Shown: piece by piece, positions 1 through 64,000 of the stretch
Numbering within the stretch: position 1 is the first letter of the stretch
Layout: each line of letters opens with the position of its first letter
Origin: an uncultured Gammaproteobacteria bacterium
GTDB taxonomy: Bacteria > Patescibacteriota > Microgenomatia > UBA8517 > JACQJR01
NCBI GenBank assembly: GCA_964442455.1
Contig: CAYTZB010000001.1
Coordinates: forward strand, 85,910-149,909
Direction of reading: 5' to 3'
DNA length: 64,000 bases
Notes under the pieces: model-generated
The model's database searches: none
Seen by the model: the letters and a program-made list of their open reading frames with translations, nothing else
What the model was told of the DNA's origin: nothing
Translations under genes and position numbers: made by a program

Positions 1-302
1 CGATTAAAGCTGATTTTCAGTGGGTAGATGTTGGTGACTGGGATGTGGTATGGCAATTAACACACAAGGATAATACTGGTAATGCCATAATCCACTTAAA
101 TAGAAAGGGCGACTGGATTGGTATTGAAACAAGCGAGACGCTCGTACAAACAGAAAAGCTTCTTATTGCAACAATTGGTGTTAAGGACTTGATAATTATT
201 GAAACACACGATGCACTTTTAGTAGCCGATAAAAACAAATCCCAATTAGTGAAAGAATTAGTGAATACCTTAAAAGATGAAAGAAAAGATAAATTTCTGT
301 GA
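1..302 (+). CDS. mannose-1-phosphate guanylyltransferase / mannose-6-phosphate isomerase, C-terminal portion (5' end outside window)
   Basis: Open frame from position 3 with no stop. The motif FQWVDVGDWDVVWQ matches the FDWSDVGSWSSLWE region of ManC/GMP enzymes. It is followed by a cupin-like C-terminus (LIIIETHDALLVADKNKSQLVKELV). Confidence 0.6.
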   Translation, partial: IKADFQWVDVGDWDVVWQLTHKDNTGNAIIHLNRKGDWIGIETSETLVQTEKLLIATIGVKDLIIIETHDALLVADKNKSQLVKELVNTLKDERKDKFL

Positions 303-320
303 CTAAAAAATAGTGAAAGG

Positions 321-974
321 TTGGGTATTATGAAAGATGATTACGATACCATTAAACGAGCTATGGATATTTTTTTTGCCATTTTTCTAGGCATCATCTT
401 TTTGCCGGTTATGGCTGTGGTAGCCGTTGCAATAAAACTTACGTCCCTTGGTCCAATTTTAGCTCAAACACCAATGAGGATGGGTAAAGATGGGAAACTT
501 TTTCGTTTGTATAAGTTTCGTTCAATGGTTGCAAATGCACACGAGTTGTTGACGAATGACCCAAAATTTAGGAAACTGTATGAAGAGTACAAAAAGTCGG
601 GGTATAAATTGAGGGAAGATCCGAGAGTTACGTCGGTTGGTCGCATTATCCGCCGCCATTCTCTTGATGAGTTGCCGCAACTTTTTAATGTATTGAGGGG
701 CGAGATGAGTATTGTGGGTCCGAGACCTTATTACCTTGATGAATTGCGCGAGCAACAAAAGCGCTATTCAGGAACGCACGAGTTAGTTCGCGAGGTACTG
801 TCCGTTCGACCGGGTATCACAGGGCTCTGGCAAGTATCTGGTCGTTCAGAGATTAATTTTGAGAAACGGATTACACTGGATGCGGAGTACGCTCGCCGTA
901 AATCGCTGTTACTTGACTTGAGTATCTTAATTAAAAGCCCGTGGGTGATGATAACCGGAAAAGGAGCGGTATAA
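321..974 (+). CDS. polyprenyl-phosphate sugar transferase (bacterial sugar transferase family, short WbaP/WcaJ-like form)
   Basis: One N-terminal TM helix. Motifs YKFRSM, ELPQLFNVLRGEMSIVGPRP and GLWQVSGR are typical of Bac_transf. Confidence 0.85.
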   Translation: MGIMKDDYDTIKRAMDIFFAIFLGIIFLPVMAVVAVAIKLTSLGPILAQTPMRMGKDGKLFRLYKFRSMVANAHELLTNDPKFRKLYEEYKKSGYKLREDPRVTSVGRIIRRHSLDELPQLFNVLRGEMSIVGPRPYYLDELREQQKRYSGTHELVREVLSVRPGITGLWQVSGRSEINFEKRITLDAEYARRKSLLLDLSILIKSPWVMITGKGAV

Positions 975-980
975 TGAAGT

Positions 981-3002
981 ATGAAAAAACAAGAAGAAAT
1001 AATCGGTGAAAATTTGTTAGCAAAGGAAGAGGTCAACCAACCACAGAATTCTACGGGAGAAAGTTCCAAACCCGTTTTGCAACAACTTCCAACCATTGGA
1101 AAGAAACTGTCCATCAGCGCTCTTGCCGGAACTCTAGGGGTTGGCCAAAACAAAAAGGTATGGATAATAACAAGTGCAATAGTTCTTATCCTGCTCTTCT
1201 TTGCTATGCTCCCATTGTTTGGTGTGGTACGCGCGGTGGGTAAACTCTCGCGAACAGTCAAACAAGTTCAGGATGGTTTCCGTGCACAAGATTTAGGGTT
1301 AGTGAAGCAGGGTTTAACACAGCTTGACAGTGATCTTACTGGGTTTGAGAGAAGTTTAACGCCACTGGTGTGGGTGAGAGTTCTCCCTTGGGTTGGTCTC
1401 TATTGGCGTGATGCAAAACAAGCTACTGTCGCAGCAAGAGAGGGCATTGAGGCTGCACAGATTCTTATTCCCGCAGTTGAGCCATTTGCTGATATTTTAG
1501 GATTTGGAGGAGCTGCTCCGCCATCTGGTGAAGCGGACGGTGCAAAAACAGCGGAGGAACGTATTGACTTTATTGTTGCTTCTTTGCCCTCAGTTTTGCC
1601 AAAAATTGACGAGGTAAAAGGAAAACTTATTACTGCGCGAGATGCCATTAATACTATTGATGCTTCCCGCTACCCCGCTACATTCCGTGGGAAACAGATA
1701 CGTTCAACAGTGCTCACCTTACAAACGTTTATTAGTCAAGCGAGCTCGCTTTTGGTGGATGGTAAGCCACTCTTGGAACGTCTTCCTTACCTTCTCGGTA
1801 TGGAGGCGGAGCGCACCTACTTAGTGATATTTCAAAATGACAAAGAATTGCGTCCGACAGGCGGTTTTATGACTGCATACTCCTTAATGAAAGTCAAAAG
1901 CGGCAAAATTCAGCCGGTAAACTCAGATGATATTTACAACCTCGACAAGCGATACCGTGCCCATATCACCGCACCCAAACCCTTCCTTACCCATATTAAG
2001 CAGCCCTACGGTGCCAATCCTAATTGGCGGCTGCGGGATATGAACTGGTCGCCTGATTTTAAGACGGCAATAAGCTTATTTATTGAGGAAGCAAAGACAG
2101 CTGGGCTCAAGGAAGTAGATGGAGTTATTGCGGTTGATACTAATATACTCGTGTCACTCCTTGAGGTGACGGGCCGAATTGGTGTGCCAGAACAAGGGAA
2201 TTTCTCAGCAGAAAAAGACCCTCGCTGTGATTGCCCTCTGGTGATTTATGAGCTTGAGTCATATGCTGATGTTGAGAAACCGATTGTGTGGGATCCAAAC
2301 ACCGGTAAAATTGTGTATGGAGAAATTGTTGATAACAGAAAAGCGATACTTGGACCACTGGTTAATTCCGTTATCGCCAATTCCCTCGCGCAACCAAAAG
2401 AAAAAGTTCCTGTCCTTGCCCAAGCAGTTCTTTCGAATTTAATGGACAAGCACGTACTGTTCTACATGTTTGATGAGGATACGCAGAAAGCAATAGAGAC
2501 ATTTAACGTGGGAGGAAGAGTGAAAGATACGAAGGGAGATTATCTTCAAATTGTTGATGCAAATATTGGTGGTCGCAAAGCCAACTTGTATGTTCAGCAA
2601 GAGGTGGTAGATAAAGTTACGAAAAAGGGTGATAAAGTCGTACATGAGCTTGAAATTACCTATAAAAATCCACAAAAACATGACGGATGGCTCAATTCGG
2701 TGCTTCCTAACTTTATGCGTGTGTATGTCACACCTGGAGCAAAACTCATTTCTTCCTCTGGTGCTGGAGATATAGAGACTTCAGAGGAATTTGGTAAAAC
2801 CGTATTTAATGGATTCTTTGAACTTCGACCCGAAGGAGTAGTAAAAGTGATGCTTGAGTACGAAGTGCCCAAGGTGGGAGAGCCTTATACATATCTTGTT
2901 CAACAACAACCGGGTAAACCTGTATCACGCTATACCATTACTGTCGGAAAGGACAGCGAGGAGTTTGAACTGAAGAATGACCGGCAACTTCGTTTTCATT
3001 GA
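981..3002 (+). CDS. DUF4012-domain membrane-anchored protein
   Basis: N-terminal TM segment. Central motif RTYLVIFQNDKELRPTGGFMTAYSLMKV matches the DUF4012 family signature. Confidence 0.6.
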   Translation: MKKQEEIIGENLLAKEEVNQPQNSTGESSKPVLQQLPTIGKKLSISALAGTLGVGQNKKVWIITSAIVLILLFFAMLPLFGVVRAVGKLSRTVKQVQDGFRAQDLGLVKQGLTQLDSDLTGFERSLTPLVWVRVLPWVGLYWRDAKQATVAAREGIEAAQILIPAVEPFADILGFGGAAPPSGEADGAKTAEERIDFIVASLPSVLPKIDEVKGKLITARDAINTIDASRYPATFRGKQIRSTVLTLQTFISQASSLLVDGKPLLERLPYLLGMEAERTYLVIFQNDKELRPTGGFMTAYSLMKVKSGKIQPVNSDDIYNLDKRYRAHITAPKPFLTHIKQPYGANPNWRLRDMNWSPDFKTAISLFIEEAKTAGLKEVDGVIAVDTNILVSLLEVTGRIGVPEQGNFSAEKDPRCDCPLVIYELESYADVEKPIVWDPNTGKIVYGEIVDNRKAILGPLVNSVIANSLAQPKEKVPVLAQAVLSNLMDKHVLFYMFDEDTQKAIETFNVGGRVKDTKGDYLQIVDANIGGRKANLYVQQEVVDKVTKKGDKVVHELEITYKNPQKHDGWLNSVLPNFMRVYVTPGAKLISSSGAGDIETSEEFGKTVFNGFFELRPEGVVKVMLEYEVPKVGEPYTYLVQQQPGKPVSRYTITVGKDSEEFELKNDRQLRFH

Positions 3003-3046
3003 GGCGAATAGTTTTCATCTTCCTTGGGTTTTAATTGTCCATAACG

Positions 3047-3595
3047 ATGAGAGAGAAAACATACAAGGCTGAGGCGATTATCTTGGCCCGTCGTAATATA
3101 GGGGAGGCGGACAGGCTTCTTACGGTCTTTTCGAAGCATAATGGAAAGTTACGGATCATTGCAAAAGGAGTAAGGCGACCGACGAGTAGAAAACGAGGGT
3201 CTTTAGAGCTCTTTGCCTGCGTGCGACTTTTTCTGGTAAAAGGAAAAACGTTTGATATTGTGACCGAAGTAGAATTAAAAGAGAATTTTAATTCGTGGAG
3301 GGAGAGTTTGGTGCGTGTGGGTGTTGCCTACCATCTTGCAGAGGTGGTTAGTAAATTGACCAGAGAAGATCAAGAAAATAAAGTTGTTTATGGTATCCTC
3401 TTTAACGCTTTCTCACGATTGCACATAATAAATTATTGGCAATTGCATCATTTTATTTCGGAATTTAAGCGCCAGATTTTAGTCGAGCTTGGGTTTTTAG
3501 GAAGAAGTAAGGAGGAGAAAGAGCTTGATGACTATATCGAAGAGCTAACTCAGAGTAAACTCCGCACAAAGAGATTTTTACGCTCCCTTTCCTAA
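3047..3595 (+). CDS. recO: DNA repair protein RecO (short form)
   Basis: N-terminus KAEAIILARRNIGEADRLLTVFSKHNGKLRIIAKGVRRPTSRKRGSLELF matches the RecO N-terminal OB-fold. The ORF caller used TTG 3035; ATG 3047 is taken as the start. Confidence 0.7.
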   Translation: MREKTYKAEAIILARRNIGEADRLLTVFSKHNGKLRIIAKGVRRPTSRKRGSLELFACVRLFLVKGKTFDIVTEVELKENFNSWRESLVRVGVAYHLAEVVSKLTREDQENKVVYGILFNAFSRLHIINYWQLHHFISEFKRQILVELGFLGRSKEEKELDDYIEELTQSKLRTKRFLRSLS

Positions 3596-3676
3596 GTTTG
3601 TCTAACTTCTATATGAGAACAGAATTTGTCATCCTTCTATTTTTTTAATTTCTTTTCTGATATCATAAACTCAGGT

Positions 3677-4978
3677 ATGGTTACCATGGAAAAAATTGTG
3701 GCTCTTTGTAAGCGGCGAGGATTTGTATATCCGGGGAGTGAAATTTATGGAGGAGTGGGAGGATTTTGGGACTTTGGGCCGTTAGGTGTAGTCCTCAAAA
3801 ACAATATTAAAAAAGCATGGTGGAAGGCAATTGTAAAACAGCGAGAAGATGTCTATGGACTTGATTCTTCAATTATTCATAATCCTAAGGTATGGGAAGC
3901 CTCGGGGCATACACTTTCATTTACTGACCCTCTTGTCGAGTGTAAATCATGCCATCAAAGGTTTAGAGCTGACAAGATTAAAACAAACCCCGAAGGGGTG
4001 CCTTCGGCATGTCCAGAGTGTGGTGGAAAATTAACAGAAGTAAAGCAGTTTAACCTCATGCTTCAAACGCATGTTGGACCGGTTGAGGATTCGTCGACGT
4101 TGACCTATCTTCGTCCTGAGACAGCCCAAGGAATCTTTATCAATTTTGCGAATGTGGTAGACAGCATGCATCCCAAAATTCCATTTGGTATTGCTCAAGT
4201 GGGAAAAGGGTTCAGAAACGAGATTACCCACGGTGATTTTATTTTTAGAGATAGAGAATTTGAAATGATGGAGCTTGAGTATTTTGTAAGACCAGGAGAA
4301 GACAGCGACTGGCATGACAAATGGATTGAGAATAGAATGGCATGGCACAAAAGTATGGGTCTATCCGAAAAACATCTAAGGCTTTATGAACATCCTAAAC
4401 AGAGTTTATCTCATTATTCAAAACGTACAGTCGATATTGAATATGAATTTCCCTTTGGATGGGCAGAACTTGAGGGGATTGCAAACAGGGCGGATTTTGA
4501 TTTAAAAAATCACGAGTTACACTCGGGTCGTGATTTGTCATTTACAGATGAAGAAGGAAGTAAATTCTACCCCTTTGTTATTGAGCCATCGTTGGGTGTT
4601 GAACGCATGATGCTTGCACTGTTGTCTGAGGCGTATACCGAGGAGAAGGACCGCGTGGTATTACAACTTACCCCAAAACTCGCACCACATAAAGTTGCAG
4701 TATTTCCGTTAGTTGCCAATAAACCTGATTTAGTAAATAAAGCGCATTCTGTCTACTCACAACTTAGAACTCATAACTCATTACCAATTATTTGGGATGA
4801 TCGCGGGAACATTGGAAAGAGATATTACGCCCAAGACGAGATTGGAACACCGTGGTGCGTAACAATTGATTATCAAACTTTGGAAGATGATACCGTAACG
4901 GTGCGCGACAGGGATACAACTAAGCAGGAAAGGGTAAAGTTGGAGCAGTTGAAATCAGTTATTGACAAGAGATTATAA
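3677..4978 (+). CDS. glyQS: glycine--tRNA ligase, single-chain archaeal/eukaryote-type class II
   Basis: MEKIVALCKRRGFVYPGSEIYGGVGGFWDFGPLG is the GlyRS N-terminal signature. Class II motifs FRNE and GxERM are present. A Cys4 zinc ribbon (CKSCH...CPECGG) is inserted. The start could be ATG 3677 or ATG 3686. Confidence 0.9.
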   Translation: MVTMEKIVALCKRRGFVYPGSEIYGGVGGFWDFGPLGVVLKNNIKKAWWKAIVKQREDVYGLDSSIIHNPKVWEASGHTLSFTDPLVECKSCHQRFRADKIKTNPEGVPSACPECGGKLTEVKQFNLMLQTHVGPVEDSSTLTYLRPETAQGIFINFANVVDSMHPKIPFGIAQVGKGFRNEITHGDFIFRDREFEMMELEYFVRPGEDSDWHDKWIENRMAWHKSMGLSEKHLRLYEHPKQSLSHYSKRTVDIEYEFPFGWAELEGIANRADFDLKNHELHSGRDLSFTDEEGSKFYPFVIEPSLGVERMMLALLSEAYTEEKDRVVLQLTPKLAPHKVAVFPLVANKPDLVNKAHSVYSQLRTHNSLPIIWDDRGNIGKRYYAQDEIGTPWCVTIDYQTLEDDTVTVRDRDTTKQERVKLEQLKSVIDKRL

Positions 4979-5006
4979 ATAGTAAATAGTAAATGATACA
5001 TACCTC

Positions 5007-5735
5007 ATGAAATCGTATCTGCCCATTTTTTTATTGGTTGGAGGGTTGCTTGTTATTTCGTTGGTAGGGTTTGCAGTATTTAACCTTCGCTCCAAAGAAA
5101 CTCCAGTTGAGAATGAGGAAGAAATTGTTCCTTCTGTTCCCGCCCCCTTTATAATACTAACTCCTGATAGTGCTGGTCGTGAGCTAACACTCAATGTTTC
5201 AAAGATTGACCAAACTGCTGCGAGCCTTGAATATGAGCTTGTCTATAATACTCAAGCAAATGTCCTCCAAGGGGTGCCAGGAACGGTTGATGTAACCGGA
5301 CAAGCGAGTATTTCTCGTCAATTGACGTTAGGAACCTGCTCATCTGGTGTGTGTCGATATGATAAGGGAGTAAAAGACATCACGCTCACCATTCGTCTTC
5401 GCAATAAAAGTGGAAAACTGCTTAATAAGTTTAGTAGTGGAGTTTCCCTTTCAACGAAAGAAAAGAAGCTTTCAGCAACCGACGGAAAGTTTACGCTTAC
5501 ACTAGATAAAACACCTACGGGATATTATGTCGTTACTCAAACAGGTAGCGCTCCAAGTGGCGCTCCTGGAGAGTTGACCAGCGGTCCTTATGGAGTCTTT
5601 GCCAGCGGAGGCACGTTGCAAAGCGGCACAGTTACACTTACGGGAGTAAAAATTTATCTGTGGGATGGAAAGGCATGGCAAGAACTCAGTTCTGGGAAGA
5701 CAAAGACGTTAGGAGTGTTTATTGCTACACAATAG
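5007..5735 (+). CDS. hypothetical exported protein (N-terminal signal/TM)
   Basis: Hydrophobic N-terminus LPIFLLVGGLLVISLVGFAVF. No recognisable catalytic motif. Confidence 0.45.
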   Translation: MKSYLPIFLLVGGLLVISLVGFAVFNLRSKETPVENEEEIVPSVPAPFIILTPDSAGRELTLNVSKIDQTAASLEYELVYNTQANVLQGVPGTVDVTGQASISRQLTLGTCSSGVCRYDKGVKDITLTIRLRNKSGKLLNKFSSGVSLSTKEKKLSATDGKFTLTLDKTPTGYYVVTQTGSAPSGAPGELTSGPYGVFASGGTLQSGTVTLTGVKIYLWDGKAWQELSSGKTKTLGVFIATQ

Positions 5736-6546
5736 GTCTTGGTGCTGGTGGTCTTGCGACGGCTTCAAATCCTTTTACCCAACAACCTTGTGGGTCTTCT
5801 TGTTTTCCGCAGTAACTATAGAGAGTAAGTAATTCCTGTATAAATTTATCAAGTTTAAGACCCTTAGTTAAGAGACCTGTCTTATTATCGTAGATAATTA
5901 CTTTTTCTATTGTTTCCCTCCATGCTTGTGCCTCAGTGAGGGCAAATATATCTTTTCCATCCATAGAGAGATAGTCTCCAAATGAAATTCCCTGAGCGCG
6001 AGCGTTTTCCGCTTCGCGTTCCAAAAGTTGCCATTGCCGATACGAAGCAAAAAGATGTAGTCCCAGAGCTTCTGGTGATCTCGAACTTATCAGATTTTCA
6101 TTGGTAGTTAAGGAATATTCCCATGACTCCTCTGTCGGGAACTGCACGCCACCCCACAGTGGGCGAGGAAGTGGGGGGTCAAATGTCTGGCCGTTAAATG
6201 CGTTTTCCGTAAAATAAAGATTGAGTTTCCAGCCAAGGGTGGGTATAGTATTTCCTGCTTCTTGTAGTTTTGGGTGCGGCGACTCCATGAGTGTAAGGAT
6301 TGCGATACCCAATTGGGTATTAATTTCTCGCACTGCACTATCTATCCGCCATTCAGCGGGAGCAGGAGAGAAAAATTGAGGAAGTTTTTCTGCAAGGGTA
6401 TACAGTGTGCGAGTGTCTTGAAACTCGTGTTGTGCTGAAAATTTTTCAAATACGGCTCTTATTCCAATAGTCCCCGCAAGGAACGTTAGTCCTGCAAAGA
6501 GAACACGCCATCTTGTGTCAATTTGCCCAAGCCGTTCTCTATTCAT
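5725..6546 (-). CDS. hypothetical membrane-anchored protein
   Basis: 273-aa ORF convergent with the preceding gene. The TM helix LFAGLTFLAGTIGI lies near the N-terminus. Confidence 0.45.
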   Translation of the reverse strand: MNRERLGQIDTRWRVLFAGLTFLAGTIGIRAVFEKFSAQHEFQDTRTLYTLAEKLPQFFSPAPAEWRIDSAVREINTQLGIAILTLMESPHPKLQEAGNTIPTLGWKLNLYFTENAFNGQTFDPPLPRPLWGGVQFPTEESWEYSLTTNENLISSRSPEALGLHLFASYRQWQLLEREAENARAQGISFGDYLSMDGKDIFALTEAQAWRETIEKVIIYDNKTGLLTKGLKLDKFIQELLTLYSYCGKQEDPQGCWVKGFEAVARPPAPRPIV

Positions 6547-6672
6547 GAAAGTGTGAGATACTCACAAAAAAAACCTGGCTGATGCCAGACTTTTACAAAC
6601 CCAAAGTACCTTTTTATATTTATACCACATTTTGTACTAAAAGTCAACACCCCGATAGTGGAATTTCCCCTC

Positions 6673-6701
6673 TTGACAAGTGCGTGAAAACCCTTCAAAA
6701 T
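6673..6701 (+). promoter_or_regulatory. putative dcw/mraZ promoter: TTGACA, 17-nt spacer, CAAAAT
   Basis: Perfect -35 TTGACA at 6673-6678. The 17-nt spacer is followed by the -10-like CAAAAT at 6696-6701. Upstream context is CCCCTCTTGACA. Confidence 0.4.
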
Positions 6702-6723
6702 GGAGAAAAGTGGGGAAAAGTGG
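6697..6723 (+). promoter_or_regulatory. three direct MraZ-box-like repeats (AAAATGG, AAAGTGG, AAAGTGG) with 10-bp phasing
   Basis: Repeats start at 6697, 6707 and 6717 and overlap the -10 and TSS. They resemble the AAAGTG[GT] MraZ box of Firmicutes/Mollicutes and the phased TGGGN repeats of E. coli Pmra. Confidence 0.45.
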
Positions 6724-6762
6724 AGGACGTCAAACGTCCTAAAGGAAATCTGCCCGTATGAA

Positions 6763-7209
6763 GTGCTCATTGGATATTACCTTACCAAACTGGATGAGAA
6801 AGGACGGCTGGCAGTTCCCAAGCGGTTCAGGGGAGAGCTTGGGGAAAAGCTTGTCGCTGCCCGCTGGTATGAGGGCTGTATCCTTTTGGTGGATAGGAAA
6901 GTATGGCAAAGTTTGGTCGCTCGTCTTACCGGGGGTGAACTTGCCACCCTCTCTGCTCGGGATACTGACAGGTTTTTGCTTGCTGGCTCTTTTGAAATTG
7001 ACTTGGACAAACAAGGCAGGTTTGTAGTGCCTGAGTCATTACGAGGGTATGCACAACTCGCCCAAGAGGTTGTATGTGCAGCATTAGGAGATAGGGTAGA
7101 ACTATGGAGCAAGAGTGCATGGGAAGAACGGGAGAAAGTGTTGTTGAAAGAATCAGGTGAGAAGATAGAAAAGTTGTATAGGGAGAGAAAGGGAAATGCG
7201 CGAACATGA
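6763..7209 (+). CDS. mraZ: transcriptional regulator MraZ
   Basis: Two DxxGR(L/F)xVP repeats (LDEKGRLAVP, LDKQGRFVVP). GTG 6763 gives the canonical M-L-I-G-Y N-terminus. The in-frame ATG 6700 lies inside the promoter and operator. Confidence 0.8.
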   Translation: MLIGYYLTKLDEKGRLAVPKRFRGELGEKLVAARWYEGCILLVDRKVWQSLVARLTGGELATLSARDTDRFLLAGSFEIDLDKQGRFVVPESLRGYAQLAQEVVCAALGDRVELWSKSAWEEREKVLLKESGEKIEKLYRERKGNART

Positions 7210-8101
7210 ACCGGTTTTACTTAATGAAGTTCTAGAGTTTTTGAACGTTAAAAATGGTGGTCGCTACATTGATGCGACAGTCGGTGCTGGAGGACATGCA
7301 GGAGAGATTTGTCGTAGAGGTGGTAAAGTTTTGGGAATGGATTGGGACAAGGAGTCATTGGCTATAGCGAAACGACATCTTAAGGACGTCTGCCCTGATG
7401 TCGTTTTAGTACATGCAAATTTCGGCAAGATTGCCGATGTTGCCAAAGTTCATGGGTTTGTCCCGGTAGACGGAGTGCTCTTTGATCTCGGTATTTCGAG
7501 TATGCAATTGAAAGACGAGCGGCGTGGCTTTTCTTTTCAAACTGATGCACCGCTTGACATGCGGATGAATAAAAAAGAGCAAGGTGTAACAGCCGCTGAT
7601 CTGCTAAACGGTTTGCGAGAGGACCAGTTGTATGAATTATTTATTCAAACGACTCAAAAAAACGTTGCTCGGGCAGTTGCTCGTGCTGTTGTTCGCTCCC
7701 GTAGAAATAAGAGAGTTGAGCGGACGAGCGAATTAGTTAATTTAGTGAGTCAAGTTTATTCCGCCAGGAACAAGCTTGCTTACAGAGGGAGAGCAAGAAA
7801 GATTAGCCCGGCAACGACAATTTTTCTGGCACTCCGGATGGCAGTTAATTCGGAGCTTGAAAATTTAGAAAAAGGACTTGAGGGAGCTCTCAATGTACTG
7901 GGTTTTGGGGGAAAACTTGTTGTTATCAGTTTTCATTCCGGAGAGGATAGAATTGTTAAAAATTTCTTAAGAGAAAAACAAAAAAGTGGCATGTTACACA
8001 TTTTGACCAAAAAGCCGCTAACGCCGCAAGACGCGGAAATACAAAAGAATCCAAGAGCCCGGAGCGCAAAACTGCGCACAGGAGAAAAATTAAGAATATG
8101 A
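7196..8101 (+). CDS. rsmH: 16S rRNA (cytosine1402-N4)-methyltransferase RsmH (MraW)
   Basis: Motifs HEPVLLNEVLEFL, IDATVGAGGHA, FDLGISSMQLD and SFHSGEDRIVK. Confidence 0.95.
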   Translation: MREHEPVLLNEVLEFLNVKNGGRYIDATVGAGGHAGEICRRGGKVLGMDWDKESLAIAKRHLKDVCPDVVLVHANFGKIADVAKVHGFVPVDGVLFDLGISSMQLKDERRGFSFQTDAPLDMRMNKKEQGVTAADLLNGLREDQLYELFIQTTQKNVARAVARAVVRSRRNKRVERTSELVNLVSQVYSARNKLAYRGRARKISPATTIFLALRMAVNSELENLEKGLEGALNVLGFGGKLVVISFHSGEDRIVKNFLREKQKSGMLHILTKKPLTPQDAEIQKNPRARSAKLRTGEKLRI

Positions 8102-8394
8102 TGAAATTGCCTACCATTACTCAATATTCAGCCTTGCTTGTTGTTGTTCTTTTAGTCGTACAAATTCTGGTCAGCGTGATCTTTTCAAGTGCAGGTGTGA
8201 CATTAGGCGAGCTTGAAACAAAGGTCTCACAGTTGTCATTTGAAAATCAATTACTGGAAGAGAGGGTGGCGGCATCTGGGTCACTCCAAGAGATTGCGAA
8301 GCGAGCAACTGAGCTTGGATTTATATCTTCAGCCACCGCGTATCTGCCCCCAGAGACACCTCACGCACAGATACTTACCACGCAGAGCCGTTAA
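8098..8394 (+). CDS. ftsL: cell division protein FtsL-like (small bitopic membrane protein)
   Basis: Sits between rsmH and ftsI. Single TM (ALLVVVLLVVQILVSVIF) followed by a coiled-coil. Confidence 0.6.
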   Translation: MMKLPTITQYSALLVVVLLVVQILVSVIFSSAGVTLGELETKVSQLSFENQLLEERVAASGSLQEIAKRATELGFISSATAYLPPETPHAQILTTQSR

Positions 8395-8395
8395 T

Positions 8396-10126
8396 ATGGA
8401 TAATAGAGCTCGTTTTGTGGGAATACTGCTTGGCGCAGGCACACTTTTACTGATAGGACGACTTTTCTTTTGGCAAGTTGTGAAGGGAGCACAACTTGCT
8501 CAATATGCACGTTCTCAATACCTTCGCGCTGAAGAAATTGCAACACAGCGAGGTTCAATACTTGCCAACGATGGGGGGGTACTCGCGACCTCTCAAATTA
8601 CATGGCAAGTGTGGGCAGATCCGACAAAACTCACCAAAACGCCCGTTGATATTGCCCGTCTTTTGGCGCCTATTTTTTCCCGAGAACTACTCCCGGAAGA
8701 TGCTTCGGGAGAAGCTGAGCTTTCTTTTATTGAGAGAAAAGAGGAGCAACTGGAGAAAGCACTTGCCAAGCGTGATATACGGTGGGTGCTTCTTGCCGAT
8801 AAGTTGTCAAATGAGGGAAAACGCGTAGTTGAGAATTTGTCACTTCCCGGAGTGGGATGGACACTGGGGGAAAAACGGTTTTATCCCGAGGGAAGCGCGG
8901 CCGCGCACTTATTGGGATTTGTGGGAAAAGATGAGAGCGGAGAGCGGGGATATTTTGGACTAGAAGGGTTTTATGATATAACGCTTAAAGGTGTGAAAGG
9001 GATACAGAGAGCGGAGCGTGATGTGCGGGGAAATCCTATCCCTTTTGGGTTGTTTAATGAGATTGCCCCAACACAGGGACTTGATATCGTGACGTTTATT
9101 GACCGAACGGTACAGTATATTATAGAGAGGCATTTAGCTTCTGGTATTGAAAAATATGGGGCAAAGGGAGGCAGTGTGGTAGTGATGAAGCCGACAGGAG
9201 AGATACTTGCAAGTGCAACTTTTCCCTCATATGACCACACGCGGTACAGCGAAGCCGACTCATCTCTGTTTAAAAATCCGGCGGTTGCCGACTCATTTGA
9301 GCCGGGGTCTGTATTTAAGATTCTTGTGATGGCAGCGGCACTGGATAGCGGAGCGGTCAAGCCGGATATGCGATGTGACGCATGCAGCGGGCCAGTGACG
9401 ATTGGAAAATATCAAATTCATACGTGGGATGACAAGTATTACCCCGAGACAAGTATGACAGATATAATCAAACATTCAGATAACATTGGGATGGTTTTTG
9501 TAGGTGGGAAATTGGGGGGAGATAAAATGTGGGATTATTTGAATAGGTTTGGGATTGGGCGATTAACCGGTATCGATCTTCAAGAAGAATCAACGTCAGA
9601 GCTTAGGCCAAAGGGTAGGTGGGGTGATATTGATGTGGCAACCGCGTCATTCGGGCAGGGGGTTGCGGTGACCCCCGCTCAGTTACTCCGAGCGGTTGCG
9701 GCGATTGCCAATCATGGTGTTCTTCCGGTACCCCGGGTTGTAGATAAGATGAGAGAAGGTACATGGGAAGAGGAGACTGAGGTAAAAGACGAAGGAAGAG
9801 TAATTAGCGAGGATGCAGCGGTGAAAATTACAGAGATGATGATTGAAGCTGTACGCGCAGGTGAGGCAAAATGGGCAGCACCAAAGGGATTTTTGATTGC
9901 GGGAAAAACCGGAACCGCACAAATTCCTATTGCCGGACACTACGATCCTGAAAAAACAATTGCATCATTTATTGGTTTTGCGCCTGCGGACTCGCCAGAA
10001 TTTGTCATGCTCGTCTCGCTTAGAGAGCCAACATCGTCTCCTTTTGGTTCCGAAACAGCCGCGCCTCTTTGGTTTTCTATTGCCCGTGACCTCTTTCCAT
10101 ATTTCGGCATTGGTCCATCTCAATAA
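8396..10126 (+). CDS. ftsI: peptidoglycan D,D-transpeptidase FtsI (class B PBP)
   Basis: N-terminal TM, dimerisation domain, SxxK (SVFK), SxN (SDN) and KTG(T) motifs. ATG 8396 directly follows the ftsL stop. The longer caller ORF from 8213 is an upstream extension. Confidence 0.9.
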   Translation: MDNRARFVGILLGAGTLLLIGRLFFWQVVKGAQLAQYARSQYLRAEEIATQRGSILANDGGVLATSQITWQVWADPTKLTKTPVDIARLLAPIFSRELLPEDASGEAELSFIERKEEQLEKALAKRDIRWVLLADKLSNEGKRVVENLSLPGVGWTLGEKRFYPEGSAAAHLLGFVGKDESGERGYFGLEGFYDITLKGVKGIQRAERDVRGNPIPFGLFNEIAPTQGLDIVTFIDRTVQYIIERHLASGIEKYGAKGGSVVVMKPTGEILASATFPSYDHTRYSEADSSLFKNPAVADSFEPGSVFKILVMAAALDSGAVKPDMRCDACSGPVTIGKYQIHTWDDKYYPETSMTDIIKHSDNIGMVFVGGKLGGDKMWDYLNRFGIGRLTGIDLQEESTSELRPKGRWGDIDVATASFGQGVAVTPAQLLRAVAAIANHGVLPVPRVVDKMREGTWEEETEVKDEGRVISEDAAVKITEMMIEAVRAGEAKWAAPKGFLIAGKTGTAQIPIAGHYDPEKTIASFIGFAPADSPEFVMLVSLREPTSSPFGSETAAPLWFSIARDLFPYFGIGPSQ

Positions 10127-10268
10127 ATATCTTGACAACAGCCGAAAATATGTAATACCCTTTACGTAGGACATAAAACCTGTTTCAAAACTTGCGCATC
10201 AGCTTTACTGGTTTGCTTAAGGTAGGTTTTGTGAAGCCGTTTTGAAACGACTTCATAGTAATTAATTT

Positions 10269-10646
10269 ATGTCAGCAGAACTGCCCCGCTGGACGTTTGA
10301 TGCTGCTGGGAGACCCCAAGACTTAATTCATAATGGAAAAATTGTGCTTCAAGACGGAAGACCAGTATTTGCGGAGAATAATTGTATTACTTTCGAGGAA
10401 GGCAAAAGTGGTGCACTTTTAGTAATCCGTGAACCAGAGAGTTCCGTATCATCATCTCTTTACATATTACGGCCAGAAGTAGGTAACTTTAGACTTATTC
10501 AAAATAGTATTGAGAGGAGGTTAAGTCTCGTGCCTTTGAGCGGGCAAATCGATGGAAACGGAAGGTCATTCACAATTCCCGACATGAGTTCAGTTTTGAG
10601 ACAAATAAGACTTCGTTTAGAAAAGCTTCCAAGAACCTCGCAATAA
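10269..10646 (+). CDS. hypothetical protein (accessory insertion in dcw cluster)
   Basis: 125-aa ORF. A TTGACA plus TGTAATAC-like promoter lies upstream. No recognised domain. Confidence 0.45.
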   Translation: MSAELPRWTFDAAGRPQDLIHNGKIVLQDGRPVFAENNCITFEEGKSGALLVIREPESSVSSSLYILRPEVGNFRLIQNSIERRLSLVPLSGQIDGNGRSFTIPDMSSVLRQIRLRLEKLPRTSQ

Positions 10647-10650
10647 CTTC

Positions 10651-10675
10651 TTTTGAACTTAATTGTGGTATAATT
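10651..10675 (+). promoter_or_regulatory. duplicated copy of the murE extended -10 promoter (TTTTGAACTTAATTGTGGTATAATT)
   Basis: About 88% identical to 12441-12466 (one gap, two mismatches), including TGTGGTATAAT. It is followed only by a 3-codon ORF. Confidence 0.4.
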
Positions 10676-10842
10676 CTTTGTTAAATCGTATGAATTGTTA
10701 AACAATTCTTAGCCTTGAATTTTTGAAACTTAGATGTGTAGGCACCTTCGAGGTGTACGCAGGTATGGTACTATTACCACACTACAGAATATGGCAGTTG
10801 TTTAGTAATCTAATGATTTAAATCACTGGATCAGTATGTTGG

Positions 10843-10870
10843 TTGACAAACGGATTACATTTGCTATAGT
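10843..10870 (+). promoter_or_regulatory. promoter TTGACA, 16-nt spacer, TATAGT for the 10883 gene
   Basis: Paralogous to 11844-11871. The shared tail is TATAGTTAAGCTnAATTTAT before the ATG. Confidence 0.45.
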
Positions 10871-10882
10871 TAAGCTAAATTT

Positions 10883-11701
10883 ATGGCAGCTTCAATTGCT
10901 GAACGATTGGGGGTGACTTTAGAGCGTTTAGGTAAGGGGTTACAAGAAAGAGCAAGACCAAAAGAATCAACTTCTCCGGAACTTCTTCGTGATAAAGCAT
11001 TAGAATTATGGAGATTGACTGCTCCTGGACGCAAAGCTGATCCAAGCACCTCTGCTATTTCTTATTTCGTTTTCTCCTCTTCAGAAGGAGTTACTGCAGA
11101 CACTCAGGAAAAACAACTATTTGATGATTTATTAAAACCATATTGGCATGTCCATGATTATGATGGTTTTATGGTTATACTTTCAGTAAATCCGGATAAA
11201 CTTCCTAGTGTTTCATTTAAACTCTCCATTTTAGCTCCAGCTCCACCACAATTACCCTTTGAAGGTAAGTCTGCTGTTTTAGCATTTAGAGAATTTCCTC
11301 CAGATAGGAGTCGAAGGAGAGACTATCCTTATAATTTGCTTATTCAAGGAGAAAATAGAAATTTTTATTCTGATATATTGGATCAAGAAGTTACCGGTTT
11401 TGATCCTACTCAAGGATTACAATGGCAACAATTAGAAAAATACTCTGTTGATTATCAACCAAGAGGTGATATTGAATGGAGAAAAAAATTCACAAGCGAT
11501 GTTCTTGATCTCTTAATCGATATTATTAAAAAAATAGGATACGATGAAGTTGCTCAGGCTAGGATGGATCAATTTTGGAGGAGAAGTAGCATGATTCGGG
11601 GACGGTGGCTTGGTGAAGTTGAAAGTGAAAATCGGGAAGTAGATTATCGCCGACATTTTAATAATACTTCCTTGTCCCGCCGTAACAGGTTTAGTGTTTA
11701 A
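10883..11701 (+). CDS. hypothetical protein (accessory insertion in dcw cluster)
   Basis: 272-aa ORF with a consensus promoter and no recognised domain. Confidence 0.5.
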   Translation: MAASIAERLGVTLERLGKGLQERARPKESTSPELLRDKALELWRLTAPGRKADPSTSAISYFVFSSSEGVTADTQEKQLFDDLLKPYWHVHDYDGFMVILSVNPDKLPSVSFKLSILAPAPPQLPFEGKSAVLAFREFPPDRSRRRDYPYNLLIQGENRNFYSDILDQEVTGFDPTQGLQWQQLEKYSVDYQPRGDIEWRKKFTSDVLDLLIDIIKKIGYDEVAQARMDQFWRRSSMIRGRWLGEVESENREVDYRRHFNNTSLSRRNRFSV

Positions 11702-11843
11702 CTGTAATCGGTATTTTGAGGCTAATTAATGGTGCAGACACACCTTCGAGGTGTACGCAGGTATGGTACTATTACCACACTCGGTGTATGGTAGTTGTAC
11801 AACGACTCTAATGATATGTATTATTAGAGCGATACCTTTTTTA

Positions 11844-11871
11844 TTGACAATTGAATCCTCTCTGATATAGT
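11844..11871 (+). promoter_or_regulatory. promoter TTGACA, 16-nt spacer, TATAGT for the 11894 gene
   Basis: Duplicate of the 10843-10870 architecture. Confidence 0.45.
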
Positions 11872-11893
11872 TAAGCTGAATTTATAAGCTATT

Positions 11894-12445
11894 ATGACTG
11901 AATTAAGTCGCACCGACGGATTAGGAGAACCAGGTGAGCATGAAGCGTTTGAAGAATTAGATCCTCACAGAATTGCCCAACTTTTTGGAACAACAGCGAA
12001 ATTAACTTATTATGAAATTCGTTATGAGCTTGAAACAAATAAAGAAATTAAGAGAATTCCTGTGTGGGTGATTGATATTATAGAAAGGTCAAAATTAAGA
12101 CTTGTACAGCTATTCGTTGCACCAGAGATAAGACAAGTAGGTGTGGTTTCTAGTTTGCTTTTCAGCTCAAATTTACCACCCAACGTTGAGCCTGATCGGT
12201 ACGGTGAGACAAACCATACAGCCCGACTTGAGGGTGTGCAACAAGTTGAAGTTCGAAGATATCCTTTTTCCTCCCCATATACCAACGTAAGTTTTATTAT
12301 AGAAGACGAAAAAACAAAGTCAGTGCTACAAGTTGACTCTCGAGCAACATTCAGATTTGACTTTATGCAGAAAGAAGAATTAGGTAAGTATGCAATAGGT
12401 TTAGAAGAGATAAGGAACTTTTTCCGACGCGTTTCTCATTTTTGA
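11894..12445 (+). CDS. hypothetical protein (accessory insertion in dcw cluster)
   Basis: 183-aa ORF with no recognised domain. Its stop lies inside the murE promoter repeat. Confidence 0.5.
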   Translation: MTELSRTDGLGEPGEHEAFEELDPHRIAQLFGTTAKLTYYEIRYELETNKEIKRIPVWVIDIIERSKLRLVQLFVAPEIRQVGVVSSLLFSSNLPPNVEPDRYGETNHTARLEGVQQVEVRRYPFSSPYTNVSFIIEDEKTKSVLQVDSRATFRFDFMQKEELGKYAIGLEEIRNFFRRVSHF

Positions 12446-12455
12446 ACCTAAATCG

Positions 12456-12464
12456 TGGTATAAT
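12456..12464 (+). promoter_or_regulatory. extended -10 promoter TGgTATAAT for murE (leaderless configuration)
   Basis: TGGTATAAT at 12456-12464. The ATG at 12472 starts 7 nt after the -10. Confidence 0.45.
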
Positions 12465-12471
12465 TTACATA

Positions 12472-13818
12472 ATGGATGTGGTGAAGACGGTATTTGGGAA
12501 GAGTCGTTGGTATGGGCCGATCAGAAACTTCCAACACTTCGTAGAAGCAGTCTTCGCAGTTATTAAAAATGGATATCCTGCGCGAGATTTAACGGTTATT
12601 GGTGTGACAGGAACAGACGGAAAGACAACAACGTCGCACATTATCTCATCAATTCTTCAAGAAGCAGGAATTAAAACTGCGCTTATCTCAAGCGTCGGTG
12701 CATTTATTGGTGATGAGGAGGTCGATACAGGCTTCCATGTAACGACTCCTGATCCAAAATTACTTCAACCACTTCTCGTAAAGATTAAAGAGAAAGGAAT
12801 AACCCATGTTGTTATAGAAGCAACATCTCATGGACTTGACCAACACAGACTTCTTGGATGTAATTTTAAAGTGGGAGTTTTGACAAATATTACTCATGAA
12901 CATTTAGATTACCATCAGACGTTTGAAAGATATAGAGACGCTAAAGTAAAGTTGTTTCGCGGTGTTAAAACTGCTGTTTTAAATAGAGACGATGACTCAT
13001 TTTCCTACATAAAATCAAAAACAAATCCTGGTACTCGTGTCATTGCTTACAGCGTAAAACAAAATGCTACGTTATGGGCAGATAAAGTTTCATTTAATTG
13101 GAAGGGTATGGAATTTCGTGTGAGAGAAGGAAGATCAAGTATTACGCTTACAACAAAACTTATTGGTGAATATAATGTTTCAAATATACTCGCTGCTGTT
13201 GGAGTCGCGCGCGGAATTGGAATTTCATGGGAAGCGATTAAGGAAGGGGTCGAAAGGTTTGGAGGAATTCCAGGAAGGATGGAAAGAGTTGATGAAGGAC
13301 AAACGTTTGCCACCTTTATTGATTTTGCACATACACCAGCGGCTCTTGAGAGCGTATTGACACTTCTTAAGAAATTAAAAACTCGAGATAGTAAACTCAT
13401 CGTTGTATTTGGAGCAGCAGGAGAACGGGATGTTAGCAAGAGGGCTTTGATGGGTGAAATTGCCGCCCGTTTGGCTGATTTTACCGTGTTGACTGCCGAG
13501 GATCCGCGTACCGAGAATCTTAACAGGATTATTGATGATATTACACGGGGGATAAGGCAAAATGCTAAAGTGTGGGATGGTGTTGTGGATTGGAGAAAAG
13601 AAGGAAGCTGGTGTATTCGAGTTCCTGAGCGGGGTGAAGCGATTGCATTTGCCGCTCAAAAGTTGGCGAAAGGTGGGGATATTTTGGTGATTTGCGGAAA
13701 AGGCCATGAGAAATCAATGGCATTTGATCACACCGAATACCCATGGTCAGACCAGGAAGCAGCTAGGGTAGCGCTCAAAGGGAAAATTAAAAGAGTAAAA
13801 AGAGGACAATTAACCTAA
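12472..13818 (+). CDS. murE: UDP-N-acetylmuramoyl-L-alanyl-D-glutamate--2,6-diaminopimelate (or L-lysine) ligase MurE
   Basis: Mur ligase P-loop GVTGTDGKTTT, central and C-terminal Mur ligase domains, DAP/Lys-binding region. Start ATG 12472 (MDVVK) is preferred over ATG 12442, which overlaps the promoter. Confidence 0.9.
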   Translation: MDVVKTVFGKSRWYGPIRNFQHFVEAVFAVIKNGYPARDLTVIGVTGTDGKTTTSHIISSILQEAGIKTALISSVGAFIGDEEVDTGFHVTTPDPKLLQPLLVKIKEKGITHVVIEATSHGLDQHRLLGCNFKVGVLTNITHEHLDYHQTFERYRDAKVKLFRGVKTAVLNRDDDSFSYIKSKTNPGTRVIAYSVKQNATLWADKVSFNWKGMEFRVREGRSSITLTTKLIGEYNVSNILAAVGVARGIGISWEAIKEGVERFGGIPGRMERVDEGQTFATFIDFAHTPAALESVLTLLKKLKTRDSKLIVVFGAAGERDVSKRALMGEIAARLADFTVLTAEDPRTENLNRIIDDITRGIRQNAKVWDGVVDWRKEGSWCIRVPERGEAIAFAAQKLAKGGDILVICGKGHEKSMAFDHTEYPWSDQEAARVALKGKIKRVKRGQLT

Positions 13819-13929
13819 TTGACCTAATTATTCTAATTTCTAAAGAATGTCTAATGACAATTTTAAGAATTTCATATTTGGGATTTCTTTAGGTTAATTA
13901 GAAATTAGTAATTAGAAATTTAAGTTTTT
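13795..13929. repeat. AT-rich intergenic repeat element B (CTAATT / TTAGAAATTAG motifs), copy 1
   Basis: Shares ATTAACCTAATTnACCTAATT, ATTTGGGATTT and AATTAGAAAT modules with 36437-36592. It contains the internal inverted repeat CTAATTTCTAA/TTAGAAATTAG. Confidence 0.5.
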
Positions 13930-15354
13930 ATGGATATAAAAACTTTGAAACATATCCATTTCACCGGCATTAAGGGTGTCGGTATGACAGCGCTTGTCTT
14001 ATGTGCACAGGATTTGGGGATAAAGGTAACCGGTTCTGATGTTGCCGAGGTATTTGTGACGGATGAGACACTAGAAAAGCGTGGGATAAGATGGAATGTG
14101 GGATTTGGTGAAAAGAATTTAGACCCGAGGCCTGATTTAGTTATTACCACCGGTGCTCATGGTGGATTACGCAATCCTGAGGTAGTGGCAGCACAAAAAA
14201 TGGGTATCCGAGTGTTAACACACGCCCAGGCGCTGTATGAATTTACGAAGGGGAAAGAAGTTATCGCGGTATGCGGAGTAGGTGGTAAATCAACGACCTG
14301 CGCAATGATTGCAACGATTTTTGATGAAGCAGGACTTCATCCGTCGTTTGCTATAGGCGTGGGGGACATTCCATCACTTGGTGCTCCGGGAAGATACGAT
14401 AAGAAGGGGAACGTGTTTATTGTTGAGGCGGACGAATATGCAATTTCTCCGGGGGTTGATAACCGGCCGCGGTTTAGTCTACTTTCTCCGCGAGTCATTG
14501 TTGTTACTAATATTGAGCATGACCATCCTGACATTTATAAAACTTTAGAGGATACGAAAAGAGCGTTTCGAGAATTTTTTGAAAAATTACCCAGCGATGG
14601 TTTGCTTGTTGCAAATGGAAACAGTGAGAATGTCCGCACGATAACTAAAAATCTCAAAGTAAGAGTTATAATGTACGATATTGAAAATTTAGAACTTTCT
14701 ATTCCTGGTAAGTTTAATCAGGCAAATGCGACTGCAGCTTCTGCAGTTGCAAAATTTTATAACAGCATTCAAGAATACTCCGCAATTTATTGCGGAGATG
14801 AATTGAACGCTGATATGTCATCCTCCTTTAGAGGGAAACCCAGCTCGTTAGAGCGGGGAGGATGTCATAAAATCCCAGAAGAAATAATTAAAAGAGGACT
14901 CCAAAATTTTAAAGGTGTTAGACGTCGGTTTGAAAAAATGGGTGAAATAAATGGAGTATTGTTTTATGATGATTACGCTCATACCCCAAATGAAATAAGG
15001 GCTACACTAGGAGCCGCTCGTGAATGGTTTAATAACCAACGCATAGTTGCAGTTTTTCAACCTCATACCTATTCTCGAACAAAAGCGTTACTTAGCGAAT
15101 TCGCGAAGAGTTTTAGTGATTCGGACATAGTTGGAGTTATGGATATTTATGCTTCCGCTCGGGAGAATGATACTTTAGGTATGTCGGGAGAGCTACTTGC
15201 AAAAGAAATTTCTCGATACCACAAAAATGTTGCCTATACGGGTAATCATGAACGAACTATTGAGTGGATTAAAAAAAATAGTAAAAGCGGTGATATAGTT
15301 TTGACTTTAGGGGCAGGCGATATTTTTTTATTGCACAGGATAATTAATTCATAA
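13930..15354 (+). CDS. murC: UDP-N-acetylmuramate--L-alanine ligase MurC (carries an in-frame 38-codon repeat-element insertion)
   Basis: N-terminus HIHFTGIKGVGMTAL, P-loop GVGGKSTT, and C-terminal DDYAHTPNEI. An extra 38 aa sit between the conserved AVAKF and IPEEIIKRGLQNFKGVRRRFE. Confidence 0.9.
   Translation: MDIKTLKHIHFTGIKGVGMTALVLCAQDLGIKVTGSDVAEVFVTDETLEKRGIRWNVGFGEKNLDPRPDLVITTGAHGGLRNPEVVAAQKMGIRVLTHAQALYEFTKGKEVIAVCGVGGKSTTCAMIATIFDEAGLHPSFAIGVGDIPSLGAPGRYDKKGNVFIVEADEYAISPGVDNRPRFSLLSPRVIVVTNIEHDHPDIYKTLEDTKRAFREFFEKLPSDGLLVANGNSENVRTITKNLKVRVIMYDIENLELSIPGKFNQANATAASAVAKFYNSIQEYSAIYCGDELNADMSSSFRGKPSSLERGGCHKIPEEIIKRGLQNFKGVRRRFEKMGEINGVLFYDDYAHTPNEIRATLGAAREWFNNQRIVAVFQPHTYSRTKALLSEFAKSFSDSDIVGVMDIYASARENDTLGMSGELLAKEISRYHKNVAYTGNHERTIEWIKKNSKSGDIVLTLGAGDIFLLHRIINS
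14759..14872. mobile_element. 114-bp palindromic MITE/RPE-like element A, copy 1 (inside murC, in frame)
   Basis: Same architecture as 58032-58144 and the truncated 25471-25537. It has a conserved 5' arm (TATAACAGCATTCAAGAA), three hairpins with compensatory changes, and a near-inverted 3' arm (GGAGGATGTCATA). Confidence 0.7.
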
Positions 15355-15362
15355 TATCGATA

Positions 15363-15380
15363 TATTCATATATGAATATC
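15363..15380. promoter_or_regulatory. 18-nt perfect palindrome ATATTCATATATGAATAT overlapping the murB start codon
   Basis: Self-complementary. The same core, ATATTCATATATGAATA, recurs at 52865-52881. Confidence 0.35.
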
Positions 15381-16313
15381 CGCATCACAGAAAACATTTT
15401 ATTCTCTTCCCTTACGACTCTCAGAATTGGTGGGCCCATAAAGTATTTTGCACCTGCAACTACAGAAGAGGAACTATTTCATTTAATTGAAATGGCAAAA
15501 GGGAAGAGCTTGCATTACTTGATTATAGGTGGCGGAAGTAATCTACTCGTATCAGGCGATGGATTTGATGGATTAGTTATTCAAAATCTTATTCAATCAA
15601 TTGAAAAGAAAGACGATGTTTTGGAGGTTGGTGCTGGTACAGATTTGCAAGCCCTTGTATGGTATGCAAATAAAAGTGGAATTTCTGGTTTTGAAAAACT
15701 GGCGGGTATTCCGGGAAGCGTGGGGGGGGCGGTGTATGGGAATGCAGGAGCATATGGACAGGCTATTTCTGACAATGTTTTGTGGATTGAAGTAGGAGAA
15801 CCAAAAGATGGAACAACGAAAAAACTAAAAAGTGAAGAATGTGGATTTGGTTATAGAAAGAGCAAGTTTAAAGAAACAAAAGATTTGATACTACGGATGG
15901 GATTTTCAATTACACCTGGTGACAGTAAGGAGCTTCTCAAAACTTCTCAAGAAATTGTGAAGATGCGAATGCAAAAATATCCTCCGGGTATTGCCTGTCC
16001 GGGAAGCTTTTTTAAGAATGTAGAAGTAGATAAACTTGATAAAGGCATTCTTTCCCGCATTCCAAAAGATAAAATTATGTTTGGGAAAATTCCCGCAGGT
16101 TGGTTGCTTGAAGAAGTTGGGGCAAAGGGAGCAAGAAAAAATGGTGTAGAGATTGCACCGTGGCATGGAAATTTATTTGTGAACCAAGGTGGGGGAAGAG
16201 CAGAAGACTTTTTATATTTAGCAAAAGAATATAGGCAAAAGGTTAAAGAACGGTTTGGTATCGAACTTGAGCCAGAAGTACAGTTGGTTGGATTTAAAGA
16301 GAATATGTTTTAA
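15372..16313 (+). CDS. murB: UDP-N-acetylenolpyruvoylglucosamine reductase MurB
   Basis: FAD-binding PCMH domain (TLRIGGPIKYF, LIIGGGSNLLV) and the MurB C-terminal domain. Confidence 0.9.
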   Translation: MNIRITENILFSSLTTLRIGGPIKYFAPATTEEELFHLIEMAKGKSLHYLIIGGGSNLLVSGDGFDGLVIQNLIQSIEKKDDVLEVGAGTDLQALVWYANKSGISGFEKLAGIPGSVGGAVYGNAGAYGQAISDNVLWIEVGEPKDGTTKKLKSEECGFGYRKSKFKETKDLILRMGFSITPGDSKELLKTSQEIVKMRMQKYPPGIACPGSFFKNVEVDKLDKGILSRIPKDKIMFGKIPAGWLLEEVGAKGARKNGVEIAPWHGNLFVNQGGGRAEDFLYLAKEYRQKVKERFGIELEPEVQLVGFKENMF

Positions 16314-16340
16314 TTCGCTTCATGCTACAATTAACACATC

Positions 16341-16991
16341 GTGGAGGCGGCGTATTTTGAACTTAACCCAAAAGGAAGAAATAAGAACGAACTCAAACAC
16401 ATGCTACTTCTTCACGGATGGGGTGTAACGAAGGAAATGTTGCGGCCCTTAGGAAAGCGGTTAGCGCGGTCAGGATGGCATGTGGTGGGGCTTGATTTGC
16501 CTGGATTTGGGAAGACCCCTACCCTAACCTCTGTATGGAATCCTTCTGATTATGTAAAATTTGTGCGAGTATTTGCAAAAAGAGTGTTTGATACTGCTCC
16601 CTTTATTGTGTTTGGTCATTCTTTCGGAGGTAGAATTGCCATACAGTTGGCTGCTACTCGCCGAAAAGATATTCTAGGAGTGGTTTTGTGCGCTCCTGCC
16701 GGCATTTACCGACCTATGGATGTACGACATCTTATTCGCAGGGTAATGCGCCGCACCCGCTGGGAAGATATGAAGCCGCTTTTACCAAAAATTACCGTCC
16801 CCTCTCTTATTCTGTGGGGTAAACAGGACAAGATAACCCCGGTCAGAGGGGCGTATAGTGCGAAAAACTTATTACCCCGCGCACTTCTTAAAATTTTCCC
16901 TTCTATTGGTCATTCACTTCCGTATCGGCGGCCTGCGGCAATCGCGCGCGAAATCACTTTGTGGAGTAAAACGTTCCATGACCACACATAA
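16341..16991 (+). CDS. alpha/beta-fold hydrolase
   Basis: HGWG oxyanion motif and a GHSFGG nucleophile elbow, with downstream Asp/His. Confidence 0.7.
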   Translation: MEAAYFELNPKGRNKNELKHMLLLHGWGVTKEMLRPLGKRLARSGWHVVGLDLPGFGKTPTLTSVWNPSDYVKFVRVFAKRVFDTAPFIVFGHSFGGRIAIQLAATRRKDILGVVLCAPAGIYRPMDVRHLIRRVMRRTRWEDMKPLLPKITVPSLILWGKQDKITPVRGAYSAKNLLPRALLKIFPSIGHSLPYRRPAAIAREITLWSKTFHDHT

Positions 16992-18246
16992 CCAACCTCT
17001 TCCAAGACTGTTACAGTGGTGGGTTACGCCACAGTTACCCTCCCACTACTTTTTTTCGCTTCCTCGCCCTAAGACTGTTGTGAGTATTGCCCGCCATTAT
17101 TTAGTACAACTCCTCGTTCATCCCATTAAAAGAAGGATTGCGAAATATCATGTGAAGTTTTTGCAAACGGTAGGGAGAACACAAGTCATAGGGATTACGG
17201 GAAGCGTGGGTAAAACAACCACAAAAGAGATGATTGCTTCGGTTCTTTCTCAAAAATACAGAACTGTCTCATCTTTGGGAAACATTGATCCGGTGTATAA
17301 CATTCCTACTACAATTCTTACCGCGACGCTACGTACTCAAATGCTTGTCCTTGAAATGGGTGTTGAGTATCCGGGAGATTTAGATTTCTACCTTTGGATA
17401 GTCCAACCTTCGGTTGGAGTGCTCACTAACATTTATTGGACGCATACAGAGTTTTTAGGAGGGATTGAAGGTGTAGCAGCAGAAAAGAGCAAACTCATTC
17501 TCTCTTTGCCAAAAAACGGGTGGGCGGTACTCTGTGGTGATGATAGAAGGGTCGCTGTGTTAAAAAGCGAAACCCGCGCGCGAGTCATAATGATGTATGG
17601 CCGGGGAGCCAAAGAAGAGATACGTGCGGAAGACGTGCGGATTACTAAAGAGCTGCACACAGAGTTTACATTGCATATAGGGGATGATTCAGAGAAAGTT
17701 CAGATGCCCGTCCTCGGCGAGCATTTTGTCTATAGTGCACTTGCTGCAGCCGCAGTAGGGCATACCCAACAGGTACCCATTACCGCTATTAAGCGGGGGC
17801 TTGAAACGTTTACACCACAACCACATCGCATGGTGCCAGTAAAAACTAAAAGCGGTGCACTTCTTTTGGACGATACCTATAACAGCAATCCGCTGGGGGC
17901 AAAGGCAGCGCTTGAAACACTGGTGCAAGTAGGAAAAGATAAAAAGAAAATTGCAGTTTTGGGGGATATGTTGGAGTTAGGCGCCTACACAGAAAAAGGA
18001 CATAAAGAGGTAGGAAGGTGGGCAGCACAAAAGGGCGTCGATATGCTCTTCTGCGTGGGAGAATATGCAAATTTTTTGGCCGAGGGTGCGCTGGAAGGAG
18101 GGATAAAAAAAGAAAATATTGTGTTGTTTTCCAATGGTCGTAGTGTGCTCAAAACACTCAAATCTCTTTTGTCAAAAAACAGCGTAGTGCTGCTTAAAGC
18201 TTCCCGGAAACTCGGCTTTGAACACCTGGTCGAAATCCTCCTTTAA
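16978..18246 (+). CDS. murF: UDP-N-acetylmuramoyl-tripeptide--D-alanyl-D-alanine ligase MurF
   Basis: P-loop IGITGSVGKTTTKEM, DDTYNSNP and a C-terminal Mur ligase domain. Start ATG 16978 overlaps the hydrolase by 14 nt. The longer caller ORF from 16858 is an upstream extension. Confidence 0.85.
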   Translation: MTTHNQPLPRLLQWWVTPQLPSHYFFSLPRPKTVVSIARHYLVQLLVHPIKRRIAKYHVKFLQTVGRTQVIGITGSVGKTTTKEMIASVLSQKYRTVSSLGNIDPVYNIPTTILTATLRTQMLVLEMGVEYPGDLDFYLWIVQPSVGVLTNIYWTHTEFLGGIEGVAAEKSKLILSLPKNGWAVLCGDDRRVAVLKSETRARVIMMYGRGAKEEIRAEDVRITKELHTEFTLHIGDDSEKVQMPVLGEHFVYSALAAAAVGHTQQVPITAIKRGLETFTPQPHRMVPVKTKSGALLLDDTYNSNPLGAKAALETLVQVGKDKKKIAVLGDMLELGAYTEKGHKEVGRWAAQKGVDMLFCVGEYANFLAEGALEGGIKKENIVLFSNGRSVLKTLKSLLSKNSVVLLKASRKLGFEHLVEILL

Positions 18247-18251
18247 TAGTG

Positions 18252-18260
18252 TGGTATAAT
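18252..18260 (+). promoter_or_regulatory. extended -10 promoter TGgTATAAT upstream of a small ORF (leaderless configuration)
   Basis: TGTGGTATAAT lies 6 nt before ATG 18267. Confidence 0.35.
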
Positions 18261-18266
18261 ACCATA

Positions 18267-18455
18267 ATGGCTCTTGCAATGGACAAAGTTTCAATAAATG
18301 AGCTAATTGCTTTATTCACCCAAAAAGGCGGTCGCATCCATAAGTATTATCTTCAAAACCCACAAAAAAGCAGGCAAACCCTGGTTCATTTAAACGGGTG
18401 GTTTAGTGGACACAATATCCGCGAAGCAATTTTAAGAGCCCTCGCAGGTCAGTAA
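18267..18455 (+). CDS. small hypothetical protein (62 aa)
   Basis: ORF directly downstream of a perfect extended -10. No homology recognised. Confidence 0.3.
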   Translation: MALAMDKVSINELIALFTQKGGRIHKYYLQNPQKSRQTLVHLNGWFSGHNIREAILRALAGQ

Positions 18456-18534
18456 AAAAAGTTTCCAATTTTTGCTTCTTGGTAGGCATTTCGTGTACAA
18501 TAAAAATGTACACTTGTAGTGAGCGTGTCGAACT

Positions 18535-19791
18535 ATGGCTCAGCTGAGAATTACCGGTGGAAAACCCCTCAAAGGGAAAATTCAGGTTGCAGGAAACAAG
18601 AATTCAGTCTTGCCTCTTATGGCTGCCTCTTTGGTTGTTAACGGGCCGGTTACCTTAACCAATGTTCCTCATCTTAGAGATGTTGTGTTGATGGCAGAAA
18701 TAATCAAGGGTTTGGGTGGGGAAGTGAGAGGGGTTGGAACAAGTAAACTTGTGATTGATCCAGCTGGTCTTTCTTCCTGGGAGCCTAACCCAGAACTTGT
18801 ATGTAAATTTAGAGGGTCAGTGCTCCTTATTGCGCCACTCCTTGCTCGCTTTGGAAAAGTGCGTATTGCTACTCCTGGTGGCGATTCAATTGGTGAACGG
18901 CTTCTTGATACTCATTTTGAATTACTCTCTGCATTTGGTGTATCAGTGAAAGAGATAAACGGAAACTATGATTTGAAAGGCAGGGCCAAACAGGCGTCGC
19001 TTTTTTTGGATGAAGCCTCCGTTACCACAACGGAATTGGGGCTTATGATTGCAGCGACATTGCCTGGTAAAACGGTTATAGAGGATGCAGCTGCTGAGCC
19101 CCACGTTCAAGATTTAGCTTTATTTCTCACAAAAGCTGGTGCGACAATTGCCGGTAGCGGGACAAACACGCTTAGTATTCAAGGAAAGAAAAATCTTTCA
19201 AGTGTCACTCACCGTGTGCGTGATGATCACATTGAGGCAGGCACATTTGCAATTGCGACAGCAATTACTGGCGGACACGTGCAGATTGTTGGAGCACACG
19301 AGGAGGATCTTAAAATGACACTTGCTTACCTTTCCCATATGGGGGTGGAGTGGAAAATTAAGGATAACTCGCTTGAAATACTTCCCAGTGAACTTGTTGC
19401 AACTCGCAAAACGTTTCAAACCCGCCCATGGCCTGGTTTTCCTACAGATTTAATGAGCCATTTTATAGTATTAGCAACACAAACAAAAGGAACAGTTCTG
19501 TGCCATGATTGGATGTTTGAATGGCGTATATTTTTCGTTGATCATTTAATTAGGATGGGAGCAAATATTACTATTGCCGATCCCCACAGAATAATTGTGA
19601 CCGGTCCGACCAAACTTCACGCAGAAGTGATTCCTACCACTGACATTAGGGCTGGGGCAGCTCTGGTTTTAGCGGCGCTGGCGGCACGTGGCGAATCAAC
19701 GATTGAACATGCGGAGATTATCGAGCGGGGATATGAGGATTTGGATGGAAGGTTGGCAAAACTAGGAGCGGAAATTAAAAAAGTAGAATAG
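18535..19791 (+). CDS. murA: UDP-N-acetylglucosamine 1-carboxyvinyltransferase MurA (Asp at the fosfomycin-target Cys position)
   Basis: MAQLRITGGKPLKGKIQVAGNKNSVLPLMAASL and LLARFGKVRIATPGGDSIG. The canonical PGGC(115) reads PGGD here. Confidence 0.95.
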   Translation: MAQLRITGGKPLKGKIQVAGNKNSVLPLMAASLVVNGPVTLTNVPHLRDVVLMAEIIKGLGGEVRGVGTSKLVIDPAGLSSWEPNPELVCKFRGSVLLIAPLLARFGKVRIATPGGDSIGERLLDTHFELLSAFGVSVKEINGNYDLKGRAKQASLFLDEASVTTTELGLMIAATLPGKTVIEDAAAEPHVQDLALFLTKAGATIAGSGTNTLSIQGKKNLSSVTHRVRDDHIEAGTFAIATAITGGHVQIVGAHEEDLKMTLAYLSHMGVEWKIKDNSLEILPSELVATRKTFQTRPWPGFPTDLMSHFIVLATQTKGTVLCHDWMFEWRIFFVDHLIRMGANITIADPHRIIVTGPTKLHAEVIPTTDIRAGAALVLAALAARGESTIEHAEIIERGYEDLDGRLAKLGAEIKKVE

Positions 19792-19859
19792 CTAAATGGC
19801 TGGATGGTCAAATGGTTAACAATTAGCCATGTAACCATTTTAACCATTAAATTTTTTTT

Positions 19860-20900
19860 ATGGCTTTATCTCTAGGACTACTTATTTTTTCATTCATTAT
19901 CACCGGGATTCTAATTATCCCGTTTATTAATCTCCTTTATCGGTTGAAATTTACCCGCAAAGTTGAGGCACCGAAAGGAAAAAAGAAAGTCTCCCTTTTC
20001 GACGTGATGCATGATTGGAAGGCGGGAACACCGGTTGGAGGAGGAATTCTCATTATTGGAGTCGTGTCTCTCCTTTTTCTTTTTATTTTTCCTTTCGTTG
20101 TCTACTTTGGCCTTCGGGTAAACAGCGCGTATCCCTTGCCAGACGAATTGCGTATTATTTTTCTCACCTTTGTTGCGTTTGGGATGCTGGGATTTTATGA
20201 TGATTTGATTAAGTTTTTCGGCAAACCAAAAGCAGGGCAACTGGGGCATATTTTTGGTCTTCCCCGACGATGGAAATTTTTTCTTCAATGGATTATCGCC
20301 CTCACTATTGGATTTTTACTCTGGGGTCGGTTGGGGATTGATATCGTATATATCCCCATCGTTGATTTTGTGATACATCTTTCGTGGTGGTATGTTGTAT
20401 TTGCAGCGTTCATAGTTGTGGCATTTACCAACGCGGTGAATATCACAGATGGGTTAGATGGTTTGGTGGGTGGACTTCTTGTTATATGCCTTTTTGCATT
20501 TTGGATTATTGCCTCATCAGTGATTGACACTCCGCTTTCAGTATTTATTCCTCTTTGGATTGGTGCACTTTTTGCGTTTTTGTATTTTAATGTCTGGCCC
20601 GCACGTATTTGGATGGGAGATGCGGGAGCGCTTGCATTTGGTGCAACGCTTGCGGTAATTGGACTTTTAACCGGAAAGATTTTTACACTTCTTGTTATTG
20701 GGGCGATATTTGTGGCTGAAGTTGTCTCAAGTTCGATACAGATTTTTGGATGGAAGGTGTTCAAACGTCCTATTTTTCGAATTGCACCCTTTCATTTATT
20801 ACTCCAGTCAATCGGGTGGGAAGAGCCGAAAATTGTGATGCGGGCGTGGCTTGCTGGAGCAATGCTTGCAATATTTGGATTATGGTTGGCGTTTATATGA
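19860..20900 (+). CDS. mraY: phospho-N-acetylmuramoyl-pentapeptide transferase MraY
   Basis: 10 TM helices. Motifs NAVNITDGLDGL and WMGDAGALAFG. Confidence 0.95.
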   Translation: MALSLGLLIFSFIITGILIIPFINLLYRLKFTRKVEAPKGKKKVSLFDVMHDWKAGTPVGGGILIIGVVSLLFLFIFPFVVYFGLRVNSAYPLPDELRIIFLTFVAFGMLGFYDDLIKFFGKPKAGQLGHIFGLPRRWKFFLQWIIALTIGFLLWGRLGIDIVYIPIVDFVIHLSWWYVVFAAFIVVAFTNAVNITDGLDGLVGGLLVICLFAFWIIASSVIDTPLSVFIPLWIGALFAFLYFNVWPARIWMGDAGALAFGATLAVIGLLTGKIFTLLVIGAIFVAEVVSSSIQIFGWKVFKRPIFRIAPFHLLLQSIGWEEPKIVMRAWLAGAMLAIFGLWLAFI

Positions 20901-21087
20901 TTAATTGGGAAGCTTCGGCAACACTTTTTTCGAAACCGCTCGGCGTACGTGTGGGTGGAATAGTTCGTATGCTCCGAGCGCCTCGCTTGGATCCGCTCAA
21001 GACACCGTACTTACAAGAAAGTGATTGCCTTCTTCATCTGTCTTTCGCTCTACATTTCTCAAAAAGGTTGCCTTCGCTTTCTTAAAC

Positions 21088-22455
21088 ATGGATTTTTCAA
21101 ACAAAAATGTCGCCATCATTGGGGCAGGTTTAGAGGGTAAAGATGTCCTGCGATTTTTGAGTAAGAAGGGCGCAAAAATTACGGTTTTTGATCAAAAAGA
21201 AAAAGAAGAACTGGACTTATCTGACGTAGAAAAAATTCCCGCTCAATTTATAACCGGCCCTGGCTATCTTGATAGAGGACTACGCAACTTCGACTATATT
21301 GTTCGTTCTCCAGGAGTAAGACCTGATTTACCCCAAATAGTAGATGCGGAAAAGGGTGGTACAGAAATAACAAGCGCCATCAACATATTCTTTTCTTTTA
21401 GTCCTGCTTCTGCTATTGGTGTGACCGGAACAAAAGGAAAGGGGACAACGGCAACGCTCGTGGCAAAGTGTCTAGAATCAAACCTGCCTGCGCAGACAGG
21501 TGGCAAGACCGTGTACTTGGCTGGTAATATTGGAACTCCTTATCTTGAACTTTTAGAAAAATTAAAATCTAGCGATACTGTTGTTCTTGAACTTTCTTCT
21601 TTTCAACTCCTCGATATTAAAAAATCTCCTCATATTGCAGTGGTATTAAACATTACGACCGATCACCTTGATTGGCACAAAGACAGAGAGGAGTACGTCC
21701 GAGCAAAAGAGAATATTGTGAGGTTTCAAACGCAAAAAGATTACGCGGTGTTAATCAAAGATTACGAAACGCCTGCCAGTTTTGCTCAAAAAACAAAAGC
21801 TCAAGTTTGCTGGGCGAGTGCAAAAGAGCAGGTGAGGGGAGTGTATGTATTGCATGGAAAAATTGTCGTGAATATTGATAAGAAAGAAGAGGTAGGTTCT
21901 GTAGATAAACTGTTGCTTCGGGGGCGACATAATTGGGAAAATGTGACAGCGGCTGCATGTGCTTCGTACTTGGCTGGGGCAACAGTGGAAGGGATAAGAA
22001 AAGGAGTCTTTTCATTTAAAGGACTCCCCCATCGTCTGGAGTTGGTTGGAACCTATAATGGAATTACTTTCTATAACGACTCGTTTGCTACAAGTCCTGC
22101 TCCAGTTTTAGCAGCTGTTGCCAGCTTTACCGAGCCGGTAATTTTAATTTTGGGTGGCTCAAGTAAAGGGCTCTCATACGACGAATTTGGGAAAGAATTG
22201 GCGAATAAAAAACAAGTAAAAGCGGTTCTTATTATTGGAGAAGTAGGCCCAGAAATACAAAAAGCGCTGGAGGTTGGTGGATTTACTGGAAAAATAGTGG
22301 TCGGTGGAAAGAATATGGTTGAGATTGTACAGAATGCGATTACCCTTGCCCAGACTGGTGACGTGGTACTCCTCTCCCCAGCTGCTGCGTCGTTTGATAT
22401 GTTCCGAGATTACAAAGACAGAGGGGAACAGTTTAAGGAAGTCGTAACCCAATAA
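21088..22455 (+). CDS. murD: UDP-N-acetylmuramoylalanine--D-glutamate ligase MurD
   Basis: N-terminal Rossmann fold (VAIIGAGLEGKDV), P-loop GVTGTKGKGTT and a C-terminal Mur ligase domain. Start ATG 21088. Confidence 0.9.
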   Translation: MDFSNKNVAIIGAGLEGKDVLRFLSKKGAKITVFDQKEKEELDLSDVEKIPAQFITGPGYLDRGLRNFDYIVRSPGVRPDLPQIVDAEKGGTEITSAINIFFSFSPASAIGVTGTKGKGTTATLVAKCLESNLPAQTGGKTVYLAGNIGTPYLELLEKLKSSDTVVLELSSFQLLDIKKSPHIAVVLNITTDHLDWHKDREEYVRAKENIVRFQTQKDYAVLIKDYETPASFAQKTKAQVCWASAKEQVRGVYVLHGKIVVNIDKKEEVGSVDKLLLRGRHNWENVTAAACASYLAGATVEGIRKGVFSFKGLPHRLELVGTYNGITFYNDSFATSPAPVLAAVASFTEPVILILGGSSKGLSYDEFGKELANKKQVKAVLIIGEVGPEIQKALEVGGFTGKIVVGGKNMVEIVQNAITLAQTGDVVLLSPAAASFDMFRDYKDRGEQFKEVVTQ

Positions 22456-22469
22456 CTTAAAGCAGATCA

Positions 22470-23585
22470 ATGAAAAAAAATATTGTTTTGAAAACACAGC
22501 AGAGTAAAGTAGATAAAGTACTTTTAATTTTACCTATAGTCTTGACAATAGTTGGTCTTGTCATGATGACCAACGCGTCAGTTGCCCAAGCGCAAAATTT
22601 ATTCGGTGATAAGTTTTTTTTCGCAAAGCAACAGCTTATGTGGGCGGCCCTTGGCCTCGTAGGTTTTTTTATTGCCGCACGAATTCCCTTTTCTCTCTGG
22701 GAAAAAATTGCAACCCCTCTTTTCTGGCTTACTGTTGTTGCGCTAGCGCTCGTTCTTGTGCCAGCAGTTGGTACCATGGCGCTTGGTGCACGACGCTGGA
22801 TAACACTTGGACAGTTTAGCCTCCAGCCGGCAGAGATTGCAAAACTTACCTCTATTCTTTACTTTTCTCGCTTATTCACGAAACAGCAGGTTTTAGGTTG
22901 GACTCATGTGTTTACTTTTCTTTTCGCAGTAACCCTCGCTGGTGGTCTGATAGTTGTAGAACCTGATTTGGGTACCAGTGTTGTCATTGGTGTGACTTCG
23001 TTTGTACTGTTCTTTGTAAGTGGAGTACCGCTAACCCTTTTTATTGCACTTATCCCTCTCCTTGTGGGAGTTACGTTGCTGCTCTCCCTTTCTTCTTCTT
23101 ATCGAAAACAGCGTCTCCTTTCTTTTCTTTCCGGTGTGTTTGATCCGTTCCAGGCTTCCTATCATGTAAAGCAGGTCCTGCTTGCTGTTGCGTCTGGGGG
23201 CTTATTTGGAGTAGGATTAGGGGAGAGCAGACAAAAGTTTCTCTTCTTGCCAGAGGCAGCAACTGATTCAATTTTTGCAGTTATTGCTGAAGAAACAGGG
23301 TTTGTTGGATCGCTCTTTGTTATCTTCCTGTTCGTTGTTCTTGTCGCACGTATATTTGTTGTTGCACAGGGAGTGGGGGTTGACTTTGCGAAGTTGGTAG
23401 CGGTAGGCATTGGGACATGGATTGGAGTGCAGGCACTGGTTAATATTGCGGCAATGACTGCCACCCTTCCCTTAACCGGTATTCCACTCCCCTTTTTCTC
23501 GTATGGTGGGTCGTCTCTTTTTGTAACCCTTTTCGCACTGGGGATTGTGGTAAATATTTCAAAAATGAGGATGCTCAAGCGATGA
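22470..23585 (+). CDS. ftsW: SEDS-family peptidoglycan glycosyltransferase FtsW
   Basis: Polytopic FtsW/RodA/SpoVE family. Lies between murD and murG. Confidence 0.9.
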   Translation: MKKNIVLKTQQSKVDKVLLILPIVLTIVGLVMMTNASVAQAQNLFGDKFFFAKQQLMWAALGLVGFFIAARIPFSLWEKIATPLFWLTVVALALVLVPAVGTMALGARRWITLGQFSLQPAEIAKLTSILYFSRLFTKQQVLGWTHVFTFLFAVTLAGGLIVVEPDLGTSVVIGVTSFVLFFVSGVPLTLFIALIPLLVGVTLLLSLSSSYRKQRLLSFLSGVFDPFQASYHVKQVLLAVASGGLFGVGLGESRQKFLFLPEAATDSIFAVIAEETGFVGSLFVIFLFVVLVARIFVVAQGVGVDFAKLVAVGIGTWIGVQALVNIAAMTATLPLTGIPLPFFSYGGSSLFVTLFALGIVVNISKMRMLKR

Positions 23586-24661
23586 GAAAGAAAACGTTAC
23601 TCGTTGTCGGAGGACATCTTACACCCGCACTGGCAGTTATTGAGCAAATACGTCGTACCACAGACTGGAATATTTCGTGGGTTGGCCGGAAATTTGCAAT
23701 GGAGGGAATGGAAGTTCATTCTTTGGAATATGAAATCATACCAAAGCTTGGTATTCCCTTTTACACGCTTCACACCGGGCGCCTCCAGAGAAGATGGACC
23801 CGTTGGACTGTCCCCTCATTCGCCCGCATTCCTCTTGGATTTCTTCAAGCTTTCTTTCTTCTTATTAAAGTCAAACCTCGTGTTATCCTTTCATTTGGTG
23901 GATACCTTTCTCCCCCTGTGGTAATTGCGGGATGGGTACTCTCTATTCCTTCGGTGGTGCATGAACAGACGGCAGCTTCAGGTTTAAGTAATCGAATTGT
24001 ATCCCCTTTTGCCCGTGTGATTGCACTCTCCTACCATACTAGTGCTCCCGAGTTTCCCCATGAGAAAACAGTATTGACAGGCAATCCGGTAAGGCGCGAA
24101 ATTCTTGAGATAAAAAGAAGGCGTACCCGCCCCCAGCTTATTTTTATTACCGGAGGAAATCAGGGTTCGCAAACGATTAATCGAGCAGTTGAGCGAATAC
24201 TCCCTAAGCTTGCTGCTCGCTACCGTGTCATTCATCAAACAGGGACACTTGATTACAAAAAATTTGTAACCAAACAGCGGCGCTACTCATCTCGCTACCG
24301 AGTTTATGCAAATTTGGCACCTTCTGAGATTCCTAACATATTGGCTCGTGCATCGCTTGTTGTGGGTAGAGCGGGAGCAAATACGGTCGCTGAGGTTGCA
24401 GCGGTTGGGGTGCCCACAATTTTTATTCCTATTCCGTGGAGTGAGCGAGGGGAACAGGTGAAAAACGCGCAGCTTCTCTCCTCAGCAGGTCTTGCACGCG
24501 TAATTCTTCAAGAACAACTAACACCCGAGCTTTTACTTTCGACCATTGAGGAGATTTTGCACGCTCCTGTCTCACGGAGCGCTGTGCGTGCTGCAAAAAA
24601 ACTGGTCCAAAAAGATGCAGCCGAAAAGCTAGTGGATCTGGTCAAGAAATATATGGAATGA
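23582..24661 (+). CDS. murG: undecaprenyldiphospho-muramoylpentapeptide beta-N-acetylglucosaminyltransferase MurG
   Basis: N-terminus LLVVGGHLTPALAV. GT28 C-terminal domain FITGGNQGSQTIN. Confidence 0.9.
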   Translation: MRKKTLLVVGGHLTPALAVIEQIRRTTDWNISWVGRKFAMEGMEVHSLEYEIIPKLGIPFYTLHTGRLQRRWTRWTVPSFARIPLGFLQAFFLLIKVKPRVILSFGGYLSPPVVIAGWVLSIPSVVHEQTAASGLSNRIVSPFARVIALSYHTSAPEFPHEKTVLTGNPVRREILEIKRRRTRPQLIFITGGNQGSQTINRAVERILPKLAARYRVIHQTGTLDYKKFVTKQRRYSSRYRVYANLAPSEIPNILARASLVVGRAGANTVAEVAAVGVPTIFIPIPWSERGEQVKNAQLLSSAGLARVILQEQLTPELLLSTIEEILHAPVSRSAVRAAKKLVQKDAAEKLVDLVKKYME

Positions 24662-24662
24662 G

Positions 24663-25346
24663 ATGACAAATTTCAAATTCCCCTTAATACTTTTGATGCT
24701 TTTGGTACTTTTGGTACCCTTTTCAGGTTCTATCAAAGTAAAAAAAATTACCTGTAAAACTCAATATGGTCCGTGTACAGCAAGCCTTGAGGAGCAGTTA
24801 TCGCGGCTCATGGGAGCACGTCTTTTGACAGTCTCAACGCACGCGATAGAGGATATTGCATTATCATTACCCTCAGTGCGTGAAGTCCATGTTTATAAGT
24901 ACTTTTACGGGAAATTAGAGGTTGTGCTTAACATCACCAAACCTTATGGTGCCATTCAACTTCGTCTTCCGAATGGCGAACTCTCTCAACAATTATTTCT
25001 TGTTGACCAGGGGGGGCGCAGAGTGGGGACAACAGATGTCACTTCTTTACCAACTCTCGTTATTCCTTCTTCCCTTATGAGTATTTCCGACTACAATCCT
25101 AATTTATCACCTTACCTTGGGGTTGCCGACCTTATGAACAGGGCTCGAGGTATAAAAACAGTTGAGTTGACGGCTGACGCACTCATTTTTCGAGTTGAGA
25201 ACGTCGTCGTGTGGTTCCCGCAAGAAACTATAGACCCTCGTCTTTTAGTCGGCTCTTTACAATTTATCCTTGCCCGTTCTACAATTGAGGGCAAACAACC
25301 TGTGAAAATAGATATGAGATTTAAAAATCCAGTTGTTGTATTTTAA
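24663..25346 (+). CDS. ftsQ: cell division protein FtsQ/DivIB-like (POTRA)
   Basis: Sits between murG and ftsA. Single N-terminal TM followed by a periplasmic domain. Confidence 0.55.
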   Translation: MTNFKFPLILLMLLVLLVPFSGSIKVKKITCKTQYGPCTASLEEQLSRLMGARLLTVSTHAIEDIALSLPSVREVHVYKYFYGKLEVVLNITKPYGAIQLRLPNGELSQQLFLVDQGGRRVGTTDVTSLPTLVIPSSLMSISDYNPNLSPYLGVADLMNRARGIKTVELTADALIFRVENVVVWFPQETIDPRLLVGSLQFILARSTIEGKQPVKIDMRFKNPVVVF

Positions 25347-25470
25347 ATTCGAAGCACGAAGCTCGAAACAATATCTAAATTCAAATACCCAATGTTCAAA
25401 AAGGTTTAGAATTTTGAATTTTACTTATTTGAAATTTGTTTAGGATTTCGAATTTAGAATTTCGGATTTA

Positions 25471-25537
25471 TTATAACAGCATTCAAGAAAACTCCCGACT
25501 TTTAGTCGGGTGATGAATTGAACGCTGATATGTCATA
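25471..25537. mobile_element. element A, copy 2 (truncated: 5' arm and hairpin 1 only), ending 4 nt before the ftsA start
   Basis: Matches copies 1 and 3 up to GATATGTCAT. The internal module between the two ATGTCAT direct repeats is missing. Confidence 0.6.
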
Positions 25538-25541
25538 AGTT

Positions 25542-26810
25542 ATGGCTAAAGGAAAAGTTATTGCCGGAATAGATATTGGTTCTTCCAAAGTTGCGACCGT
25601 CATAGGCAGTGCAAATCCAGAGGAAGAAGTACTACAAGTTTTGGGAGTGGCGTCTGTTCCTGCTCCGCCTGATGGAATTAAGAAGGGGCAAATTGTTGAT
25701 ATTGAGAAAGCCTCTGGGGCGGTTGTAGCTTCGGTTGAGAAAGCAGAACGGATGGCGGGGTTTGCACTCGATAACGTCGTCGTTGTTATTAATGGTGGAC
25801 ATATTCAGGGTCAAAACTCTCATGGGGTTGTTGCAATATCCTCCCCGGAGGGAGAGATAGAAGGAAGTGATGTTGAGCGGGTCATTGATGCCGCGCGTGC
25901 GATATCTCTTCCAGCTGGTCGCGAAGTTATTCATGTGCTCCCTTGTGAGTTTATTGTAGATGGGGAGAAAGGGATAAAGGATCCGGTGGGAATGAGTGGG
26001 GTGCGGCTTGAGGTAGAAGCGCATATTGTAACCGCGTCAACAACTGCCATTCGCAATTTAACCAAGTGTGTAAGTGAGGTGGGAGCGAGAATTTCCGGTG
26101 TGGTGTTCTCGGGGTTTGCCGCCGCCGCATCGGTGCTTTCTGATACCGAACGGGAACTAGGAGTCGTGTTAATTGACCTTGGAGCGGGGACGACCTCAAT
26201 TGCCGTTTTCACCGATGGCGCACTGGTTCACTCGCGAGTGCTTCCTATTGGTTCAAAAAATATTACCAATGATTTAGCTATAGGACTGCGCACCTCGCTT
26301 GAGAGTGCTGAGAAGATTAAAATTTCTCTCTCCGCAGCAAGTAAAAAAGACAAAGAGGAAGACGAGATAGACGTGTCGGGGTTGGGTGTTGATGGAGGGG
26401 AACGGACTGTGTCAAAAAGGACCCTTTCAGAGGGGATTATACGGCCTAGACTCAACGAAATTTGGAGTATGGTAGGGATGGAGCTCAAGGCCACGGGTCT
26501 TGGAGGGAGAACCCCGGCAGGAGTGGTGATTACCGGAGGGGGAGCGTTAACGGTAGGAGCGGTTGAGTCAGCACGGCGAATCTTAGCCCTTCCTGTTCGG
26601 GTGGGAATTCCCACCGGTATTTCGGGATTGGTTGACGATGTCTCAACGCCCGCATTTGCCGCAACGGTTGGGGCGGTTGCGTGGGCAGCACAAAACGTTG
26701 CCCCTCCTTCGGGTTTTCGTATTGGTCAGTTCACCCGTCCCTTCGAAAGCCTCCCTGTAAAAGGAGTGGTAGGCAAGGTGGTTGAGGTTATAAAAGGATT
26801 GCTGCCATAA
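25542..26810 (+). CDS. ftsA: cell division protein FtsA
   Basis: Actin-like ATPase. IAGIDIGSSKVATVIG, GGGHIQG and DLGAGTTSIAVF. Confidence 0.95.
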   Translation: MAKGKVIAGIDIGSSKVATVIGSANPEEEVLQVLGVASVPAPPDGIKKGQIVDIEKASGAVVASVEKAERMAGFALDNVVVVINGGHIQGQNSHGVVAISSPEGEIEGSDVERVIDAARAISLPAGREVIHVLPCEFIVDGEKGIKDPVGMSGVRLEVEAHIVTASTTAIRNLTKCVSEVGARISGVVFSGFAAAASVLSDTERELGVVLIDLGAGTTSIAVFTDGALVHSRVLPIGSKNITNDLAIGLRTSLESAEKIKISLSAASKKDKEEDEIDVSGLGVDGGERTVSKRTLSEGIIRPRLNEIWSMVGMELKATGLGGRTPAGVVITGGGALTVGAVESARRILALPVRVGIPTGISGLVDDVSTPAFAATVGAVAWAAQNVAPPSGFRIGQFTRPFESLPVKGVVGKVVEVIKGLLP

Positions 26811-26822
26811 AAGTTCATGGTT

Positions 26823-26850
26823 GAAGCGCGTCAGAAAACGCCGCTTTTCG
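26823..26850 (+). terminator. weak stem-loop downstream of ftsA (possible intrinsic terminator)
   Basis: GAAGCGCG, then the loop TCAGAAAA, then CGCCGCTTTTCG. The stem is imperfect (1-nt bulge) and the U-tract is short. Confidence 0.25.
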
Positions 26851-26999
26851 ATTAGCATACGAGGAATCAAAATTTTTTACTCCGTTGTCCCCTTGAGAAC
26901 TGCTAAAAATTTATTCACCTAAAACCTGAGGATATTTCTCGACTATAGGCTCATTTTGTGCTAAAATACGCTTGAAATGGTAGAAAAAGAAATCTTTTT

Positions 27000-27008
27000 G
27001 GTATAATT
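27000..27008 (+). promoter_or_regulatory. extended -10 promoter TGgTATAAT for the 590-aa gene
   Basis: Perfect TGnTATAAT lies 13 nt before ATG 27022. Confidence 0.4.
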
Positions 27009-27021
27009 AAGGCAAAATTTT

Positions 27022-28794
27022 ATGATCGCTGAACGTCAAGAAAATAAAGCCGTTCAATTGAACGGTCGAGATTGGTTATCCCCTGAGGTTGATGATATTG
27101 CACGTCAAGCAATTAGAGATATGGTGCCGCAGAGATCTGAGGATGGTAATGGTTTGCATTCACAGGAAGAGTTAAATAATGCATTATCAATTTCTTCCTT
27201 TCGTAGAAATGGTCTCCTTGGAATGTTACATATAAAATTTGATGGCGATATTGAGCAAGCTTTAAGATTTGCATATCCTGAGATTTTTAGAAAACCACTT
27301 TTACATCTTGATGAACCTCATTATGGTGATCCTTTTCAAGAAACATGGAGGGAAAGAGAACGCGAAATTGAAGGCAGAATAATATCGACGATGGAAAGGA
27401 GTAGGTTAGGTCATATCTATTTCTACGATAATGAAGTTATTGATAGTGATCAAAAAGCAAGGAAACTTATGAAATTGGGTAGACGGGTCGAGCGCCATGT
27501 AAACCGAAGAAATACCCGTGAACGTCATCACGAAAAAATAGACGTTGACGAATGGCAGGGAAGAGAAAATGAAGATTTTCAAAGAGCAATAGTTCGTTTT
27601 CTAAAACTTGGTGATAGCGTCGCAGGTTTTCTCGGCAGCAACGATACTGAAATTCCACGTTCTATTTTAAATCGAATTGGACAACAAGGAGTATTTTATA
27701 TGATAGGTCGCAGAAATTATCCTTATAACGAACTCGCCGGTTCATTTCCTAACGCAAATAATAGAGGAATCGAGGACGAACTTTTAGCAAGAGCTCTTGA
27801 GTTGGGAGAGTCTTTAATATTGAACAACTACGATCAAGAACAAATAAAAAAAACACTTAACGGTCATAAAATCTATCCAGTTGTCTACAGACCTCCCAAT
27901 CTTCCTGAAGAAATTTCTCGACATTCTTTAAATGCTTTCATTGTGAGCGATCGAGTAAGGGAAATTTTGGAAGAATTTAGGGAAGATTTCCTATGGGCAA
28001 TAGATTCAGCTTTAAAACAAGGTGGATATTTAATTTTTCGAGAAAACGCCAGGCAACAGACAAATATTGAGTACTATGGCCAAGATCTTTGGTCTAGCAG
28101 ATATCAAAGAGTAGGGACGGGAACGAAATCGGCCCAATTAATGATTTTTCGTAAAGTTGCTACAGGTAATTCTATGGTTAGTATTTCTCAAACAGTTTCA
28201 GAAAGTTCTCAATCGACTGAAAATGAAGAGGAATTTGGAGTGTGTACTATTGAACATAAGTGGGAATTTGAAAACGGAGAAGGGGCTGATAAGCAAATTT
28301 ACGCAGCACTTAAGCATGTTATTGAACAAAAACATAGATTAAACGGGGAAGTTACAGAAGCTCAACAGATAGACGAGTTACTAAAAGGAACGTTGAGCGT
28401 AAGTTGGTTTAGGAAAACTGGGCTTTTGCCAATCTTATTTAGTCGGTTTGGCGGAAGTGTTGAAAAAGCAGCGGAGTTTGTTATAGAACATAACCAAGCA
28501 GGAAGAACTCCTCCAACTATTATCCAAAGATCTCCTGAAGGGGCAAAATCCTCTTATAATCTCTACGATCTTGCCAAAGAATTGGGAGTTAGGATAGATG
28601 TTATTAGAAAAACTCTAAATAATGCTGGTATAAAAGGAGTACAGTCACAAAGAAATAAAGGGAATTTTCACCCCCAAACAAGTAGAATGCAATTTTCTTA
28701 TCAGGAGTTTTTAACATTAAGAGATGTATTACGGAGGGATTTAAATGTAGAAAAGGCTACCAAGGAAAGGAGCGATAATGCAGAGAGAATTTGA
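27022..28794 (+). CDS. hypothetical protein (590 aa) with two copies of a WF[RQ]K-GLL ... FA[YW]PE-F repeat module
   Basis: Long ORF. Its repeats SSFRRNGLLGMLHIKFDGDIEQALRFAYPEIF and SWFRKTGLLPILFSRFGGSVEKAAEFV are shared with the N-terminus of the following giant protein. The C-terminus is HTH-like. Confidence 0.65.
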   Translation: MIAERQENKAVQLNGRDWLSPEVDDIARQAIRDMVPQRSEDGNGLHSQEELNNALSISSFRRNGLLGMLHIKFDGDIEQALRFAYPEIFRKPLLHLDEPHYGDPFQETWREREREIEGRIISTMERSRLGHIYFYDNEVIDSDQKARKLMKLGRRVERHVNRRNTRERHHEKIDVDEWQGRENEDFQRAIVRFLKLGDSVAGFLGSNDTEIPRSILNRIGQQGVFYMIGRRNYPYNELAGSFPNANNRGIEDELLARALELGESLILNNYDQEQIKKTLNGHKIYPVVYRPPNLPEEISRHSLNAFIVSDRVREILEEFREDFLWAIDSALKQGGYLIFRENARQQTNIEYYGQDLWSSRYQRVGTGTKSAQLMIFRKVATGNSMVSISQTVSESSQSTENEEEFGVCTIEHKWEFENGEGADKQIYAALKHVIEQKHRLNGEVTEAQQIDELLKGTLSVSWFRKTGLLPILFSRFGGSVEKAAEFVIEHNQAGRTPPTIIQRSPEGAKSSYNLYDLAKELGVRIDVIRKTLNNAGIKGVQSQRNKGNFHPQTSRMQFSYQEFLTLRDVLRRDLNVEKATKERSDNAERI

Positions 28795-31700
28795 ATCTCA
28801 AAGAACGATAGAAATAACACCGGGCAAATCTCCAACTAATGAAGTTATAGAAAGGGTAGGTAGAGAAATAACTCACTGTGATTTGCTCCATATGTGGAAT
28901 TTTGAGGTGGATGGGAGGAACCAGCAAGAGATAGATGAAGAACTTCAGGAAGCAATAAGGCATGTTGTAACGTATACACATACCATCAATGGTGCAGAGT
29001 ATGGAGGCTACCTACCTGATGAGACACTTGAAGAAAAATTGAATTTAGCGTGGTTTCAGAAAGTGGGACTGTTAAAACCAGTGGCGTTGCAGTTTAAGGG
29101 TGAAATTGCAGATGTTGTTCGGTTTGCGTGGCCTGAAGGATTTCACCAGGAAGAGCAAGAGAGAGTCCAGGCGTTTCGTTTGAGACCAGATACAATTGAA
29201 TTTTGGCAGGAATTAAAGAAAGATCTAGAAGGAATACAAACGCCCAAAAATATGGCACTTTCAACTTTTATGATGTATTACGATCCTCGAACAAAAAGGC
29301 AATCTTATCTTGAGGGAGGTAAATATATATACCTTTACGGCCTCTTTTTTCAGGATACATTAGCTGAAGAGTCGATTCATAACCCGGTTGATTATTTAAG
29401 CTCCCGATTCAATCCACCTCGTGATAATCAAGAATTTATTGATCTAGTCAAGGAAACACGTGAGCTTGCGGAGATAAAGCTTCGTAAACCCTATGGAAGT
29501 GTTATGGACATACAAGAAAGGCTTGCAGATCCTAGTTTTTTGGAAGAGTTTGTAATAGATTTGAACGAATATACTGAAGATTTCACTTTTGCTAACTTTA
29601 TGCAAGGCTGGTTGAATTATACAACTCCCAATGGTGACATCATACGGTGGAGTGCTAGAGGAAAGTACAGAGAGCTTCTCAATGATCTTTTAGCACGAAG
29701 GTGGATTGCACAACTGGGCGAAAATGCCGGTTCTGAATCTACACCAAAAAAACCCGCTGAAATATTTTATGAAGCTGCTCCGCAGAACCTCAAACTTTTA
29801 CTTTTGGCGAAATTTCCGAAGGATTTTTCCCATCTTACACTCGAAAGTTTGGAACAGAGTCAGGTAGTGTCAGATGAAGTTCGTGCAATACTTGAAGAGA
29901 CCAGCTTACTGGGAGTTGATAGTCAAGATCGTATTTTAGAGACGCTTGGGAATTATATCTTAGCTAAACATAAAAATAATGAAAGTCTTAATTATCTTGA
30001 TGGTCAACGAATTAAGACGATTTTACTTCAAGTTTCTCAACAAATTCTTCCCGCAGTTATTAGAAGAGCTGCTTCTTCCAAAACGGAGAGCGTTTTAACC
30101 GATAGTCGCATAGTTCCTACAGTTTTGAGCGAAGCAAACTCAGAGAATCAAGAAGTTGCTGACTCTGCCCAAGAGTTGTTGGAATCTCTTAGGGAGGCGT
30201 ACTACTTTCCCCTGCTTAAAAGTTTACTTTACAAACCAACAGCGCTTTTTTGGACTTCATATTTAACTGAGCACCCCGAAGAGGTAACAGTTCCTCCTGC
30301 CATGTTAATTAATTTCCTTGAAAAGCATTTAAAAGGAAGAGTAGAAGAAATTGCTCTTCAAGGCGATCAAAAAGAGGTTCTTGGTTATTTAAGTCAAGAG
30401 GTACTTCCTAATGTCTATCGCCACTTTGCTGAAGTTGCTACCTTTGCCCAGACAATTGCTCACTTTAGAACAAAGGATATTGAAGGGAAACCTCAACATT
30501 TACTTTTTCACCAAGTAGAAGGAATTAAGAAATTGATCGAAGATAAAGGCGGAATTGTATCAGATGAACCTGGTACTGGCAAAACACTTATACTTGCGCT
30601 TTCTGCACTTAATCTGATGGACAGAAGCGGAATTGTTGGACGAGGTACACCTGGGCGCGCTTTAGTAGTTGGGACAAAATCAGTAATAGATAATTGGGAA
30701 AGTGAACTGGATGCACATATACGAACAGACTATATAGATGTTGTAAATGTCAACTTCACCAATCAGAAAGATAGACAAGTGAGTAGAGATGAGTTACAAG
30801 CCCGGTTACGTGAGCTAGAAAGATTACTTCGAAACCCTAGACATCAGAGACAAATGGTATTGGTCAATTACGATTTGTTCAGACACCCTACATTTAAAAA
30901 GATTTTGGGATCTTATCCGTTTGATTCTGTGATAGTTGATGAGGCACATAACGTTAAATCTCGGTTTCTTGAATCAATTAATACCTATGAGAAAAGCGAT
31001 GATTTACGGAGTAGCACGAGTGTAGCTAAAAGAACAAGGGGTCTTTATAGCTACATCAGAACTAGTCCTGACCTTTCTGTATTTTTTGCCACGAGTACAC
31101 CTTATGTTAAAGAGCTTGTCGAACCTCTTATTATGGCGCATTTAGTTAACGAACAACTTGTACCTAGAGAAAGGGTACAACAACTTATGGAAGATACTGT
31201 TGGAACTCACCAAGTATTAAGACAAGTGATGATTCGCAGAAAGAAAGAGGAGATAGCTGACTTACCACCTAAAGAAACGGTAGTAGTTCCGATTGATCTT
31301 ACTTTGCTTTCCGAGGAGGAGAAGCAAGAGTTTAAAGCAATAGCACAAGAGATTATGGAGAACGAAAATTTTGCTGCACGGTTTTATTCAATGCTTTCGC
31401 TTGAAGGTTTGGCCAAATATCCCTGGTTGACAGAAAAGGTTAAAGAGCTTATTTCAGATGGTCGCAAGGTAATTATCTTCACCCCCTTTGTGGTTGGAGA
31501 AAATCGATATACTGCGCCGATTAGTACCGCACGAATAGCAGCAAAATTAATGGGTGCAGGAATTCCAATCAACTCAGTTGCTGTTTTGGACGGAAGTTTA
31601 GATGAAGGAGAACGAATTAGTGTGCAAGGACGTTTTCGTAACCAGCGAGATCCGAAAGTTTTAGTTGGTAATTACATTACCGCAGGAGAGTCAATAACAC

Positions 31701-34700
31701 TCAACTCACCCACCAATAGAGCTACGGAAGTAATTATCTTTGTGGGGCCAAATACAATTACTCGCTATATTCAAGGGGTTGACCGAAGCCACAGAATTGG
31801 GCAAACAGAAAAAGTTACCATTCACATACCATATGTTACTGGAGATTTGCTTGGACGAGGTGAGACCTACGACGAAGCAGTAATTAAACGACTTATGGAT
31901 GAACTGGTAGTTTTTGGAGCTGTCGTCGACGGGCGATTCTTTATGGAGCCAAAAGATATCTATCAATCAATTATTCAAACAGATAGAGCAAAACCGAGAG
32001 GTAGTGTTGAATTTACACGAGAGCATCGACAACGATCAAGAGAGAGGCGACGTGGTCCTTATACACCTCGGTTGCCCGGAGAACCAACTCCAAGAGTAAT
32101 GATAAGTGAAGATGAGGTTATCGATTTTGGATGGATGCAAAATATTCGTGAGGTTGTTACTCGTGAGAGCGAGTCTGAACAGGATATAGTGAGAATGTAT
32201 CTAGAGCAGATAGGACAATACCCACTATTTAATCCGGATAATCCAAATCACGAAAGATTGGCGTTCGATTATTTTAAAAGTGACAGAACCCTTGATGAAT
32301 TAAAGATAGATTCAGAATTTCTTTCAATGATTAATCCGCGAGATAGAGAAGATTTTGGACGTGTTCTGACTGATAGCCAAAGTATTCAAGATTTAATTAT
32401 TAACTGTAATCTCCGCTTGGTAGTTTCAGTAGCTCGTCAACGTCAAGGTCGCGGCTTACCCCTTTTGGATTTAATACAAGAAGGAACATTTGGCTTAATG
32501 CATGCGGTTGAACTCTTCGAACCCGAGCGAGGAAATAAATTTTCAACATACGCAACGTGGTGGATACGCCAAAGTATAAACAGAGCGATCATGAATTCTT
32601 CGCAGACAATCCGATTGCCAGTTCATATGTATGAAAGAATTGGTTTGGCTCGGAGATTTGCAAGAGAATTTGAAGCTACAAATGGTCGCACCCCAAAAGT
32701 GAGTGAGCTGCGCGAGTTAGTTTTAACTCAAACAAAGTTTTCCGAAAGTGAAGTTGACTCTGTAATCGAAACCATTGCTTCAGGAGTTATGCAAATGGGC
32801 ACTTTGGACTTTGAGATTGGGGAAGATGGAGAAGATACATTATATGATGTCGTTGCCGACAAGAGAATGGATGTTGAAGCAACTGTTTTGGAAGAAACAG
32901 AGGATGATGAGCTGAATACTGAGGTAAAGAGGGCTCTGAAAGAGAATTTGGATGAAAGAGAAAGAAGAATAATAGAGTTAAGATTCGGTTTGGGTGAAAC
33001 AAGAGAGAGAACTCTAGAAGAAGTCGGACAAGAATTTGGATTGACACGAGAACGTGTTAGACAGATTCAGGAAAGAAGTTTAGGCAAACTTAGTAGAGAC
33101 AAACAATTACGCGCTCGGTGGGAAGGCGATGCTCCGAGTTTTGTGTATCATACGAGTGCAGAGCAAGCAGCCATCAGGTTAGGATTATTCAATAAGAAGC
33201 AAAGTTATGTCGAGAAAGTTGTCGCAGAGTTACCTCCCCATCTTCAGAGTGTGCTTAATCAACGTATTCTCAAAGCAGCATCTTTGATAAATGGAGATGC
33301 ACAAAATGGGACTTCCGAAGTGGATCAAAGTTATCAATTTACACTTGCACGACTTGCAGTATGGGAGAAGTTAGGGACACTTTATCCAGACGATTTAACT
33401 GACTCACGGCAACGTCGTGAAATATATGGAAAAGATTTTGGGCCATATTTTGACCTATCGCTTATGAAACGGTTGTATGAGCGAAGGGATGGTAGAGTTA
33501 GACTGTTAGATAATCGAGTGTTATCGCACTTTTTTGGATTTGGCGATGGTCAGAAACCCCTCTTAAGTGTAGAGAAAGTTACTCAAGAGCTAGGAATTCC
33601 ACAGGATACAGTTACCGCGGGTCTTCATAAGGGGTTGCAGGTACTTGAAGCTCCACCAGAGAAGAAAACCAGAGCAGAAGAGCTCAGCAGAGAACACAGC
33701 ATTGTTGCACAGGCGTTTCGCAATCAAGAGATTTGGGATCAAATTCCTGATAGAGAAAAAAGCATATTAACACTCTATTTCATACGTGGTGGCGATCAAC
33801 AAGTATTAAAAGAGAATTTTTCGAGAATTTTCGGGATTTCTCTGCCTGAAGTAGATGCACGAATAAACGCTGCAGTAGAGTTAACTGAACGACTTTTAAC
33901 AGAAATTCAGGCTAAACCAGAACGTCAACGAAGGGTAACAAGAGGAGAACTTAGAGATATGGTTGAAGGATTATTGAAAGAGTATCCTTGGTTGAGCAAT
34001 AGCGAAGTAACAGAGCATCTTTCAACAAAACTAAAACAAGATTTAAGCAAAGCTCGTGTTGACCAAGCGAGGAAGAGCTTGGTTGCCCTTGAGAGAGTAG
34101 AGTCACGGCGTGGAAAATTAGATATACTTGACTCAAGAGTCGAAGCATTACTACTCCAAGGATTAAAACCCCAGCAAATTGCTGAGAGTTTGGTTCAATC
34201 AGAAAAAAGAGTTATTGCTTCTATAAGAAGATTGATTAGCACAGGAAATCTTGATACCCAACTTATTCAGTGGAGAAACGATGGCCTTTCAAAGGAAGAA
34301 ATTGCTGAAAGAATAGGAAGTTCAGCTGTTACCATAGGGAGAAGGCTCCGGGTACATGTTGAATCTGGTGCTCTACCTTTCCATCCTCGTGATCCTCGGA
34401 CAGTTGATGATTCTGGAGTTACCGAGCACGTCAGAAACCTAGACGGTATGGTTGAGTCATTGATTCTTCAAGATCCAAAAATAAAAACTAAAGAAATTAT
34501 TGCTGCATTGGAACCTACAGTAGGAAAATACATGGCGGAATTAACAATCCGGAGAGCAAAGAAGCGGCTGGTAGCTGCAGGGAGAATACCTTCTCATTTA
34601 TTTAATCTTACCCATGAGGAAGCAGTAGCTTTAGATCAACAAGTAGAAGAATTGGTAAAAAACGGAAATCTCTCTTATAAAGAGATAGCTGCTGCATTGA

Positions 34701-34951
34701 ATCAGCCAATCAGCAGAATTAGAAATTCTAAAGAAAGACTTGTCAAGACTCGCAGAATTGAGCCTAATCCAAAGTATGTTGACAAAGGAGCTAGTGCAGC
34801 TCTAGAGGAGTACTTATCAACACATCATGGTGATGAAATTAATTTATCAGAGTTTGCGCGCTCTATTGGTATTAGCCGCGAACGCGCAAGCCAACTCTAC
34901 AAGCGGTTAACCAATTCGCAGCTTAAGGAATTAATGACGCGGAGGAAGTAA
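28778..34951 (+). CDS. giant multidomain protein (2057 aa): N-terminal unknown region, SNF2-family ATPase/helicase, complete sigma-70 (regions 1.2, 2, 3, 4) and a C-terminal array of HTH repeats
   Basis: SNF2 motifs: LLFHQVEGIKKL, DEPGTGKTL, VIVDEAHNVK, and helicase-C QGVDRSHRIGQ. Sigma motifs: VRMYLEQIGQ, DLIQEGTFGLMHAVELFEPERGNKFSTYATWWIRQSINRAI, RLPVHMYERI, and LRFGLGETRERTLEEVGQEFGLTRERVRQIQERSLGKL. A strong RBS (GGAAAGGAG) sits 6 nt upstream, with a 17-nt overlap onto the preceding gene. Confidence 0.85.
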   Translation: MQREFESQRTIEITPGKSPTNEVIERVGREITHCDLLHMWNFEVDGRNQQEIDEELQEAIRHVVTYTHTINGAEYGGYLPDETLEEKLNLAWFQKVGLLKPVALQFKGEIADVVRFAWPEGFHQEEQERVQAFRLRPDTIEFWQELKKDLEGIQTPKNMALSTFMMYYDPRTKRQSYLEGGKYIYLYGLFFQDTLAEESIHNPVDYLSSRFNPPRDNQEFIDLVKETRELAEIKLRKPYGSVMDIQERLADPSFLEEFVIDLNEYTEDFTFANFMQGWLNYTTPNGDIIRWSARGKYRELLNDLLARRWIAQLGENAGSESTPKKPAEIFYEAAPQNLKLLLLAKFPKDFSHLTLESLEQSQVVSDEVRAILEETSLLGVDSQDRILETLGNYILAKHKNNESLNYLDGQRIKTILLQVSQQILPAVIRRAASSKTESVLTDSRIVPTVLSEANSENQEVADSAQELLESLREAYYFPLLKSLLYKPTALFWTSYLTEHPEEVTVPPAMLINFLEKHLKGRVEEIALQGDQKEVLGYLSQEVLPNVYRHFAEVATFAQTIAHFRTKDIEGKPQHLLFHQVEGIKKLIEDKGGIVSDEPGTGKTLILALSALNLMDRSGIVGRGTPGRALVVGTKSVIDNWESELDAHIRTDYIDVVNVNFTNQKDRQVSRDELQARLRELERLLRNPRHQRQMVLVNYDLFRHPTFKKILGSYPFDSVIVDEAHNVKSRFLESINTYEKSDDLRSSTSVAKRTRGLYSYIRTSPDLSVFFATSTPYVKELVEPLIMAHLVNEQLVPRERVQQLMEDTVGTHQVLRQVMIRRKKEEIADLPPKETVVVPIDLTLLSEEEKQEFKAIAQEIMENENFAARFYSMLSLEGLAKYPWLTEKVKELISDGRKVIIFTPFVVGENRYTAPISTARIAAKLMGAGIPINSVAVLDGSLDEGERISVQGRFRNQRDPKVLVGNYITAGESITLNSPTNRATEVIIFVGPNTITRYIQGVDRSHRIGQTEKVTIHIPYVTGDLLGRGETYDEAVIKRLMDELVVFGAVVDGRFFMEPKDIYQSIIQTDRAKPRGSVEFTREHRQRSRERRRGPYTPRLPGEPTPRVMISEDEVIDFGWMQNIREVVTRESESEQDIVRMYLEQIGQYPLFNPDNPNHERLAFDYFKSDRTLDELKIDSEFLSMINPRDREDFGRVLTDSQSIQDLIINCNLRLVVSVARQRQGRGLPLLDLIQEGTFGLMHAVELFEPERGNKFSTYATWWIRQSINRAIMNSSQTIRLPVHMYERIGLARRFAREFEATNGRTPKVSELRELVLTQTKFSESEVDSVIETIASGVMQMGTLDFEIGEDGEDTLYDVVADKRMDVEATVLEETEDDELNTEVKRALKENLDERERRIIELRFGLGETRERTLEEVGQEFGLTRERVRQIQERSLGKLSRDKQLRARWEGDAPSFVYHTSAEQAAIRLGLFNKKQSYVEKVVAELPPHLQSVLNQRILKAASLINGDAQNGTSEVDQSYQFTLARLAVWEKLGTLYPDDLTDSRQRREIYGKDFGPYFDLSLMKRLYERRDGRVRLLDNRVLSHFFGFGDGQKPLLSVEKVTQELGIPQDTVTAGLHKGLQVLEAPPEKKTRAEELSREHSIVAQAFRNQEIWDQIPDREKSILTLYFIRGGDQQVLKENFSRIFGISLPEVDARINAAVELTERLLTEIQAKPERQRRVTRGELRDMVEGLLKEYPWLSNSEVTEHLSTKLKQDLSKARVDQARKSLVALERVESRRGKLDILDSRVEALLLQGLKPQQIAESLVQSEKRVIASIRRLISTGNLDTQLIQWRNDGLSKEEIAERIGSSAVTIGRRLRVHVESGALPFHPRDPRTVDDSGVTEHVRNLDGMVESLILQDPKIKTKEIIAALEPTVGKYMAELTIRRAKKRLVAAGRIPSHLFNLTHEEAVALDQQVEELVKNGNLSYKEIAAALNQPISRIRNSKERLVKTRRIEPNPKYVDKGASAALEEYLSTHHGDEINLSEFARSIGISRERASQLYKRLTNSQLKELMTRRK

Positions 34952-34995
34952 GAAAGTTGCTTTTACGCTTCTTGTAAGCTATACTACACACCGAT

Positions 34996-36351
34996 ATGGC
35001 AATAGAGAAACTTTTTTCAAGAATGAGGCAAGATGCCCTCGATAGCGCTTCTGGCCTTTCTGAAGAGCAAGCACATTTATTGCGTGAGGGAAAGGTAGAA
35101 GATGCTGAACAGAGAATGAACCAGGTGAAAATCGAGATAGCTAAAGCAAAAAAGGTTAATAGGATCGTTGCTGATATGTTGGATATTTTACGTGCAGCAG
35201 GTTTTGAACAACCTCCTGCTGAGTATCTTGAGCAAGTAGTAGCAAGAGAAGTATCAACTCCCGAACCCGTTTATGTAAAAGGGCAAAAATCGGGTCTTTT
35301 TAGTTTCCTCGCTCGATTATTTCCTTCAAAACAAGAACAAATATTTATTCCTGGACGACCCATTTCTCCTCTTAATCTTGTCGAAGAAGTTATGGGATCA
35401 AGACCAGTTGTAGAGGAGACAAGCGAAGAAGTGAAAGAGATTGGAGATATAGATAGAGAAGGAGAGGAAGTGGTAGCGGCAGTACCAACTCCTCCAATTG
35501 AAGCCAAAAGAGTGAGAGGTGATTTTGTGGAGCGCGAAGAAAAATTAGTATACGCAGCTCTTGCTGTTAATCCTAATAGAGATGGATTTCAATTTGAATC
35601 ATGGAGGAGTGTGTGGCGCCAGGCGTTTTCTGATGCCTTCGAGAATATTACCGATGAAAGAGAGCGTGACGATAAAGAAAAAAATTCGCAGATAGCCTCA
35701 TATTCTGCCCGCAGTGCTATTATTGTCAAACTTCAAAGAGTCAAAACTAATGCTCAGGACATTCCCCCTAAAGTAGCGAGTTTTCTTGAATGGGTTAAAA
35801 CTCAACCAGAATACGTTAATCTAAGTGTTGATGATATCTCCCTAATTATACAAAGACAAATAACCTTTGATGAAATTCGTCAAAAGGCAAGCCAAGCAGT
35901 AAATATCTTGCAAATAGAATCGCAACCCACAGAAGAGCAAGCGGTTTCTGGGGAACAAACTGAGTCAGTTCCACAACTGCCCTCGATTCAAGCATCAGAA
36001 AGCAGGGCAACAGAGCCACAAACGCTACAGTTAACAGGGCCAGAGCTTCACTTGCTTGCGCAGAAGTTACTTCAGGCAGCGCCAGCAGTATTAGAAAGAA
36101 CAGGAATAAGAATTCACACTGCAGATAGAGAAGAGATAGGTGGAATTATGGGGCGGCTCGCAAGTTCACCAGAAACTCTTCGTGCAAGCGAAACTTCTCT
36201 TGAAAGTCTCACACAGAAACTTGCTGCATATCTAAAAGACAAAGAAAAAGTATTTATGGAAAATGTCAGCAATGAGGATGCTCAGTATTTGATTACGTTT
36301 GTTGCGGGTATCAGTTCTGAAGACCTATTAAAAGAGTTTTTAAGTAGTTGA
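34996..36351 (+). CDS. hypothetical acidic protein (451 aa), co-located with the SNF2-sigma gene
   Basis: Long ORF rich in Glu and Gln. No recognised domain. Confidence 0.6.
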   Translation: MAIEKLFSRMRQDALDSASGLSEEQAHLLREGKVEDAEQRMNQVKIEIAKAKKVNRIVADMLDILRAAGFEQPPAEYLEQVVAREVSTPEPVYVKGQKSGLFSFLARLFPSKQEQIFIPGRPISPLNLVEEVMGSRPVVEETSEEVKEIGDIDREGEEVVAAVPTPPIEAKRVRGDFVEREEKLVYAALAVNPNRDGFQFESWRSVWRQAFSDAFENITDERERDDKEKNSQIASYSARSAIIVKLQRVKTNAQDIPPKVASFLEWVKTQPEYVNLSVDDISLIIQRQITFDEIRQKASQAVNILQIESQPTEEQAVSGEQTESVPQLPSIQASESRATEPQTLQLTGPELHLLAQKLLQAAPAVLERTGIRIHTADREEIGGIMGRLASSPETLRASETSLESLTQKLAAYLKDKEKVFMENVSNEDAQYLITFVAGISSEDLLKEFLSS

Positions 36352-36407
36352 CGCTTCTTTCCTCTCACCCAGAGATTCCCAGATGGCGATACGGCTCACT
36401 CGACCCC

Positions 36408-36436
36408 TTGACAACTCCTGAAAATTTATCCACAAT
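36408..36436 (+). promoter_or_regulatory. putative ftsZ promoter CCCCTTGACA, 17-nt spacer, CACAAT
   Basis: TTGACA at 36408-36413. The 17-nt spacer contains TGAAAATTTATC. The -10-like CACAAT is at 36431-36436. Confidence 0.4.
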
Positions 36437-36592
36437 AGGCCACAAGTGAAATTAACCTAATTAACCTAATTGCTCTAATTGATCTAAATTTTGAAGATTT
36501 GTAGTTTAAAAATTGGGATTTATTTAGAAATTAGAATAATTAGAAATAAGCAGAGCTTGTTTCTCGCAAGCTCGAAATTAGAAATTTTTAAA
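36437..36592. repeat. AT-rich intergenic repeat element B, copy 2 (upstream of ftsZ)
   Basis: Modules ATTAACCTAATTAACCTAATT, ATTGGGATTT and TTAGAAATTAGAATAATTAGAAAT are shared with 13795-13929. Confidence 0.5.
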
Positions 36593-37720
36593 ATGGCTCT
36601 TGTTAAACCAGATACCACGCGGTTGGCAAAAATTCGAGTAATTGGGGTTGGTGGCGGTGGGGGGAACGCAATTAACTCCATGATCTCCCAAGATAAGATT
36701 TCCGGAGTTGAGTTCATTGCCGTTAATACAGATGCACAAGTCCTTCTCTCAAACCTCGCGTCCACAAAAGTTCAAGTTGGTGAAAAATTGACGCGCGGGT
36801 TGGGTGTTGGGGGAAATCATGAGCTTGGGAAACAAGCAGCGGAGGAATCAAGAGAAAAAATTAAAGAACTGCTTCTTGACTCTGATATGGTATTTATTAC
36901 TGCAGGTATGGGTGGAGGGACTGGAACTGGGGCTGCACCGATTATTGCCGAGGTCGCGCGTGAGGTGGGGGCGTTGACGATTGCTATTGTTACCAAACCT
37001 TTTGCCTTTGAAGGTGCACGGCGCGCAGTAGTAGGAGAAGAGGGAATTGAAGCGCTTAAAGGAAAGGTTGATACGCTCATTATCATTCCCAATCAGCGGT
37101 TGATGGATGTCATTGACCGGAAGGTGACGCTACTTGATGCGTTCCGCCTGGCCGACTCGGTGCTCTCGCAAGGTGTACAAGGAATTTCTGAAATTATCAC
37201 CCAACCGGGACTTATTAACGTTGACTTTGCGGATGTAAAAGCAATTATGACCCAAGCAGGCTCAGCGCTTCTTGGCATTGGTACGGGAGTTGGTGAAGCG
37301 CGGGCACAAATGGCAGCACGGGCAGCAATTTCCTCTCCTCTTCTTGACTTATCAATCGAGGGTGCAAAGGGAGTGTTGTTTAATATCTCGGGTGGCCCGG
37401 ACTTGACTATGGCGGAGGTTGATGAGGCAGCGCGAATTATCGCCGAGCATTCCGATGCAGACGCAAACATTATTTTTGGTGCATCAATTGACCAACGGTT
37501 GTCCGATCAAGTACGTATTACAGTTATTGCGACCGGTTTTGATGAGGCGCGGGCACGACTTGCGCAAATAACCCAAACCGCAGTCAAACCTCAACCAACC
37601 CTTGAGTCGACAGAAGAGACTCGTGGGGAAAACGAGGAGGAAGAAAAGGCAGAAGAACCCAAGGATGATGAGTTTGGAGAACGCTTCGAAATACCAGCGT
37701 TTCTAAGACAGGGCCGCTAG
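36593..37720 (+). CDS. ftsZ: cell division protein FtsZ
   Basis: GGGGGNAIN tubulin signature, T7 loop, and the C-terminal conserved peptide DDEFGERFEIPAFLRQGR. Start ATG 36593 (MALVKPDTTRLAKIRVIGVGGGG). The longer caller ORF from 36491 is an upstream extension. Confidence 0.95.
   Translation: MALVKPDTTRLAKIRVIGVGGGGGNAINSMISQDKISGVEFIAVNTDAQVLLSNLASTKVQVGEKLTRGLGVGGNHELGKQAAEESREKIKELLLDSDMVFITAGMGGGTGTGAAPIIAEVAREVGALTIAIVTKPFAFEGARRAVVGEEGIEALKGKVDTLIIIPNQRLMDVIDRKVTLLDAFRLADSVLSQGVQGISEIITQPGLINVDFADVKAIMTQAGSALLGIGTGVGEARAQMAARAAISSPLLDLSIEGAKGVLFNISGGPDLTMAEVDEAARIIAEHSDADANIIFGASIDQRLSDQVRITVIATGFDEARARLAQITQTAVKPQPTLESTEETRGENEEEEKAEEPKDDEFGERFEIPAFLRQGR
37669..37707 (+). repeat. 39-bp direct repeat, left copy (ftsZ 3' coding end)
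   Basis: Identical to 40512-40550: TGAGTTTGGAGAACGCTTCGAAATACCAGCGTTTCTAAG. Confidence 0.9.
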
Positions 37721-37766
37721 CTTCTAGGATAAAACCTATAATATTTCTTCTACTCTTTAGTTGATA

Positions 37767-37775
37767 TGGTATACT
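37767..37775 (+). promoter_or_regulatory. extended -10 promoter TGgTATACT for the helicase gene (leaderless configuration)
   Basis: TGGTATACT lies 6 nt before ATG 37782. Confidence 0.35.
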
Positions 37776-37781
37776 ATCGGC

Positions 37782-40514
37782 ATGATTGCAACAACCGAAA
37801 GAGCTATACCAATAGGATTGACTGGCGATATCTCAAAGGATGGAATTCTTTCTCCAGGAACACAAATAGAGCTTGATCGTCTCCAAACTAATGCGGCTGA
37901 TGCTTGCATGGAATATCTAGATAGAATGGCACCAGATGCACCATTTCCTCTAGTTTTTATGGCAACTGGCGTCGGTAAGGGAAAAATTATTCACGAACTG
38001 ATTAAAAGGCAAAAAGCTCGAAAACAAGACTCGAAGATTTTGTTAGTTACAGGTACAAAAATTGTTTTAGTTGATCAGACTGATCAAGCTTTAACTGCTT
38101 ATCAGCAAGAACAAAATGATTTTGATATGGATGAGGATCTTGAACTGGACCAGATGGATTTTGAAAAAGAAGCGTTTGGAGAATACACATTTGATAAGTA
38201 TGGTAATCCGGATGTGGATGTTCAACTGGCAACAATTCAAAGAATTCAAAGGCAGCATAAAGAGGGGAAACTTAATGCGAATGATTTCGATCTACTAATA
38301 GTAGATGAAGTACATAATGTAGGAACCCAGAATAGGTTTAATGCAATTGATAACTTTCAAAGGGTTGTTGGTTTTACTGCTACTCCATATCGCTACACTG
38401 GCCCAATGAAAACACCACAAAGTTATGGATTTGAAATAATTACTTCGCTGTCCCTTCCCGAAGCACAAGAAAGGAAAATTCTTCCGCCTCTTTATGCACT
38501 GCAGATTAATACATCAGAATTACTAAAAGACGAACAAATACCTACCACGAGAACTGGAAAGATCGATTATTCGAAACTCGAGAAAGTTCTCAAGGCACAT
38601 CCGGAATTAAGGGAATTCATTGCGAATAGAGTTGCACCAATTATCAATTTTGAAGGGAGAAGTTATAAAACTGTTGTAACTGTTAACTTTGTGTGGGAAG
38701 CCCTGGAACTTGCCTGGTTATTTAGGGATAAAGGAATTAAGGTTGGTTTAGCAGTTAATCAATATGCCGCAAAGAATATTGATACCAAAGAAATACCAGC
38801 ATTGGACACGATTAGGAGATATAAACTGCCGGAAGGCGATCCAGAAAGCCTCCAGGTTTTAATTTCTCCTTATGTTATTTCGGAAGGTTTTGATGCTCCG
38901 GCAACAGAGATTTTAGTTTGGGCGTCTCCAACTGATTCATATCTGCGATACACGCAATATACTGGACGGCTGGCCAGAAGACATTTTGGTAAAGCTTATG
39001 GACTAGTTGTTGATTGTTTATACCAAACAAGCCAGTATGGTTGGACCTACAACTTTGCAATGTGGATGAAGGGATATGTACAAGAGTTAGAACCTGGACT
39101 TTTATATCTTGGCCCGATGTCAGAAATCAAAGATGTTGAAGTACTTAGACGCATACACGAGATTTCGGATAATATCCATATTCGTGAATTACAAAGGGAA
39201 GGAATACTACCTATTCAAGAAAACGACTTGCCGCTTTCACAAAATTGGATTCGACCTCTTTTCCAGGGAGATTGGCTTAGATTAACTTCTTTAATCGATG
39301 AGATTAAAGAAGAGTATAGAATCACTGGTGAGGAGGTATTTAATCAACTATTCACAACCAGGCTTAGTGGTAATCAACTTGTGCTCGTATGTACAAATAG
39401 AGATATTTTTATTCAACGGCTAATAGACAAAGGTGCTAAACCAAAGGTTGAAAAACCACGAGAGGGAGAGATTCCTTTGACTCAGATTAATCTACCCAAA
39501 CTCTTTGTTGGTAATTTTGAAGATACTTTGAGACCTATGCTTAATTCAATAATGGCGCGTATTAAAAATGAAGATCCAGAGGAATACCAGCGACTCTTTG
39601 CCAAACGAATGCAGGGTAGGGAAATCTATGTTTGCACAAATAAGGATAGACTTATTCAACTTATGGTTGAAGCTGGCGCAAAACTCAGGCCAGGGACTAA
39701 GGTAGCAAAAGAGAAAATGCAAACTAGCGATTTTGCTCTTACAGCAGATAATCTCGGAGAAACTTTTATTACTGGAAGAACAAAGAAGATAAGAGAAGTA
39801 ATAAGGAAAATAAAAGAAAGTTTGCCAGAAGGGGACTCTTTATTTACTTTTAGAGAATACAAGTATGCCGATGTTGAGGTAGTAACTGATTTCGATAGAT
39901 TTGTGCAATTAATGCTACAAACTGGAGTCAAACTCAGACCAAAAAATTTTATTCCAATTCAACCAAATGATATACAATTAAGTAGGGATTTATTAAAAAC
40001 ATTTTTAGGGCAATGGCGTGAAATTTCTACAACAGCGCAGCGAGCTAAAGAAAGACTTGAAAGACAATTCCCCGATGACTGTGATACTCTTTTTGTAGTT
40101 AGGACAACGAGAGTCCAAAATAAACCTCTTTGGATTGATGTATGTACAGACAGGTCTAAATTTATAAAAGCAATGGTAGAGGAAGGAGCTCGATTGAGAG
40201 ATCAGGCAGATATTAACCTTCTACCTATTCAAGAAAATGATATTGTTTTGAGCTTTGAATCTTTCTATTCGATTTCTACTACAAACTGGAGTAAATTAAA
40301 AGTTGTAATTAGACGAATTAAAGATAGGATAAAAGAGGAAATGCCAGAGGAATTCGAAAAGTTATTTGTAAAAAGGAAAAACCGTCGGGGGAAAAGTGAG
40401 GTCTGTACAGATAGAGGTTTATTTATTAAGTGGCTTGAAGAAGAGGGTGTTAAGCTAAGGCAAATTCCGCTAGTTGTGCGACATAGAAGTAGTAACTCTA
40501 ATCGTAACTCTTGA
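37782..40514 (+). CDS. superfamily-2 helicase (DEAH-type, restriction-enzyme-res/UvsW-like core) with five C-terminal tandem repeats of about 100 aa
   Basis: Motif I ATGVGKGK, motif II LLIVDEVHNV, motif III GFTATPY, and helicase-C EGFDAP and QYTGRLARR. The repeats each end with xTxR..FI..(L/M)...G(A/V)KLR. The start is ATG 37782 or the upstream TTG 37761. Confidence 0.8.
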   Translation: MIATTERAIPIGLTGDISKDGILSPGTQIELDRLQTNAADACMEYLDRMAPDAPFPLVFMATGVGKGKIIHELIKRQKARKQDSKILLVTGTKIVLVDQTDQALTAYQQEQNDFDMDEDLELDQMDFEKEAFGEYTFDKYGNPDVDVQLATIQRIQRQHKEGKLNANDFDLLIVDEVHNVGTQNRFNAIDNFQRVVGFTATPYRYTGPMKTPQSYGFEIITSLSLPEAQERKILPPLYALQINTSELLKDEQIPTTRTGKIDYSKLEKVLKAHPELREFIANRVAPIINFEGRSYKTVVTVNFVWEALELAWLFRDKGIKVGLAVNQYAAKNIDTKEIPALDTIRRYKLPEGDPESLQVLISPYVISEGFDAPATEILVWASPTDSYLRYTQYTGRLARRHFGKAYGLVVDCLYQTSQYGWTYNFAMWMKGYVQELEPGLLYLGPMSEIKDVEVLRRIHEISDNIHIRELQREGILPIQENDLPLSQNWIRPLFQGDWLRLTSLIDEIKEEYRITGEEVFNQLFTTRLSGNQLVLVCTNRDIFIQRLIDKGAKPKVEKPREGEIPLTQINLPKLFVGNFEDTLRPMLNSIMARIKNEDPEEYQRLFAKRMQGREIYVCTNKDRLIQLMVEAGAKLRPGTKVAKEKMQTSDFALTADNLGETFITGRTKKIREVIRKIKESLPEGDSLFTFREYKYADVEVVTDFDRFVQLMLQTGVKLRPKNFIPIQPNDIQLSRDLLKTFLGQWREISTTAQRAKERLERQFPDDCDTLFVVRTTRVQNKPLWIDVCTDRSKFIKAMVEEGARLRDQADINLLPIQENDIVLSFESFYSISTTNWSKLKVVIRRIKDRIKEEMPEEFEKLFVKRKNRRGKSEVCTDRGLFIKWLEEEGVKLRQIPLVVRHRSSNSNRNS

Positions 40515-40550
40515 GTTTGGAGAACGCTTCGAAATACCAGCGTTTCTAAG
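40512..40550 (+). repeat. 39-bp direct repeat, right copy (displaced remnant of the ftsZ 3' end encoding ..EFGERFEIPAFLRQGR*)
   Basis: Identical core. It is followed by AGGCAAGGAAGATGA, whereas ftsZ itself has AGACAGGGCCGCTAG. Both encode RQGR-stop. Confidence 0.9.
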
Positions 40551-40571
40551 GCAAGGAAGATGAGGGTAACA

Positions 40572-41147
40572 CTACCTTCTCGGGAGTATGATTGAAGTTG
40601 GCGGCTCAAGCGAAAGGTTTCCCATCTTCAAAAACATACACGCAAGTGCAAACCCATAATCATCTTTTAATGACTCGGGTACTGTTAATGCTTCTCTGAA
40701 TCTGCGTGGCCATAATACCTTTATTACTCTCTCCCCGTTTTCTCGCTTGGAACTTTCAAGACCGGCTACGACTTCTACATGAGGCAAAAGCGACAAGATA
40801 AGTTGTCGAGCCAACGGATCGCGAGTGTTAGGGAATGGTTGTCTCGGAAGTGATTCAATAATCCCATTAACCAGATTAAGTTCTTGTTTCACTTCTTCTT
40901 GTGTGGTTGCGGTGAAATCAAATTCCATAAAACGGATAGTCCCTGAAATTTCATCAAAATAGACGATATAGACACTCTGTAGATGTCTTGTCTGGTCAGG
41001 TCCTATTTGTGCTCGGGTAGGTCGGACAATTCTATGACGGAATTCTTCTGACATGTAGAGTTGTTCAAGAAGATCTGCAACACGTGCCTGATCGCTTGAT
41101 TTAAGCTGTTCTATTATTGGGGCAATACCAGTACGTTCCTGCCGCAT
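40572..41147 (-). CDS. hypothetical protein (191 aa)
   Basis: ORF with no recognised domain. Confidence 0.5.
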   Translation of the reverse strand: MRQERTGIAPIIEQLKSSDQARVADLLEQLYMSEEFRHRIVRPTRAQIGPDQTRHLQSVYIVYFDEISGTIRFMEFDFTATTQEEVKQELNLVNGIIESLPRQPFPNTRDPLARQLILSLLPHVEVVAGLESSKRENGERVIKVLWPRRFREALTVPESLKDDYGFALACMFLKMGNLSLEPPTSIILPRR

Positions 41148-41229
41148 ATAGGGTGTCAGTATAGCACTTGCCCGATACCTCCTTCAATTTCTGTCCGAGT
41201 TTTAGTATAATACCTCGAGAAGAACAAGT

Positions 41230-41883
41230 ATGAGACCAGAACAGGGAAGGGGTATTACTCCTTCACAAATTATTACACAAGCAGAGATGACGACGTTGCT
41301 ATCCGAGAGAAGTGGACATCCCTTTTCTCTGTTGCGAACGCGTGCACTCGCACTTAATTATGTCGGGAGGGAAGCGGTTAATTCGGTATTAGATAGGTTG
41401 GGCACAAGAGGGAATATAATTGCAGCAATTTCACCAGATACTCGTTTCTATGCACGGCGATTACAAGGAACACAACAAGAGCAGATATTTGACGAAGGAG
41501 TTGGGTGTATTATTCTTGGAACAACCATTCTTTCTCTTGAAGATGCTATTTTAGACTGGGAGTGGAAGGACAAACTGCTTGAGGATAATTTCAACCGCGT
41601 GGTTAGTGGTACTCCTCTGCCAAAACTGCCTTTAGAAGCGATTGTCCGAAAAACTCCGGCAAATAAAAGAGATATATCTCCCAAACAAGTCTTCGATCGG
41701 ATATTACGGGAGGCGGCGCGCGATACAAGTTTTCAAGGATTTTTTACGTCCGAAGGCATGGAAGTTAACCCTCCGGCGGTGGTTAGTACGTTCCTTCGTG
41801 CGAATGAACGGTCAGTCAGAGCAGCATTACTTCTCTATCGTGAAGTCGTTGCTGCGGGTTTAAAGCAGCATCTTCAATTTTGA
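41230..41883 (+). CDS. hypothetical protein (217 aa)
   Basis: ORF with a TATAAT at 41208-41213 upstream. Confidence 0.5.
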   Translation: MRPEQGRGITPSQIITQAEMTTLLSERSGHPFSLLRTRALALNYVGREAVNSVLDRLGTRGNIIAAISPDTRFYARRLQGTQQEQIFDEGVGCIILGTTILSLEDAILDWEWKDKLLEDNFNRVVSGTPLPKLPLEAIVRKTPANKRDISPKQVFDRILREAARDTSFQGFFTSEGMEVNPPAVVSTFLRANERSVRAALLLYREVVAAGLKQHLQF

Positions 41884-41907
41884 TTCCTTTTTATGTACAA
41901 TTGAGGC

Positions 41908-44877
41908 ATGGCAAAGCGAACAGAAGGACCTTTCTTTAAGCCGGTATCCTCTCACCCTGACTTTCCAAAGATGGAGAAGGAGCTGCTTTCCCATTGGTAT
42001 AGAGCGGGAATTGTCAAGAAATATCTCACAAAAAATAATAAAAGCAGAAAACTGTTTCGTTTCTTAGACGGGCCAATTACCGCCAACAATCCCATGGGAG
42101 TTCATCATGCGTGGGGACGAACGTACAAAGACCTATGGCAACGCTATAAAAATATGCAAGGGTATAGGCAGCGGTTTCAAAACGGATTTGACGCGCAAGG
42201 ATTGTGGGTTGAGGTGAATGTGGAGCGGGAGTTGAAACTTAAAAGTAAACACGATATTGAGAATTTGGTCCCAGGGGACAAATTCCGCTCTATTGCCCGC
42301 TTTGTTGAGGCGTGTAAAGAAAGAGTGAACCACTTTGTCAAAGTCCAAACCTTGCAATCAAAACGCCTGGGATATTTTATGGATTGGGATAACTCATACA
42401 TTACATACTCCCCCGAGAACAACTATATGATTTGGAACTTCTTGAAAAGGTGTCATGAGCGGGGTTTAGTTTATGAGGGGTTGGATGCGGTGCCGTGGTG
42501 TCCGAGATGTGCGACTGCCATATCAAACCACGAGATTTTGACCGAAGGGTATCGGGAACTTACCCATACCGCAGTCACGCTCAAATATCCTATTGCAGGC
42601 AGAGTTAGGGAGTATTTGCTGGTGTGGACTACCACACCATGGACCCTTCCCGCAAACGTGGCAATTGCGGTAAATCCGAAGATTATTTATAGCAGAGTGA
42701 AAGTTGGGCGAGACCTGCCTGCGCAGGCAGGTATCTACTATATTGCACGTGATAGGATAGTGCCGGTTCTTGGAAGAGATGTAGAAGTGCTCGAGGAATT
42801 AACTGGCGACCGACTGCTCAATATTTCTTATAAAGGTCCTTTTGATAACTTACCTGCAGTAGATAGTGCTCGGCGCGAAAACCCACGCACATTTCATAAA
42901 ACAATTGATGGGGGAGAGCTGGTAACAAGTGAGGAGGGGACAGGACTCGTACACATTGCGCCAGGTGCCGGTCATGAGGATTTTGTGCTCGGCCGCAAAT
43001 TCGAACTTCCCACAATTATGGTTATCGATGAGCAGGCGCATTTTATAGACGGATTTGCCTTTCTCACCGGTCGCCGAGCAGCGGACGCCCGTCCGATAAT
43101 TAACTATTTAAAGAAAGAAAAACCCGAAGGTTCAAAAATGGGGTGGTTGGTGAAGCAGGAGGAGTATTCACATCGCTACCCTGTATGCTGGAGATGCGAG
43201 ACGGAACTTGTATTTCGGGCAGTACCTGAATGGTATATTGCAATGGATCCAATTCGCGAAAAAATGGCAGAAATGGCGAAGAAGATTACTTGGATTCCTG
43301 AATTTGCTAAAGAAAGGGAGCTTGACTGGATTCGCAATATGGGTGATTGGCTGATTTCAAAGAAGCGATATTGGGGTCTTGCGTTGCCTATTTGGAGATG
43401 CAGCGCGTGTGGGTGGTTTACGGTAATAGCAGGGAAAGAGGAATTAAAAGAGAGAGCAGTTGAAGGTTGGGAAAAGTTTTCAGGACATTCCCCTCACCGA
43501 CCCTGGATTGATGAGGTAAAAGTCACTTGTGAGCGGTGTAGTGAGCGGGCTTCCCGCATTCCTGATGTCGGCAATCCATGGCTTGACGCTGGTATTGTGC
43601 CATTTTCAACCCTAATAGATCCGAGGTCTAAGAAAGTTTCATACATGACGGACAAGAAATATTGGCAAGAGTGGTTTCCGGCGGACTTTATTACTGAAAG
43701 TTTTCCGGGCCAGTTTAAAGGTTGGTTTTATAGTCTTTTGGCAATGAGCGCGGTACTGGAAAACGTTCAACCTTTTAAAACGGTGCTTGGGTTTGCGACC
43801 TTGTTTGGTGAGGATGGACGACCAATGCACAAAAGTTGGGGAAATGCCGTCGAATTCGGGGAGGGGGCAGACAAAATTGGAGTTGATGTGATGCGCTGGA
43901 TGTACGCAAAAGCCTCCCCGGCCCAAAACCTATTGTTCGGCTACACACTGGCTGATGAGACTCGCAGGAATTTCCACCTCCCACTGTGGAATGTATACAA
44001 CTTTTTTGTAACATATGCTAACTTCGACAAATGGTCTCCGAGGGGGGCACGAGTACCAAAGGTACCACGAGTATCAAGCATTTTAGATAAATGGATTCTG
44101 GCACGGCTCAAAGAGATGGCGTACAATGTTGGGCAGTCTCTTGATAAATATGATGCTCAAACAGCATCAAGTGAAATAGAAAGATTTGTTGATGATTTAT
44201 CGACGTGGTATATCAGGCGTTCTCGTTCACGAGTAGGGCCAAGCAATACCGATACAACGGATAAAGAAGAGTTTTATCCTACGACTTATTTTGTATTGGT
44301 GACGCTTTCCCAACTTCTTGCACCCTTTTTGCCGTATTTGTCCGAGTTTATCTTTACTTACCTGACCCATGAAGAATCGGTACATTTGACACAATGGCCC
44401 GACACTCCCGCACCTGATACGCGGGAGATTGAACTTATTGCTACAATGCACGAGCTGCGAGAAGCGGCCCAAGTAGGACACGCTATGAGAAAAACTGCGG
44501 GCATCAAAGTGCGCCAACCATTAAATCGTGCCACAGTCGGCGCACCGAGTAAATCTCCCACACGTCCCTTTCTAACTCTTCTGGGAGAAGAGTTGAATGT
44601 TAAAGAAGTTGTTTGGAAAAAGAAACGGGTACAAAAAGCGGTTGTAACTCTCAATACACGTATTACTCCAGTTCTGGTTGAGGAGGGAGAGGCACGAGAA
44701 TTGGTGCGCAGAATTCAAGAGGAGCGGCGACGGCTTGGTTTGGGTCTAACTGAGCGCGTGCGCGTCACTGTACCTCACATACCGACGGACAAAAAGCTTT
44801 TTAATTGGATAAAAGCGAAAACGCTGGCGCAAGATTTAAGTCAGGGAGACGAATTTATTGTTACAAAAATGGAATGA
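41908..44877 (+). CDS. ileS: class Ia aminoacyl-tRNA synthetase with editing domain, most likely isoleucine--tRNA ligase
   Basis: HIGH-region DGPITANNPMGVHHAWG with KD...GY spacing as in IleRS. WCPRCATAISNHE, DWLISKKRYWG and a KMSKS variant PMHKSWGN. Cys zinc-binding clusters. 989 aa. LeuRS or ValRS cannot be excluded by eye. Confidence 0.65.
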   Translation: MAKRTEGPFFKPVSSHPDFPKMEKELLSHWYRAGIVKKYLTKNNKSRKLFRFLDGPITANNPMGVHHAWGRTYKDLWQRYKNMQGYRQRFQNGFDAQGLWVEVNVERELKLKSKHDIENLVPGDKFRSIARFVEACKERVNHFVKVQTLQSKRLGYFMDWDNSYITYSPENNYMIWNFLKRCHERGLVYEGLDAVPWCPRCATAISNHEILTEGYRELTHTAVTLKYPIAGRVREYLLVWTTTPWTLPANVAIAVNPKIIYSRVKVGRDLPAQAGIYYIARDRIVPVLGRDVEVLEELTGDRLLNISYKGPFDNLPAVDSARRENPRTFHKTIDGGELVTSEEGTGLVHIAPGAGHEDFVLGRKFELPTIMVIDEQAHFIDGFAFLTGRRAADARPIINYLKKEKPEGSKMGWLVKQEEYSHRYPVCWRCETELVFRAVPEWYIAMDPIREKMAEMAKKITWIPEFAKERELDWIRNMGDWLISKKRYWGLALPIWRCSACGWFTVIAGKEELKERAVEGWEKFSGHSPHRPWIDEVKVTCERCSERASRIPDVGNPWLDAGIVPFSTLIDPRSKKVSYMTDKKYWQEWFPADFITESFPGQFKGWFYSLLAMSAVLENVQPFKTVLGFATLFGEDGRPMHKSWGNAVEFGEGADKIGVDVMRWMYAKASPAQNLLFGYTLADETRRNFHLPLWNVYNFFVTYANFDKWSPRGARVPKVPRVSSILDKWILARLKEMAYNVGQSLDKYDAQTASSEIERFVDDLSTWYIRRSRSRVGPSNTDTTDKEEFYPTTYFVLVTLSQLLAPFLPYLSEFIFTYLTHEESVHLTQWPDTPAPDTREIELIATMHELREAAQVGHAMRKTAGIKVRQPLNRATVGAPSKSPTRPFLTLLGEELNVKEVVWKKKRVQKAVVTLNTRITPVLVEEGEARELVRRIQEERRRLGLGLTERVRVTVPHIPTDKKLFNWIKAKTLAQDLSQGDEFIVTKME

Positions 44878-45901
44878 CATGCGTATTGATGGTGCATTAT
44901 TGGGTGCGGTAATACTCCTTCTTGTAGTGGGCAATACTATTCTTCTCTCTGTTGAGCCGCGGCTTTTTCCGCTCCAATTTTTGTATATCGGTGCGGCCGT
45001 AGTTGTATTTTTCCTTGTTGCTAGAGTGGACGCTGCCGTATTGCGTGCCTTTGCACCCCTTGGGTATTGGCTAGTGATAATTTTTTTGGCAGTTACGTTA
45101 GTTATTGGAGTAATAAGTCATGGAGCAGTGAGATGGTTACCAATAGGACCTGTTACGGTGCAACCGTCTGAATTTGCAAAACCCGCTATTGCTTTAATGA
45201 CTGCGTGGCTCCTATCAGGAAATATTAAAAATAGCTTTTTAGCTTCTTTGTTGGTCAGCTTTTTAGCTTCTTTGTTGGTATTTATTCAACCAGATTTCGG
45301 AACCGCTGTGATTCTGGGTGTATCATGGTTGGGAGCTGTCTTAGCAAGCGGAGTATCGTTTAAAACTGTTTTTAGGTTTTTAATTTTTTTCATTCTTTTA
45401 ATTCCTTTAGGTTGGTTTATTCTAGCACCGTACCAGCGAGAAAGAATAACTTCATTTTTAAACCCGACGAGCGACCCCGCAGGTGCTGCGTACCAAGGAC
45501 GACAAGCAATGATTGCTGCCGGTTCGGGAGGACTCCTTGGCCGAGGGTTGGGACAGGGAAGTCAAACACAGCTTGCATTTTTACCAGCGCGCTCAACTGA
45601 CTTTGCATTCGCAAGCGTGGGAGAGGAGCTTGGATTCGTGGGGATGGCGCTCGTTTTGGTAGGATTTTTTGTGGTTTTTTTGAGGATTGTAGGGGTGTTA
45701 AGGGAAGCGCGCGAGCCGTTTGTGAAAGCTGCACTTGGTGGAATTTTTCTTTTTCTTTTCGCCCAAACAACGGTGAATATTGCCATGAATCTTGGTATGC
45801 TTCCCATCGCCGGTGTGCCGCTACCCCTTATTTCTGCCGGCGGCTCGGCGCTTGTCTCAACGATGTTAAGCTTAGGGATTGTCGTGGCTCTTCGGAAGTA
45901 G
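44858..45901 (+). CDS. rodA: SEDS-family protein RodA/FtsW paralogue
   Basis: Polytopic FtsW/RodA family. C-terminal LPIAGVPLPLISAGGSALVSTMLSLGIVV. Contains a 24-nt perfect tandem duplication. Confidence 0.8.
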   Translation: MLQKWNDMRIDGALLGAVILLLVVGNTILLSVEPRLFPLQFLYIGAAVVVFFLVARVDAAVLRAFAPLGYWLVIIFLAVTLVIGVISHGAVRWLPIGPVTVQPSEFAKPAIALMTAWLLSGNIKNSFLASLLVSFLASLLVFIQPDFGTAVILGVSWLGAVLASGVSFKTVFRFLIFFILLIPLGWFILAPYQRERITSFLNPTSDPAGAAYQGRQAMIAAGSGGLLGRGLGQGSQTQLAFLPARSTDFAFASVGEELGFVGMALVLVGFFVVFLRIVGVLREAREPFVKAALGGIFLFLFAQTTVNIAMNLGMLPIAGVPLPLISAGGSALVSTMLSLGIVVALRK

Positions 45902-45908
45902 TATAATT
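45879..45908 (+). promoter_or_regulatory. putative promoter TTGTCG, 18-nt spacer, TATAAT immediately upstream of rplU (leaderless configuration)
   Basis: TATAAT at 45903-45908, 6 nt before ATG 45915. There is no Shine-Dalgarno. Confidence 0.35.
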
Positions 45909-45914
45909 GCCCCT

Positions 45915-46235
45915 ATGGAACTATTTGCAATTGTACAAATTGGCAGCAAACAGTATAAGGTTGCTGAAGGGAGTGAGCTGCTTGTAGATAAGCTCAACGC
46001 GGAGAGTGGTGAGGTTACTTTAGATAAGGTTTTACTCTTTGCTCGCGGGGGGGAAGTGAAAATTGGTACCCCCACCGTTTCGGGTGTTCAGGTTGTTGCA
46101 AAAGTATTAGGACAAGAAAAGGGTGAAAAAGTGACCGTGCTCAAGTTTAAAGCCAAATCGCGATATCGAAGAAAACTTGGTTTCCGCGCTGCGTTAACAA
46201 GAATTAAAATTGAAAAGGTACTTCAAAAGAGGTAA
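45915..46235 (+). CDS. rplU: 50S ribosomal protein L21
   Basis: MELFAIVQIGSKQYKVAEGSELLVDKL is the bL21 signature. Confidence 0.9.
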   Translation: MELFAIVQIGSKQYKVAEGSELLVDKLNAESGEVTLDKVLLFARGGEVKIGTPTVSGVQVVAKVLGQEKGEKVTVLKFKAKSRYRRKLGFRAALTRIKIEKVLQKR

Positions 46236-46255
46236 AACTATATCAAACCACCCTC

Positions 46256-46284
46256 TTGACATTTGTGAAAATTTACCGTAAATT
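46256..46284 (+). promoter_or_regulatory. putative rpmA promoter CCCTCTTGACA, 17-nt spacer (TGAAAATTTACC), TAAATT
   Basis: Perfect -35. Shares the CCCyTTGACA and spacer TGAAAA architecture with the dcw and ftsZ promoters. Confidence 0.4.
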
Positions 46285-46308
46285 AAATTTTAGGGAAATA
46301 GGTTAATT

Positions 46309-46557
46309 ATGGCTCATACAAAAGCAGGCGGCGCAAAAGCTGCACAAGGAAGTGAACGGCGAGGAAAGCGCTTGGGCGTGAAGATTTTTGGTGGCCAAAA
46401 GGTTCAACCGGGAGATATTTTAGTAAGGCAGCGAGGCACGAAGTTTCACCCGGGAATAAATGTAGGGATGGGACGGGATTTTACATTGTTTGCTAAGAGA
46501 GAAGGCAAAGTTACTTATAAGGTAAGGCACGGAAAGCAAATATTAACAGTAATTTAG
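46309..46557 (+). CDS. rpmA: 50S ribosomal protein L27
   Basis: [30 protein letters not shown] is the bL27 signature. There is no Firmicutes-type N-terminal propeptide. Confidence 0.95.
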
Positions 46558-46581
46558 GTTGTTAGGTGGCTAAGCCCAATT

Positions 46582-47448
46582 ATGGCTGAAGAAATAGCTC
46601 AATTACCAGTAGATGAGTTGCAACCCAATCCGCTTCAACCCCGTGGTGTTATCAGCCCCGAAAGTTTGGTTGATTTAATTGACTCAATTCGAGAGCATGG
46701 AGTGCTTGAGCCGCTTGTGGTAGCCAAGACCCCTGCGGGCCACCAGATTATTGCGGGTGAGCGGCGTTGGAGGGCCGCGAAGTTATCGGGTCTTACCCAT
46801 GTACCGTGTATTATTCGCGAGACGACACCTCAAGGGATGCTTGAGATGGCATTGGTAGAGAATGTCCAGAGAATTGATTTAAATCCGATTGACCGAGCGA
46901 AAGGATTTAAACGCTTGATGGATGAATTTAGCCTCCACAACACTCAAATTGCTCAAAGAATAGGCAAAAGTAGCGCTTATGTGTCCAATACCCTTAGACT
47001 TCTTGAACTACCGGATGCACTAAAAGATGGATTGCTCCAAGGGCTCGTTACAGAAGGACACGCCAGAGCGCTCGCTGCCATTGAAGATTCCTCCCTTATG
47101 ATTGAGGCATACAAGATTGTGTTACGAGAGGCGGCGTCGGTGCGGCGTGCAGAAGACCTTGCTCGACGTATGAAAACTCGGCTTGGTCAAGCACCCAGCA
47201 CCCCCGCTACCCCCATTGTGAGCGATGAAATTGATGAAATGGAAAAAGAACTTGAGTCCTCGCTTGGAGGAAAGGTTAAGGCCCAGGTGAAACTCCGTCG
47301 CTCACGAGTACAAACACGGCTGCTTTTTATCTTGAAAGGAGATTTAAATGAGACGGACGAGTCGCTCCAGCAAATTTATAAGGGAATTGCGCAAAACAAA
47401 GAAACCAAACGAGAGAAACAAGAATCCTCTGCCGCTGCTACTGCTTAG
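46582..47448 (+). CDS. parB: chromosome partitioning protein ParB/Spo0J
   Basis: ParB box GERRWRAAKLSG and an HTH (IAQRIGKSSAYVSNTLRLLELP). Confidence 0.9.
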   Translation: MAEEIAQLPVDELQPNPLQPRGVISPESLVDLIDSIREHGVLEPLVVAKTPAGHQIIAGERRWRAAKLSGLTHVPCIIRETTPQGMLEMALVENVQRIDLNPIDRAKGFKRLMDEFSLHNTQIAQRIGKSSAYVSNTLRLLELPDALKDGLLQGLVTEGHARALAAIEDSSLMIEAYKIVLREAASVRRAEDLARRMKTRLGQAPSTPATPIVSDEIDEMEKELESSLGGKVKAQVKLRRSRVQTRLLFILKGDLNETDESLQQIYKGIAQNKETKREKQESSAAATA

Positions 47449-48029
47449 AAATTCGCAAAGCTTACTCGCGGGATAATTCCAATTTTGTTTGGTGGCCAAT
47501 AGACAATCCATGCTCTCCCAATGATATCCTCTTTTTTAATAGGTCCCCAAAATCGTGAATCGGAAGAATGACCGCGGTTATCTCCAAACATAAAATATTC
47601 GTCTTGACCTAATGTGAATATCTTTTCTTCGGATAGGAATGGCCCTCCAAACGTCAGTATGGTTGCAGGAAGATAATTTTCTTGGAGCTCTTTATCGTTG
47701 AGCCACACTTTCCCCGCTTTTATTGCAATAGTATCACCAGGCAATCCTACTATCCGTTTTATAAAGTCCTCATTTCTAGTTGGCGGTGCGGCAAATACTA
47801 CTACGTCCCCTCTTTTTGGTTCGCCTATCCGATACGAGAGTTTATCGGTAAGCAAATATTCTCCATCATAAAAGTTCGGATCCATAGAATGACCACGTAC
47901 CTGGTGTGGTTGAAGGAGGAACAGGTATACAATCGCAAAAATTCCAAGTGCGAGCGCAACCGTTTGGAGAACTTCGAATAGAAAACTTCGGAGTTGTGAC
48001 ATATATCTATTATCATTATAGTAAAGCAA
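47445..48029 (-). CDS. lepB: signal peptidase I
   Basis: Catalytic motifs GHSMDPNF (Ser), KRIVGLPGD (Lys) and GDNRGHSSDSRFWG. Confidence 0.9.
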   Translation of the reverse strand: MLYYNDNRYMSQLRSFLFEVLQTVALALGIFAIVYLFLLQPHQVRGHSMDPNFYDGEYLLTDKLSYRIGEPKRGDVVVFAAPPTRNEDFIKRIVGLPGDTIAIKAGKVWLNDKELQENYLPATILTFGGPFLSEEKIFTLGQDEYFMFGDNRGHSSDSRFWGPIKKEDIIGRAWIVYWPPNKIGIIPRVSFANF

Positions 48030-48039
48030 AAAGATATTT

Positions 48040-48048
48040 GCTATAATA
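48040..48048 (+). promoter_or_regulatory. extended -10 TGcTATAAT upstream of tRNA-Val
   Basis: Lies 13 nt before the tRNA 5' end. Confidence 0.35.
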
Positions 48049-48061
48049 AGTTTGTCAAGAT

Positions 48062-48135
48062 GGACCCGTAGCTCAGCTGGTTAGAGCGTTCGATTCACAT
48101 TCGAGAGGTCGATGGTTCGAGTCCATCCGGGTCCA
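48062..48135 (+). tRNA. tRNA-Val (anticodon CAC)
   Basis: Cloverleaf: acceptor GGACCCG/CGGGTCC, D-arm GCTC..GAGC, anticodon loop TTCACAT, T-arm GATGG TTCGAGT CCATC. CCA is not encoded. Confidence 0.85.
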
Positions 48136-48139
48136 CTAA

Positions 48140-48781
48140 ATGTTCATCATTAAAGTAATCCTTGTTTCGCTTTATATCATCCTTCTTTTTATTCCCGGTT
48201 ACACCATCGCACGGAGTTCTGACGTACTTCAGGATACATTTTCGTTAAATAATCCAACAATTGTTTACTTTTTTCTGCGCTTGGCAGCATTATACGGTAT
48301 TACCTTGCTTTTCATTCAATTAATACTGGGGGCGTTTATGCAACCATTGACGAGAGTTTTCCCAGGACTTTTGCGATGGCACATTGTTGAGGGAACAATA
48401 ACTTATGGGATAATTTTAGCTCACCCAATGCTCTATACGATTTATACTTACGAAACAATTGGAATTTTCAATCCGCTACTTACACTTTGGCCCAATTTTT
48501 CGGTGCAAAACGAATTCTACATAAGTTTTGGCAGAGTTGCCCTATATCTGCTAACTATAGGTATTATTGCGGGACTTTTTCGACGGAGTACTTTCCTTTC
48601 CCGCCATTGGCGAAAATTTCATATCTTAAACTACTTTGCATTTGCGGCAGTCCTTTGGCATTCGTGGAACATTGGCTCCGACACCCACTCAACTCCATTT
48701 ATATTTCTATATCCGCTCTTTGTTGTTGGTCTCATTGTTTCTCTCTCTTATCGCCGCATCTATCGTGTCTTAAAGAGATAA
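48140..48781 (+). CDS. polytopic membrane protein, possibly a ferric-reductase-like bis-His transmembrane domain
   Basis: Six predicted TM helices with paired histidines (HIVEG..H, HWRKFHILN..H). Confidence 0.4.
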   Translation: MFIIKVILVSLYIILLFIPGYTIARSSDVLQDTFSLNNPTIVYFFLRLAALYGITLLFIQLILGAFMQPLTRVFPGLLRWHIVEGTITYGIILAHPMLYTIYTYETIGIFNPLLTLWPNFSVQNEFYISFGRVALYLLTIGIIAGLFRRSTFLSRHWRKFHILNYFAFAAVLWHSWNIGSDTHSTPFIFLYPLFVVGLIVSLSYRRIYRVLKR

Positions 48782-48823
48782 GATTAGGACGTATCAATTA
48801 ATTGAAATAGGTGAATATGCTTT

Positions 48824-49996
48824 TTAAGCAAGACCATCTAATAAGAAATTAACCTCTTCAAGGAGAAGATTGTAGCCATTGAGATTTATGTGATTTTCTT
48901 TTTGCGCTTCAAGTTGATTAAGAAATGCGTTGAGAATATTGCGTGCAGATTTAGTTTTTCCACTGTCTGCTTGTTGTTGCGCCGCAATGAGTTTGTCGCG
49001 TAGACCCACATAGACATCCTCATCATCAATCCATCCAAGCAACCACAGAATCTGAAGGTCTTGAAGAGAAGATTCCAACGTCGGTTCATTTTCTTCAAGA
49101 GATGGAGTGTTTGAGTCCTGGTCGTAATTAATGTGCAGTGTCTCCGGCATTCCTTCTAATGCGAGACCATTAAGAGTAGAAGGAAGATTATCTATAAGGT
49201 TTCCTTGTTTGTCATAAAGATATGCATCAAGTTGAAACGGTCCATCTCCACCTTCTATTTCAACTGTATACTCGCTCTGCGGTGGTTCTTGGAAAATAAG
49301 GACACGTAATGTCTCGCCACTTGTTGTTGTTCCATCAATGTCGTCCTCCAATGGTTCCTGAAGATAAGAAATTGCGTCAATAGGACTACCAGAGGAGTCA
49401 AAAAGAGAAATATTTGTATCCCCATCAACAACTAGCATGATTGCGGAAAGATCGGTTGAGGTAATTGTATATCTACCAAACGAAGTGAATGTGTTTCCAT
49501 ACGACTCGAGGGTTGGGCGGTCAGTATACCCTGGGTCATTGATTGCAAACGTACTATCCTGCTCTCCTTTTGCGACAACAAAATGGCTGGGTTCGCCAAG
49601 GATAATCGGATGTCCGGCATCAAGTTCGCTCGCGAGAGTGGTCATATCTGCATTTTGGATTTTTCTATACTGGAGAATTGGGTAGGCACCGTTTGCGGCA
49701 TTTTGTGCTCGTGTGTATCGTGAGATAGCAAGCCAATTTGTAACACCATTACGGATATAACCGTCGGGTTGACTCTTAAGCCATGCATTTAGTCCGCCGG
49801 GATCTGTAGGATGTCCATAAAATTGTAATATCATCGCTGCAGATGTTACCGCACATCCCCACCGCGCCATTGAAGGATCAGTTGGGTACCAACGATTTGC
49901 ATCATTGTATACATCATCTCCCCAGGGTAGTGAAAATTGCTTAAGGTCTGGGACAGGGAGAAAGGTGGGTGGCGGAACGCTTTCAACTTCTGCCAC
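48824..49996 (-). CDS. hypothetical protein with a papain-like (C39-like) cysteine peptidase domain
   Basis: ARWGCAVTSAAMILQFYGH resembles the catalytic Cys region of peptidase_C39-like domains. Confidence 0.45.
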   Translation of the reverse strand: MAEVESVPPPTFLPVPDLKQFSLPWGDDVYNDANRWYPTDPSMARWGCAVTSAAMILQFYGHPTDPGGLNAWLKSQPDGYIRNGVTNWLAISRYTRAQNAANGAYPILQYRKIQNADMTTLASELDAGHPIILGEPSHFVVAKGEQDSTFAINDPGYTDRPTLESYGNTFTSFGRYTITSTDLSAIMLVVDGDTNISLFDSSGSPIDAISYLQEPLEDDIDGTTTSGETLRVLIFQEPPQSEYTVEIEGGDGPFQLDAYLYDKQGNLIDNLPSTLNGLALEGMPETLHINYDQDSNTPSLEENEPTLESSLQDLQILWLLGWIDDEDVYVGLRDKLIAAQQQADSGKTKSARNILNAFLNQLEAQKENHINLNGYNLLLEEVNFLLDGLA

Positions 49997-50006
49997 AAAT
50001 ACACTA

Positions 50007-51056
50007 CTAAAATATAAAATATCCGCCTGGAAGACCGTTATGGCCGCCGGTCAAATAAACTTTATTGCCCCATGCAACCAGAGGAGAACAACAATTTACT
50101 CTTGGTAAATTATTTGGGCTTGTTGACCATTCACTAATACTTCCGTCTGGATTAATATGTGCAGAGAAAACAAGGTTTAAATAACTACTACCGTAGATTC
50201 CACCGGCGGAAATCAAAGTATTTCCTGCTCGTGTTATGCTTGCTCGGAGTACGGGATATGGTAAGGGAGGTAACTCTGTCCAACTTCCAAGGGTTCCATC
50301 AGGATTAATTTCTGCACTTCGAACATTTGCGAAAGATCCCGAACTTAGACCTCGACCACCAATTATGACAATATGGTTATTAATTTCAACCATTCCAAAA
50401 CCTATCATTGAGTCAGGTAGCAATCCTGCTTCAGTCCAGTCTCCAATAGTCCCATCGAGATTGATGTCTGCTTTATATACCTTTTGTTTTGCGCCAGACA
50501 CTTCTTGTCCTGAAGTGCTTCCTCCAGCAAAGTAGAGTCTGTTACCTATCACCACTGCTGCTCCTAATGCCAAACTTTGTGGGAGAGGATGAGTTAATGT
50601 CTGCCAGGATCCGATATTTCCACTTTCCTCAATTATTCCCATAAATACATTGCTAGTATTTACGAGTGGAGGGTAGGTTACTCCACCCAAAATGTAAACA
50701 AAGTTATCTTTTAAAGCAGTTGCATGCCAAAATACAGGAGGAGATGGTACAGAGGATGATATCCACTCCGATAATAAACCATCAGGTTGCACTGTGGAGA
50801 ATATAGAGAGTGGAACAACAGTTGTATTTGCACCTCCTATCACATAAATTTTTCCGTTGTGAGCAAAGGAAGTATGGCTTGCAATTGAGGATGGTAAACT
50901 TGTAGTACTAGACCAACTACCTACTATATCGGAAGCAAGCAGTTTGAGTGGTATTAAAAAGAGCCCTACAAAGAGGGCTGAAGCAATTAAGCCAAAAGAA
51001 CTTAAAATTCTATTCACTACTTTTAAATATAATTTAAAGTGACTTTTAGTTGTCAA
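50007..51056 (-). CDS. secreted beta-propeller (Kelch-like repeat) protein
   Basis: N-terminal TM/signal. Repeats of the form INPDG(T/S)(L/I)(G/S)xW. Confidence 0.5.
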   Translation of the reverse strand: MTTKSHFKLYLKVVNRILSSFGLIASALFVGLFLIPLKLLASDIVGSWSSTTSLPSSIASHTSFAHNGKIYVIGGANTTVVPLSIFSTVQPDGLLSEWISSSVPSPPVFWHATALKDNFVYILGGVTYPPLVNTSNVFMGIIEESGNIGSWQTLTHPLPQSLALGAAVVIGNRLYFAGGSTSGQEVSGAKQKVYKADINLDGTIGDWTEAGLLPDSMIGFGMVEINNHIVIIGGRGLSSGSFANVRSAEINPDGTLGSWTELPPLPYPVLRASITRAGNTLISAGGIYGSSYLNLVFSAHINPDGSISEWSTSPNNLPRVNCCSPLVAWGNKVYLTGGHNGLPGGYFIF

Positions 51057-51069
51057 GTACCAATTTTAA

Positions 51070-51846
51070 ATGAGAAAGCAAAATGATCCATTCAAAGTTG
51101 AGAAAATAAGAGCAGAATTAGCCGCGCAACTTCGATTTTCTGAGTTATTTAAGACTTATTCTGAATCTTATCCTGAAATAAAGGATTTCAATACATCGAA
51201 ACTCTGGGATAAGCTTAATTTTCAAAAGTTAATCTCAAGAGAAAACAATCCTATGATGAGGGATAGAGTGGATACTGTGGCCAGTTTAATTAAAGGAAAT
51301 AACATAAAAGTACTAAATATTGGATTTGGATCTGCAATTTTAGAACAAATCATTTTTGAGAACTTGGGTAATTTTAAATGGTATGGCATTGACATCTCAC
51401 CACGATCTGTTAGAGACGCTTGCAAGAAGTATTCACAAGGAATATTTAAGATTGGTATTATTACCAACATTAAACACAAACCGAGTTATTTTGACTATGT
51501 TGTCATATTAGAAGTGCTAGAACATATTAGACCAAGCCAGACCTTCAAGGCCTTAAAAGAGATATATCGCGTTCTTAAGAGAGGTGGAAAAGCTATAGTT
51601 TCTGTTCCTTTAAATGAGAAACTTAAAGAAATGGTGGCAAAAGGAGAGAATCCGAATGCTCACGTTCGGACATATACCCATAATCTTATAAAAGCTGAGT
51701 TAAGAATTGCGGGATTTAAAATCTTAAAAGAAAAAACCCTTTTTGCTTTTAATAAAAATTACAAAATTAAAACAATTATTGCTAAATATATATTCCATGG
51801 AATAAGAGAACCAAATAACATTATTGTGCTTGCTCAAAAACCATGA
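51070..51846 (+). CDS. class I SAM-dependent methyltransferase
   Basis: Motif I VLNIGFGSA. Post-I acidic residue. VVILEVLEHI and LKRGGKAIVSVP. Confidence 0.8.
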   Translation: MRKQNDPFKVEKIRAELAAQLRFSELFKTYSESYPEIKDFNTSKLWDKLNFQKLISRENNPMMRDRVDTVASLIKGNNIKVLNIGFGSAILEQIIFENLGNFKWYGIDISPRSVRDACKKYSQGIFKIGIITNIKHKPSYFDYVVILEVLEHIRPSQTFKALKEIYRVLKRGGKAIVSVPLNEKLKEMVAKGENPNAHVRTYTHNLIKAELRIAGFKILKEKTLFAFNKNYKIKTIIAKYIFHGIREPNNIIVLAQKP

Positions 51847-52850
51847 ATATTCTTTTCTTAACTCGTTTATATTATCCTCATATTGGGGGAGTGGAGAAGC
51901 ATGTTGGGGAAGTGGGAAAAAGATTAATTAAGAAAGGGTATAAAGTTACCATAGTTACTGAGTTGCTAGGTGAAACAAAGAGAGAAGAAATAAGAGATGG
52001 AATAAAAATAATAAGATTTGCTTATCCGAAAGTAAAGTTTTTGGGACTGATTTTTATCTGGCTACAGCTTTTAAGAAGATTTCAATTAATTAAAACGTCT
52101 GATATTTTACATGTACATGATGTATTTGTGTGGTATTTACCTTTTAAATTTTTATTTCCTCAAAAATCAGTGTATGTGACGTTTCATGGATGGGAGGGAA
52201 AGTACCCGGTACCTTGGAGTAATAAATTTTTGCGAAAAGTTGCAGAAAAGCTCTCTTGGGGGAATATCTGTGTTGGTGATTACCTTAAGAAATGGTATGG
52301 AACAAATCCTACCTTTGTTACTTATGGCGGAATTAATATAATTCAAAATTTAAAAGTCCTAGCAAAATTCAAAATTGTTTTTATTGGGAGGTTAACTGGG
52401 GAATCTGGGCTAGTTACGTATTTAAAAACCCTAAAACTTTTAAAATTCCCTCATGACCAAATTGTTTTTTTAGGGGACGGGCCACTTAGAGATGAGGCTA
52501 ATAAATTCGGGCAAGTTTGTGGGTTTATTGAAAATATAAATCCATACCTATCAAATTCTCGATTTGTGATAGCCTTAGGCTTTCTTTCCATTCTTGAAGG
52601 AATGGCGGCCAGAAAACTTATTTTCTCAGTTTATAATAATCCACTTAGGCAGGATTATTTAAAAATGGCACCATTTGCGAGGTGGATTGTCGCTGAAAGT
52701 TCGCCGAAAAAATTAGCCGAGAAAGTAGAGTATTATTTAAAACACCCTGAAGAAGAAAAAAAACTAGTGGAAGAGGGGTATAACTGGATACAACAACAAA
52801 CATGGGATAAAGTTGTGGAAATATATCTAAGACTTTGGAGGTTTCAATAA
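51843..52850 (+). CDS. glycosyltransferase family 4 (GT-B)
   Basis: N-terminus MNILFLTRLYYPHIGGVEKHV. C-terminal GT1/GT4 domain. Confidence 0.85.
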   Translation: MNILFLTRLYYPHIGGVEKHVGEVGKRLIKKGYKVTIVTELLGETKREEIRDGIKIIRFAYPKVKFLGLIFIWLQLLRRFQLIKTSDILHVHDVFVWYLPFKFLFPQKSVYVTFHGWEGKYPVPWSNKFLRKVAEKLSWGNICVGDYLKKWYGTNPTFVTYGGINIIQNLKVLAKFKIVFIGRLTGESGLVTYLKTLKLLKFPHDQIVFLGDGPLRDEANKFGQVCGFIENINPYLSNSRFVIALGFLSILEGMAARKLIFSVYNNPLRQDYLKMAPFARWIVAESSPKKLAEKVEYYLKHPEEEKKLVEEGYNWIQQQTWDKVVEIYLRLWRFQ

Positions 52851-52883
52851 TCATATATTCATATATGAATAGCAGATTGTGAT

Positions 52884-53795
52884 ATGAAGACTTCGATTGT
52901 AATTACAGTATTAAATGAAGAAAAGACGATTAGAAAACTTATTACATCACTTTTTAATCAAACGAAAAGTCCGGATGAGGTAATTATTGTGGATGGAGGA
53001 TCAACCGATGCTACTACATCGATAGTTTCCAATGAAAATTTAAAACTTAGATTGCTGGTTAAACTTGGGAATAGGGCTATTGGTAGAAATTATGGGATTG
53101 AACAGGCAAAAAATGAGATTATTGTGATAACGGATGCTGGTGGATATCCTAAAAATGATTGGTTGGAAAAGATTGTCTCTCCGTTTAAAAATCCTCGTGT
53201 TAAAGTAGTAAGCGGATATTATGTTTCTCTTGCAAAGACTTCTTTCGAAAAGTGCGTAGCCCCCTATTTTTTGGTTATGCCGGACGCGCTCCCCAAAGAT
53301 GGGGAATTTCTACCTTCTTCCCGCTCCGTTGCATTTCGGAAAAGTGTATGGAAGAAAGCGGGTGGATATCCTGAGAAATTTTCTCATAATGAGGATTTAG
53401 TATTCGATTATAATTTGAAAAAAATGGGAATTTCATTTTTCTTTAATCAAAAAGCAGTGGTGTATTGGTATCCACCCCAGAATCTTTTTTTTGCTGCCAA
53501 GAAATTTTTTAGATTTGCTTATGGCGATGCACAAGCGGGAATAAAACGTCCTAGGGTGCCTTTTATTTTTATGCGGTATGGAGTAGCATTACTGCTTTTG
53601 GCAGCAGGCGCATATCCTCTTCTTTTTTTACTCATTTTTCTTTATGGATTTTGGGTAATAGGGAAACACTTTAAATATGTGAAGCAACCCAGTGCACTTT
53701 TTTGGTTGCCGATTATTCAAGTTACAGCTGATTTTGCTATTATGAGTGGAACTCTTATTGGTAAGATGCGAAAAGTGAGGGTACAAGATAAATGA
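52884..53795 (+). CDS. glycosyltransferase family 2 with C-terminal TM segments
   Basis: SIVITVLNEEKTI, VIIVDGGSTDAT and a DxD-equivalent TDAG. Confidence 0.85.
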   Translation: MKTSIVITVLNEEKTIRKLITSLFNQTKSPDEVIIVDGGSTDATTSIVSNENLKLRLLVKLGNRAIGRNYGIEQAKNEIIVITDAGGYPKNDWLEKIVSPFKNPRVKVVSGYYVSLAKTSFEKCVAPYFLVMPDALPKDGEFLPSSRSVAFRKSVWKKAGGYPEKFSHNEDLVFDYNLKKMGISFFFNQKAVVYWYPPQNLFFAAKKFFRFAYGDAQAGIKRPRVPFIFMRYGVALLLLAAGAYPLLFLLIFLYGFWVIGKHFKYVKQPSALFWLPIIQVTADFAIMSGTLIGKMRKVRVQDK

Positions 53796-54535
53796 AAATT
53801 TCTGTTATAGTTTTGGCCAAAAATGAAGAAAAAAATATTAAGGAGTGTTTAGAAAGCCTTAAATTCTGTGAAGAGATGATTGTTATTGATGACAATTCAG
53901 ATGATAAAACGCGAGAGATTGCAAAAGAGATGGGGGCAAAAGTGTTTATACGCGCACTTGAAGGGAATTTTGCAGCACAAAGAAACTTTGGATTGGAACA
54001 GGTGAGGGGAGAGTGGGTCTTGTTTGTGGATGCGGATGAGATTATTTCACCCACGTTGCGGGATGAAATAAAATCCGAAGTCCGAAGCACGAAATTCGAA
54101 ATTAATGGATATCTCTTTAAAAGAGAAGACATGTTATGGGGAAGAAAATTGAGGTACGGAGAGGTGGGAAACATTCAATTGCTTAGATTGGCACGAAAGG
54201 GCAGTGGTATATGGAAACGGCGGGTGCATGAGTATTGGGATGTGAGAGGAAAAGTTGGTGAGTTAAAAAATCCTTTGCTTCATTTTCCCCATCAAACATT
54301 AAATGAGTTTGTCAAAGATATTGAATTTTATTCTACTCTTCATGCGCAACAAAAAAAGGATGATAATGAGCGCTCAAGTATAGTTAAAATCGTGCTATGG
54401 CCATTGGCTAAATTCACAAAAGATTGGATACTTAAAGGCGGATTCTTGGATGGGGTACCAGGCTTAATACATGCATTACTGATGAGCCTTCATTCGTTTC
54501 TTGCGTGGAGTAAATTATGGTTACTCAAGCATTGA
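53792..54535 (+). CDS. glycosyltransferase family 2
   Basis: ISVIVLAKNEEKNI, IVIDDNSDDKT and LFVDADE. Confidence 0.85.
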   Translation: MKISVIVLAKNEEKNIKECLESLKFCEEMIVIDDNSDDKTREIAKEMGAKVFIRALEGNFAAQRNFGLEQVRGEWVLFVDADEIISPTLRDEIKSEVRSTKFEINGYLFKREDMLWGRKLRYGEVGNIQLLRLARKGSGIWKRRVHEYWDVRGKVGELKNPLLHFPHQTLNEFVKDIEFYSTLHAQQKKDDNERSSIVKIVLWPLAKFTKDWILKGGFLDGVPGLIHALLMSLHSFLAWSKLWLLKH

Positions 54536-55812
54536 GAAAAATTCTTTGGTTTTTAGTTTTTTTATACCTTGTTTCATTTCCCTTTGGGCAATTAACAAAA
54601 CTACCGTTATCTCTTCCCTTTCCAGAAATACGAATTTACGCAACAGACGTACTTGTCGGAGTCGTGGGATGTTTGTGGGCAGTAGGGTGGGTGGTGATAA
54701 GGAAGAAACGAAATACACCGCCATTTACTAAAGAGTTATTGGTATTTCTAGCAGTTGCTCTTTTTTCACTCATCCTGAATAGTCCCCTCTTTGAGGGTAG
54801 GGAAGTACTGGTGTCCTCCTTATATCTTATTCGTGTTATTACGTATGTGCTTTTCTATTTTGCGGTAGGGAGCGTTCTAGAAACAGCACAAGAAAAAAAA
54901 TTATTGCTTTCGTCTCTCATTGCAGTTGGGTCCATGCTCGCGGTGTTTGGGTGGGTTCAATATTTTCTGTTTCCGGACATTCGCCCATTCATTGAGTTTG
55001 GCTGGGATGAACATTTGAGCAGGATTGTCGGTACATTTCTCGACCCTAATTTTAGCGCCCTTATTCTTGTTTTGACATTGGTACCACTAACGTTTTCCGC
55101 CTTCGCCAAAGGCTACGGTGGATCCTCCATAGCCTTCAGCGACGGAGGACAATTAATTAAAAAGAAAAGTTTATCGATTTCTCTTTTATGGATTTTTGTA
55201 TTCGTAACGCTTTTATTTACCTATTCCCGCAGCGGCTATCTTACATTTTTAGTTTCAATGGCGGCTATATCATTTTTAATGAAGAAACCGCAACTTTTAC
55301 TCATTTCAGTACTTCTTTTAGTAGTTGGTATCGCGTTGTTGCCGCGGCCCGGTGGTGAAGGCGTACAGCTTGCCCGCACTGCGAGTAACATCGCTCGATT
55401 AGAGAATTGGAGTGAGGCACTTTCGTTTACATCCGACTCTCCCCTTTTTGGAGTAGGATTTAACAATTTACGGTATGTGAGAGAGCGCAAAGGATTACTC
55501 GAAGAACCATATGGGCCCTCTCACGCGGCGGCTGGAATTGATAATAGTTTTTTGTTTGTGCTGGCAACTACAGGAATTGCTGGATTATTAGTGTTTGCAG
55601 CACTGGTTACACAGCTTTTCAAAGCGGCATGGCAGGTCTACCTGCCCCGCCTGCGCGAGCAGGGCAGGCAGGCACGCACGGACGAAGGAAATGCGCTTTT
55701 CGTATCTTTAGTAGCGGTTGTTGCCCATTCTCTATTTTTAAATAGTATGTTTTATCCGTGGGTTATGGGATGGATGGCCGTTCTTTTGGCTCTAACTACA
55801 AGGAGAAAGTAA
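54517..55812 (+). CDS. O-antigen ligase/polymerase-like (Wzy_C family) membrane protein
   Basis: More than 10 TM helices. Central Wzy_C-like region TYSRSGYLTFLVSMAAI. Confidence 0.7.
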   Translation: MVTQALRKILWFLVFLYLVSFPFGQLTKLPLSLPFPEIRIYATDVLVGVVGCLWAVGWVVIRKKRNTPPFTKELLVFLAVALFSLILNSPLFEGREVLVSSLYLIRVITYVLFYFAVGSVLETAQEKKLLLSSLIAVGSMLAVFGWVQYFLFPDIRPFIEFGWDEHLSRIVGTFLDPNFSALILVLTLVPLTFSAFAKGYGGSSIAFSDGGQLIKKKSLSISLLWIFVFVTLLFTYSRSGYLTFLVSMAAISFLMKKPQLLLISVLLLVVGIALLPRPGGEGVQLARTASNIARLENWSEALSFTSDSPLFGVGFNNLRYVRERKGLLEEPYGPSHAAAGIDNSFLFVLATTGIAGLLVFAALVTQLFKAAWQVYLPRLREQGRQARTDEGNALFVSLVAVVAHSLFLNSMFYPWVMGWMAVLLALTTRRK

Positions 55813-56509
55813 GAATAAGCTCTTTTTCCGTACTATTTCCCGCCTCATCCATAGCTTTAATAATAAATTTGTTTTCTCCGGGAGAAAGTTTTATTTGGGT
55901 TGAAAAATTGTTTTCCGCATCTTGGGTAACGAGACGGTCATTGACCGATATTTGTGCTTCTTCATTCACCCAACCACGGATAGTAACGGTTTCTTGGCTC
56001 TTGCCTGAAAAATTTGTTGTTTGGGGCTCGGTAATAGCAATCTCAGGTGGCGTGGTATCTAGAGTTACGCTGAGAGGTTCTGAATTTTGACTTTCATTTC
56101 CTGCCTCGTCTTTTGCGCGTGCAACAAAAGTATTTTCCCCCTCAAGAAGGGTTATTCCCTTTTGAAAGAGTGCGCTCTCGTCAGCGGTGACTTTTCCTAG
56201 TTCGCCCCCATTTCGGAAAAGTGTAACTTCCGAGTTTGCCTCGCTTGTACCGGAGATAATGAGGGTTGCGCTATTCGTGGCAAGTTCCAACGTTGAGAAG
56301 CGAGGTATGGGTGGAGGTGTGGTGTCGTTCTTGTTTGCTTGAGAGGTGCTATTGCGCAGATCAGAAATAAATGCGCCTAAGCGGGCAACGGTAGGGATAC
56401 CAAAAAAAATAAGGAGAACGAAGAGAGCGATGGTAAGAAATGTGTAGAGCGCTGCTCGCCTACGATGTTTTCGCTCTTCAACGGTAAGTAGTCGTGAGTA
56501 TCTTCGCAT
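55796..56509 (-). CDS. hypothetical membrane-anchored protein with Ig-like (Big-type) beta domains
   Basis: N-terminal TM. Repeated beta-rich segments. Confidence 0.45.
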   Translation of the reverse strand: MRRYSRLLTVEERKHRRRAALYTFLTIALFVLLIFFGIPTVARLGAFISDLRNSTSQANKNDTTPPPIPRFSTLELATNSATLIISGTSEANSEVTLFRNGGELGKVTADESALFQKGITLLEGENTFVARAKDEAGNESQNSEPLSVTLDTTPPEIAITEPQTTNFSGKSQETVTIRGWVNEEAQISVNDRLVTQDAENNFSTQIKLSPGENKFIIKAMDEAGNSTEKELILTFSL

Positions 56510-56525
56510 TTTTAAAAGCCAAATG

Positions 56526-56597
56526 AGCCGGAGGTGGGATTTGAACCCACGACTTGCTCTTTACGAAAGAGCTACTCTACCGCTGAGTTACTCCGGC
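56526..56597 (-). tRNA. tRNA-Thr (anticodon CGT)
   Basis: The reverse complement folds as GCCGGAG TA ACTC..GAGT A GCTCT TTCGTAA AGAGC AAGTC GTGGG TTCAAAT CCCAC CTCCGGC. Confidence 0.85.
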
Positions 56598-56622
56598 ATT
56601 ACTATCTCATTATACCAAAATA

Positions 56623-57189
56623 ATGTGGTACAATAAATTTTTAAACGGCATGTTGCACGAAAGACGACAAGAGATTGAAGACACTGGCAAAAAGCCGGAT
56701 ATTTTTTTAATGGAGCCTGATGAGTACTTAGAACTCATGGGAGATGGCTTATTGAATGGTCACCATGCGTTTGATTTGCTCGATTTAACAAAGTTTAGCG
56801 AGTATTCTCATTTGCGTGTACCTGATTACGTATTAGTTCATAATGCACCAAAAATTCATATTCCTCCTCTACGACATCACGAATCGTCGTCTTTGTATTT
56901 GATAAACGAGTGGTATGAAGGGAATGATAGAATTTTACTCTCAATTTTACCGCCTTATTCTAAAAGTTCAACACACCATCATCCGCAACCGGTGAGAGAG
57001 TTTTATTGGTGTTTATGGGGAGAATTTAGTGTGAATGGGGTATTACTTAGGCGTGGGGATAGACACTTAATACTTCCCGGAGAAGTACATCAGGCAGCGA
57101 CTGAAGGAGAGTTAGCGATAATACTTATTCGGATGGAAAATGCAAAAGGCGTCCCAGAAAGCCAATTGCATACCCGTTCTATTACTTAA
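56623..57189 (+). CDS. hypothetical cupin-fold protein
   Basis: C-terminal double-stranded beta-helix-like region (HPQPVREFYWCLWGEF...GEVHQA). The start could be ATG 56650. Confidence 0.45.
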   Translation: MWYNKFLNGMLHERRQEIEDTGKKPDIFLMEPDEYLELMGDGLLNGHHAFDLLDLTKFSEYSHLRVPDYVLVHNAPKIHIPPLRHHESSSLYLINEWYEGNDRILLSILPPYSKSSTHHHPQPVREFYWCLWGEFSVNGVLLRRGDRHLILPGEVHQAATEGELAIILIRMENAKGVPESQLHTRSIT

Positions 57190-57739
57190 AAGGAGCTTCA
57201 AGCACCTCTTTTGCCCCCGAGATAGCCGTCTTAAGGGAATTCTTGACAGCTTCAGCGGTTTCTGTGCTTATGCTTTCTGCTGCTTCAACAGCTGCTAATA
57301 CCGCCTTTTTTGTTGTTCCGCCTACATCCCCGCCAACTTCTGTCGTAGCATCAATCGCACCTTGCACGGCCCCTACTGCGACTTGTGCAACGTCTCCGCC
57401 GACATCCGCTGTTTGTTTGATAGTTCCTTTTACCGCATTTCCCGTTGCTTCTACAATATCCCCGCCGACATCAGATACTCCTTGGACAATTGCCTTTACG
57501 CCTGTCCGTGCTGCTGAGACCAAAGACACGCCAGTCGTACTTGCCCCTAAAATTACCCCTTGGGCAACGTCAGTTGCAACCTGAACTGTAGTTGTAGCTA
57601 TGTCTCCGCTAGCGCGCAATGAATTAACTACTGTATCACGAACGAGCTTTGTCGCTTCTGCCGTTATTTCGTTTGTTCCTCTGATGGCTGCAACAATGCC
57701 GTCTTTCACCTCGTTTACAATGTTTGCCAATATTGCCAT
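57182..57739 (-). CDS. hypothetical repeat protein (VGGDV/A-rich repeats)
   Basis: Degenerate repeats TEVGGDVGG, ADVGGDVAQ and SDVGGDIVE. N-terminal hydrophobic segment. Confidence 0.45.
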   Translation of the reverse strand: MAILANIVNEVKDGIVAAIRGTNEITAEATKLVRDTVVNSLRASGDIATTTVQVATDVAQGVILGASTTGVSLVSAARTGVKAIVQGVSDVGGDIVEATGNAVKGTIKQTADVGGDVAQVAVGAVQGAIDATTEVGGDVGGTTKKAVLAAVEAAESISTETAEAVKNSLKTAISGAKEVLEAPFK

Positions 57740-57821
57740 AATTTCTCACCTCCTCCTGTTTAACTGTATGAGGTATAAAGGCACTTGTCAAGAATTGAAA
57801 GAATTTACATTGACACCTATT

Positions 57822-58007
57822 TCAAGTGAAGAAATAAATATAGACTACTAAGGAATCGATTATCAAACCACCAATGCCTATGATAAGCAAGGCTATTGTT
57901 GCCCATTGAGGGATAAAATGACCAGTTTTCAGGGACCACGCTGATAACACAGTAATGAAACCGAAGACACCTACTCCTAGGATATCAAAAACCTCTGGTC
58001 TGAACAT
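57822..58007 (-). CDS. small membrane protein (61 aa, two TM helices)
   Basis: Hydrophobic ORF. Confidence is limited by its small size. Confidence 0.3.
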   Translation of the reverse strand: MFRPEVFDILGVGVFGFITVLSAWSLKTGHFIPQWATIALLIIGIGGLIIDSLVVYIYFFT

Positions 58008-58031
58008 AGCAGTGAGTTTATTATAACAGCA

Positions 58032-58144
58032 TTCAAGAAAACTCCCGACTTTCAGTCGGGAGATGAATTGAACGCTGATATGTCATCCTCCTTTAGAGGA
58101 AACCCCGCTTTTCAAAGCGGGGAGGATGTCATAGTATAATTCTT
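58032..58144. mobile_element. element A, copy 3 (full length, intergenic)
   Basis: About 85% identical to copy 1. Hairpins 1 and 3 differ from copy 1 by compensatory changes (CGCAATTTATTGCG vs CGACTTTCAGTCG; GCTCGTTAGAGC vs CCCGCTTTTCAAAGCGGG). Confidence 0.7.
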
Positions 58145-58675
58145 TTGACATGAAATTTGCGGTTGGGAGCGATGAGAAGACTAAGATAACGGACTTTGTG
58201 GTCGATTATCTTAAAACACGTACAAAAACTCTATATTGACGTTTATTAAAAACTAATTTCATAATAAAAGATAGAAAGGGGGTAAGATGACTGCAACAGG
58301 TGAAAAACATTGGCACGCAAGCTATTACTTTCCTGCATTTATTTTATGGACACGTCATGATGAAGAAGGGAATGTAACTTTGGAGATTCTTGCCGCACTT
58401 GGTATAATTCCAATTGCGGTTAAGTTAAACTTCTAAAGGTATAAAGTACACGTACGGGTCCTATCTAATGGTCAATTCTTTTCTTTCGCGCTCGACCCGC
58501 ACCCGAGCGCGCAACGCGGATTCTTCTTGTGAGCTCTTGAACGTATTTTACAGCTTAAAGCACTGAAAGACCACTTTCTCCAATCTTCTGGAATTAAGTT
58601 CTATCATTCTCTGTTAATTCCTGTTATACTATGGAGTAGACCGCTAACGTCTGACCAAAGGCGGTTTTTTGTTTT

Positions 58676-60514
58676 ATGAATATACGAAACGTTGCCATTA
58701 TTGCTCATGTTGACCACGGAAAAACCACTCTCGTGGATGCTTTGCTGCGCCAAAGCCACACCCAATTAAATAAAGAACAATCTGAGGAAAACCAAATAAT
58801 GGACAGTAATGAGCTTGAACGTGAGCGCGGCATAACGATTTTCTCCAAAAACGCTTCTGTTGAATACAAAGGCACAAAAATTAATATTATCGATACTCCA
58901 GGACATGCCGATTTTGGCGGAGAGGTCGAACGTGTTCTTTCCATGGCTGATGGAGCTTTGCTTCTAGTTGATGCAACAGAGGGGCCCATGCCCCAAACGA
59001 GATTTGTCCTTAAGCAGGCCTTAAAAATGGGCCTTAAAGTTATTGTCATTATAAATAAAATTGACGCTAAAAATGCTAAGCCCGAACATGCTCTTGGTAA
59101 AACATTTGATTTATTTGTAGAGCTGGGGGCAGACGAAGAAACCGCATTTTTCCCAACTGTTTATGCTTCAGGACGCGACGGTAAAGCAGGAATAGGGACC
59201 GATTTAGGAAAAATGACAGACATTATTCCCATTTTTGATGCAATTTTGAAATATGTACCGGAACCGCGTGTTCATGGCCTAAAACCACTTCAGATGAGAG
59301 TTTCGACTATCGGCAAGGATAACTATAAAGGCAGAATTGCCATTGGGAAGATTTATTCGGGAATAATTAAAAACGGCCAAGATGTTGCACACATTAACCG
59401 CGAAGGAATAATTTCTAAATATAAAATTACGTCTCTTTCTACATTTAAGGGACTCGGGAAAACTGATGTGGAAGAAGCCCAAGCAGGAGATATTGTTGCC
59501 GTTGCAGGAATTGCCGATGTAAATATTGGGGAAACCATTGCAGATCCGGTTACACCGGTTGCCTTACCGCTTTTATCAATTGAAGAACCAACCGTAAAAA
59601 TGATTTTTATGGTTAATAATTCTCCGTTTGGAGGACATGAGGGAGAATTTAAAACCTCACGTCAAATAAGCGCCAGGCTTCATAAAGAGCTTGAAACTGA
59701 CGTTGCCTTGAGGGTTGAAGACAATTCGGACGGTACCTGGACAGTTTCGGGGCGTGGTGAACTTCACTTGGCAATCTTAATTGAGAGAATGAGAAGGGAA
59801 GGATACGAGTTTCAGGTAAGCCGTCCCCACGTTATTAACAAAACTATTAATGGAGTGAAGATGACGCCTTTCGAAAAAGTGTATATAGAAGTCCCTCAAG
59901 AGTATTCCGGAACTGTTATTCAAAAAATGGGCCAGAGACACGCCAAAATGGACACTATGGAAACCCGTGAGGGAGTAATTTACTTGGTGTTTACGGTTGC
60001 AACGAAGGAGCTCATCGGATTTAGAAGCGAGTTTATTACGGATACAAAAGGACTTGGAGTTATTAACGCTGCATTTTTTGAATTTCAACCGGACGACAGT
60101 TTTCAAAGGGAAAGGGAAAGAGGGTCCTTGGTTGCGTATGAAAGTGGAGAGACAAGACTTTACGGCTTAACCGGAGTCCAGGACAGAGGTGGGCTTTTTG
60201 TCGGCCCGGGGATATTAGTTTATAAAGGCCAGATTATTGGCCAAAATTCACGATCGGGGGATATGAGAGTTAACGTTTGTAAAGAAAAGAAACTCAGTAA
60301 CATGCGCTCAAAAGGTGACGGAACAAGGGAGCATTTTAATGCCCCAAAAATAATGGGTCTTGAGGATGCGCTTGAATATATCGACGACACGGAACTAGTT
60401 GAAGTTACTCCCAAAAGCATTAGGATTCGCAAAATGATTTTGGATGAAGTGGAAGAGCGCAAAAACCAAAAACTTCGTCAGGTTTCAGACGAATCACCTG
60501 TCTTGAGCGGGTGA
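58676..60514 (+). CDS. typA: ribosome-associated translational GTPase TypA/BipA
   Basis: NVAIIAHVDHGKTTLVDALL G-domain and an EF-G-like domain order. 612 aa. Confidence 0.95.
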   Translation: MNIRNVAIIAHVDHGKTTLVDALLRQSHTQLNKEQSEENQIMDSNELERERGITIFSKNASVEYKGTKINIIDTPGHADFGGEVERVLSMADGALLLVDATEGPMPQTRFVLKQALKMGLKVIVIINKIDAKNAKPEHALGKTFDLFVELGADEETAFFPTVYASGRDGKAGIGTDLGKMTDIIPIFDAILKYVPEPRVHGLKPLQMRVSTIGKDNYKGRIAIGKIYSGIIKNGQDVAHINREGIISKYKITSLSTFKGLGKTDVEEAQAGDIVAVAGIADVNIGETIADPVTPVALPLLSIEEPTVKMIFMVNNSPFGGHEGEFKTSRQISARLHKELETDVALRVEDNSDGTWTVSGRGELHLAILIERMRREGYEFQVSRPHVINKTINGVKMTPFEKVYIEVPQEYSGTVIQKMGQRHAKMDTMETREGVIYLVFTVATKELIGFRSEFITDTKGLGVINAAFFEFQPDDSFQRERERGSLVAYESGETRLYGLTGVQDRGGLFVGPGILVYKGQIIGQNSRSGDMRVNVCKEKKLSNMRSKGDGTREHFNAPKIMGLEDALEYIDDTELVEVTPKSIRIRKMILDEVEERKNQKLRQVSDESPVLSG

Positions 60515-60518
60515 AACG

Positions 60519-61280
60519 CTATCGATCCTCCCTTAAGGATGGGGTTGCTCTTTTTATGAAGTCAGCTTTTGTTTGATAAACCAAGACTTGGTTTTTGTAT
60601 GCCTCCAATGATTCCCGCATTTGCGCATCCATACGATTTATTGGATCGCTTAATCCCAAATCAAACAGTCTATAAAGTTCAGAGGGAAATGGATGTCCTT
60701 CTATATTAAATCCCCATCTTCGAGCGGCAATAGTTCCCATGCGGGGATGGGTCAACCCAACAACAAAATCTCCTCTCATACTGTTCAATATAATTGAATC
60801 AGCCACGAGTTCAAACGATCTTGTTAGCATCGCTGGTGTTACGACCGTACCAGCAGGACTGTCTTCGAAATTAACTTTGGGAATTTGGAGATCAATGGTC
60901 TGGGTTCCTCGAGGAATGATAGTTTCACCGTTCTCATTAACGAAATCCCAATCAGTAGTATCTTCTCTGAAATAAAGGATACCTAATCGTTTGTACTGAC
61001 GAGGGTCATACTCATGCGGTTTTTCTATGAAACGGTGAATAGTGCTAAAAGGAACAGTGAGTATTCCTCCTCCTTTAAGACTATTACGTAAATGATTAAA
61101 TAAACCCGTGATATTTTCTTCTGCTCCCCTCGTTTTTTCTTCTTCACTAAGAGTTTCTTTAACTGTATCCTCAATTGTATCCACATAATCTAATGCGTCG
61201 GCTATGTCAAGATCATCTATATAGTAATCTCTACCGACTTTTTTATTAGATTCGGCTCCTGTGAATTCGGCTTTACTCAT
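60519..61280 (-). CDS. hypothetical protein (253 aa)
   Basis: ORF convergent with typA. No recognised domain. Confidence 0.5.
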   Translation of the reverse strand: MSKAEFTGAESNKKVGRDYYIDDLDIADALDYVDTIEDTVKETLSEEEKTRGAEENITGLFNHLRNSLKGGGILTVPFSTIHRFIEKPHEYDPRQYKRLGILYFREDTTDWDFVNENGETIIPRGTQTIDLQIPKVNFEDSPAGTVVTPAMLTRSFELVADSIILNSMRGDFVVGLTHPRMGTIAARRWGFNIEGHPFPSELYRLFDLGLSDPINRMDAQMRESLEAYKNQVLVYQTKADFIKRATPSLREDR

Positions 61281-61398
61281 ACTAGGTGAAATTACTTTTG
61301 TGAGCGGGTGACCGTACTTTGCTCGAACCTGTACGATTCAATCACCCCTGACTTGATGTTACAACTTAATATATTGAAAAGCCATTTAGGACACGAGT

Positions 61399-61761
61399 TT
61401 AGTTATTGAATTCAGTAACTGGTTTTGATTCAACGACTCCATTCTTAAAACAAGTTTGGACAAGGTAGTAAGAAAAGTCAGCGTATGGCCATAATTTACC
61501 ATCTGTTGAATATCTCCAACAAATGTAATTAGGATTATTACTTCCATAGTTATGCTTATCAAGTGGTTTACCCAGTATAGCCTCTACTTGTTCTTGAGTC
61601 ATTCCAAGTTCAACTCTGTTAAATTTTTCCCACGCAAAATCTTTAGCAAAAATGGTATCGACATAAGGATTAAATGGAAAATGCATTTCTAAAGAAGAAT
61701 ATAGTTTTAAACCTAGAAGTAAAACGAGGATAGCAAGGACAATCTTAACTTTTTTGTTCAT
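61399..61761 (-). CDS. small secreted hypothetical protein
   Basis: N-terminal signal-like VKIVLAILVLLLGLKLYSS. Confidence 0.45.
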   Translation of the reverse strand: MNKKVKIVLAILVLLLGLKLYSSLEMHFPFNPYVDTIFAKDFAWEKFNRVELGMTQEQVEAILGKPLDKHNYGSNNPNYICWRYSTDGKLWPYADFSYYLVQTCFKNGVVESKPVTEFNN

Positions 61762-61800
61762 AAATCTAACTTTCTGTGTATTTTTGTAGATAACTGTTGA

Positions 61801-61855
61801 TTGGAGCGGGTGATGGGATTTGAACCCACGGCCTCTTCCTTGGCCCTGCCATTTC
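61801..61855 (-). pseudogene. tRNA 3' fragment (possible variable-arm hairpin, T-arm, acceptor 3' strand and CCA) without a 5' half
   Basis: The reverse complement is ..GGCCAAGGAAGAGGCC GTGGG TTCAAAT CCCAT CACCCGC T CCA. It directly abuts the 3' end of tRNA-Gly. Confidence 0.4.
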
Positions 61856-61929
61856 TGGAGCGGGATACGGGAGTCGAACCCGTCTTTCTACCATGGGAAG
61901 GTAGTGTTGAGCCGCTCAACTAATCCCGC
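61856..61929 (-). tRNA. tRNA-Gly (anticodon CCC), CCA encoded
   Basis: The reverse complement is GCGGGAT TA GTTG AGCGGCT CAAC A CTACC TTCCCAT GGTAG AAAG ACGGG TTCGACT CCCGT ATCCCGC T CCA. Discriminator U as expected for Gly. Confidence 0.85.
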
Positions 61930-62035
61930 ATAGGATATGGCGGGGTACCGCTGAACTACGTCCGCACTTCATCTTTCTTTTCATTTTACCACAACCACAA
62001 AGACAGGCTTTTAATTAAATGAAACCTATGCGAAA

Positions 62036-62665
62036 TTAGCGGGGTAGGTTCAAAATGTTCCCTGCGTGAATAAGGTCGGGATTTGCTAATTCATTCGCTT
62101 GGGCTATTTTTACCCACTGATACCCATCTCCATACGCTCGAACCGCAATATTCCAGAGATTATCATCTCGCACAACAGTATAAGAGTCACCAGTGATAGC
62201 ATTACCTGATATATCAGCAGAAACAGTGGGAGATGTCGCTGCCTGTACTACTTTCGGTTCAACTTTAGGAATTATTAATGTTTGTCCTACTGCGAGTAAA
62301 TTTGCATTCAAAAGATTATTTTCACGCGCTATATCCACCCAGTTGTAACCTGAATTGTAATATTTTTCGGCAATTCCCCACAGGTTTTCACCAGCGCTTA
62401 CCGTATGTTCTGTAGGCAAGGTGGGTGTTAGTCTTTCCTCTGTTGTTATAGATCCGGGAGTTGTAGTGGTTCGTAGTCCTCGGAAATAGTTGATAACTAG
62501 GATACCGACGACTACCACCACAATTGCACCAAGTAGCATGCTTATTGTTCCTTCATTAAGCTTAACTGCCTTGAGTATATTTTTAAGGTCCATTATGTGA
62601 CTTTTCACCTCCTTCCTTGATATAGGCAGGCCTGCCTGCGCAGACAGGAGTTTGTGAGCAGTCAA
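62036..62665 (-). CDS. LysM-domain peptidoglycan-binding protein (two LysM repeats, N-terminal TM)
   Basis: YTVSAGENLWGIAEKYY and YTVVRDDNLWNIAVRAYG LysM motifs. Confidence 0.8.
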   Translation of the reverse strand: MTAHKLLSAQAGLPISRKEVKSHIMDLKNILKAVKLNEGTISMLLGAIVVVVVGILVINYFRGLRTTTTPGSITTEERLTPTLPTEHTVSAGENLWGIAEKYYNSGYNWVDIARENNLLNANLLAVGQTLIIPKVEPKVVQAATSPTVSADISGNAITGDSYTVVRDDNLWNIAVRAYGDGYQWVKIAQANELANPDLIHAGNILNLPR

Positions 62666-62684
62666 TAAAAGTTTAGCTGTTCTG

Positions 62685-62757
62685 CGGACCCGACCGGAAT
62701 CGAACCGGCGATCTTCCGCGTGACAGGCGGATGTGTTAACCGCTACACCACGGGTCC
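62685..62757 (-). tRNA. tRNA-Asp (anticodon GTC)
   Basis: The reverse complement is GGACCCG TG GTGT AGCGGTTA ACAC A TCCGC CTGTCAC GCGGA AGATC GCCGG TTCGATT CCGGT CGGGTCC G. Discriminator G. Confidence 0.85.
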
Positions 62758-62833
62758 ATTTTGCTTACTATATCATAAGCTTCTTGGTCTCGTCAACAAG
62801 AGGTGATATTATTAAAGTGCCAACCTTTGTAGG

Positions 62834-64000
62834 ATGAAAATGCATCGTAACATGACTAATCAGGAGGTTGCTCAGCTTCTTCAAGCTGTTGCTGCGGCAC
62901 ACCAGTTAAAACCTGGCGGGGCAAATACCCGTTTCCGAGTAGTAGCCTATGAGCGAGCTGCAGATGCCGCTGAACACGCAACAAGTGAACTCAAAGACGT
63001 TTGGGAAGAAGGGAAGCTTGATACCATTCCTGGTTTTGGTTCAAATATTACTGGGTACTTAGACGAGCTTTTTAAAACCGGCAAAGTTTCGCACTTTAAA
63101 ACAATCTTTGCCGGGCTGCCTCCTGCTCTTTTTGAACTTATCCGGGTTCCGGGAGTAGGAGTGAAAACAGCATTCAAATTGACTAAAAAACTTGGAATCA
63201 AAGATGAAAGCCGTGCTATTGAGTTACTCGAGCGTGCCGCTAGGGAGGGGAAAATCCGCACAATTCCAGGTTTTGGGGAAGATTCCGAGGCTGATATCAT
63301 ACGCAGTATTGAGGAAATTAAAGGACGGACGGGAAGAATGCTTCTGCCCTATGCAACCCAAATTGCTGAGGATGTGGTCGGTTGGTTGCGGAAACACCCA
63401 GCAGTAGTGCGTGCTGACCCTCTAGGAAGCCTCAGGCGTCAAGTTGCGACCGTAGGTGATGTTGACGTTGCTGTTGCCTCTAAAAAGCCCCGAGAAGTCA
63501 TTGAACACTTCACAAAGTATCCTAAAAAGGCACGGGTACTTGAGGCAGGAGAACGCACGTCTTCTATTGTTCTACCTGGGGGTTCACAGGTTGATCTGAT
63601 GGTTCAGCCTCCAGAGTCTTACGGCTCACTTCTTCAACATTTCACAGGCTCAAAACATCATAATATTGCTCTTCGTGAGTTTGCTCTGAAACACGGGATG
63701 AGCCTATCGGAGTATGGGATTAAGATTCATGGGAAACTTCGTAACTTTAAGACTGAAGAAGAGTTTTATAAGGCACTAGGCCTTGACTGGATTCCACCAG
63801 AATTACGGGAAGATACAGGAGAGATTGAGGCTGCCCTTGAGGGAAAATTACCAAAATTAATTGATATAGATGACATTAAAGGCGACCTCCATTTACATTC
63901 AAGTTTTCCAATAAAGACCAGCCATGACGAGGGGACTGCAAATTTTGAGGAAATGATTAGAAGAGGAGAAGAGCTTGGATATCAGTATCTTGGTTTTAGC
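62834..64000 (+). CDS. polX: DNA polymerase X family protein with PHP domain (3' end outside window)
   Basis: N-terminal HhH motifs (IPGFGSNITGYL, VPGVGVKTAFKL), the nucleotidyltransferase motif GSLRRQVATVGDVDV, and PHP-domain onset DLHLHSSF. The start could be ATG 62834 or ATG 62852. Confidence 0.8.
   Translation, partial: MKMHRNMTNQEVAQLLQAVAAAHQLKPGGANTRFRVVAYERAADAAEHATSELKDVWEEGKLDTIPGFGSNITGYLDELFKTGKVSHFKTIFAGLPPALFELIRVPGVGVKTAFKLTKKLGIKDESRAIELLERAAREGKIRTIPGFGEDSEADIIRSIEEIKGRTGRMLLPYATQIAEDVVGWLRKHPAVVRADPLGSLRRQVATVGDVDVAVASKKPREVIEHFTKYPKKARVLEAGERTSSIVLPGGSQVDLMVQPPESYGSLLQHFTGSKHHNIALREFALKHGMSLSEYGIKIHGKLRNFKTEEEFYKALGLDWIPPELREDTGEIEAALEGKLPKLIDIDDIKGDLHLHSSFPIKTSHDEGTANFEEMIRRGEELGYQYLGFS

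Follow-up and report, generated by a model that had tools for sequence, protein, structure and literature searches.

In the window, i.e., the whole 64-kb stretch of DNA analyzed here, ftsI and murE of the dcw cluster of an uncultured Patescibacteria (CPR) bacterium are separated by a gap of about 2.3 kb. The ftsI gene ends at position 10126 and encodes Transpeptidase and PBP_dimer domains, and murE, with its ATG at position 12472, encodes Mur_ligase_M and Mur_ligase_C domains. As an earlier note on this DNA had stated, three ORFs are present in the gap, all on the forward strand: gene 1 (10269-10646, 125 aa), gene 2 (10883-11701, 272 aa), and gene 3 (11894-12445, 183 aa). The GC3 values of genes 2 and 3, 0.21 and 0.27, respectively, were the lowest in the cluster. 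None of the three genes gave a significant profile or fold match to a described family in Pfam, NCBIfam, PHROGs, PADLOC, or the PDB. A phage or defence origin was rejected, as PHROG and PADLOC matches were nil, and the possibility that genes 2 and 3 are paralogues was rejected on a BLASTP E > 1. No integrase or transposase domain was found by Pfam in the scanned ORFs, which comprised most of the large ORFs of the window, and no Y1 transposase was found by tblastn in the 64 kb.

The region upstream of gene 1 (10134-10268, forward strand), with a fold z of -2.05, contains a TTGACA promoter that is conserved with the relatives. Its leader carries a strain-specific insertion of about 77 nt (approximately 10177-10253), whose ends, GTTTCAAAAC and GTTTTGAAAC, are inverted 10-mers; this segment was missing from all relatives when compared by blastn with L002-L007. 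Homologues of gene 1 were observed directly 3' of ftsI in every relative found (L002-L007), with 86% amino acid identity and a dN/dS of 0.29-0.33. The gene is confined to a narrow clade, with 4 clusters among 5.8 billion, and a scan of JGI metagenomes anchored on it returned only the same Hainich contigs and no new ones; it had no match in any of the five resources listed above. By its position and distribution, gene 1 is, relative to the lineage, no insertion but a resident, lineage-specific small gene.

Gene 2 belongs to a family for which 23 representatives were detected at E < 1e-3 among 1.84 billion, in scattered and unrelated genomic contexts. Its AlphaFold model reached a pLDDT of 82.9 and a pTM of 0.79, and Foldseek found no match to this fold in the PDB or BFVD. 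When compared with the L007 gene, the protein showed 25% identity and a dN of 0.70, while the flanking genes had dN < 0.1; the promoters and 5' ends of the two genes are 78-97% identical. On these comparisons, the family is small, fast-evolving, and without a known domain. Two of its members are fused to Trans_reg_C, an OmpR-type DNA-binding domain. A TTGACA(A) promoter followed by a short leader was found upstream of the homologues in L007, L009, L012, L013, and L014. The homologue in L015 has no evident TTGACA promoter and lies close behind another ORF, and wherever an examined family member is preceded by intergenic DNA, it has a TTGACA promoter of its own. The upstream motif GCCGAGAATTTTGA was found in the window and in L013 only, and in L013 a similar upstream segment is repeated before two successive genes. 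Because relatives are fused to the OmpR-type domain and palindromes flank the promoter, our best guess, for which the two fusions and the palindromes are the whole basis, is that gene 2 encodes a cytoplasmic regulatory or adaptor protein.

For gene 3, a single homologue was detected, located directly upstream of murE in L008, with 75% amino acid identity over residues 47-174 and a dN/dS of 0.21. The N-terminus and the upstream DNA of this homologue differ from those of the window gene. The AlphaFold model of gene 3 was unusable (pLDDT 40). This gene appears to be an orphan accessory gene with a captured gene-2-type promoter.

The content of the gap differed in each of four related strains, with flanks that are 82-90% identical. 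The window strain carries genes 2 and 3; L007 carries a HAD hydrolase, a 216-aa gene, and a 287-aa gene-2 homologue; L004/L006 carry a HAD gene and a 188-aa lipoprotein-like gene; and L008 carries the gene-3 homologue. One MAG is broken exactly in the gap, with L002 stopping after gene 1 and L016 beginning at murE, and a MurE-anchored scan of the GTDB representatives gave one broken contig only and no added strain. The four related strains recovered do not fix the ancestral state or the order of events. None of the three genes passed as a core dcw gene, since gene 1 is found only in a narrow clade and genes 2 and 3 are not conserved at this position. The earlier note had described all three as inserted between ftsI and murE and had held that conservation of the genes at this position across the lineage would speak against insertion. 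Since gene 1 follows ftsI in all relatives, such conservation was found for this gene and its insertion is not sustained, whereas genes 2 and 3 are not lineage-conserved there.

The predicted working murE promoter, here named copy (d), is located at 12440-12474 on the forward strand and is composed of a TTGAAC -35 and a TGGTATAAT element. It is conserved in L007 and L008, and its -35 contains the stop codons of the window gene 3 and of the L007 gene. The murE ATG is found 7 nt after the -10, which predicts a leaderless murE mRNA. The earlier note had placed this promoter segment correctly, except for a shift of one base (12440-12465, not 12441-12466), and had reported its duplication after gene 1. 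This duplication was confirmed: copy (a), at 10651-10675 on the forward strand (TTTTGAACTTAATTGTGGTATAATT, with a TTGAAC -35 and TGGTATAAT as extended -10), matched the segment at 20 of 25 positions without gaps, and at 23 of 26 when aligned by eye with one gap. Against 12441-12465, no other 25-mer of the window reached 20/25, and none did so in 20 shuffles. The TGGTATAAT element is a common -10 in the window, with six exact copies; only copy (a) and the murE promoter share the 17 nt upstream of it, and the similarity therefore exceeds a promoter consensus. Moreover, copy (a) aligns with the murE promoters of L007 and L008.

Two further murE-promoter-like sequences, both forward, were found as -35 plus spacer remnants. 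Copy (b), TTTTGAAACTTAGATGTG, was recognized by alignment at 10716-10742 and enters the first of two repeat blocks, block A, where a -10 would be expected; copy (c), TTTTGAGGCTAATTAATGGTG, lies at 11708-11740, directly 3' of gene 2, and enters the second, block B. Both remnants are short, about 20 nt, and AT-rich. The unit boundaries are marked by four murE-promoter-like copies, (a) to (d). The TTTTGAAC-type motif was rejected as a genome-wide signal, being not enriched across the window, with 4 of its 28 loose matches in the 2.3-kb islet. All the promoters in the islet are consensus predictions. The 3-codon ORF that copy (a) had been said to head does exist (ATGAATTGTTAA, 10690-10701), but all of it except the first two bases falls within a perfect 8-1-8 palindrome, GAATTGTTAAACAATTC (10692-10708, no strand assigned), which was read from the sequence and has a fold z of -5.3. 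This palindrome is a candidate operator or 5' hairpin.

Genes 2 and 3 do share a promoter and leader, as previously claimed, with TTGACA-N16-TATAGT at 10843-10870 and 11844-11871. Both matched 11 of the 12 consensus positions and are TG-extended, and TATAGTTAAGCT(A/G)AATTTAT was found at these two places only (0.03 expected by chance). Upstream of gene 2 (10843-10882, forward strand), the promoter is followed by a very short leader, TAAGCTAAATTT, and the ATG, an arrangement conserved in L007. The gene 3 promoter and leader (11844-11893, forward strand) constitute a gene-2-type cassette, presumably captured, identical to the L007 allele at 38 of 42 positions and to that of the window gene 2 at 32 of 42. 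The position of the gene 2 ATG reads ATA in the gene 3 module, and gene 3 starts 9 nt further on. The paralogy extends over about 170 nt (approximately 10716-10884 and 11708-11885), an extent missed by the earlier note. A 41-nt perfect direct repeat, which that note did not include, was found within it as blocks A (10743-10783) and B (11741-11781), both on the forward strand and with 0 expected by chance. The blocks contain the hairpins CACCT-TCG-AGGTG and TGGTA-CTAT-TACCA, with GTAG before the first of these in block A, and their flanks are only 15/28 and 69/100 identical. The notion that the block is an abundant repeat was rejected, since there are only two copies in the window and its 21-mer was absent from the GTDB representative genomes and the JGI metagenomes.

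An AT-rich palindrome with consensus TCTAATGATTTAAATCATTAGA is found just upstream of the -35. The copy in the gene 2 module (10803-10836, no strand assigned) is degenerate and weak, with a z of -0.9, and the palindrome is well formed in copy B (z = -5.1) and in L007 (z = -4.8). In copy B, an AT-rich hairpin or palindrome of 11-12 bp (11803-11831) precedes a T-run (11837-11842), and the complete feature (11803-11842, forward strand) has a fold z of -5.07. It is below the G+C criterion of the terminator scan and may be a weak terminator, an insulator, or an operator. A structured RNA leader was rejected because of inconsistent fold z values, -0.06 in copy A versus -2.6 in copy B. Rfam gave no known RNA family for the upstream modules, either with its gathering thresholds or with the limit relaxed to E = 5, and the modules contained no tRNA fragments or tandem repeats.

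The two modules of the window and that of L007 are about equidistant, with 69-77% identity, and the block is identical in the window pair at 41 of 41 positions. The gene 3 promoter and leader are nearer to those of L007 than to those of gene 2, yet the two blocks do not differ, which calls for no fewer than two events differing in age. The proposal of successive duplications and insertions is thus supported in that regulatory DNA was duplicated, giving four copies that resemble the murE promoter and two paralogous modules, each about 170 nt long, but not as a recent simple duplication. The accompanying claim that native regulatory sequence was copied did not stand for the TTGACA...TATAGT cassette, which is that of the gene-2 family (L007, L009, and L012-L014) and not of the native dcw cluster. 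At ftsA/ftsZ, where the same pattern had been suggested, a cursory look showed a similar -10 and leader at orf590, 3' of ftsA.

Collectively, these data suggest that the ftsI-murE gap is probably a recombination-built, strain-variable accessory islet at a permissive dcw promoter boundary. The islet is real, yet a fairly ordinary kind of genome plasticity. The gap would be the permissive boundary of two dcw transcription units, with genes 2 and 3 as accessory genes, each bringing its own strong predicted promoter and an almost leaderless start. The murE gene would have a private promoter just before its start codon, so that the content of the gap could change without silencing the downstream genes. 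Recombination is the most likely builder of the islet. The whole content would be exchanged between strains through the conserved flanks provided by gene 1 on one side and the murE promoter plus murE on the other. Unequal or illegitimate recombination at murE-promoter-like sequences would then have stacked two gene-2-type units in tandem, leaving a promoter remnant at each junction, i.e., copies (a), (b), (c), and (d). Subsequently, gene 3 would have replaced the second gene-2 body just past the start codon, and it would now use the gene-2-type promoter. The 41-nt hairpin block would have been homogenised later in both modules, either by gene conversion or by re-insertion. The perfect identity of this block could instead reflect function or mobility.

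Alternatively, the 41-nt block and the palindromes might control genes 2 and 3 jointly in cis, either as a structured leader RNA or as an array of operators to which a dimeric regulator binds, with the identity kept because a common factor must read both copies. We regard this as unlikely, although the block is perfectly identical inside modules that are about 70% identical and contains two small hairpins or palindromes. The L007 module keeps the promoter and the palindrome without the hairpin half of the block, indicating that the block is not under lineage-wide constraint, and 41 perfectly identical bases are more than a binding site usually needs. A cis-regulatory role would agree with the 22-bp palindrome just upstream of the -35, kept in copy B and L007, where both of its arms carry changes, with the perfect palindrome after promoter (a), with the OmpR-type DNA-binding domain on some gene-2 relatives, and with the repeated upstream segment of L013; however, the distance from the block to the -35 downstream is 60-100 nt. 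Such a role is also disfavoured by the lack of any Rfam match at E up to 5 and by the unremarkable fold of the whole upstream region of copy A. An assembly artefact, in which strain variants were mis-joined at the 41-nt repeat of a metagenome-assembled genome, is extremely improbable. Short-read contigs do break at the repeat, with L017 and L018 ending 126 nt past gene 1, L001 spanning 10754-11770, and the related MAG broken in the gap. Nevertheless, other samples yielded independent Logan contigs that span the junctions: L020 extends from gene 1 through block A to gene 2, and L001, at 100% identity, links block A through gene 2 to block B. Moreover, the sequence to the right of block B differs from that to the right of block A, so both contexts exist, and the murE promoter embeds the stop codon of gene 3, as in L007.

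In another scenario, which we consider distinctly unlikely, the block and the murE-promoter-like motif would be the recombination site of an enzyme acting in trans, e.g., a Y1 transposase of the IS200/IS605 or RAYT type. Cassettes with the order block-promoter-gene-motif would have been serially inserted at the murE promoter, with the Y1 enzyme recognizing the CACCTTCGAGGTG hairpin (TACGCAGG...) of the block. Every unit indeed opens with the block and closes with a murE-promoter-like motif, but at its right end the block shows homology to L007 DNA without the hairpin, leaving no clean insertion boundary, and, unlike fresh cassettes, the modules are old, with an identity of about 70%. The closest homologue of gene 2 (P0008, 43%) is followed directly in L009-L011 by a Y1_Tnp gene, and a 19-nt palindrome-like repeat, TTCCACCTCGAAGGTGGAA, flanks this transposase gene on both sides. 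The 13-nt hairpin core of the block is the reverse complement of the core of this repeat; taken as the outcome of an unbiased search, this match of 13 nt reaches a BLAST E-value no better than 0.2-0.26, and the orientation of the hairpin relative to the gene-2-family gene is opposite in L009. The best NCBIfam match of the transposase was REP_Tyr_transpos (E = 5.7e-12), with a score of 45.7 bits against a curated cut-off of 80. In block A, a GTAG head of the kind given in the REP definition (PMC2817692) stands just 5' of the hairpin, and this strain has other small mobile repeats, one of them inserted in frame in murC. Against such a mechanism, tblastn detected no Y1 transposase in the 64 kb, Pfam on the scanned ORFs revealed no other recombinase, and the block, with its two copies in the window, has a 21-mer that is absent from the GTDB representative genomes and the JGI metagenomes. 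The L009-type palindrome was absent from viral contigs. The link between the Y1-transposase hairpins and the 41-nt block is suggestive, not proven. It is very unlikely that the blocks and boundary motifs are the sites of a small CPR cassette-capture system, which would pile up accessory genes with their own promoters at the murE promoter within the dcw cluster, would be integron-like in function, and would operate by single-strand Y1 chemistry in trans.

The dcw cluster is usually treated as being among the most rigid gene arrangements of bacteria. If the gap is a recombination-built accessory islet, the ftsI-murE junction of this reduced CPR genome would be a tolerated landing place, with turnover between strains that are about 90% identical in the flanking genes. 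A reason for this tolerance is suggested by the murE promoter, predicted to be its own and leaderless, and by newcomers that carry their own promoters. The analysis also defines a small uncharacterized protein family, that of gene 2, with a confident model and no detectable fold relative, and gives a lead on Y1-transposase hairpins in the movement of such genes. Current understanding would be unchanged unless the cassette-capture reading were true.

Integration hot spots and genomic islets flanked by core genes are a general pattern of bacterial genome plasticity. The ftsI-murE islet resembles them in that the core flanks are 82-90% identical in nucleotides and the content differs per strain, and in that the inserted genes have a higher A+T share at third codon positions, are orphan or of small families, and come with their own promoters. 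It differs in being tiny, about 2 kb, with no associated tRNA, integrase, or mobility gene. As in integron arrays, a resident promoter lies beside unrelated genes that share one orientation and follow each other head to tail, and the units are bounded by a repeated hairpin-capable sequence. Unlike integrons, the scanned ORFs of the window contained no IntI integrase or Phage_integrase domain, the repeats are 5' of the genes and not attC-like, without the long imperfect inverted repeat of attC type, and each of the only two units is self-promoted, whereas integron cassettes are mostly promoterless.

With regard to REP elements, these are defined (Nunvar et al. 2010, PMC2817692) by a 5' GT(A/G)G head with a palindrome directly behind it, the arms of which are separated by 2-4 bases. 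Block A reads GTAG-G-CACCT-TCG-AGGTG, and block B, GCAG-ACA-CACCT-TCG-AGGTG, is one head base off. In contrast to REPs, the stem is short (5-6 bp) and G+C-poor, there are 2 copies in 64 kb versus tens to hundreds per genome, and no RAYT was found in the window. In common with REP/IS200 systems, a Y1 transposase in a Daviesbacteria genome, next to the gene-2 homologue, has an identical 13-nt hairpin core on its flanks; in L009, these hairpins point the same way, as IS200/IS605 ends do, whereas around RAYT genes they are inverted. An IS200/IS605 element or a derived PATE has sub-terminal hairpins on one strand at its left and right ends, which bound the mobilised DNA, and TnpA (Y1) acts in cis or in trans. 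In the islet, two identical direct hairpin blocks bracket gene 2, but the paralogy reaches past both blocks, by about 100 nt on the right and about 30 nt on the left, the window contained no TnpA, and an empty site was not observed. Finally, as in promoter capture and tandem duplication, hybrid promoter remnants are found at the unit junctions, and the unrelated gene 3 would be driven by a copy of the promoter of the neighbouring family, with homology ending at the start codon. Unlike the products of a single recent duplication, the copies are old and, except for the 41-nt tract, about as distant from each other as from the allele of the other strain.

The dcw cluster, described among the most stable clusters (PMC8871954), was of the Patescibacteria type in the window, with every gene, including the ORFs considered here, on the plus strand. 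mraZ (6700-7209), rsmH (7196-8101), ftsL (8098-8394) and ftsI (ending at 10126) were followed by three unannotatable ORFs (10269-12445) and then by murE, whose ATG is at 12472. These ORFs had exactly the coordinates claimed in the earlier note: g1 at 10269-10646 (125 aa), g2 at 10883-11701 (272 aa) and g3 at 11894-12445 (183 aa). None of them matched Pfam, PHROGs, NCBIfam, PADLOC or PDB sequences; a regulatory or adaptor role for g2 is a low-confidence guess. After murE came, in order, murC, murB, an alpha/beta hydrolase gene, murF, murA, mraY, murD, ftsW, murG and a 227-aa ORF, then ftsA (25542-26810), three large ORFs (27022-36351) and ftsZ (36491-37720). In the middle one of these three, of 2057 aa (28778-34951), an SNF2/ResIII helicase is joined to sigma-70 regions 2, 3 and 4; it is flanked by ORFs of 590 and 451 aa, both without a Pfam match, and the ftsA-ftsZ junction is therefore also interrupted.

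All contigs recovered (L002-L007, from Hainich groundwater assemblies, one NCBI MAG and one Logan contig) have a g1 homologue, 86% identical, immediately downstream of ftsI. Together with a dN/dS of 0.29-0.33, this placement shows that g1 is a resident gene of this narrow clade, not an insertion. The proposal of three inserted genes thus failed for g1 and held for the content downstream of it, which differs in each strain. In L007, the gap contains a HAD hydrolase gene and a 216-aa gene, both on the reverse strand, and a 287-aa gene before murE; in L004 and L006, a HAD gene is followed by a 188-aa lipoprotein-like gene; in contig L008, a g3 homologue lies directly 5' of murE; and one MAG is broken exactly within the gap (L002 and L016). 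The 287-aa gene of L007 is a g2 homologue, only 25% identical (pairwise E = 6e-14; dN 0.70), flanked by g1 and murE with dN < 0.1; despite the divergence of the protein, the promoter and leader of this gene share 78-97% identity with those in the window. The g3 homologue of L008 (75% amino acid identity, dN/dS 0.21) lacks the first 46 residues of g3, and its upstream DNA is unrelated. GCA_964363945.1 (L002, L016), the MAG in which this dcw cluster has its closest relatives, is titled 'uncultured Gammaproteobacteria bacterium', and the g1 homologue encoded in it, P0007, has the NCBI label Patescibacteria group bacterium; the former title is probably a mislabel.

The murE promoter segment (12440-12465) was repeated at 10651-10675 (copy a), with 20 of 25 positions matching ungapped, the sole such match in the window; none as good appeared in 20 shuffles. 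The extended -10 itself, TGGTATAAT, is common in this genome (six exact copies), and the 17 nt upstream of it are shared only by these two segments, indicating a true duplication and not merely two good promoters, as the earlier note had held. The 3-codon ORF at 10690-10701 lies almost wholly within the perfect palindrome GAATTGTTAAACAATTC (10692-10708). Two further segments, copy b (10716-10742) and copy c (11708-11740), align with the murE promoter over its -35 and spacer, and each lies directly left of a 41-nt block that occupies the expected -10 position. The four murE-promoter-like copies, with murE's own promoter as copy d, thus mark the unit boundaries. The stop codons of g3 and of the L007 287-aa gene both fall within the murE -35; the murE TATAAT ends 7 nt 5' of the ATG, and a leaderless murE mRNA is predicted.

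The promoter and leader said to be common to g2 and g3 were likewise confirmed: both genes have TTGACA-N16-TATAGT (11/12 consensus positions, TG-extended) and the leader TAAGCT(A/G)AATTTAT. The paralogy extends over modules of about 170 nt, roughly 10716-10884 and 11708-11885, and ends at the g2-family start codon, which reads ATA upstream of g3. The modules of g2, g3 and L007 are 69-77% identical pairwise overall; the g3 promoter and leader match L007 at 38/42 positions, but those of g2 at only 32/42. Inside the modules, the 41-nt block is a perfect direct repeat (10743-10783 and 11741-11781), with flanks identical at only 15/28 and 69/100. With a background identity of about 70%, the probability of 41 matches in a row is near 1e-6, and the history of the block therefore differs from that of the rest of the module. 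A near-consensus promoter is predicted for each unit, 12-22 nt 5' of the start codon. At 27002-27024, the 590-aa ORF after ftsA has a -10 and leader, TATAATTAAGGCAAAATTTTATG, close to the g2/g3 cassette TATAGTTAAGCTAAATTTATG; near-leaderless accessory genes of this genome may commonly be built in this way.

A word-indexed search with g2 returned g2 itself as the sole match, and phmmer, run in full against 1.84 billion representatives, gave a family of 23 proteins at E < 1e-3. The AlphaFold model from the family alignment was confident (pLDDT 82.9, pTM 0.79), with a predicted seven-strand beta core surrounded by helices, and had no Foldseek match at E <= 1e-3 in PDB or BFVD. Two members have a C-terminal OmpR-type Trans_reg_C domain. 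The neighbourhoods are unrelated and include glycosyltransferase clusters, a site beside Fic/HTH genes, another beside Crp and response-regulator genes, and one that follows genes for tRNA and ribosomal protein L33. A TTGACA(A) promoter with a short leader precedes the members in L007, L009, L012, L013 and L014, so the cassette belongs to the g2 family and g3 has captured a copy; the member in L015, close behind another ORF, has no such promoter. In L013, from another genome, the g2 homologue and the unrelated gene that comes after it are each preceded by a 46-nt segment (100-145 and 1151-1196, 76% identical), and an inverted copy (1269-1284) overlaps the start codon of the latter gene; the segment core GCCGAGAATTTTGA resembles copies b and c.

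In its left part, the 41-nt block contains the hairpin CACCT-TCG-AGGTG. The closest g2 homologue, P0008 (43% identical; source name Candidatus Daviesbacteria), is followed by a Y1_Tnp gene with ATTCCACCTCGAAGGTGGAAT on both sides, and the 13-nt core of ATTCCACCTCGAAGGTGGAAT reads as the window hairpin on the opposite strand. The best NCBIfam match of this gene was the REP-associated tyrosine transposase model (E = 5.7e-12, below the curated cut-off). As a blind BLAST match the 13-mer has E = 0.2-0.26; the coincidence of hairpins beside homologous genes is more notable than this value, and is not proof. Tblastn found no Y1 transposase in the 64 kb, the window ORFs scanned by Pfam contained no recombinase domain, the block has only two copies in the window, GTDB representatives and JGI metagenomes lack its 21-mer, and its right end is present in L007 without the hairpin. 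These results count against an active element. We regard gene capture in the manner of an integron, with a Y1 transposase as the enzyme, as very unlikely. In L009, from a Daviesbacteria genome, the Y1_Tnp gene (223 aa) lies between identical 21-nt hairpins in direct orientation (6869-7646); the whole spans about 780 bp and resembles a compact IS200-like element, or else a RAYT whose repeats are unusually oriented.

Other repeats were also observed in the window. Inside murC (13930-15354), at 14752-14869, a repeat with two hairpins and a length of about 110 nt is inserted in frame, resembling in-frame insertions of Rickettsia palindromic elements, and adds 36 aa that the L007 orthologue (81% identical) lacks; its other copies (25467-25536 and 58017-58133) are intergenic and bear a TGTTATAAT promoter that points outward on the minus strand. 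The g1 leader contains an insertion of about 77 nt (10177-10253), absent from all relatives, whose inverted 10-mers GTTTCAAAAC and GTTTTGAAAC and CATA(A/G) at both edges give it the look of a miniature inverted-repeat element. At their 3' ends, ftsZ (37669-37713) and the next gene, encoding a 917-aa ResIII helicase (40512-40556), share a 45-nt direct repeat with 96% identity, and short AATTAACCTAATT-type repeats (family D3) lie just 3' of murE (13808-13846) and just 5' of ftsZ (36450-36497).

The observation in the earlier note stood, and its reading as successive duplications and insertions copying native regulatory sequence was partly supported. We propose that the gap lies between transcription units with promoters of their own, so that its content could be swapped without polar effects. 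Homologous exchange via g1 and via the murE promoter and murE would produce the strain-to-strain differences; unequal or illegitimate recombination at murE-promoter-like sequences may have left remnants b and c and two stacked g2-type modules. A g3-type gene that took the place of the second g2 body would account for the captured promoter and the novel g3 N-terminus, and gene conversion, or a small hairpin element that inserted again, for the 41-nt identity.

Compared with known systems, the locus differs from an integron in having neither IntI nor attC and in its cassettes having their own promoters. It also falls outside the REP/RAYT definition of Nunvar et al. (PMC2817692), as there are too few copies and the window contains no RAYT; the GTAG head of such elements precedes the hairpin in only one of the two block copies, copy A. 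The locus behaves as an ordinary case of an integration hot spot, or genomic islet between core genes, and its unusual feature is its position inside the dcw cluster.

Follow-up and report, generated by a model that had tools for sequence, protein, structure and literature searches.

Results

An in-frame insertion in murC

The window (the whole 64-kb stretch of DNA analysed here) carries an intact murC gene whose reading frame passes through a short repeat element without meeting a stop codon. The gene, the element with its parts, and two further copies of the element are listed in Table 1. Among 21 aligned MurC sequences the 36-aa insert was private to this protein and missing from the 20 other orthologues, the closest of which (87% identical) reads AVAKFC/KIPEE at the insertion point (slash). 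The empty site is also seen in the DNA, where the relative has GCAAAATTTTGTAAAATTCCAGAA and the window minus 108 nt has GCAAAATTTTATAAAATCCCAGAA, and the net gain at murC equals the length of the element, 108 nt. The 22-kb syntenic locus of the 87%-identical relative is free of copies throughout, murC and the stretch upstream of ftsA included. A sequence-only reading of the window had proposed an in-frame insertion here, of 114 bp and 38 residues; the alignment and the empty site bear out the insertion itself and bring the figures to 108 nt and 36 aa.

MurC orthologues encode F-Y or F-C at the position of the TTAT tetranucleotide that precedes the element. Because ATAA stands at both junctions, the junction of the murC copy is uncertain by +/-2 nt. 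As the element is 108 nt long and its subfamily is stop-free in this frame, murC gained 36 residues, including the peptide DELNADMSSSFR, and the gene was not broken. Private compensating changes to hold the murC frame are not needed: the hairpin-1 variant of the murC copy is identical in a 108-nt copy from another genome (L015).

The insert is flanked by Pfam Mur-ligase domains, one ending at residue 253 and the next starting at residue 332, and in an AlphaFold model of MurC only residues 281-313, between helices 261-279 and 317-326, have pLDDT <50. These bounds and the model agree with the placement of the extra residues between the central and C-terminal domains in the sequence-only reading, and the insert is predicted to form a disordered surface loop there. 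The insert-bearing MurC probably keeps working in the cell. In a separate comparison with solved MurC structures, phmmer set the insert against a different segment of ~35 aa that is absent from this clade, and the alignment therefore gave no information on the insert.

Copies in the window

One repeat accounts for three copies in the window, all on the + strand. Its 25-mer core GATGAATTGAACGCTGATATGTCAT was found exactly three times, against 0 expected, and the 18-mer 5' arm likewise occurs three times, which upholds the earlier view of murC as one site of a multi-copy element. The intergenic full-length copy, previously placed at 58032-58144, lies between a divergent 61-aa ORF (start 58007, - strand) and a 29-aa ORF (58150). 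The truncated copy consists of domain 1 only and stops at the internal ATGTCAT; it lies 7 nt upstream of an ftsA-like start codon and is missing from the syntenic relative L042. It had been recognised as truncated at 25471-25537, and only its coordinates needed correction. The window has a GC skew of +0.12 and its + strand carries 84% of the ORF length, so defining the G-rich, gene-rich strand on which the three copies sit.

Table 1. Element copies in the window and features of the murC copy
Feature	Position	Strand	Description
murC ORF, host gene, intact	13930..15354	+	474 aa; ORF list, Pfam Mur_ligase, Mur_ligase_M and Mur_ligase_C, orthologue alignment
TTAT target tetranucleotide	14757..14760	+	Directly 5' of the element; part of the native Phe-Tyr codons TTT TAT
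murC copy	14761-14868	+	108 nt = 36 codons, encodes NSIQEYSAIYCGDELNADMSSSFRGKPSSLERGGCH; covariance model score 123 bits
Left linker	14761..14777	+	17 nt, AACAGCATTCAAGAATA; CAGC and TTCAA pair with 14803-14812 (helix P1)
Hairpin 1, left subterminal	14778..14797	+	CTCCGCAA-TTTA-TTGCGGAG; 8/9 pairs covary across 37 copies
Invariant core	14798..14821	+	ATGAATTGAACGCTGATATGTCAT; holds the P1 3' strand and repeats the right-end heptamer ATGTCAT internally
Domain-2 stem 5' arm and small hairpin	14815..14838	+	ATGTCATCC... and TCCT-TTAG-AGGG; folding and covariation (helices 3-5)
Hairpin 3, right subterminal	14839..14858	+	CCCAGCTC-GTTA-GAGCGGGG; 8-bp tetraloop hairpin; 5/8 pairs covary
Right linker, last part of the element	14859..14868	+	10 nt, AGGATGTCAT; last 8 nt kept at 83-100%, 3' flank variable
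Truncated copy	25471-25536	+	TTAT + 62 nt (element = 25475-25536); 71 bits
Intergenic full-length copy	58021-58132	+	TTAT + 108 nt (element = 58025-58132); 137 bits

Structure of the element

The element ends read TTAT/AACAGCATTCAAG... on the left and ...GGATGTCAT on the right. Predicted folds are much more stable than those of shuffled sequences (z = -7.2 and -7.7). In 37 copies taken from many genomes, pairing held in 96% of cells and 17 pairs showed double changes. Covarying cells numbered 149, where shuffles gave 35 and slid controls 15-22; the compensatory changes first noticed between the copies of the window are thus a property of the family. Helix P1 covaries in diverged copies and in the left ends of the insertion sequences (IS) described below (CTCGA/TCGAG, GTCGA/TCGAC). 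The sequences of hairpin 1 and hairpin 3 swap between copies, and the hairpin 3 loops are UUCA, UUUA, GUUA or GUCA. There were 34 G-U pairs as against 7 A-C mismatches, implying that the structure is selected on one strand.

Where the core lies in sense inside a gene its translation is DELNADMSS every time. The termini ATAACAGCATTC and ATGACATCCTCC (the reverse complement of the 3' end), compared by eye, match at 8/12 positions. Around 50 nt outside the hairpins are invariant across the genomes sampled. Recognition of the IS608 type is known to need less invariant sequence than this, and hence an added role at the RNA level is possible.

A family with a TTAT target rule

An exact 22-mer of the core occurs at 41 loci in GTDB genomes and at >120 metagenome loci, so that further copies exist well outside the window. 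Most of the GTDB loci are labelled as Microgenomates-group (Woesebacteria, Blackburnbacteria, Shapirobacteria, Microgenomatus) or Patescibacteria; two core-bearing MAGs are labelled Gammaproteobacteria. A search of viral contigs for a phage-borne element gave 0 matches. The modal element length is 108 nt.

The survey of flanks and gene residence covered 150 unique copies, drawn from genomes as well as metagenomes; the 5' flank was scored in 147. Immediately upstream the bases were T in 95%, T in 93%, A in 100% and T in 100% of these, and the fuller flank tTTAT was kept at 93-100%. On the other side the base after GTCAT was A in 50%, T in 25%, G in 13% and C in 10%; the 3' flank is therefore not conserved, and a TA duplication is excluded because any of the four bases can follow. 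Copies ran along the majority coding strand in 67 cases and against it in 31 (p = 3.5e-4), as would suit an active top strand that inserts into the lagging-strand template, with gene direction standing as a proxy for replication direction.

No autonomous IS with near-identical ends was found in this collection. At all 41 genome loci the 5' motif lay no more than 70 nt from the 22-mer, and for 121 of 133 metagenome matches it lay within 130 nt. Among five further 22-mer matches listed, four spell the motif in a variant form, and L060 alone differs in its upstream structure.

Residence inside genes

Fifteen of the 150 copies lie strictly inside ORFs, in three frames and two orientations. Besides MurC, the in-frame hosts are ArgRS, a P-type ATPase, UvrD (in antisense orientation), a DUF192 protein and membrane proteins. 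The length of 14 of the 15 is a multiple of 3 (108, 111 or 78 nt), and where Pfam or flanking ORFs confirmed that a copy lies in a gene, it has no stops in the host frame. Many other copies are found directly upstream of genes or tRNA genes. A peptide-profile census of host proteins returned 34 tiny ORFs on intergenic copies only and missed the known large hosts, and was set aside as unusable.

Kinship with IS200/IS605 ends

At one locus (L145) an IS200-type tnpA lies 380 nt from a copy; no tnpA was found in the 64-kb window or in any other element-bearing locus. Using homologues of the L145 tnpA we retrieved three tnpA-carrying IS types from metagenome and MAG contigs, one of the TnpA proteins being labelled Candidatus Woesebacteria. 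These IS are inserted after TTTAT and their left ends have the form tttat/N17-(GAAAAC or GAATAC)-hairpin-ATGAA..., whereas their right ends consist of a tetraloop hairpin and then 9-13 nt. A covariance model built from non-autonomous copies alone matched the left ends of these IS200-group elements on the tnpA strand with 37, 35 and 24 bits (E = 1e-6 to 1e-3), and the right ends weakly with 17-20 bits (E = 0.01-0.03). The arrangement tttat/N17..GAAAAC-hairpin-ATGAA is shared by the copies and the IS left ends.

Subterminal GC-rich tetraloop hairpins are present at both ends of the element, with 17 nt outside hairpin 1 on the left and 10 nt outside hairpin 3 on the right. The left linker of IS608 is 19 nt (PMC3597680), and the element's 17-nt left and 10-nt right linkers resemble the IS608 layout. 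The related IS carry tnpA only. Regular expressions for the TnpB zinc-ribbon and RuvC-III motif, a crude test, gave no match in ~1.06 Mb comprising the window and the element-bearing loci, and a TnpB ωRNA or sotRNA was rejected as an identity for the element as no neighbouring tnpB was seen at the loci scanned.

Resemblance to HgcC

At the gathering threshold, Rfam found tRNAs only in the window, and ribozyme and intron families gave no match. The core was also compared by eye with the hammerhead, C/D-box and k-turn consensus, none of which fits. The only Rfam family to match the copies was HgcC (RF00062), on the same strand, with 36 bits in the window and 28-34 bits at 7 other loci; these scores lie below the 50-bit gathering threshold, which was reached at none of 18 loci. 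The order of parts is alike, namely a hairpin, GAUGA..GAAC, a small hairpin, a tetraloop hairpin and GAGGAnGUCA. The HgcC model differs in having a 37-nt region that the element lacks, and HgcC comes from archaeal hyperthermophiles and was defined as an expressed RNA, whereas the element is known here from DNA sequence. HgcC has been tied to IS200/IS605 ends and PATEs (PMC4615843, PMC4247193), and its copies overlap IS605-type transposase genes or sit in other ORFs (PMC4247193).

It is conceivable, if rather doubtful, that the family has adapted specifically to residence within the genes of densely coding CPR genomes, and that it corresponds in bacteria to the HgcC RNAs of archaea. Were the link to HgcC true, HgcC as a whole would span both domains as a family of elements derived from IS200 ends and also expressed as structured RNAs, and the ~50 invariant non-hairpin nt would reflect an RNA- or protein-binding function beyond transposition. 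A canonical length divisible by three, stop-free frames in both orientations and the frequency of TTAT in AT-rich codons fit an adaptation to coding sequence.

Discussion

From our analysis the element appears, with good probability, to be a non-autonomous derivative of the IS200 group of IS200/IS605 transposons, of the PATE type, with an RPE-like tolerance for in-frame residence. In such an element a left end would have been fused to a right end with loss of the transposase gene. A Y1 HUH transposase (TnpA) encoded elsewhere would recognise the two subterminal hairpins on one DNA strand, excise that strand as a circle, and paste the circle 3' of TTAT in single-stranded target DNA without duplication of the target. 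At murC the target was the TTAT contained in the Phe-Tyr codons, where the central domain meets the C-terminal one; we infer that TnpA mobilises the element in trans.

A classical cut-and-paste MITE of the Correia or IS630 type, whose terminal inverted repeats would be short and imperfect and which would combine a 2-bp AT duplication with a DDE transposase, could account for the partial agreement of the termini and for the AT found at both junctions of every copy, which makes a 2-bp AT duplication inseparable from none. It is nevertheless improbable. The TT before the AT is conserved and nothing downstream mirrors it, which fits a one-sided target rule, and the variable base after GTCAT speaks against the TA duplication; the wobble and orientation biases are strand-specific, the covariance model matches the ends of IS200-group elements, and no DDE transposase was seen between these ends. 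It is also unlikely that the element is primarily a functional structured RNA, either an HgcC-like small RNA or a cis-regulatory leader, with its spread and the murC copy as by-products. Strong covariation with G-U favoured over A-C, reproducible similarity to the expressed archaeal HgcC (PMC4247193), the many copies just upstream of genes or tRNA genes and the invariant nucleotides outside the hairpins would suit such an RNA, but single-stranded DNA hairpins account for the same covariation and wobble bias. Copies in both orientations inside unrelated ORFs, a close relative's syntenic sites without copies, a TTAT rule obeyed by nearly all copies and Rfam scores that are all under the gathering threshold also argue against the RNA reading. 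A function as RNA is in any case compatible with a PATE-type origin and does not exclude it.

We regard as very improbable the idea that the segment is removed in the manner of an intron or intein before MurC functions, such that the loop is never in the protein. In its favour, murC is essential, introns in rRNA genes are a known feature of CPR genomes, and L008 contains a group I intron. However, only translation would predict the stop-free frames of gene-resident copies and the lengths in multiples of 3 nt in 14/15 in-ORF copies. The search against ribozyme and intron families gave no match, and 36 aa without intein motifs is far too short for an intein. Scarcely any weight can be given to a reading without insertion, as a lineage-specific MurC loop or an assembly artefact. 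The total of 474 aa is typical for MurC, but only because this clade lacks another segment of ~35 aa elsewhere; the closest relatives (436-447 aa) are without the insert, the same DNA is intergenic in the window and present in well over 150 other places, and independent assemblies have similar in-frame copies. This reading is refuted by the orthologue alignment, the other copies and the relative's empty site.

The genomes of CPR bacteria are tiny and densely packed with genes, and the usual description is that they hold little mobile DNA. A minimal IS200-derived element, as we interpret the repeat, would here be widespread in Microgenomates and would persist in essential genes (murC, argS, uvrD) as a translated extra loop. 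The family would account for odd lineage-specific inserts in CPR proteins and for spurious ORFs of 20-80 aa called on intergenic copies, and the element is a likely cause of contig breaks. A TTAT target, single-strand hairpin ends and a Y1 transposase would furthermore provide the mechanistic handle that is missing for the classic RPEs of Rickettsia, and the findings lend support to an origin of HgcC, a 'function unknown' family of Rfam, from IS200/IS605 ends. As far as we could find, in-frame insertion of such an element has not been described in Microgenomates, the comparable event being known from Rickettsia.

Comparison with known elements

The Correia elements of Neisseria have 26-bp terminal inverted repeats and a duplicated TA. 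Like them the element is small, present in many copies, hairpin-forming and sometimes within transcripts, but it has neither long inverted termini nor a TA duplication, and the parallel drawn in the sequence-only reading falls with the lack of convincing terminal inverted repeats. REPs are ~20-40 nt long, typically arranged as inverted doublets, intergenic, and dependent on a single-copy domesticated RAYT. REPs and REPINs share with the element the form of short hairpin repeats that depend on a Y1 HUH enzyme akin to IS200 TnpA (RAYT); the element differs in being 108 nt long and in having a left end unlike its right end, and an ordinary tnpA is present in the related IS.

The likeness to RPEs (Rickettsia palindromic elements), proposed from the outset, stands for the behaviour of the whole family, which like the RPEs is ~100-150 bp long with hairpin folds and lies in frame in many unrelated, often essential genes; the mechanism is now named, as probably that of IS200/IS605. 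The peptides that RPEs add to proteins have been judged to fit the fold (PMC10969869). The resemblance described here is one of behaviour. The host is not one of the Rickettsiales and belongs to another phylum, and the mechanism of RPE transposition is not known, whereas this family is tied to IS200-group ends.

PATEs (palindrome-associated transposable elements) have been reported from Haloquadratum, Halobacterium and Geobacillus as derivatives of IS200/IS605 that are not autonomous (PMC4615843, PMC10055086). The element differs from them in its occurrence in CPR Microgenomates, its very compact size (108 nt), the three-way junction in domain 2, its repeated in-frame residence in housekeeping genes (for which we found no such report in PATEs) and the lack of an ωRNA or TnpB partner in the loci scanned. 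An 'RE-like tetraloop' has been described (PMC4615843), and in the element too the right-end hairpin is 8 bp long and capped by a UUCA or UUUA tetraloop. With PATEs it further shares a left and a right end fused without a gene, subterminal hairpins, a one-sided tetranucleotide target, the absence of target duplication (here a 2-bp AT duplication is not separable), and presumed mobilisation in trans by TnpA.

An insertion of 108 nucleotides in murC

The murC ORF runs uninterrupted through the first of three element copies, and the best database relatives of its product are from Microgenomates-group bacteria. An alignment of 21 MurC sequences shows a 36-aa segment (NSIQ...GGCH) in the window protein alone; the nearest relative, a MurC-MurB fusion 87% identical outside the insert, reads AVAKFC/KIPEE at this site and others read FY/GI. 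The relative's DNA at the empty site is GCAAAATTTTGTAAAATTCCAGAA and that of the window with the murC copy taken out is GCAAAATTTTATAAAATCCCAGAA. Hence the net gain is exactly 108 nt, with a junction ambiguous by 4 nt (ATAA); the sequence-only reading of 114 nt and 38 codons was correct about the insertion and slightly too large in its extent. No element copy is present in the relative's 22-kb syntenic locus, including upstream of ftsA.

As that reading had placed it, the insert lies between the central and C-terminal domains: Pfam locates it between Mur_ligase_M (ending at 253) and Mur_ligase_C (starting at 332), and an AlphaFold2 model (mean pLDDT 86, pTM 0.85) agrees, being confident throughout but for residues 281-313, between helices 261-279 and 317-326. 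Low confidence here is expected when the alignment offers no homologues of the insert; the model is consistent with the proposed surface loop, tolerated at the interdomain linker, without proving it. In hairpin 1 the murC copy has exactly the variant carried by a 108-nt copy at another locus (L015), and it is an ordinary subfamily member, open in that frame beforehand.

In this clade MurC measures 436-447 aa when the insert is discounted, for want of some 35 aa found in the central domain of other Microgenomates MurC (alignment A2, columns 258-300), so that the insert brings the total length back to 'normal' and could hide from length-based checks. In the window murC and murB form two ORFs with a gap of 17 nt between them (15354 and 15372).

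A repeat family with a conserved fold

All three window copies lie on the + strand and align end to end, except that the 25-kb copy stops past the core. There are exactly three occurrences of the 25-nt core GATGAATTGAACGCTGATATGTCAT (14797, 25512 and 58062; none expected from shuffles) and likewise three of the 18-nt 5' arm, in agreement with the multi-copy repeat first proposed. A covariance model trained on 32 copies recovered all of these and four diverged copies, and found no fourth copy in the window. Further copies were found elsewhere, with the exact 22-mer GAATTGAACGCTGATATGTCAT at 41 loci in species-representative genomes and at least 120 metagenome loci; none was found in the viral contigs scanned. 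Most of the 41 loci are labelled Microgenomates-group (Woesebacteria, Blackburnbacteria, Shapirobacteria, Microgenomatus) or "Patescibacteria", and two MAGs bearing the 22-mer are labelled Gammaproteobacteria.

All copies share one plan: a (t)TTAT target, AACAGCATTCAAGAAAAC, a variable GC-rich hairpin, the core, a small hairpin, GAAAC, a variable 8-bp tetraloop hairpin and AGGATGTCAT, followed by a variable flank. Of 112 measured metagenome copies, 66 have the modal length of 108 nt; shorter ones are without both inner hairpins of domain 2. Around 50 nt outside the hairpins are invariant across divergent hosts.

Both full-length window copies fold into two domains with z scores of -7.2 and -7.7 against shuffled sequence. 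In 37 copies aligned by the model, a fit on which the pairing figures depend, standard pairs fill 96% of cells (85% in shuffles, about 40% with slid partners), double changes occur at 17 of 39 pairs, and 149 cells covary (shuffles, 35; slid controls, 15-22), which bears out the compensatory changes reported from the window. Covariation is seen at 8/9 pairs of hairpin 1 (left subterminal), at 5/8 of hairpin 3 (right subterminal) and in the small hairpin; independent MAFFT and RNAalifold analysis gave seven covarying pairs in hairpin 1. The outer helix of domain 1, P1 (CAGC.TTCAA/TTGAA.GCTG), is invariant in canonical copies, and diverged copies show covarying versions of it such as CTCGA/TCGAG. 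Since G-U pairs (34) exceed A-C mismatches (7), the fold is selected on the element's own strand. Hairpins 1 and 3 are interchangeable in sequence: CCCCGCTCTTTAGAGCGGGG, for instance, forms hairpin 1 in L002 and, in L027 and L038, hairpin 3.

Spurious 'hypothetical proteins' of 22-78 aa in public gene calls (P0121-P0154) fall on intergenic element copies. Some copies contain a nested mini-element of about 45 nt, a hairpin (GCTTCGATAATACTCAGCATGATACTGAGCCTGTCGAAGTATCAT) inserted directly after the internal ATGTCAT and itself ending in TCAT, as if under the same rule of insertion after T(C/T)AT.

Features of the element, its host loci and related IS ends
Sequence	Coordinates	Feature
Window	13930-15354	murC ORF, 474 aa
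Window	14761-14868	Element copy, in murC
Window	25475-25536	Truncated copy
Window	58025-58132	Intergenic copy
Window	58150-58239	29-aa ORF (MKFAVGSDEKTKITDFVVDYLKTRTKTLY), 17 nt downstream of intergenic copy; by eye taken to resemble the ribose-5-phosphate isomerase B N-terminus, may be a gene remnant
Window	28778-34951	Very large ORF, 2057 aa
L042, closest relative	10001-12295	murC and murB as one fused 764-aa ORF
L036	3890-4048; 2157-2348	Sites of the nested mini-element
L022	4708-4864	Site of the nested mini-element
L004; L008; L011	1125-1736; 3089-3286; 4199-4473	Copies 10-50 nt from tRNA genes or clusters, same-orientation upstream or divergent
L008, Woesebacteria contig	5330-5533	Group I intron (Rfam, 62 bits), about 2 kb from a copy
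L034	3365-3481	Diverged copy
L163	1069-1460	Two short ORFs with Y1_Tnp matches, a broken second tnpA 1.5 kb upstream of the intact tnpA, among NUDIX genes
L017		In frame, stop-free: arginyl-tRNA synthetase
L032		In frame, stop-free: P-type ATPase, inside HAD domain
L031		In frame, stop-free, antisense: UvrD helicase
L012		In frame, stop-free: DUF192 protein
L001, L040, L035		In frame, stop-free: large membrane proteins
IS type 1		Left end: tttat, TCTTCCTTTGCAGAAAAC, hairpin, ATGAATGG
IS type 2		Left end: tttat, TAAACTTGGGCGAAAAC, hairpin (UUCA loop), ATGAAG
IS type 3		Left end: tttat, TAAAAGTCGAGAATAC, hairpin, ATGAATCGAC

Signatures pointing to single-strand transposition

The 5' flank is near-invariant (T95 T93 A100 T100 %, TTAT) and, as TTAT in murC lies within native Phe-Tyr codons, it is the target and does not belong to the element. 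Variation in the 3' flank rules out a TA duplication, and convincing inverted termini are absent. Linkers of 17 nt (left) and 10 nt (right) separate the subterminal hairpins from the ends. Copies follow the local gene majority in 67 cases and oppose it in 31 (p = 3.5e-4), and in the window the strand that holds all three is the one rich in G (skew +0.12), with 84% of ORF length. IS200/IS605 elements likewise insert 3' of a tetra- or pentanucleotide; the DNA they enter is single-stranded, the lagging-strand template being one example, imperfect palindromes in subterminal position are recognised by their TnpA, and the left linker of wild-type IS608 is 19 nt (PMC3597680). Flank, linker, terminus and orientation together point to IS200/IS605-type transposition, by which the element would have been inserted 3' of TTAT. 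The L034 copy, which has one and the same 11-nt string, ATTTTACCATA, at its two boundaries, does not fit a simple picture of a TTAT target with no duplication.

One metagenome locus (L145) carries an IS200-type tnpA 380 nt downstream of an element copy in the same orientation. Its TnpA has 910 Y1_Tnp homologues in the database, and examination of several contigs encoding these for IS ends gave three IS types sharing the left-end grammar of the element (MITE). In type 3, GTCGA/TCGAC stands in place of the P1 helix; TTTAT is the sole sequence common to independent insertion sites of types 1 and 3. The IS right ends consist of a tetraloop hairpin and then 9-13 nt (AGATTGTTCAC, GAGTGGGTTCAAT and AAGTTTTAC), at the place of AGGATGTCAT in the MITE. 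On the tnpA strand, a MITE-only covariance model matched the IS left ends with scores of 37, 35 and 24 bits (E = 1e-6 to 1e-3) and scored 17-20 bits (E = 0.01-0.03) on their right ends; these were its best non-MITE matches in those loci. No tnpA was found in the 64-kb window or in MITE loci other than L145, nor any TnpB-like motif in the window or the element-bearing loci scanned.

Residence in genes

Other in-frame insertions, anticipated from the murC case, were found in several genes of other genomes (see table). Strictly in-ORF copies (at least 40 aa on either side) make up 15 of 150 unique copies and occupy four frames, two sense and two antisense. Read in sense, the core is invariably translated as DELNADMSS, its only stop-free frame. 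Stop-free frames average 1.32 per copy against 0.91 ± 0.10 in shuffles, an excess that is suggestive only, the copies being related to one another. A 78-nt short copy lies in frame in an ORF (L154, L129) that continues …LSLAMWFMDDG…; by eye this continuation resembles a LAGLIDADG homing endonuclease, in which case a mobile element would sit within a mobile-element gene.

Comparison with known elements

HgcC (RF00062) is the sole Rfam family to match the element. The window scores 36 bits (E = 6e-7 for 301 nt), and 7 of 8 other loci give 28-34 bits; these same-strand matches cover the full model span yet stay under Rfam's own 50-bit threshold, and membership of RF00062 was rejected on that criterion. 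Thermococcus HgcC RNAs overlap IS605-type transposase genes or sit in other ORFs (PMC4247193), and they bear an "RE-like" hairpin of 8 bp with a UUCA tetraloop, which PATE-derived RNAs share (PMC4615843) and hairpin 3 matches in form (UUCA, UUUA, GUUA or GUCA loops). The element works like HgcC and PATEs and is probably a distant relative of both. Its in-frame residence in genes, as the sequence-only reading had supposed, is like that described for the palindromic elements (RPEs) of Rickettsia (PMC10969869). A full-text literature search of limited coverage found no published account of an element of this kind for Microgenomates or CPR bacteria. PATEs are already known, and so are palindromic elements that reside in frame as RPEs do; within that coverage, the novelty lies in the family itself, in its host phylum and in an identifiable IS200-type origin combined with repeated residence in essential genes.

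What the first reader, a model, noticed from the sequence alone, without database searches (positions are those of the whole stretch)
26889..36441. About 9.5-kb three-gene block inserted between ftsA and ftsZ, bounded by imperfect 38-bp direct repeats of the ftsZ promoter region
ftsA and ftsZ are adjacent in almost all dcw clusters. Here they are separated by three genes: a 590-aa protein, the 2057-aa SNF2-sigma fusion and a 451-aa acidic protein. The sequence CCCCTTGAGAACTGCTAAAAATTTATTCACCTAAAACC (26889-26926) just after ftsA is 29/38 identical to CCCCTTGACAACTCCTGAAAATTTATCCACAATAGGCC (36404-36441), which forms the ftsZ promoter. The 17-nt spacer is almost identical. This is consistent with a target duplication generated when the block was inserted. 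The 590-aa and 2057-aa genes overlap by 17 nt, with a strong internal RBS, which suggests one operon driven by the TGgTATAAT at 27000.
Basis: partly seen in the sequence, partly recalled or inferred. Interest (0 to 1): 0.75.

Follow-up and report, generated by a model that had tools for sequence, protein, structure and literature searches.

The report
Accessory gene cassette between ftsA, ftsZ
A 9.6-kb three-gene cassette, whose main product fuses an SNF2 DNA motor to an RNA-polymerase sigma factor, sits between two normally adjacent cell-division genes of an uncultured Microgenomates (CPR) bacterium, is flanked by a duplicated ftsZ promoter, and is absent from a sister strain that shows the empty site.

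Summary
ftsA (25542-26810) and ftsZ (36593-37720) are separated by three co-oriented genes of 590, 2057 and 451 aa. The flanking 38-mers match 29/38, against a window-wide background maximum of 23/38.

The insertion reading is supported. A relative with 97% identical FtsZ (L024) has ftsA, 25 nt, one promoter copy identical to copy 2, 15 nt, then ftsZ. Two more distant clade members are also adjacent. The cassette's GC3 is 0.25-0.30, against 0.42-0.43 for ftsA and ftsZ.

New points:
- The ftsA-ftsZ gap is a recurrent insertion spot in this clade. Three other relatives carry unrelated cargo there.
- A second insertion in the window, a 910-aa ResIII helicase after ftsZ, is flanked by a 45-nt repeat of the ftsZ 3' end. 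A cargo gene in relative L002 is flanked by a repeat of the ftsA 3' end.
- The three-gene module recurs in six other contigs in different contexts, two next to type IV secretion genes.
- The SNF2-sigma70 fusion belongs to a rare family of about 20 clusters. I found no description of it in the literature searches I ran.

No recombinase or terminal inverted repeats were found, so the insertion mechanism is inferred rather than shown. The function of the fusion protein is also inferred.

The parts
25542..26810 (+). ftsA, the left flank of the insertion. Its 3' end is resident-like: 90-100% identical to L024 in the last 180 nt.
   Evidence: Pfam FtsA and SHS2_FTSA; identity profile
26811..26888 (+). 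78-nt stretch between the ftsA stop and repeat copy 1. It has no counterpart in the 25-nt spacer of the empty site and no match in any fetched locus.
26880..26926 (+). Direct repeat copy 1, a decayed ftsZ-promoter copy: CCCC TTGAGA, 17-nt spacer, CACCTA. It matches copy 2 at 29/38 (31/39 in the extended register).
26999..27007 (+). TGGTATAAT extended -10 motif, 14 nt before the gene-1 ATG; candidate cassette promoter. A second candidate, TGcTAAAAT, ends at 26967.
   Evidence: inference only, no transcript data
27022..28794 (+). Gene 1 (590 aa). It has two copies of a roughly 85-125-aa domain shared with the N-terminus of gene 2. It also has a methyltransferase-like core (LKQGGYLIFRENARQQTNIEYYGQDL) and a C-terminal HTH-like segment. 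No database family reaches its threshold.
   Evidence: weak Methyltransf_11 hit in homologue L035_g1; AF2 model unusable
28778..34951 (+). Gene 2 (2057 aa), the SNF2-sigma70 fusion. Parts: shared domain at aa 26-170 (28853-29287); family-specific region at aa 171-560; SNF2 ATPase at aa 560-1045 (30455-31912); sigma70 regions 1.2-4.2 at aa 1130-1445 (32165-33112); C-terminal HTH array at aa 1450-2057.
34996..36351 (+). Gene 3 (451 aa, acidic). It follows a gene-2 homologue in all five loci whose sequence extends past gene 2 (L018, L019, L033, L034, L035); L023 ends within its gene-2 homologue. It has no known domain; two homologues carry an inserted OmpR-type winged helix.
36395..36441 (+). Direct repeat copy 2, the ftsZ promoter (TTGACA 36408-36413, 17-nt spacer, CACAAT 36431-36436). 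It is 100% identical over 37 nt to the single copy in L024 and over 32 nt to that in L001. The -35 and -10 elements are conserved in L002, L028 and L029.
36439..36592 (+). 154-nt AT-rich ftsZ leader (CTAATT repeats at 9-nt spacing, ATTAGAAAT repeats). It belongs to a small repeated intergenic element family and is not part of the cassette. L024, L001, L028 and L029 lack it upstream of ftsZ.
36593..37720 (+). ftsZ, the right flank of the insertion. Its last 60-110 nt are unusually diverged from L024 and L001 (72-86%, against 90-100% for most of the gene).
37669..37713 (+). Copy A of a 45-nt direct repeat covering the last codons of ftsZ. The first 39 nt are identical to copy B. The tail then encodes the same QGR-stop with different codons.
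37782..40514 (+). Second insertion: a 910-aa ResIII/DEAD helicase with about 5 C-terminal repeats. It is absent from L024, L001 and L025. It is 53% identical to a helicase that lies upstream of ftsZ in L028.
40512..40556 (+). Copy B of the ftsZ 3'-end repeat (43/45 to copy A). It is a non-coding remnant whose tail resembles the native ftsZ end of L001.

Best explanation
The block is a horizontally acquired accessory cassette that entered the chromosome at the ftsZ promoter of a Microgenomates (CPR) bacterium.

Shown:
- A sister lineage has the empty site with one promoter copy.
- The cassette has lower GC3 than its neighbours.
- The same three-gene module occurs elsewhere in unrelated contexts, two of them next to type IV secretion genes.
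- The ftsA-ftsZ gap carries different cargo in several clade members.
- Two other insertions at ftsA or ftsZ are likewise bracketed by 34-45-nt copies of the target.

Inferred, insertion mechanism: the cassette has no recombinase and no inverted ends. I therefore think it integrated by recombination between the chromosomal ftsZ promoter and a short homologous copy carried on the incoming, probably circular, DNA. That would be a Campbell-type single crossover, carried out by host RecA or by an integrase supplied in trans. This leaves one copy on each side. The copy that drives the essential ftsZ stayed under selection and is 100% conserved. The upstream copy decayed at 9 of 38 positions.

Inferred, why this site: ftsZ has its own strongly conserved promoter, so DNA inserted upstream of it does not cut off ftsZ expression.

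Inferred, function: gene 2 is an alternative sigma factor. Its regions 2.2, 2.3-2.4, 3.0 and 4.2 look like those of primary sigma factors, so it should bind core RNA polymerase and read TTGACA/TATAAT-type promoters. Its covalently attached SNF2 motor has intact ATPase motifs and would supply ATP-driven DNA translocation at or near promoters. Gene 3 always follows gene 2 and is the likely regulator. Gene 1 shares a domain with the gene-2 N-terminus and is a likely binding partner.
For: Empty site: L024 reads ftsA stop, 25 nt, CCCCTTGACAACTCCTGAAAATTTATCCACAATAG, 15 nt, ATG ftsZ. L031 and L032 are also adjacent. In total 14 of 20 surveyed loci are adjacent.

Lineage-specific duplication: copy 1 is closer to its own lineage's promoter (29/38) than the orthologous promoters of L029, L002 and L028 are (27, 25 and 24/38).

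Age: copy 1 versus copy 2 has a JC distance of 0.285, against a four-fold-site divergence of 0.26 between the window and L024. The event is therefore about as old as that split.

Composition: GC3 is 0.25, 0.30 and 0.28 for the cassette genes, against 0.43 and 0.42 for ftsA and ftsZ.

Module in other contexts: L018, L019, L023, L033, L034 and L035 at 24-47% amino-acid identity. Gene 3 follows gene 2 wherever the sequence extends far enough. Neighbours include a T4SS pilin in L023, a T4SS coupling protein in L035, and Fic and PIN proteins in L033.

Recurrent insertion spot: L028 has HepT/MNT plus a helicase, L029 has two small genes, and L002 has a 562-aa gene.

Analogous target repeats: ftsZ 3' end at 43/45; ftsA 3' end in L002 at 24/34 with a 13/14 core ending at both stop codons.

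Sigma and SNF2 integrity: Pfam and NCBIfam hits; PDB SigA at 5e-52. The motifs DLIQEG, FSTYATWWIRQ, TIRLPVH and TRERVRQI are conserved across the family. SNF2 motifs I, II and VI are invariant in 9 members.
Against: No circular intermediate, hybrid junction or recombinase was observed.

The 78 nt left of copy 1 do not match the empty site. The event was therefore not a simple one-step insertion, or the spacer had already changed.

Mismatches between the copies are scattered rather than showing a sharp crossover boundary. This fits old decay as well as a foreign copy.

The other cargo in the gap in L028 shows no flanking repeat, and in L029 only the 133-aa gene has one, which is not a promoter copy. 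Target duplication is therefore not universal.

The rest of the L024 genome is unseen. The module could sit elsewhere in it and be less dispensable than assumed.

The function of the fusion rests on sequence conservation only. The SNF2 part shows no specific affinity to RapA.
Confidence: 0.6

Rival explanations
1. The block is ancestral at this locus, and L024 and its kin lost it by recombination between the two promoter copies, which would leave a single copy behind.
For: Direct repeats are substrates for precise deletion. The divergence of copy 1 (JC 0.285) is at least as large as the one-lineage neutral divergence since the split from L024, which is about 0.13. The duplication could therefore predate that split.
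Against: Adjacency is found in L024, L031 and L032, and probably in L001 and L025, and in 14 of 20 surveyed loci. The cassette has lower GC3 than its flanks. Homologous modules sit in unrelated contexts. Even under this view, an earlier insertion is still needed to create the repeats.
Confidence: 0.1
2. The cassette arrived by ordinary homologous replacement: a double crossover in ftsA and ftsZ with DNA from a relative that already had it at the same locus. On this view the repeats record an older event in the donor, not an insertion in this lineage.
For: CPR bacteria are thought to be naturally competent (my own knowledge). The scattered mismatches of copy 1 fit an old or foreign allele. The 78-nt left spacer differs from that of L024. 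The ftsZ 3' end shows locally raised divergence, which suggests imported segments nearby.
Against: The ftsA 3' end and the ftsZ 5' end next to the cassette are as similar to L024 as the rest of those genes, at 90-100% and 96%. Copy 2 is 100% resident-like. No donor lineage with the block at this locus was found in any collection searched.
Confidence: 0.15
3. The element inserted by a transposition-like staggered cut that generated a true target-site duplication of about 38 nt.
For: Three insertions around ftsA and ftsZ have flanking duplications of similar length: 34, 38-39 and 39-45 nt.
Against: Pfam, PHROGs, NCBIfam and PADLOC find no transposase or casposase in the cassette, and Pfam finds none in the other 23 window ORFs scanned. 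There are no terminal inverted repeats. In the helicase case, the DNA just inside copy A re-encodes the native FtsZ C-terminus (QGR-stop) with different codons. The incoming DNA therefore carried ftsZ-derived sequence, which is not what a staggered-cut fill-in predicts.
Confidence: 0.07
4. The arrangement is an assembly chimera, or the repeat similarity is convergent promoter consensus.
For: This is a metagenome-assembled sequence. Logan contigs break near both repeats (L020 covers 26845-36478; L022 ends at 26874). L001 and L025 both carry 100-N runs at exactly this junction.
Against: L021, from a different run, spans ftsA into gene 1. L020 spans copy 1 through copy 2 at 100% identity. The background maximum for the 38-mer is 23/38. 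The spacer similarity is lineage-specific and CCCTTGAC is unique in the window.
Confidence: 0.03

Closest known systems
Genomic islands and integrative mobilizable elements that integrate at the end of a conserved gene and carry a replacement copy of it (for example SGI1 at the trmE 3' end, and islands targeting dusA; PMC8409611)
   Same: The insert is bracketed by direct repeats made of target sequence. An empty site with one copy exists in a close relative. The target gene's function is preserved: here the ftsZ promoter, and for the helicase insertion the FtsZ C-terminal codons. Related modules lie next to conjugation (T4SS) genes.
   Different: No integrase, excisionase, relaxase or oriT-like feature was found in the 9.6-kb cassette. 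The target is a promoter rather than a coding end. The repeats are 24% diverged. The cargo is only three genes.
Campbell-type single-crossover integration and homology-facilitated illegitimate recombination of foreign DNA
   Same: Both give direct repeats of a short homologous segment on each side of the insert without an element-encoded recombinase. In the helicase case there is a sharp switch from identical sequence to a foreign synonymous tail, as expected at a crossover.
   Different: No circular form or donor was observed. At about 40 nt, the homology is near the lower limit for RecA-dependent recombination (my own knowledge).
Group 1/2 sigma70 factors (RpoD/SigA, RpoS)
   Same: Regions 1.2, 2, 3 and 4 are present, with primary-sigma-like motifs for core binding, -10 melting, the extended -10 and the -35.
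   Different: The scores are below every NCBIfam equivalog cut-off (for example 241 against 384.5). There are about 1100 extra N-terminal residues, including an SNF2 ATPase, and about 600 C-terminal residues of HTH repeats. The gene is accessory and absent from this locus in the sister strain.
RapA/HepA, the RNA-polymerase-associated Swi2/Snf2 ATPase of E. coli (PMC8501970)
   Same: An SNF2 motor is functionally tied to bacterial RNA polymerase. RapA and sigma70 act on the same core enzyme, so a fusion is a plausible 'Rosetta-stone' link.
   Different: No RapA chain appears among the 56 PDB matches of the SNF2 profile; the nearest is 8qy7 at E 2.5e-14. RapA is a separate protein, not fused to sigma.
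MzaA, the sigma70-family protein of the MZA anti-phage system (NCBIfam NF041931, PADLOC PDLC02203)
   Same: It is the best-scoring named family for the sigma part, and it is also a sigma domain at the C-terminus of a larger accessory protein.
   Different: The score is 243 bits against a cut-off of 800. Only the sigma region aligns. PADLOC finds no Mza or other defence family for the two partner genes.

Membership tests
Transposon / insertion sequence with target-site duplication | Element-encoded transposase | tested here: not met
   Pfam, PHROGs, NCBIfam and PADLOC scans of the three cassette proteins give no transposase or recombinase family.
Transposon / insertion sequence with target-site duplication | Terminal inverted repeats at the element ends | tested here: not met
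   The inverted-repeat search of 26000-38000 finds no pair located at the two ends.
Transposon / insertion sequence with target-site duplication | Duplication that directly abuts the element and is otherwise identical to the empty site | tested here: inconclusive
   One copy is present in the empty site. However, the copies are 76% identical, and the sequence left of copy 1 does not match the empty-site spacer.
Integrase-mediated genomic island / IME (att-flanked) | Direct repeats (attL/attR) that include target sequence, with an empty attB in relatives | tested here: met
Integrase-mediated genomic island / IME (att-flanked) | Tyrosine or serine recombinase gene at one end of the island | tested here: not met
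   None is found in the cassette, nor by Pfam in the other 23 window ORFs scanned. About 20 further window ORFs were not scanned. An integrase encoded elsewhere in the genome cannot be excluded.
Integrase-mediated genomic island / IME (att-flanked) | Excision to a circular form | not testable with these tools
   This needs read-level data from SRR12113420, SRR12113422 and SRR12113430.
Sigma70 family, group 1/2 | Regions 1.2, 2, 3 and 4 in order | tested here: met
   Pfam Sigma70_r1_2 (weak), r2, r3 (weak) and r4. NCBIfam TIGR02997 aligns positions 1-297 of 298. PDB SigA at 5e-52.
Sigma70 family, group 1/2 | Score above the curated RpoD/RpoS equivalog cut-offs | tested here: not met
   241 against 384.5 (TIGR02997), 220 against 555 (RpoD), 227 against 394 (RpoS). 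It is a sigma70-family member but not an orthologue of a named sigma factor.
Sigma70 family, group 1/2 | Binds core RNA polymerase and directs promoter-specific initiation | not testable with these tools
   Only motif conservation across 15 family members is available.
RapA/HepA | Specific sequence relationship to RapA beyond the generic SNF2 core | tested here: not met
   A profile of 9 family SNF2 domains against the PDB returns 56 matches. None is named RapA or HepA; the best is 8qy7.
MZA defence system (MzaA) | Full-length match above the cut-off, with the partner genes MzaB-E | tested here: not met
   243 bits against 800, sigma region only. PADLOC gives no hits for genes 1 and 3.
Zorya (ZorD) | ZorD-type SNF2 with nuclease, plus ZorA/B/C | tested here: not met
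   Only 52-bit partial hits to the SNF2 core. PADLOC gives no hits for the two partner genes.
SNF2 family ATPase | Motifs I (GxGKT), II (DExH) and VI (QxxDRxHRxGQ) intact | tested here: met
   DEPGTGKT, DEAH and Q..DR.HR.GQ are invariant in the 9-member alignment A4. Pfam SNF2-rel_dom at 4.7e-16 and Helicase_C.

The most novel reading that the evidence does not exclude
There are two linked novelties.

1. The SNF2-sigma70 protein and its two obligate partners form a previously undescribed class of ATP-powered transcription-initiation factor. It is found only in Microgenomates/CPR bacteria and travels with mobile DNA (T4SS-linked islands).

2. This lineage has recombinase-less gene cassettes that integrate at the termini of essential cell-division genes: the ftsZ promoter, the ftsZ 3' end and the ftsA 3' end. 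They carry a 35-50-nt copy of the target, so the essential gene is always restored. This would be an integration strategy like that of tRNA-targeting islands, but without a self-encoded integrase.
Probability: 0.25. Interest if true: 0.8.

Novelty: new variant of a known kind. Interest (0 to 1): 0.62.

Why it matters
ftsA-ftsZ adjacency is one of the most conserved gene pairs in bacteria. In one CPR clade the gap between them is instead a recurrent landing site for accessory DNA. Each event leaves a copy of the target that keeps the essential gene working. That gives a concrete, testable example of how tiny, streamlined CPR genomes take up new genes without harming core functions.

The cargo is interesting in itself. 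A sigma factor covalently joined to a chromatin-remodeller-type motor would be a new way to couple ATP hydrolysis to bacterial transcription initiation, a role so far associated with sigma54 activators. It occurs in a rare family that public annotation labels only 'sigma-70 family'.

Tried and rejected
No fold search was run.
- Searching the gene-1 family in JGI metagenome contigs and IMG/VR found nothing.
- The SNF2-core profile found three true family loci in metagenomes. In viral contigs it found only generic SNF2 proteins at 21-43% identity, the higher values over short stretches, so there is no support for a phage origin.
- Rfam found no RNA family in 26000-41500. There is no tRNA gene near the insertion.
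- A gene-3 family profile against the PDB and Pfam gave only noise, apart from an inserted Trans_reg_C domain in two members.
- The 562-aa gene in the same gap of L002 is unrelated to gene 1.
- L001 looked like an empty site, but it has a 100-N run at exactly the junction, as does L025. I did not use it as evidence for adjacency.
- RapA, MzaA and ZorD memberships were considered and rejected.
- The non-coding flanks of the cassette (26811-27021, 36352-36403) match nothing else fetched, so no conserved element ends were found.
- Four of the five literature searches targeted SNF2-sigma fusions or insertion between ftsA and ftsZ in CPR. None found a prior description. One candidate paper read in detail did not mention such a fusion.

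Full report
**What is in the sequence.**
The window is a chromosomal division and cell-wall (dcw) cluster of a Patescibacteria/Microgenomates-type genome. It contains mraZ, mraW, Mur ligases, murB, murA-like, mraY, murD, ftsW, murG, an ftsQ-like gene and ftsA. Further on come ftsZ, ileS, a second ftsW/rodA, L21, L27 and parB.

ftsA ends at 26810. ftsZ most likely starts at the ATG at 36593. Between them lie three co-oriented ORFs: 27022-28794 (590 aa), 28778-34951 (2057 aa) and 34996-36351 (451 aa). Genes 1 and 2 overlap by 17 nt, behind an AAGGAAAGGAG Shine-Dalgarno-like run.

**The repeat.**
The sequence at 26889-26926 matches 36404-36441 at 29/38, or 31/39 in the register found by the repeat finder.
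- The next best match to either copy in the whole window, on both strands, is 23/38.
- The best 38-mer match between the two intergenic regions is 30/38. In 300 shuffles the mean was 21.7 and the maximum 25.
- The octamer CCCTTGAC occurs once in the window. A degenerate pattern covering the -35 element and spacer finds only these two sites.

The similarity is therefore neither chance nor a general promoter consensus.

Copy 2 is a good sigma70-type promoter: TTGACA, 17 nt, CACAAT. It is the ftsZ promoter of the whole clade. It is 100% identical over 37 nt in L024 and over 32 nt in L001, and recognisable in L029, L002 and L028 at 27, 25 and 24/38. Copy 1 is closer to its own lineage's version than those orthologues are, particularly in the spacer. 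That argues for a lineage-specific duplication.

**The empty site.**
FtsZ homologues were ranked and their contigs fetched.
- L024 (FtsZ 97% identical, FtsA 94%, core-gene DNA 85-93%) reads: ftsA stop, 25 nt, the single promoter copy, 15 nt, ATG of ftsZ.
- L031 and L032 (FtsZ 80-81%) are also adjacent.
- L001 and L025 (FtsZ 98%) appear adjacent but carry a 100-N run exactly at the junction, so I do not count them.
- Across 20 loci that hold both genes, 14 are adjacent.

The filled arrangement is not an assembly artefact. Two independent Logan assemblies reproduce ftsA into gene 1 (L021) and 26845-36478 (L020) at 100% identity.

GC3 of the three genes is 0.25, 0.30 and 0.28, against 0.43 for ftsA and 0.42 for ftsZ.

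Four-fold-site divergence between the window and L024 is 0.26. Copy 1 versus copy 2 gives 0.285, and all of that change is in copy 1, because copy 2 is identical to L024. The event is therefore old, about the age of that split, or copy 1 came from a somewhat diverged source.

**Not a clean target-site duplication.**
The 78 nt between the ftsA stop and copy 1 have no counterpart in the empty site or in any fetched locus. Copy 2 is followed by a 154-nt AT-rich leader that L024 lacks. That leader belongs to a separate small repeat family. It also occurs upstream of the murC-like gene at 13800-13930, upstream of ftsZ in L002, and partly in L024. The cassette has no transposase, integrase or terminal inverted repeats, and no tRNA gene lies nearby.

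**A recurrent landing site with recurrent target copies.**
Three clade members carry unrelated cargo in the same gap:
- L028 has a 103-aa gene, a HepT/MNT toxin-antitoxin pair and an 815-aa ResIII helicase.
- L029 has a 105-aa gene and a 133-aa Trp-repressor-like HTH gene.
- L002 has a 562-aa gene.

In the window a second insertion, a 910-aa ResIII helicase at 37782-40514, lies just after ftsZ. It is absent from L024, L001 and L025. It is 53% identical to the L028 helicase, which lies on the other side of ftsZ.

That insertion is bracketed by a 45-nt repeat of the last ftsZ codons, matching 43/45. The first 39 nt are identical in both copies. The ftsZ-proximal copy then continues with different codons for the same QGR-stop, while the distal remnant keeps a native-like tail resembling L001. 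So the incoming DNA carried ftsZ-derived sequence. That is what a homology-based or att-type integration predicts, and not what a staggered-cut fill-in predicts.

In L002 the cargo ORF ends with a copy of the ftsA 3' end: 24/34, with a 13/14 core, and both copies end at their stop codons. In L029 the HTH gene is flanked by 27-nt direct repeats.

The likely reason the site tolerates insertions is that ftsZ has its own highly constrained promoter immediately upstream. This is an inference.

**The cargo.**
Gene 2 carries an SNF2 ATPase at aa 560-1045. Motifs I, II and VI are invariant across 9 family members. It also carries a complete sigma70 segment at aa 1130-1445, covering regions 1.2 to 4.2.

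The sigma motifs for core binding (DLIQEG), -10 recognition and melting (FSTYATWWIRQ), the extended -10 (TIRLPVH) and the -35 (TRERVRQI) resemble those of primary sigma factors. They are conserved in most of 15 family members. The assignment of these motifs to those functions is from my knowledge of E. coli sigma70.

The sigma scores are below all equivalog cut-offs. The top named hit, MzaA, scores 243 bits against a cut-off of 800. The SNF2 profile hits generic remodellers, and its best PDB match is 8qy7. No RapA chain appears.

A scan of 1.84 billion cluster representatives found about 20 clusters with a contiguous SNF2-plus-sigma match, 1183-2158 aa long. One is annotated only as 'sigma-70 family RNA polymerase sigma factor [Candidatus Daviesbacteria bacterium]'. 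They share the family-specific N-terminal region and variable C-terminal HTH arrays.

Gene 1 has two copies of a domain also found at the gene-2 N-terminus. It also has a methyltransferase-like LKxGGYLIFRENA core, and one homologue has a weak Methyltransf_11 hit. Gene 3 has no known domain.

**The module elsewhere.**
Homologous modules occur in L018, L019, L023, L033, L034 and L035. Gene 3 follows gene 2 wherever the sequence extends far enough. Gene 1 is usually present and is replaced by a Fic protein in L033. None of these lies between ftsA and ftsZ.

L023 has a T4SS pilin gene immediately upstream. L035 has a T4SS coupling protein about 4.4 kb downstream. L033 has VWA, Fic and PIN neighbours. 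No close relative is on a viral contig. The module therefore behaves as mobile accessory DNA, possibly linked to conjugative islands.

**Interpretation.**
The insertion itself and the duplicated promoter are well supported. My preferred mechanism is recombination between the chromosomal ftsZ promoter and a short homologous copy on a circular incoming molecule, followed by decay of the unselected copy. This is an inference. It rests on the lack of any recombinase or inverted ends and on the two analogous events. The rivals are listed with their tests: ancestral presence with loss, homologous replacement from a donor that already carried the block, transposition, and artefact.

The functional proposal is an accessory sigma factor with a tethered ATP-driven DNA motor, regulated by gene 3 and partnered with gene 1. 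It rests on motif conservation and gene linkage only.

**Novelty.**
Islands flanked by target repeats are well known. What is unusual here is the target (the promoter and coding ends of ftsA and ftsZ), the absence of a self-encoded recombinase, the recurrence of the pattern in one CPR clade, and the cargo. No description was found in four targeted full-text searches.

Noticed in passing
window 37669-40556: A second insertion relative to L024, L001 and L025: a 910-aa ResIII helicase with about 5 C-terminal repeats. It is flanked by a 45-nt direct repeat of the ftsZ 3' end (43/45, first 39 nt identical). The ftsZ-proximal copy re-encodes QGR-stop with different codons. The helicase is 53% identical to one lying upstream of ftsZ in L028. 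It has weak PADLOC hits to PbeA and a type IV restriction enzyme.
   Followed up: yes
window 36439-36592 and 13800-13930; L002 13090-13213 and 1-77; L024 3115-3151: A small AT-rich repeated intergenic element (CTAATT at 9-nt spacing, ATTAGAAAT, TTTGGGATTTATTTAG). It ends right at the start codons of ftsZ and a murC-like gene. It is present upstream of ftsZ here and in L002 but not in L024, L001, L028 or L029. It could be a mobile leader or promoter, or a regulatory site family of the dcw cluster.
   Followed up: partly
window 40572-41883 vs L001 6898-8151 / L024 11140-12342: The two small genes between ftsZ and ileS are in swapped order: 191 aa (-) then 217 aa (+) here, but (+) then (-) in relatives. 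The (-) gene is only 73-75% identical in DNA, while its neighbours are 86-88%. This suggests a further imported or rearranged segment next to the helicase insertion.
   Followed up: partly
L002 11226-11259 and 12944-12977; L029 9336-9362 and 9769-9795: Other cargo genes in the ftsA-ftsZ gap of relatives are also bracketed by direct repeats. The 562-aa ORF of L002 ends in a copy of the ftsA 3' end (..GLLA-stop versus ..GLLP-stop). The 133-aa HTH gene of L029 is flanked by 27-nt repeats (81% identical) that contain palindromic TATCGATA-like cores.
   Followed up: partly
L001 5600-5699; L025 5579-5678: Two separately assembled contigs of the closest Hainich-aquifer relative each have a run of exactly 100 N ending at the same base, just before CTTGAC of the ftsZ promoter. 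This could be a scaffold gap caused by a structural polymorphism at this very site, or it could be masking.
   Followed up: no
window 10666, 12456, 18252, 26999, 37767, 56609(-), 58400: TGGTATAMT (an extended -10) occurs 7 times against 0.7 expected. At gene 1 and at the helicase it lies only 14 and 6 nt before the ATG, which implies very short or absent leaders for both acquired genes.
   Followed up: partly
window 50007-53795: A low-GC stretch (GC 0.32-0.40, GC3 0.26-0.28) encodes a Kelch-repeat protein, a class I methyltransferase and a GT4 glycosyltransferase. It is probably another acquired or surface-glycan island.
   Followed up: no
L031 11170-11832 (-); L028 6487-7339 (-): An IS200/IS605-type Y1 transposase lies directly downstream of ftsZ in L031. 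A HepT/MNT toxin-antitoxin pair lies in the ftsA-ftsZ gap of L028. Both show that the surroundings of ftsZ collect mobile and defence-type genes in this clade.
   Followed up: no
L011 and L016 (Patescibacteria, FtsA 37% identical): ftsA and ftsZ are separated by about 1.1-1.2 kb in two distant Patescibacteria. Interruption of this gene pair may therefore be more widespread in CPR.
   Followed up: no
L019 7306-8877 and L033 13003-14460: Two gene-3 homologues carry an inserted OmpR/PhoB-type winged-helix domain (Trans_reg_C, best E 3.3e-5). This hints that the partner protein can bind DNA.
   Followed up: no
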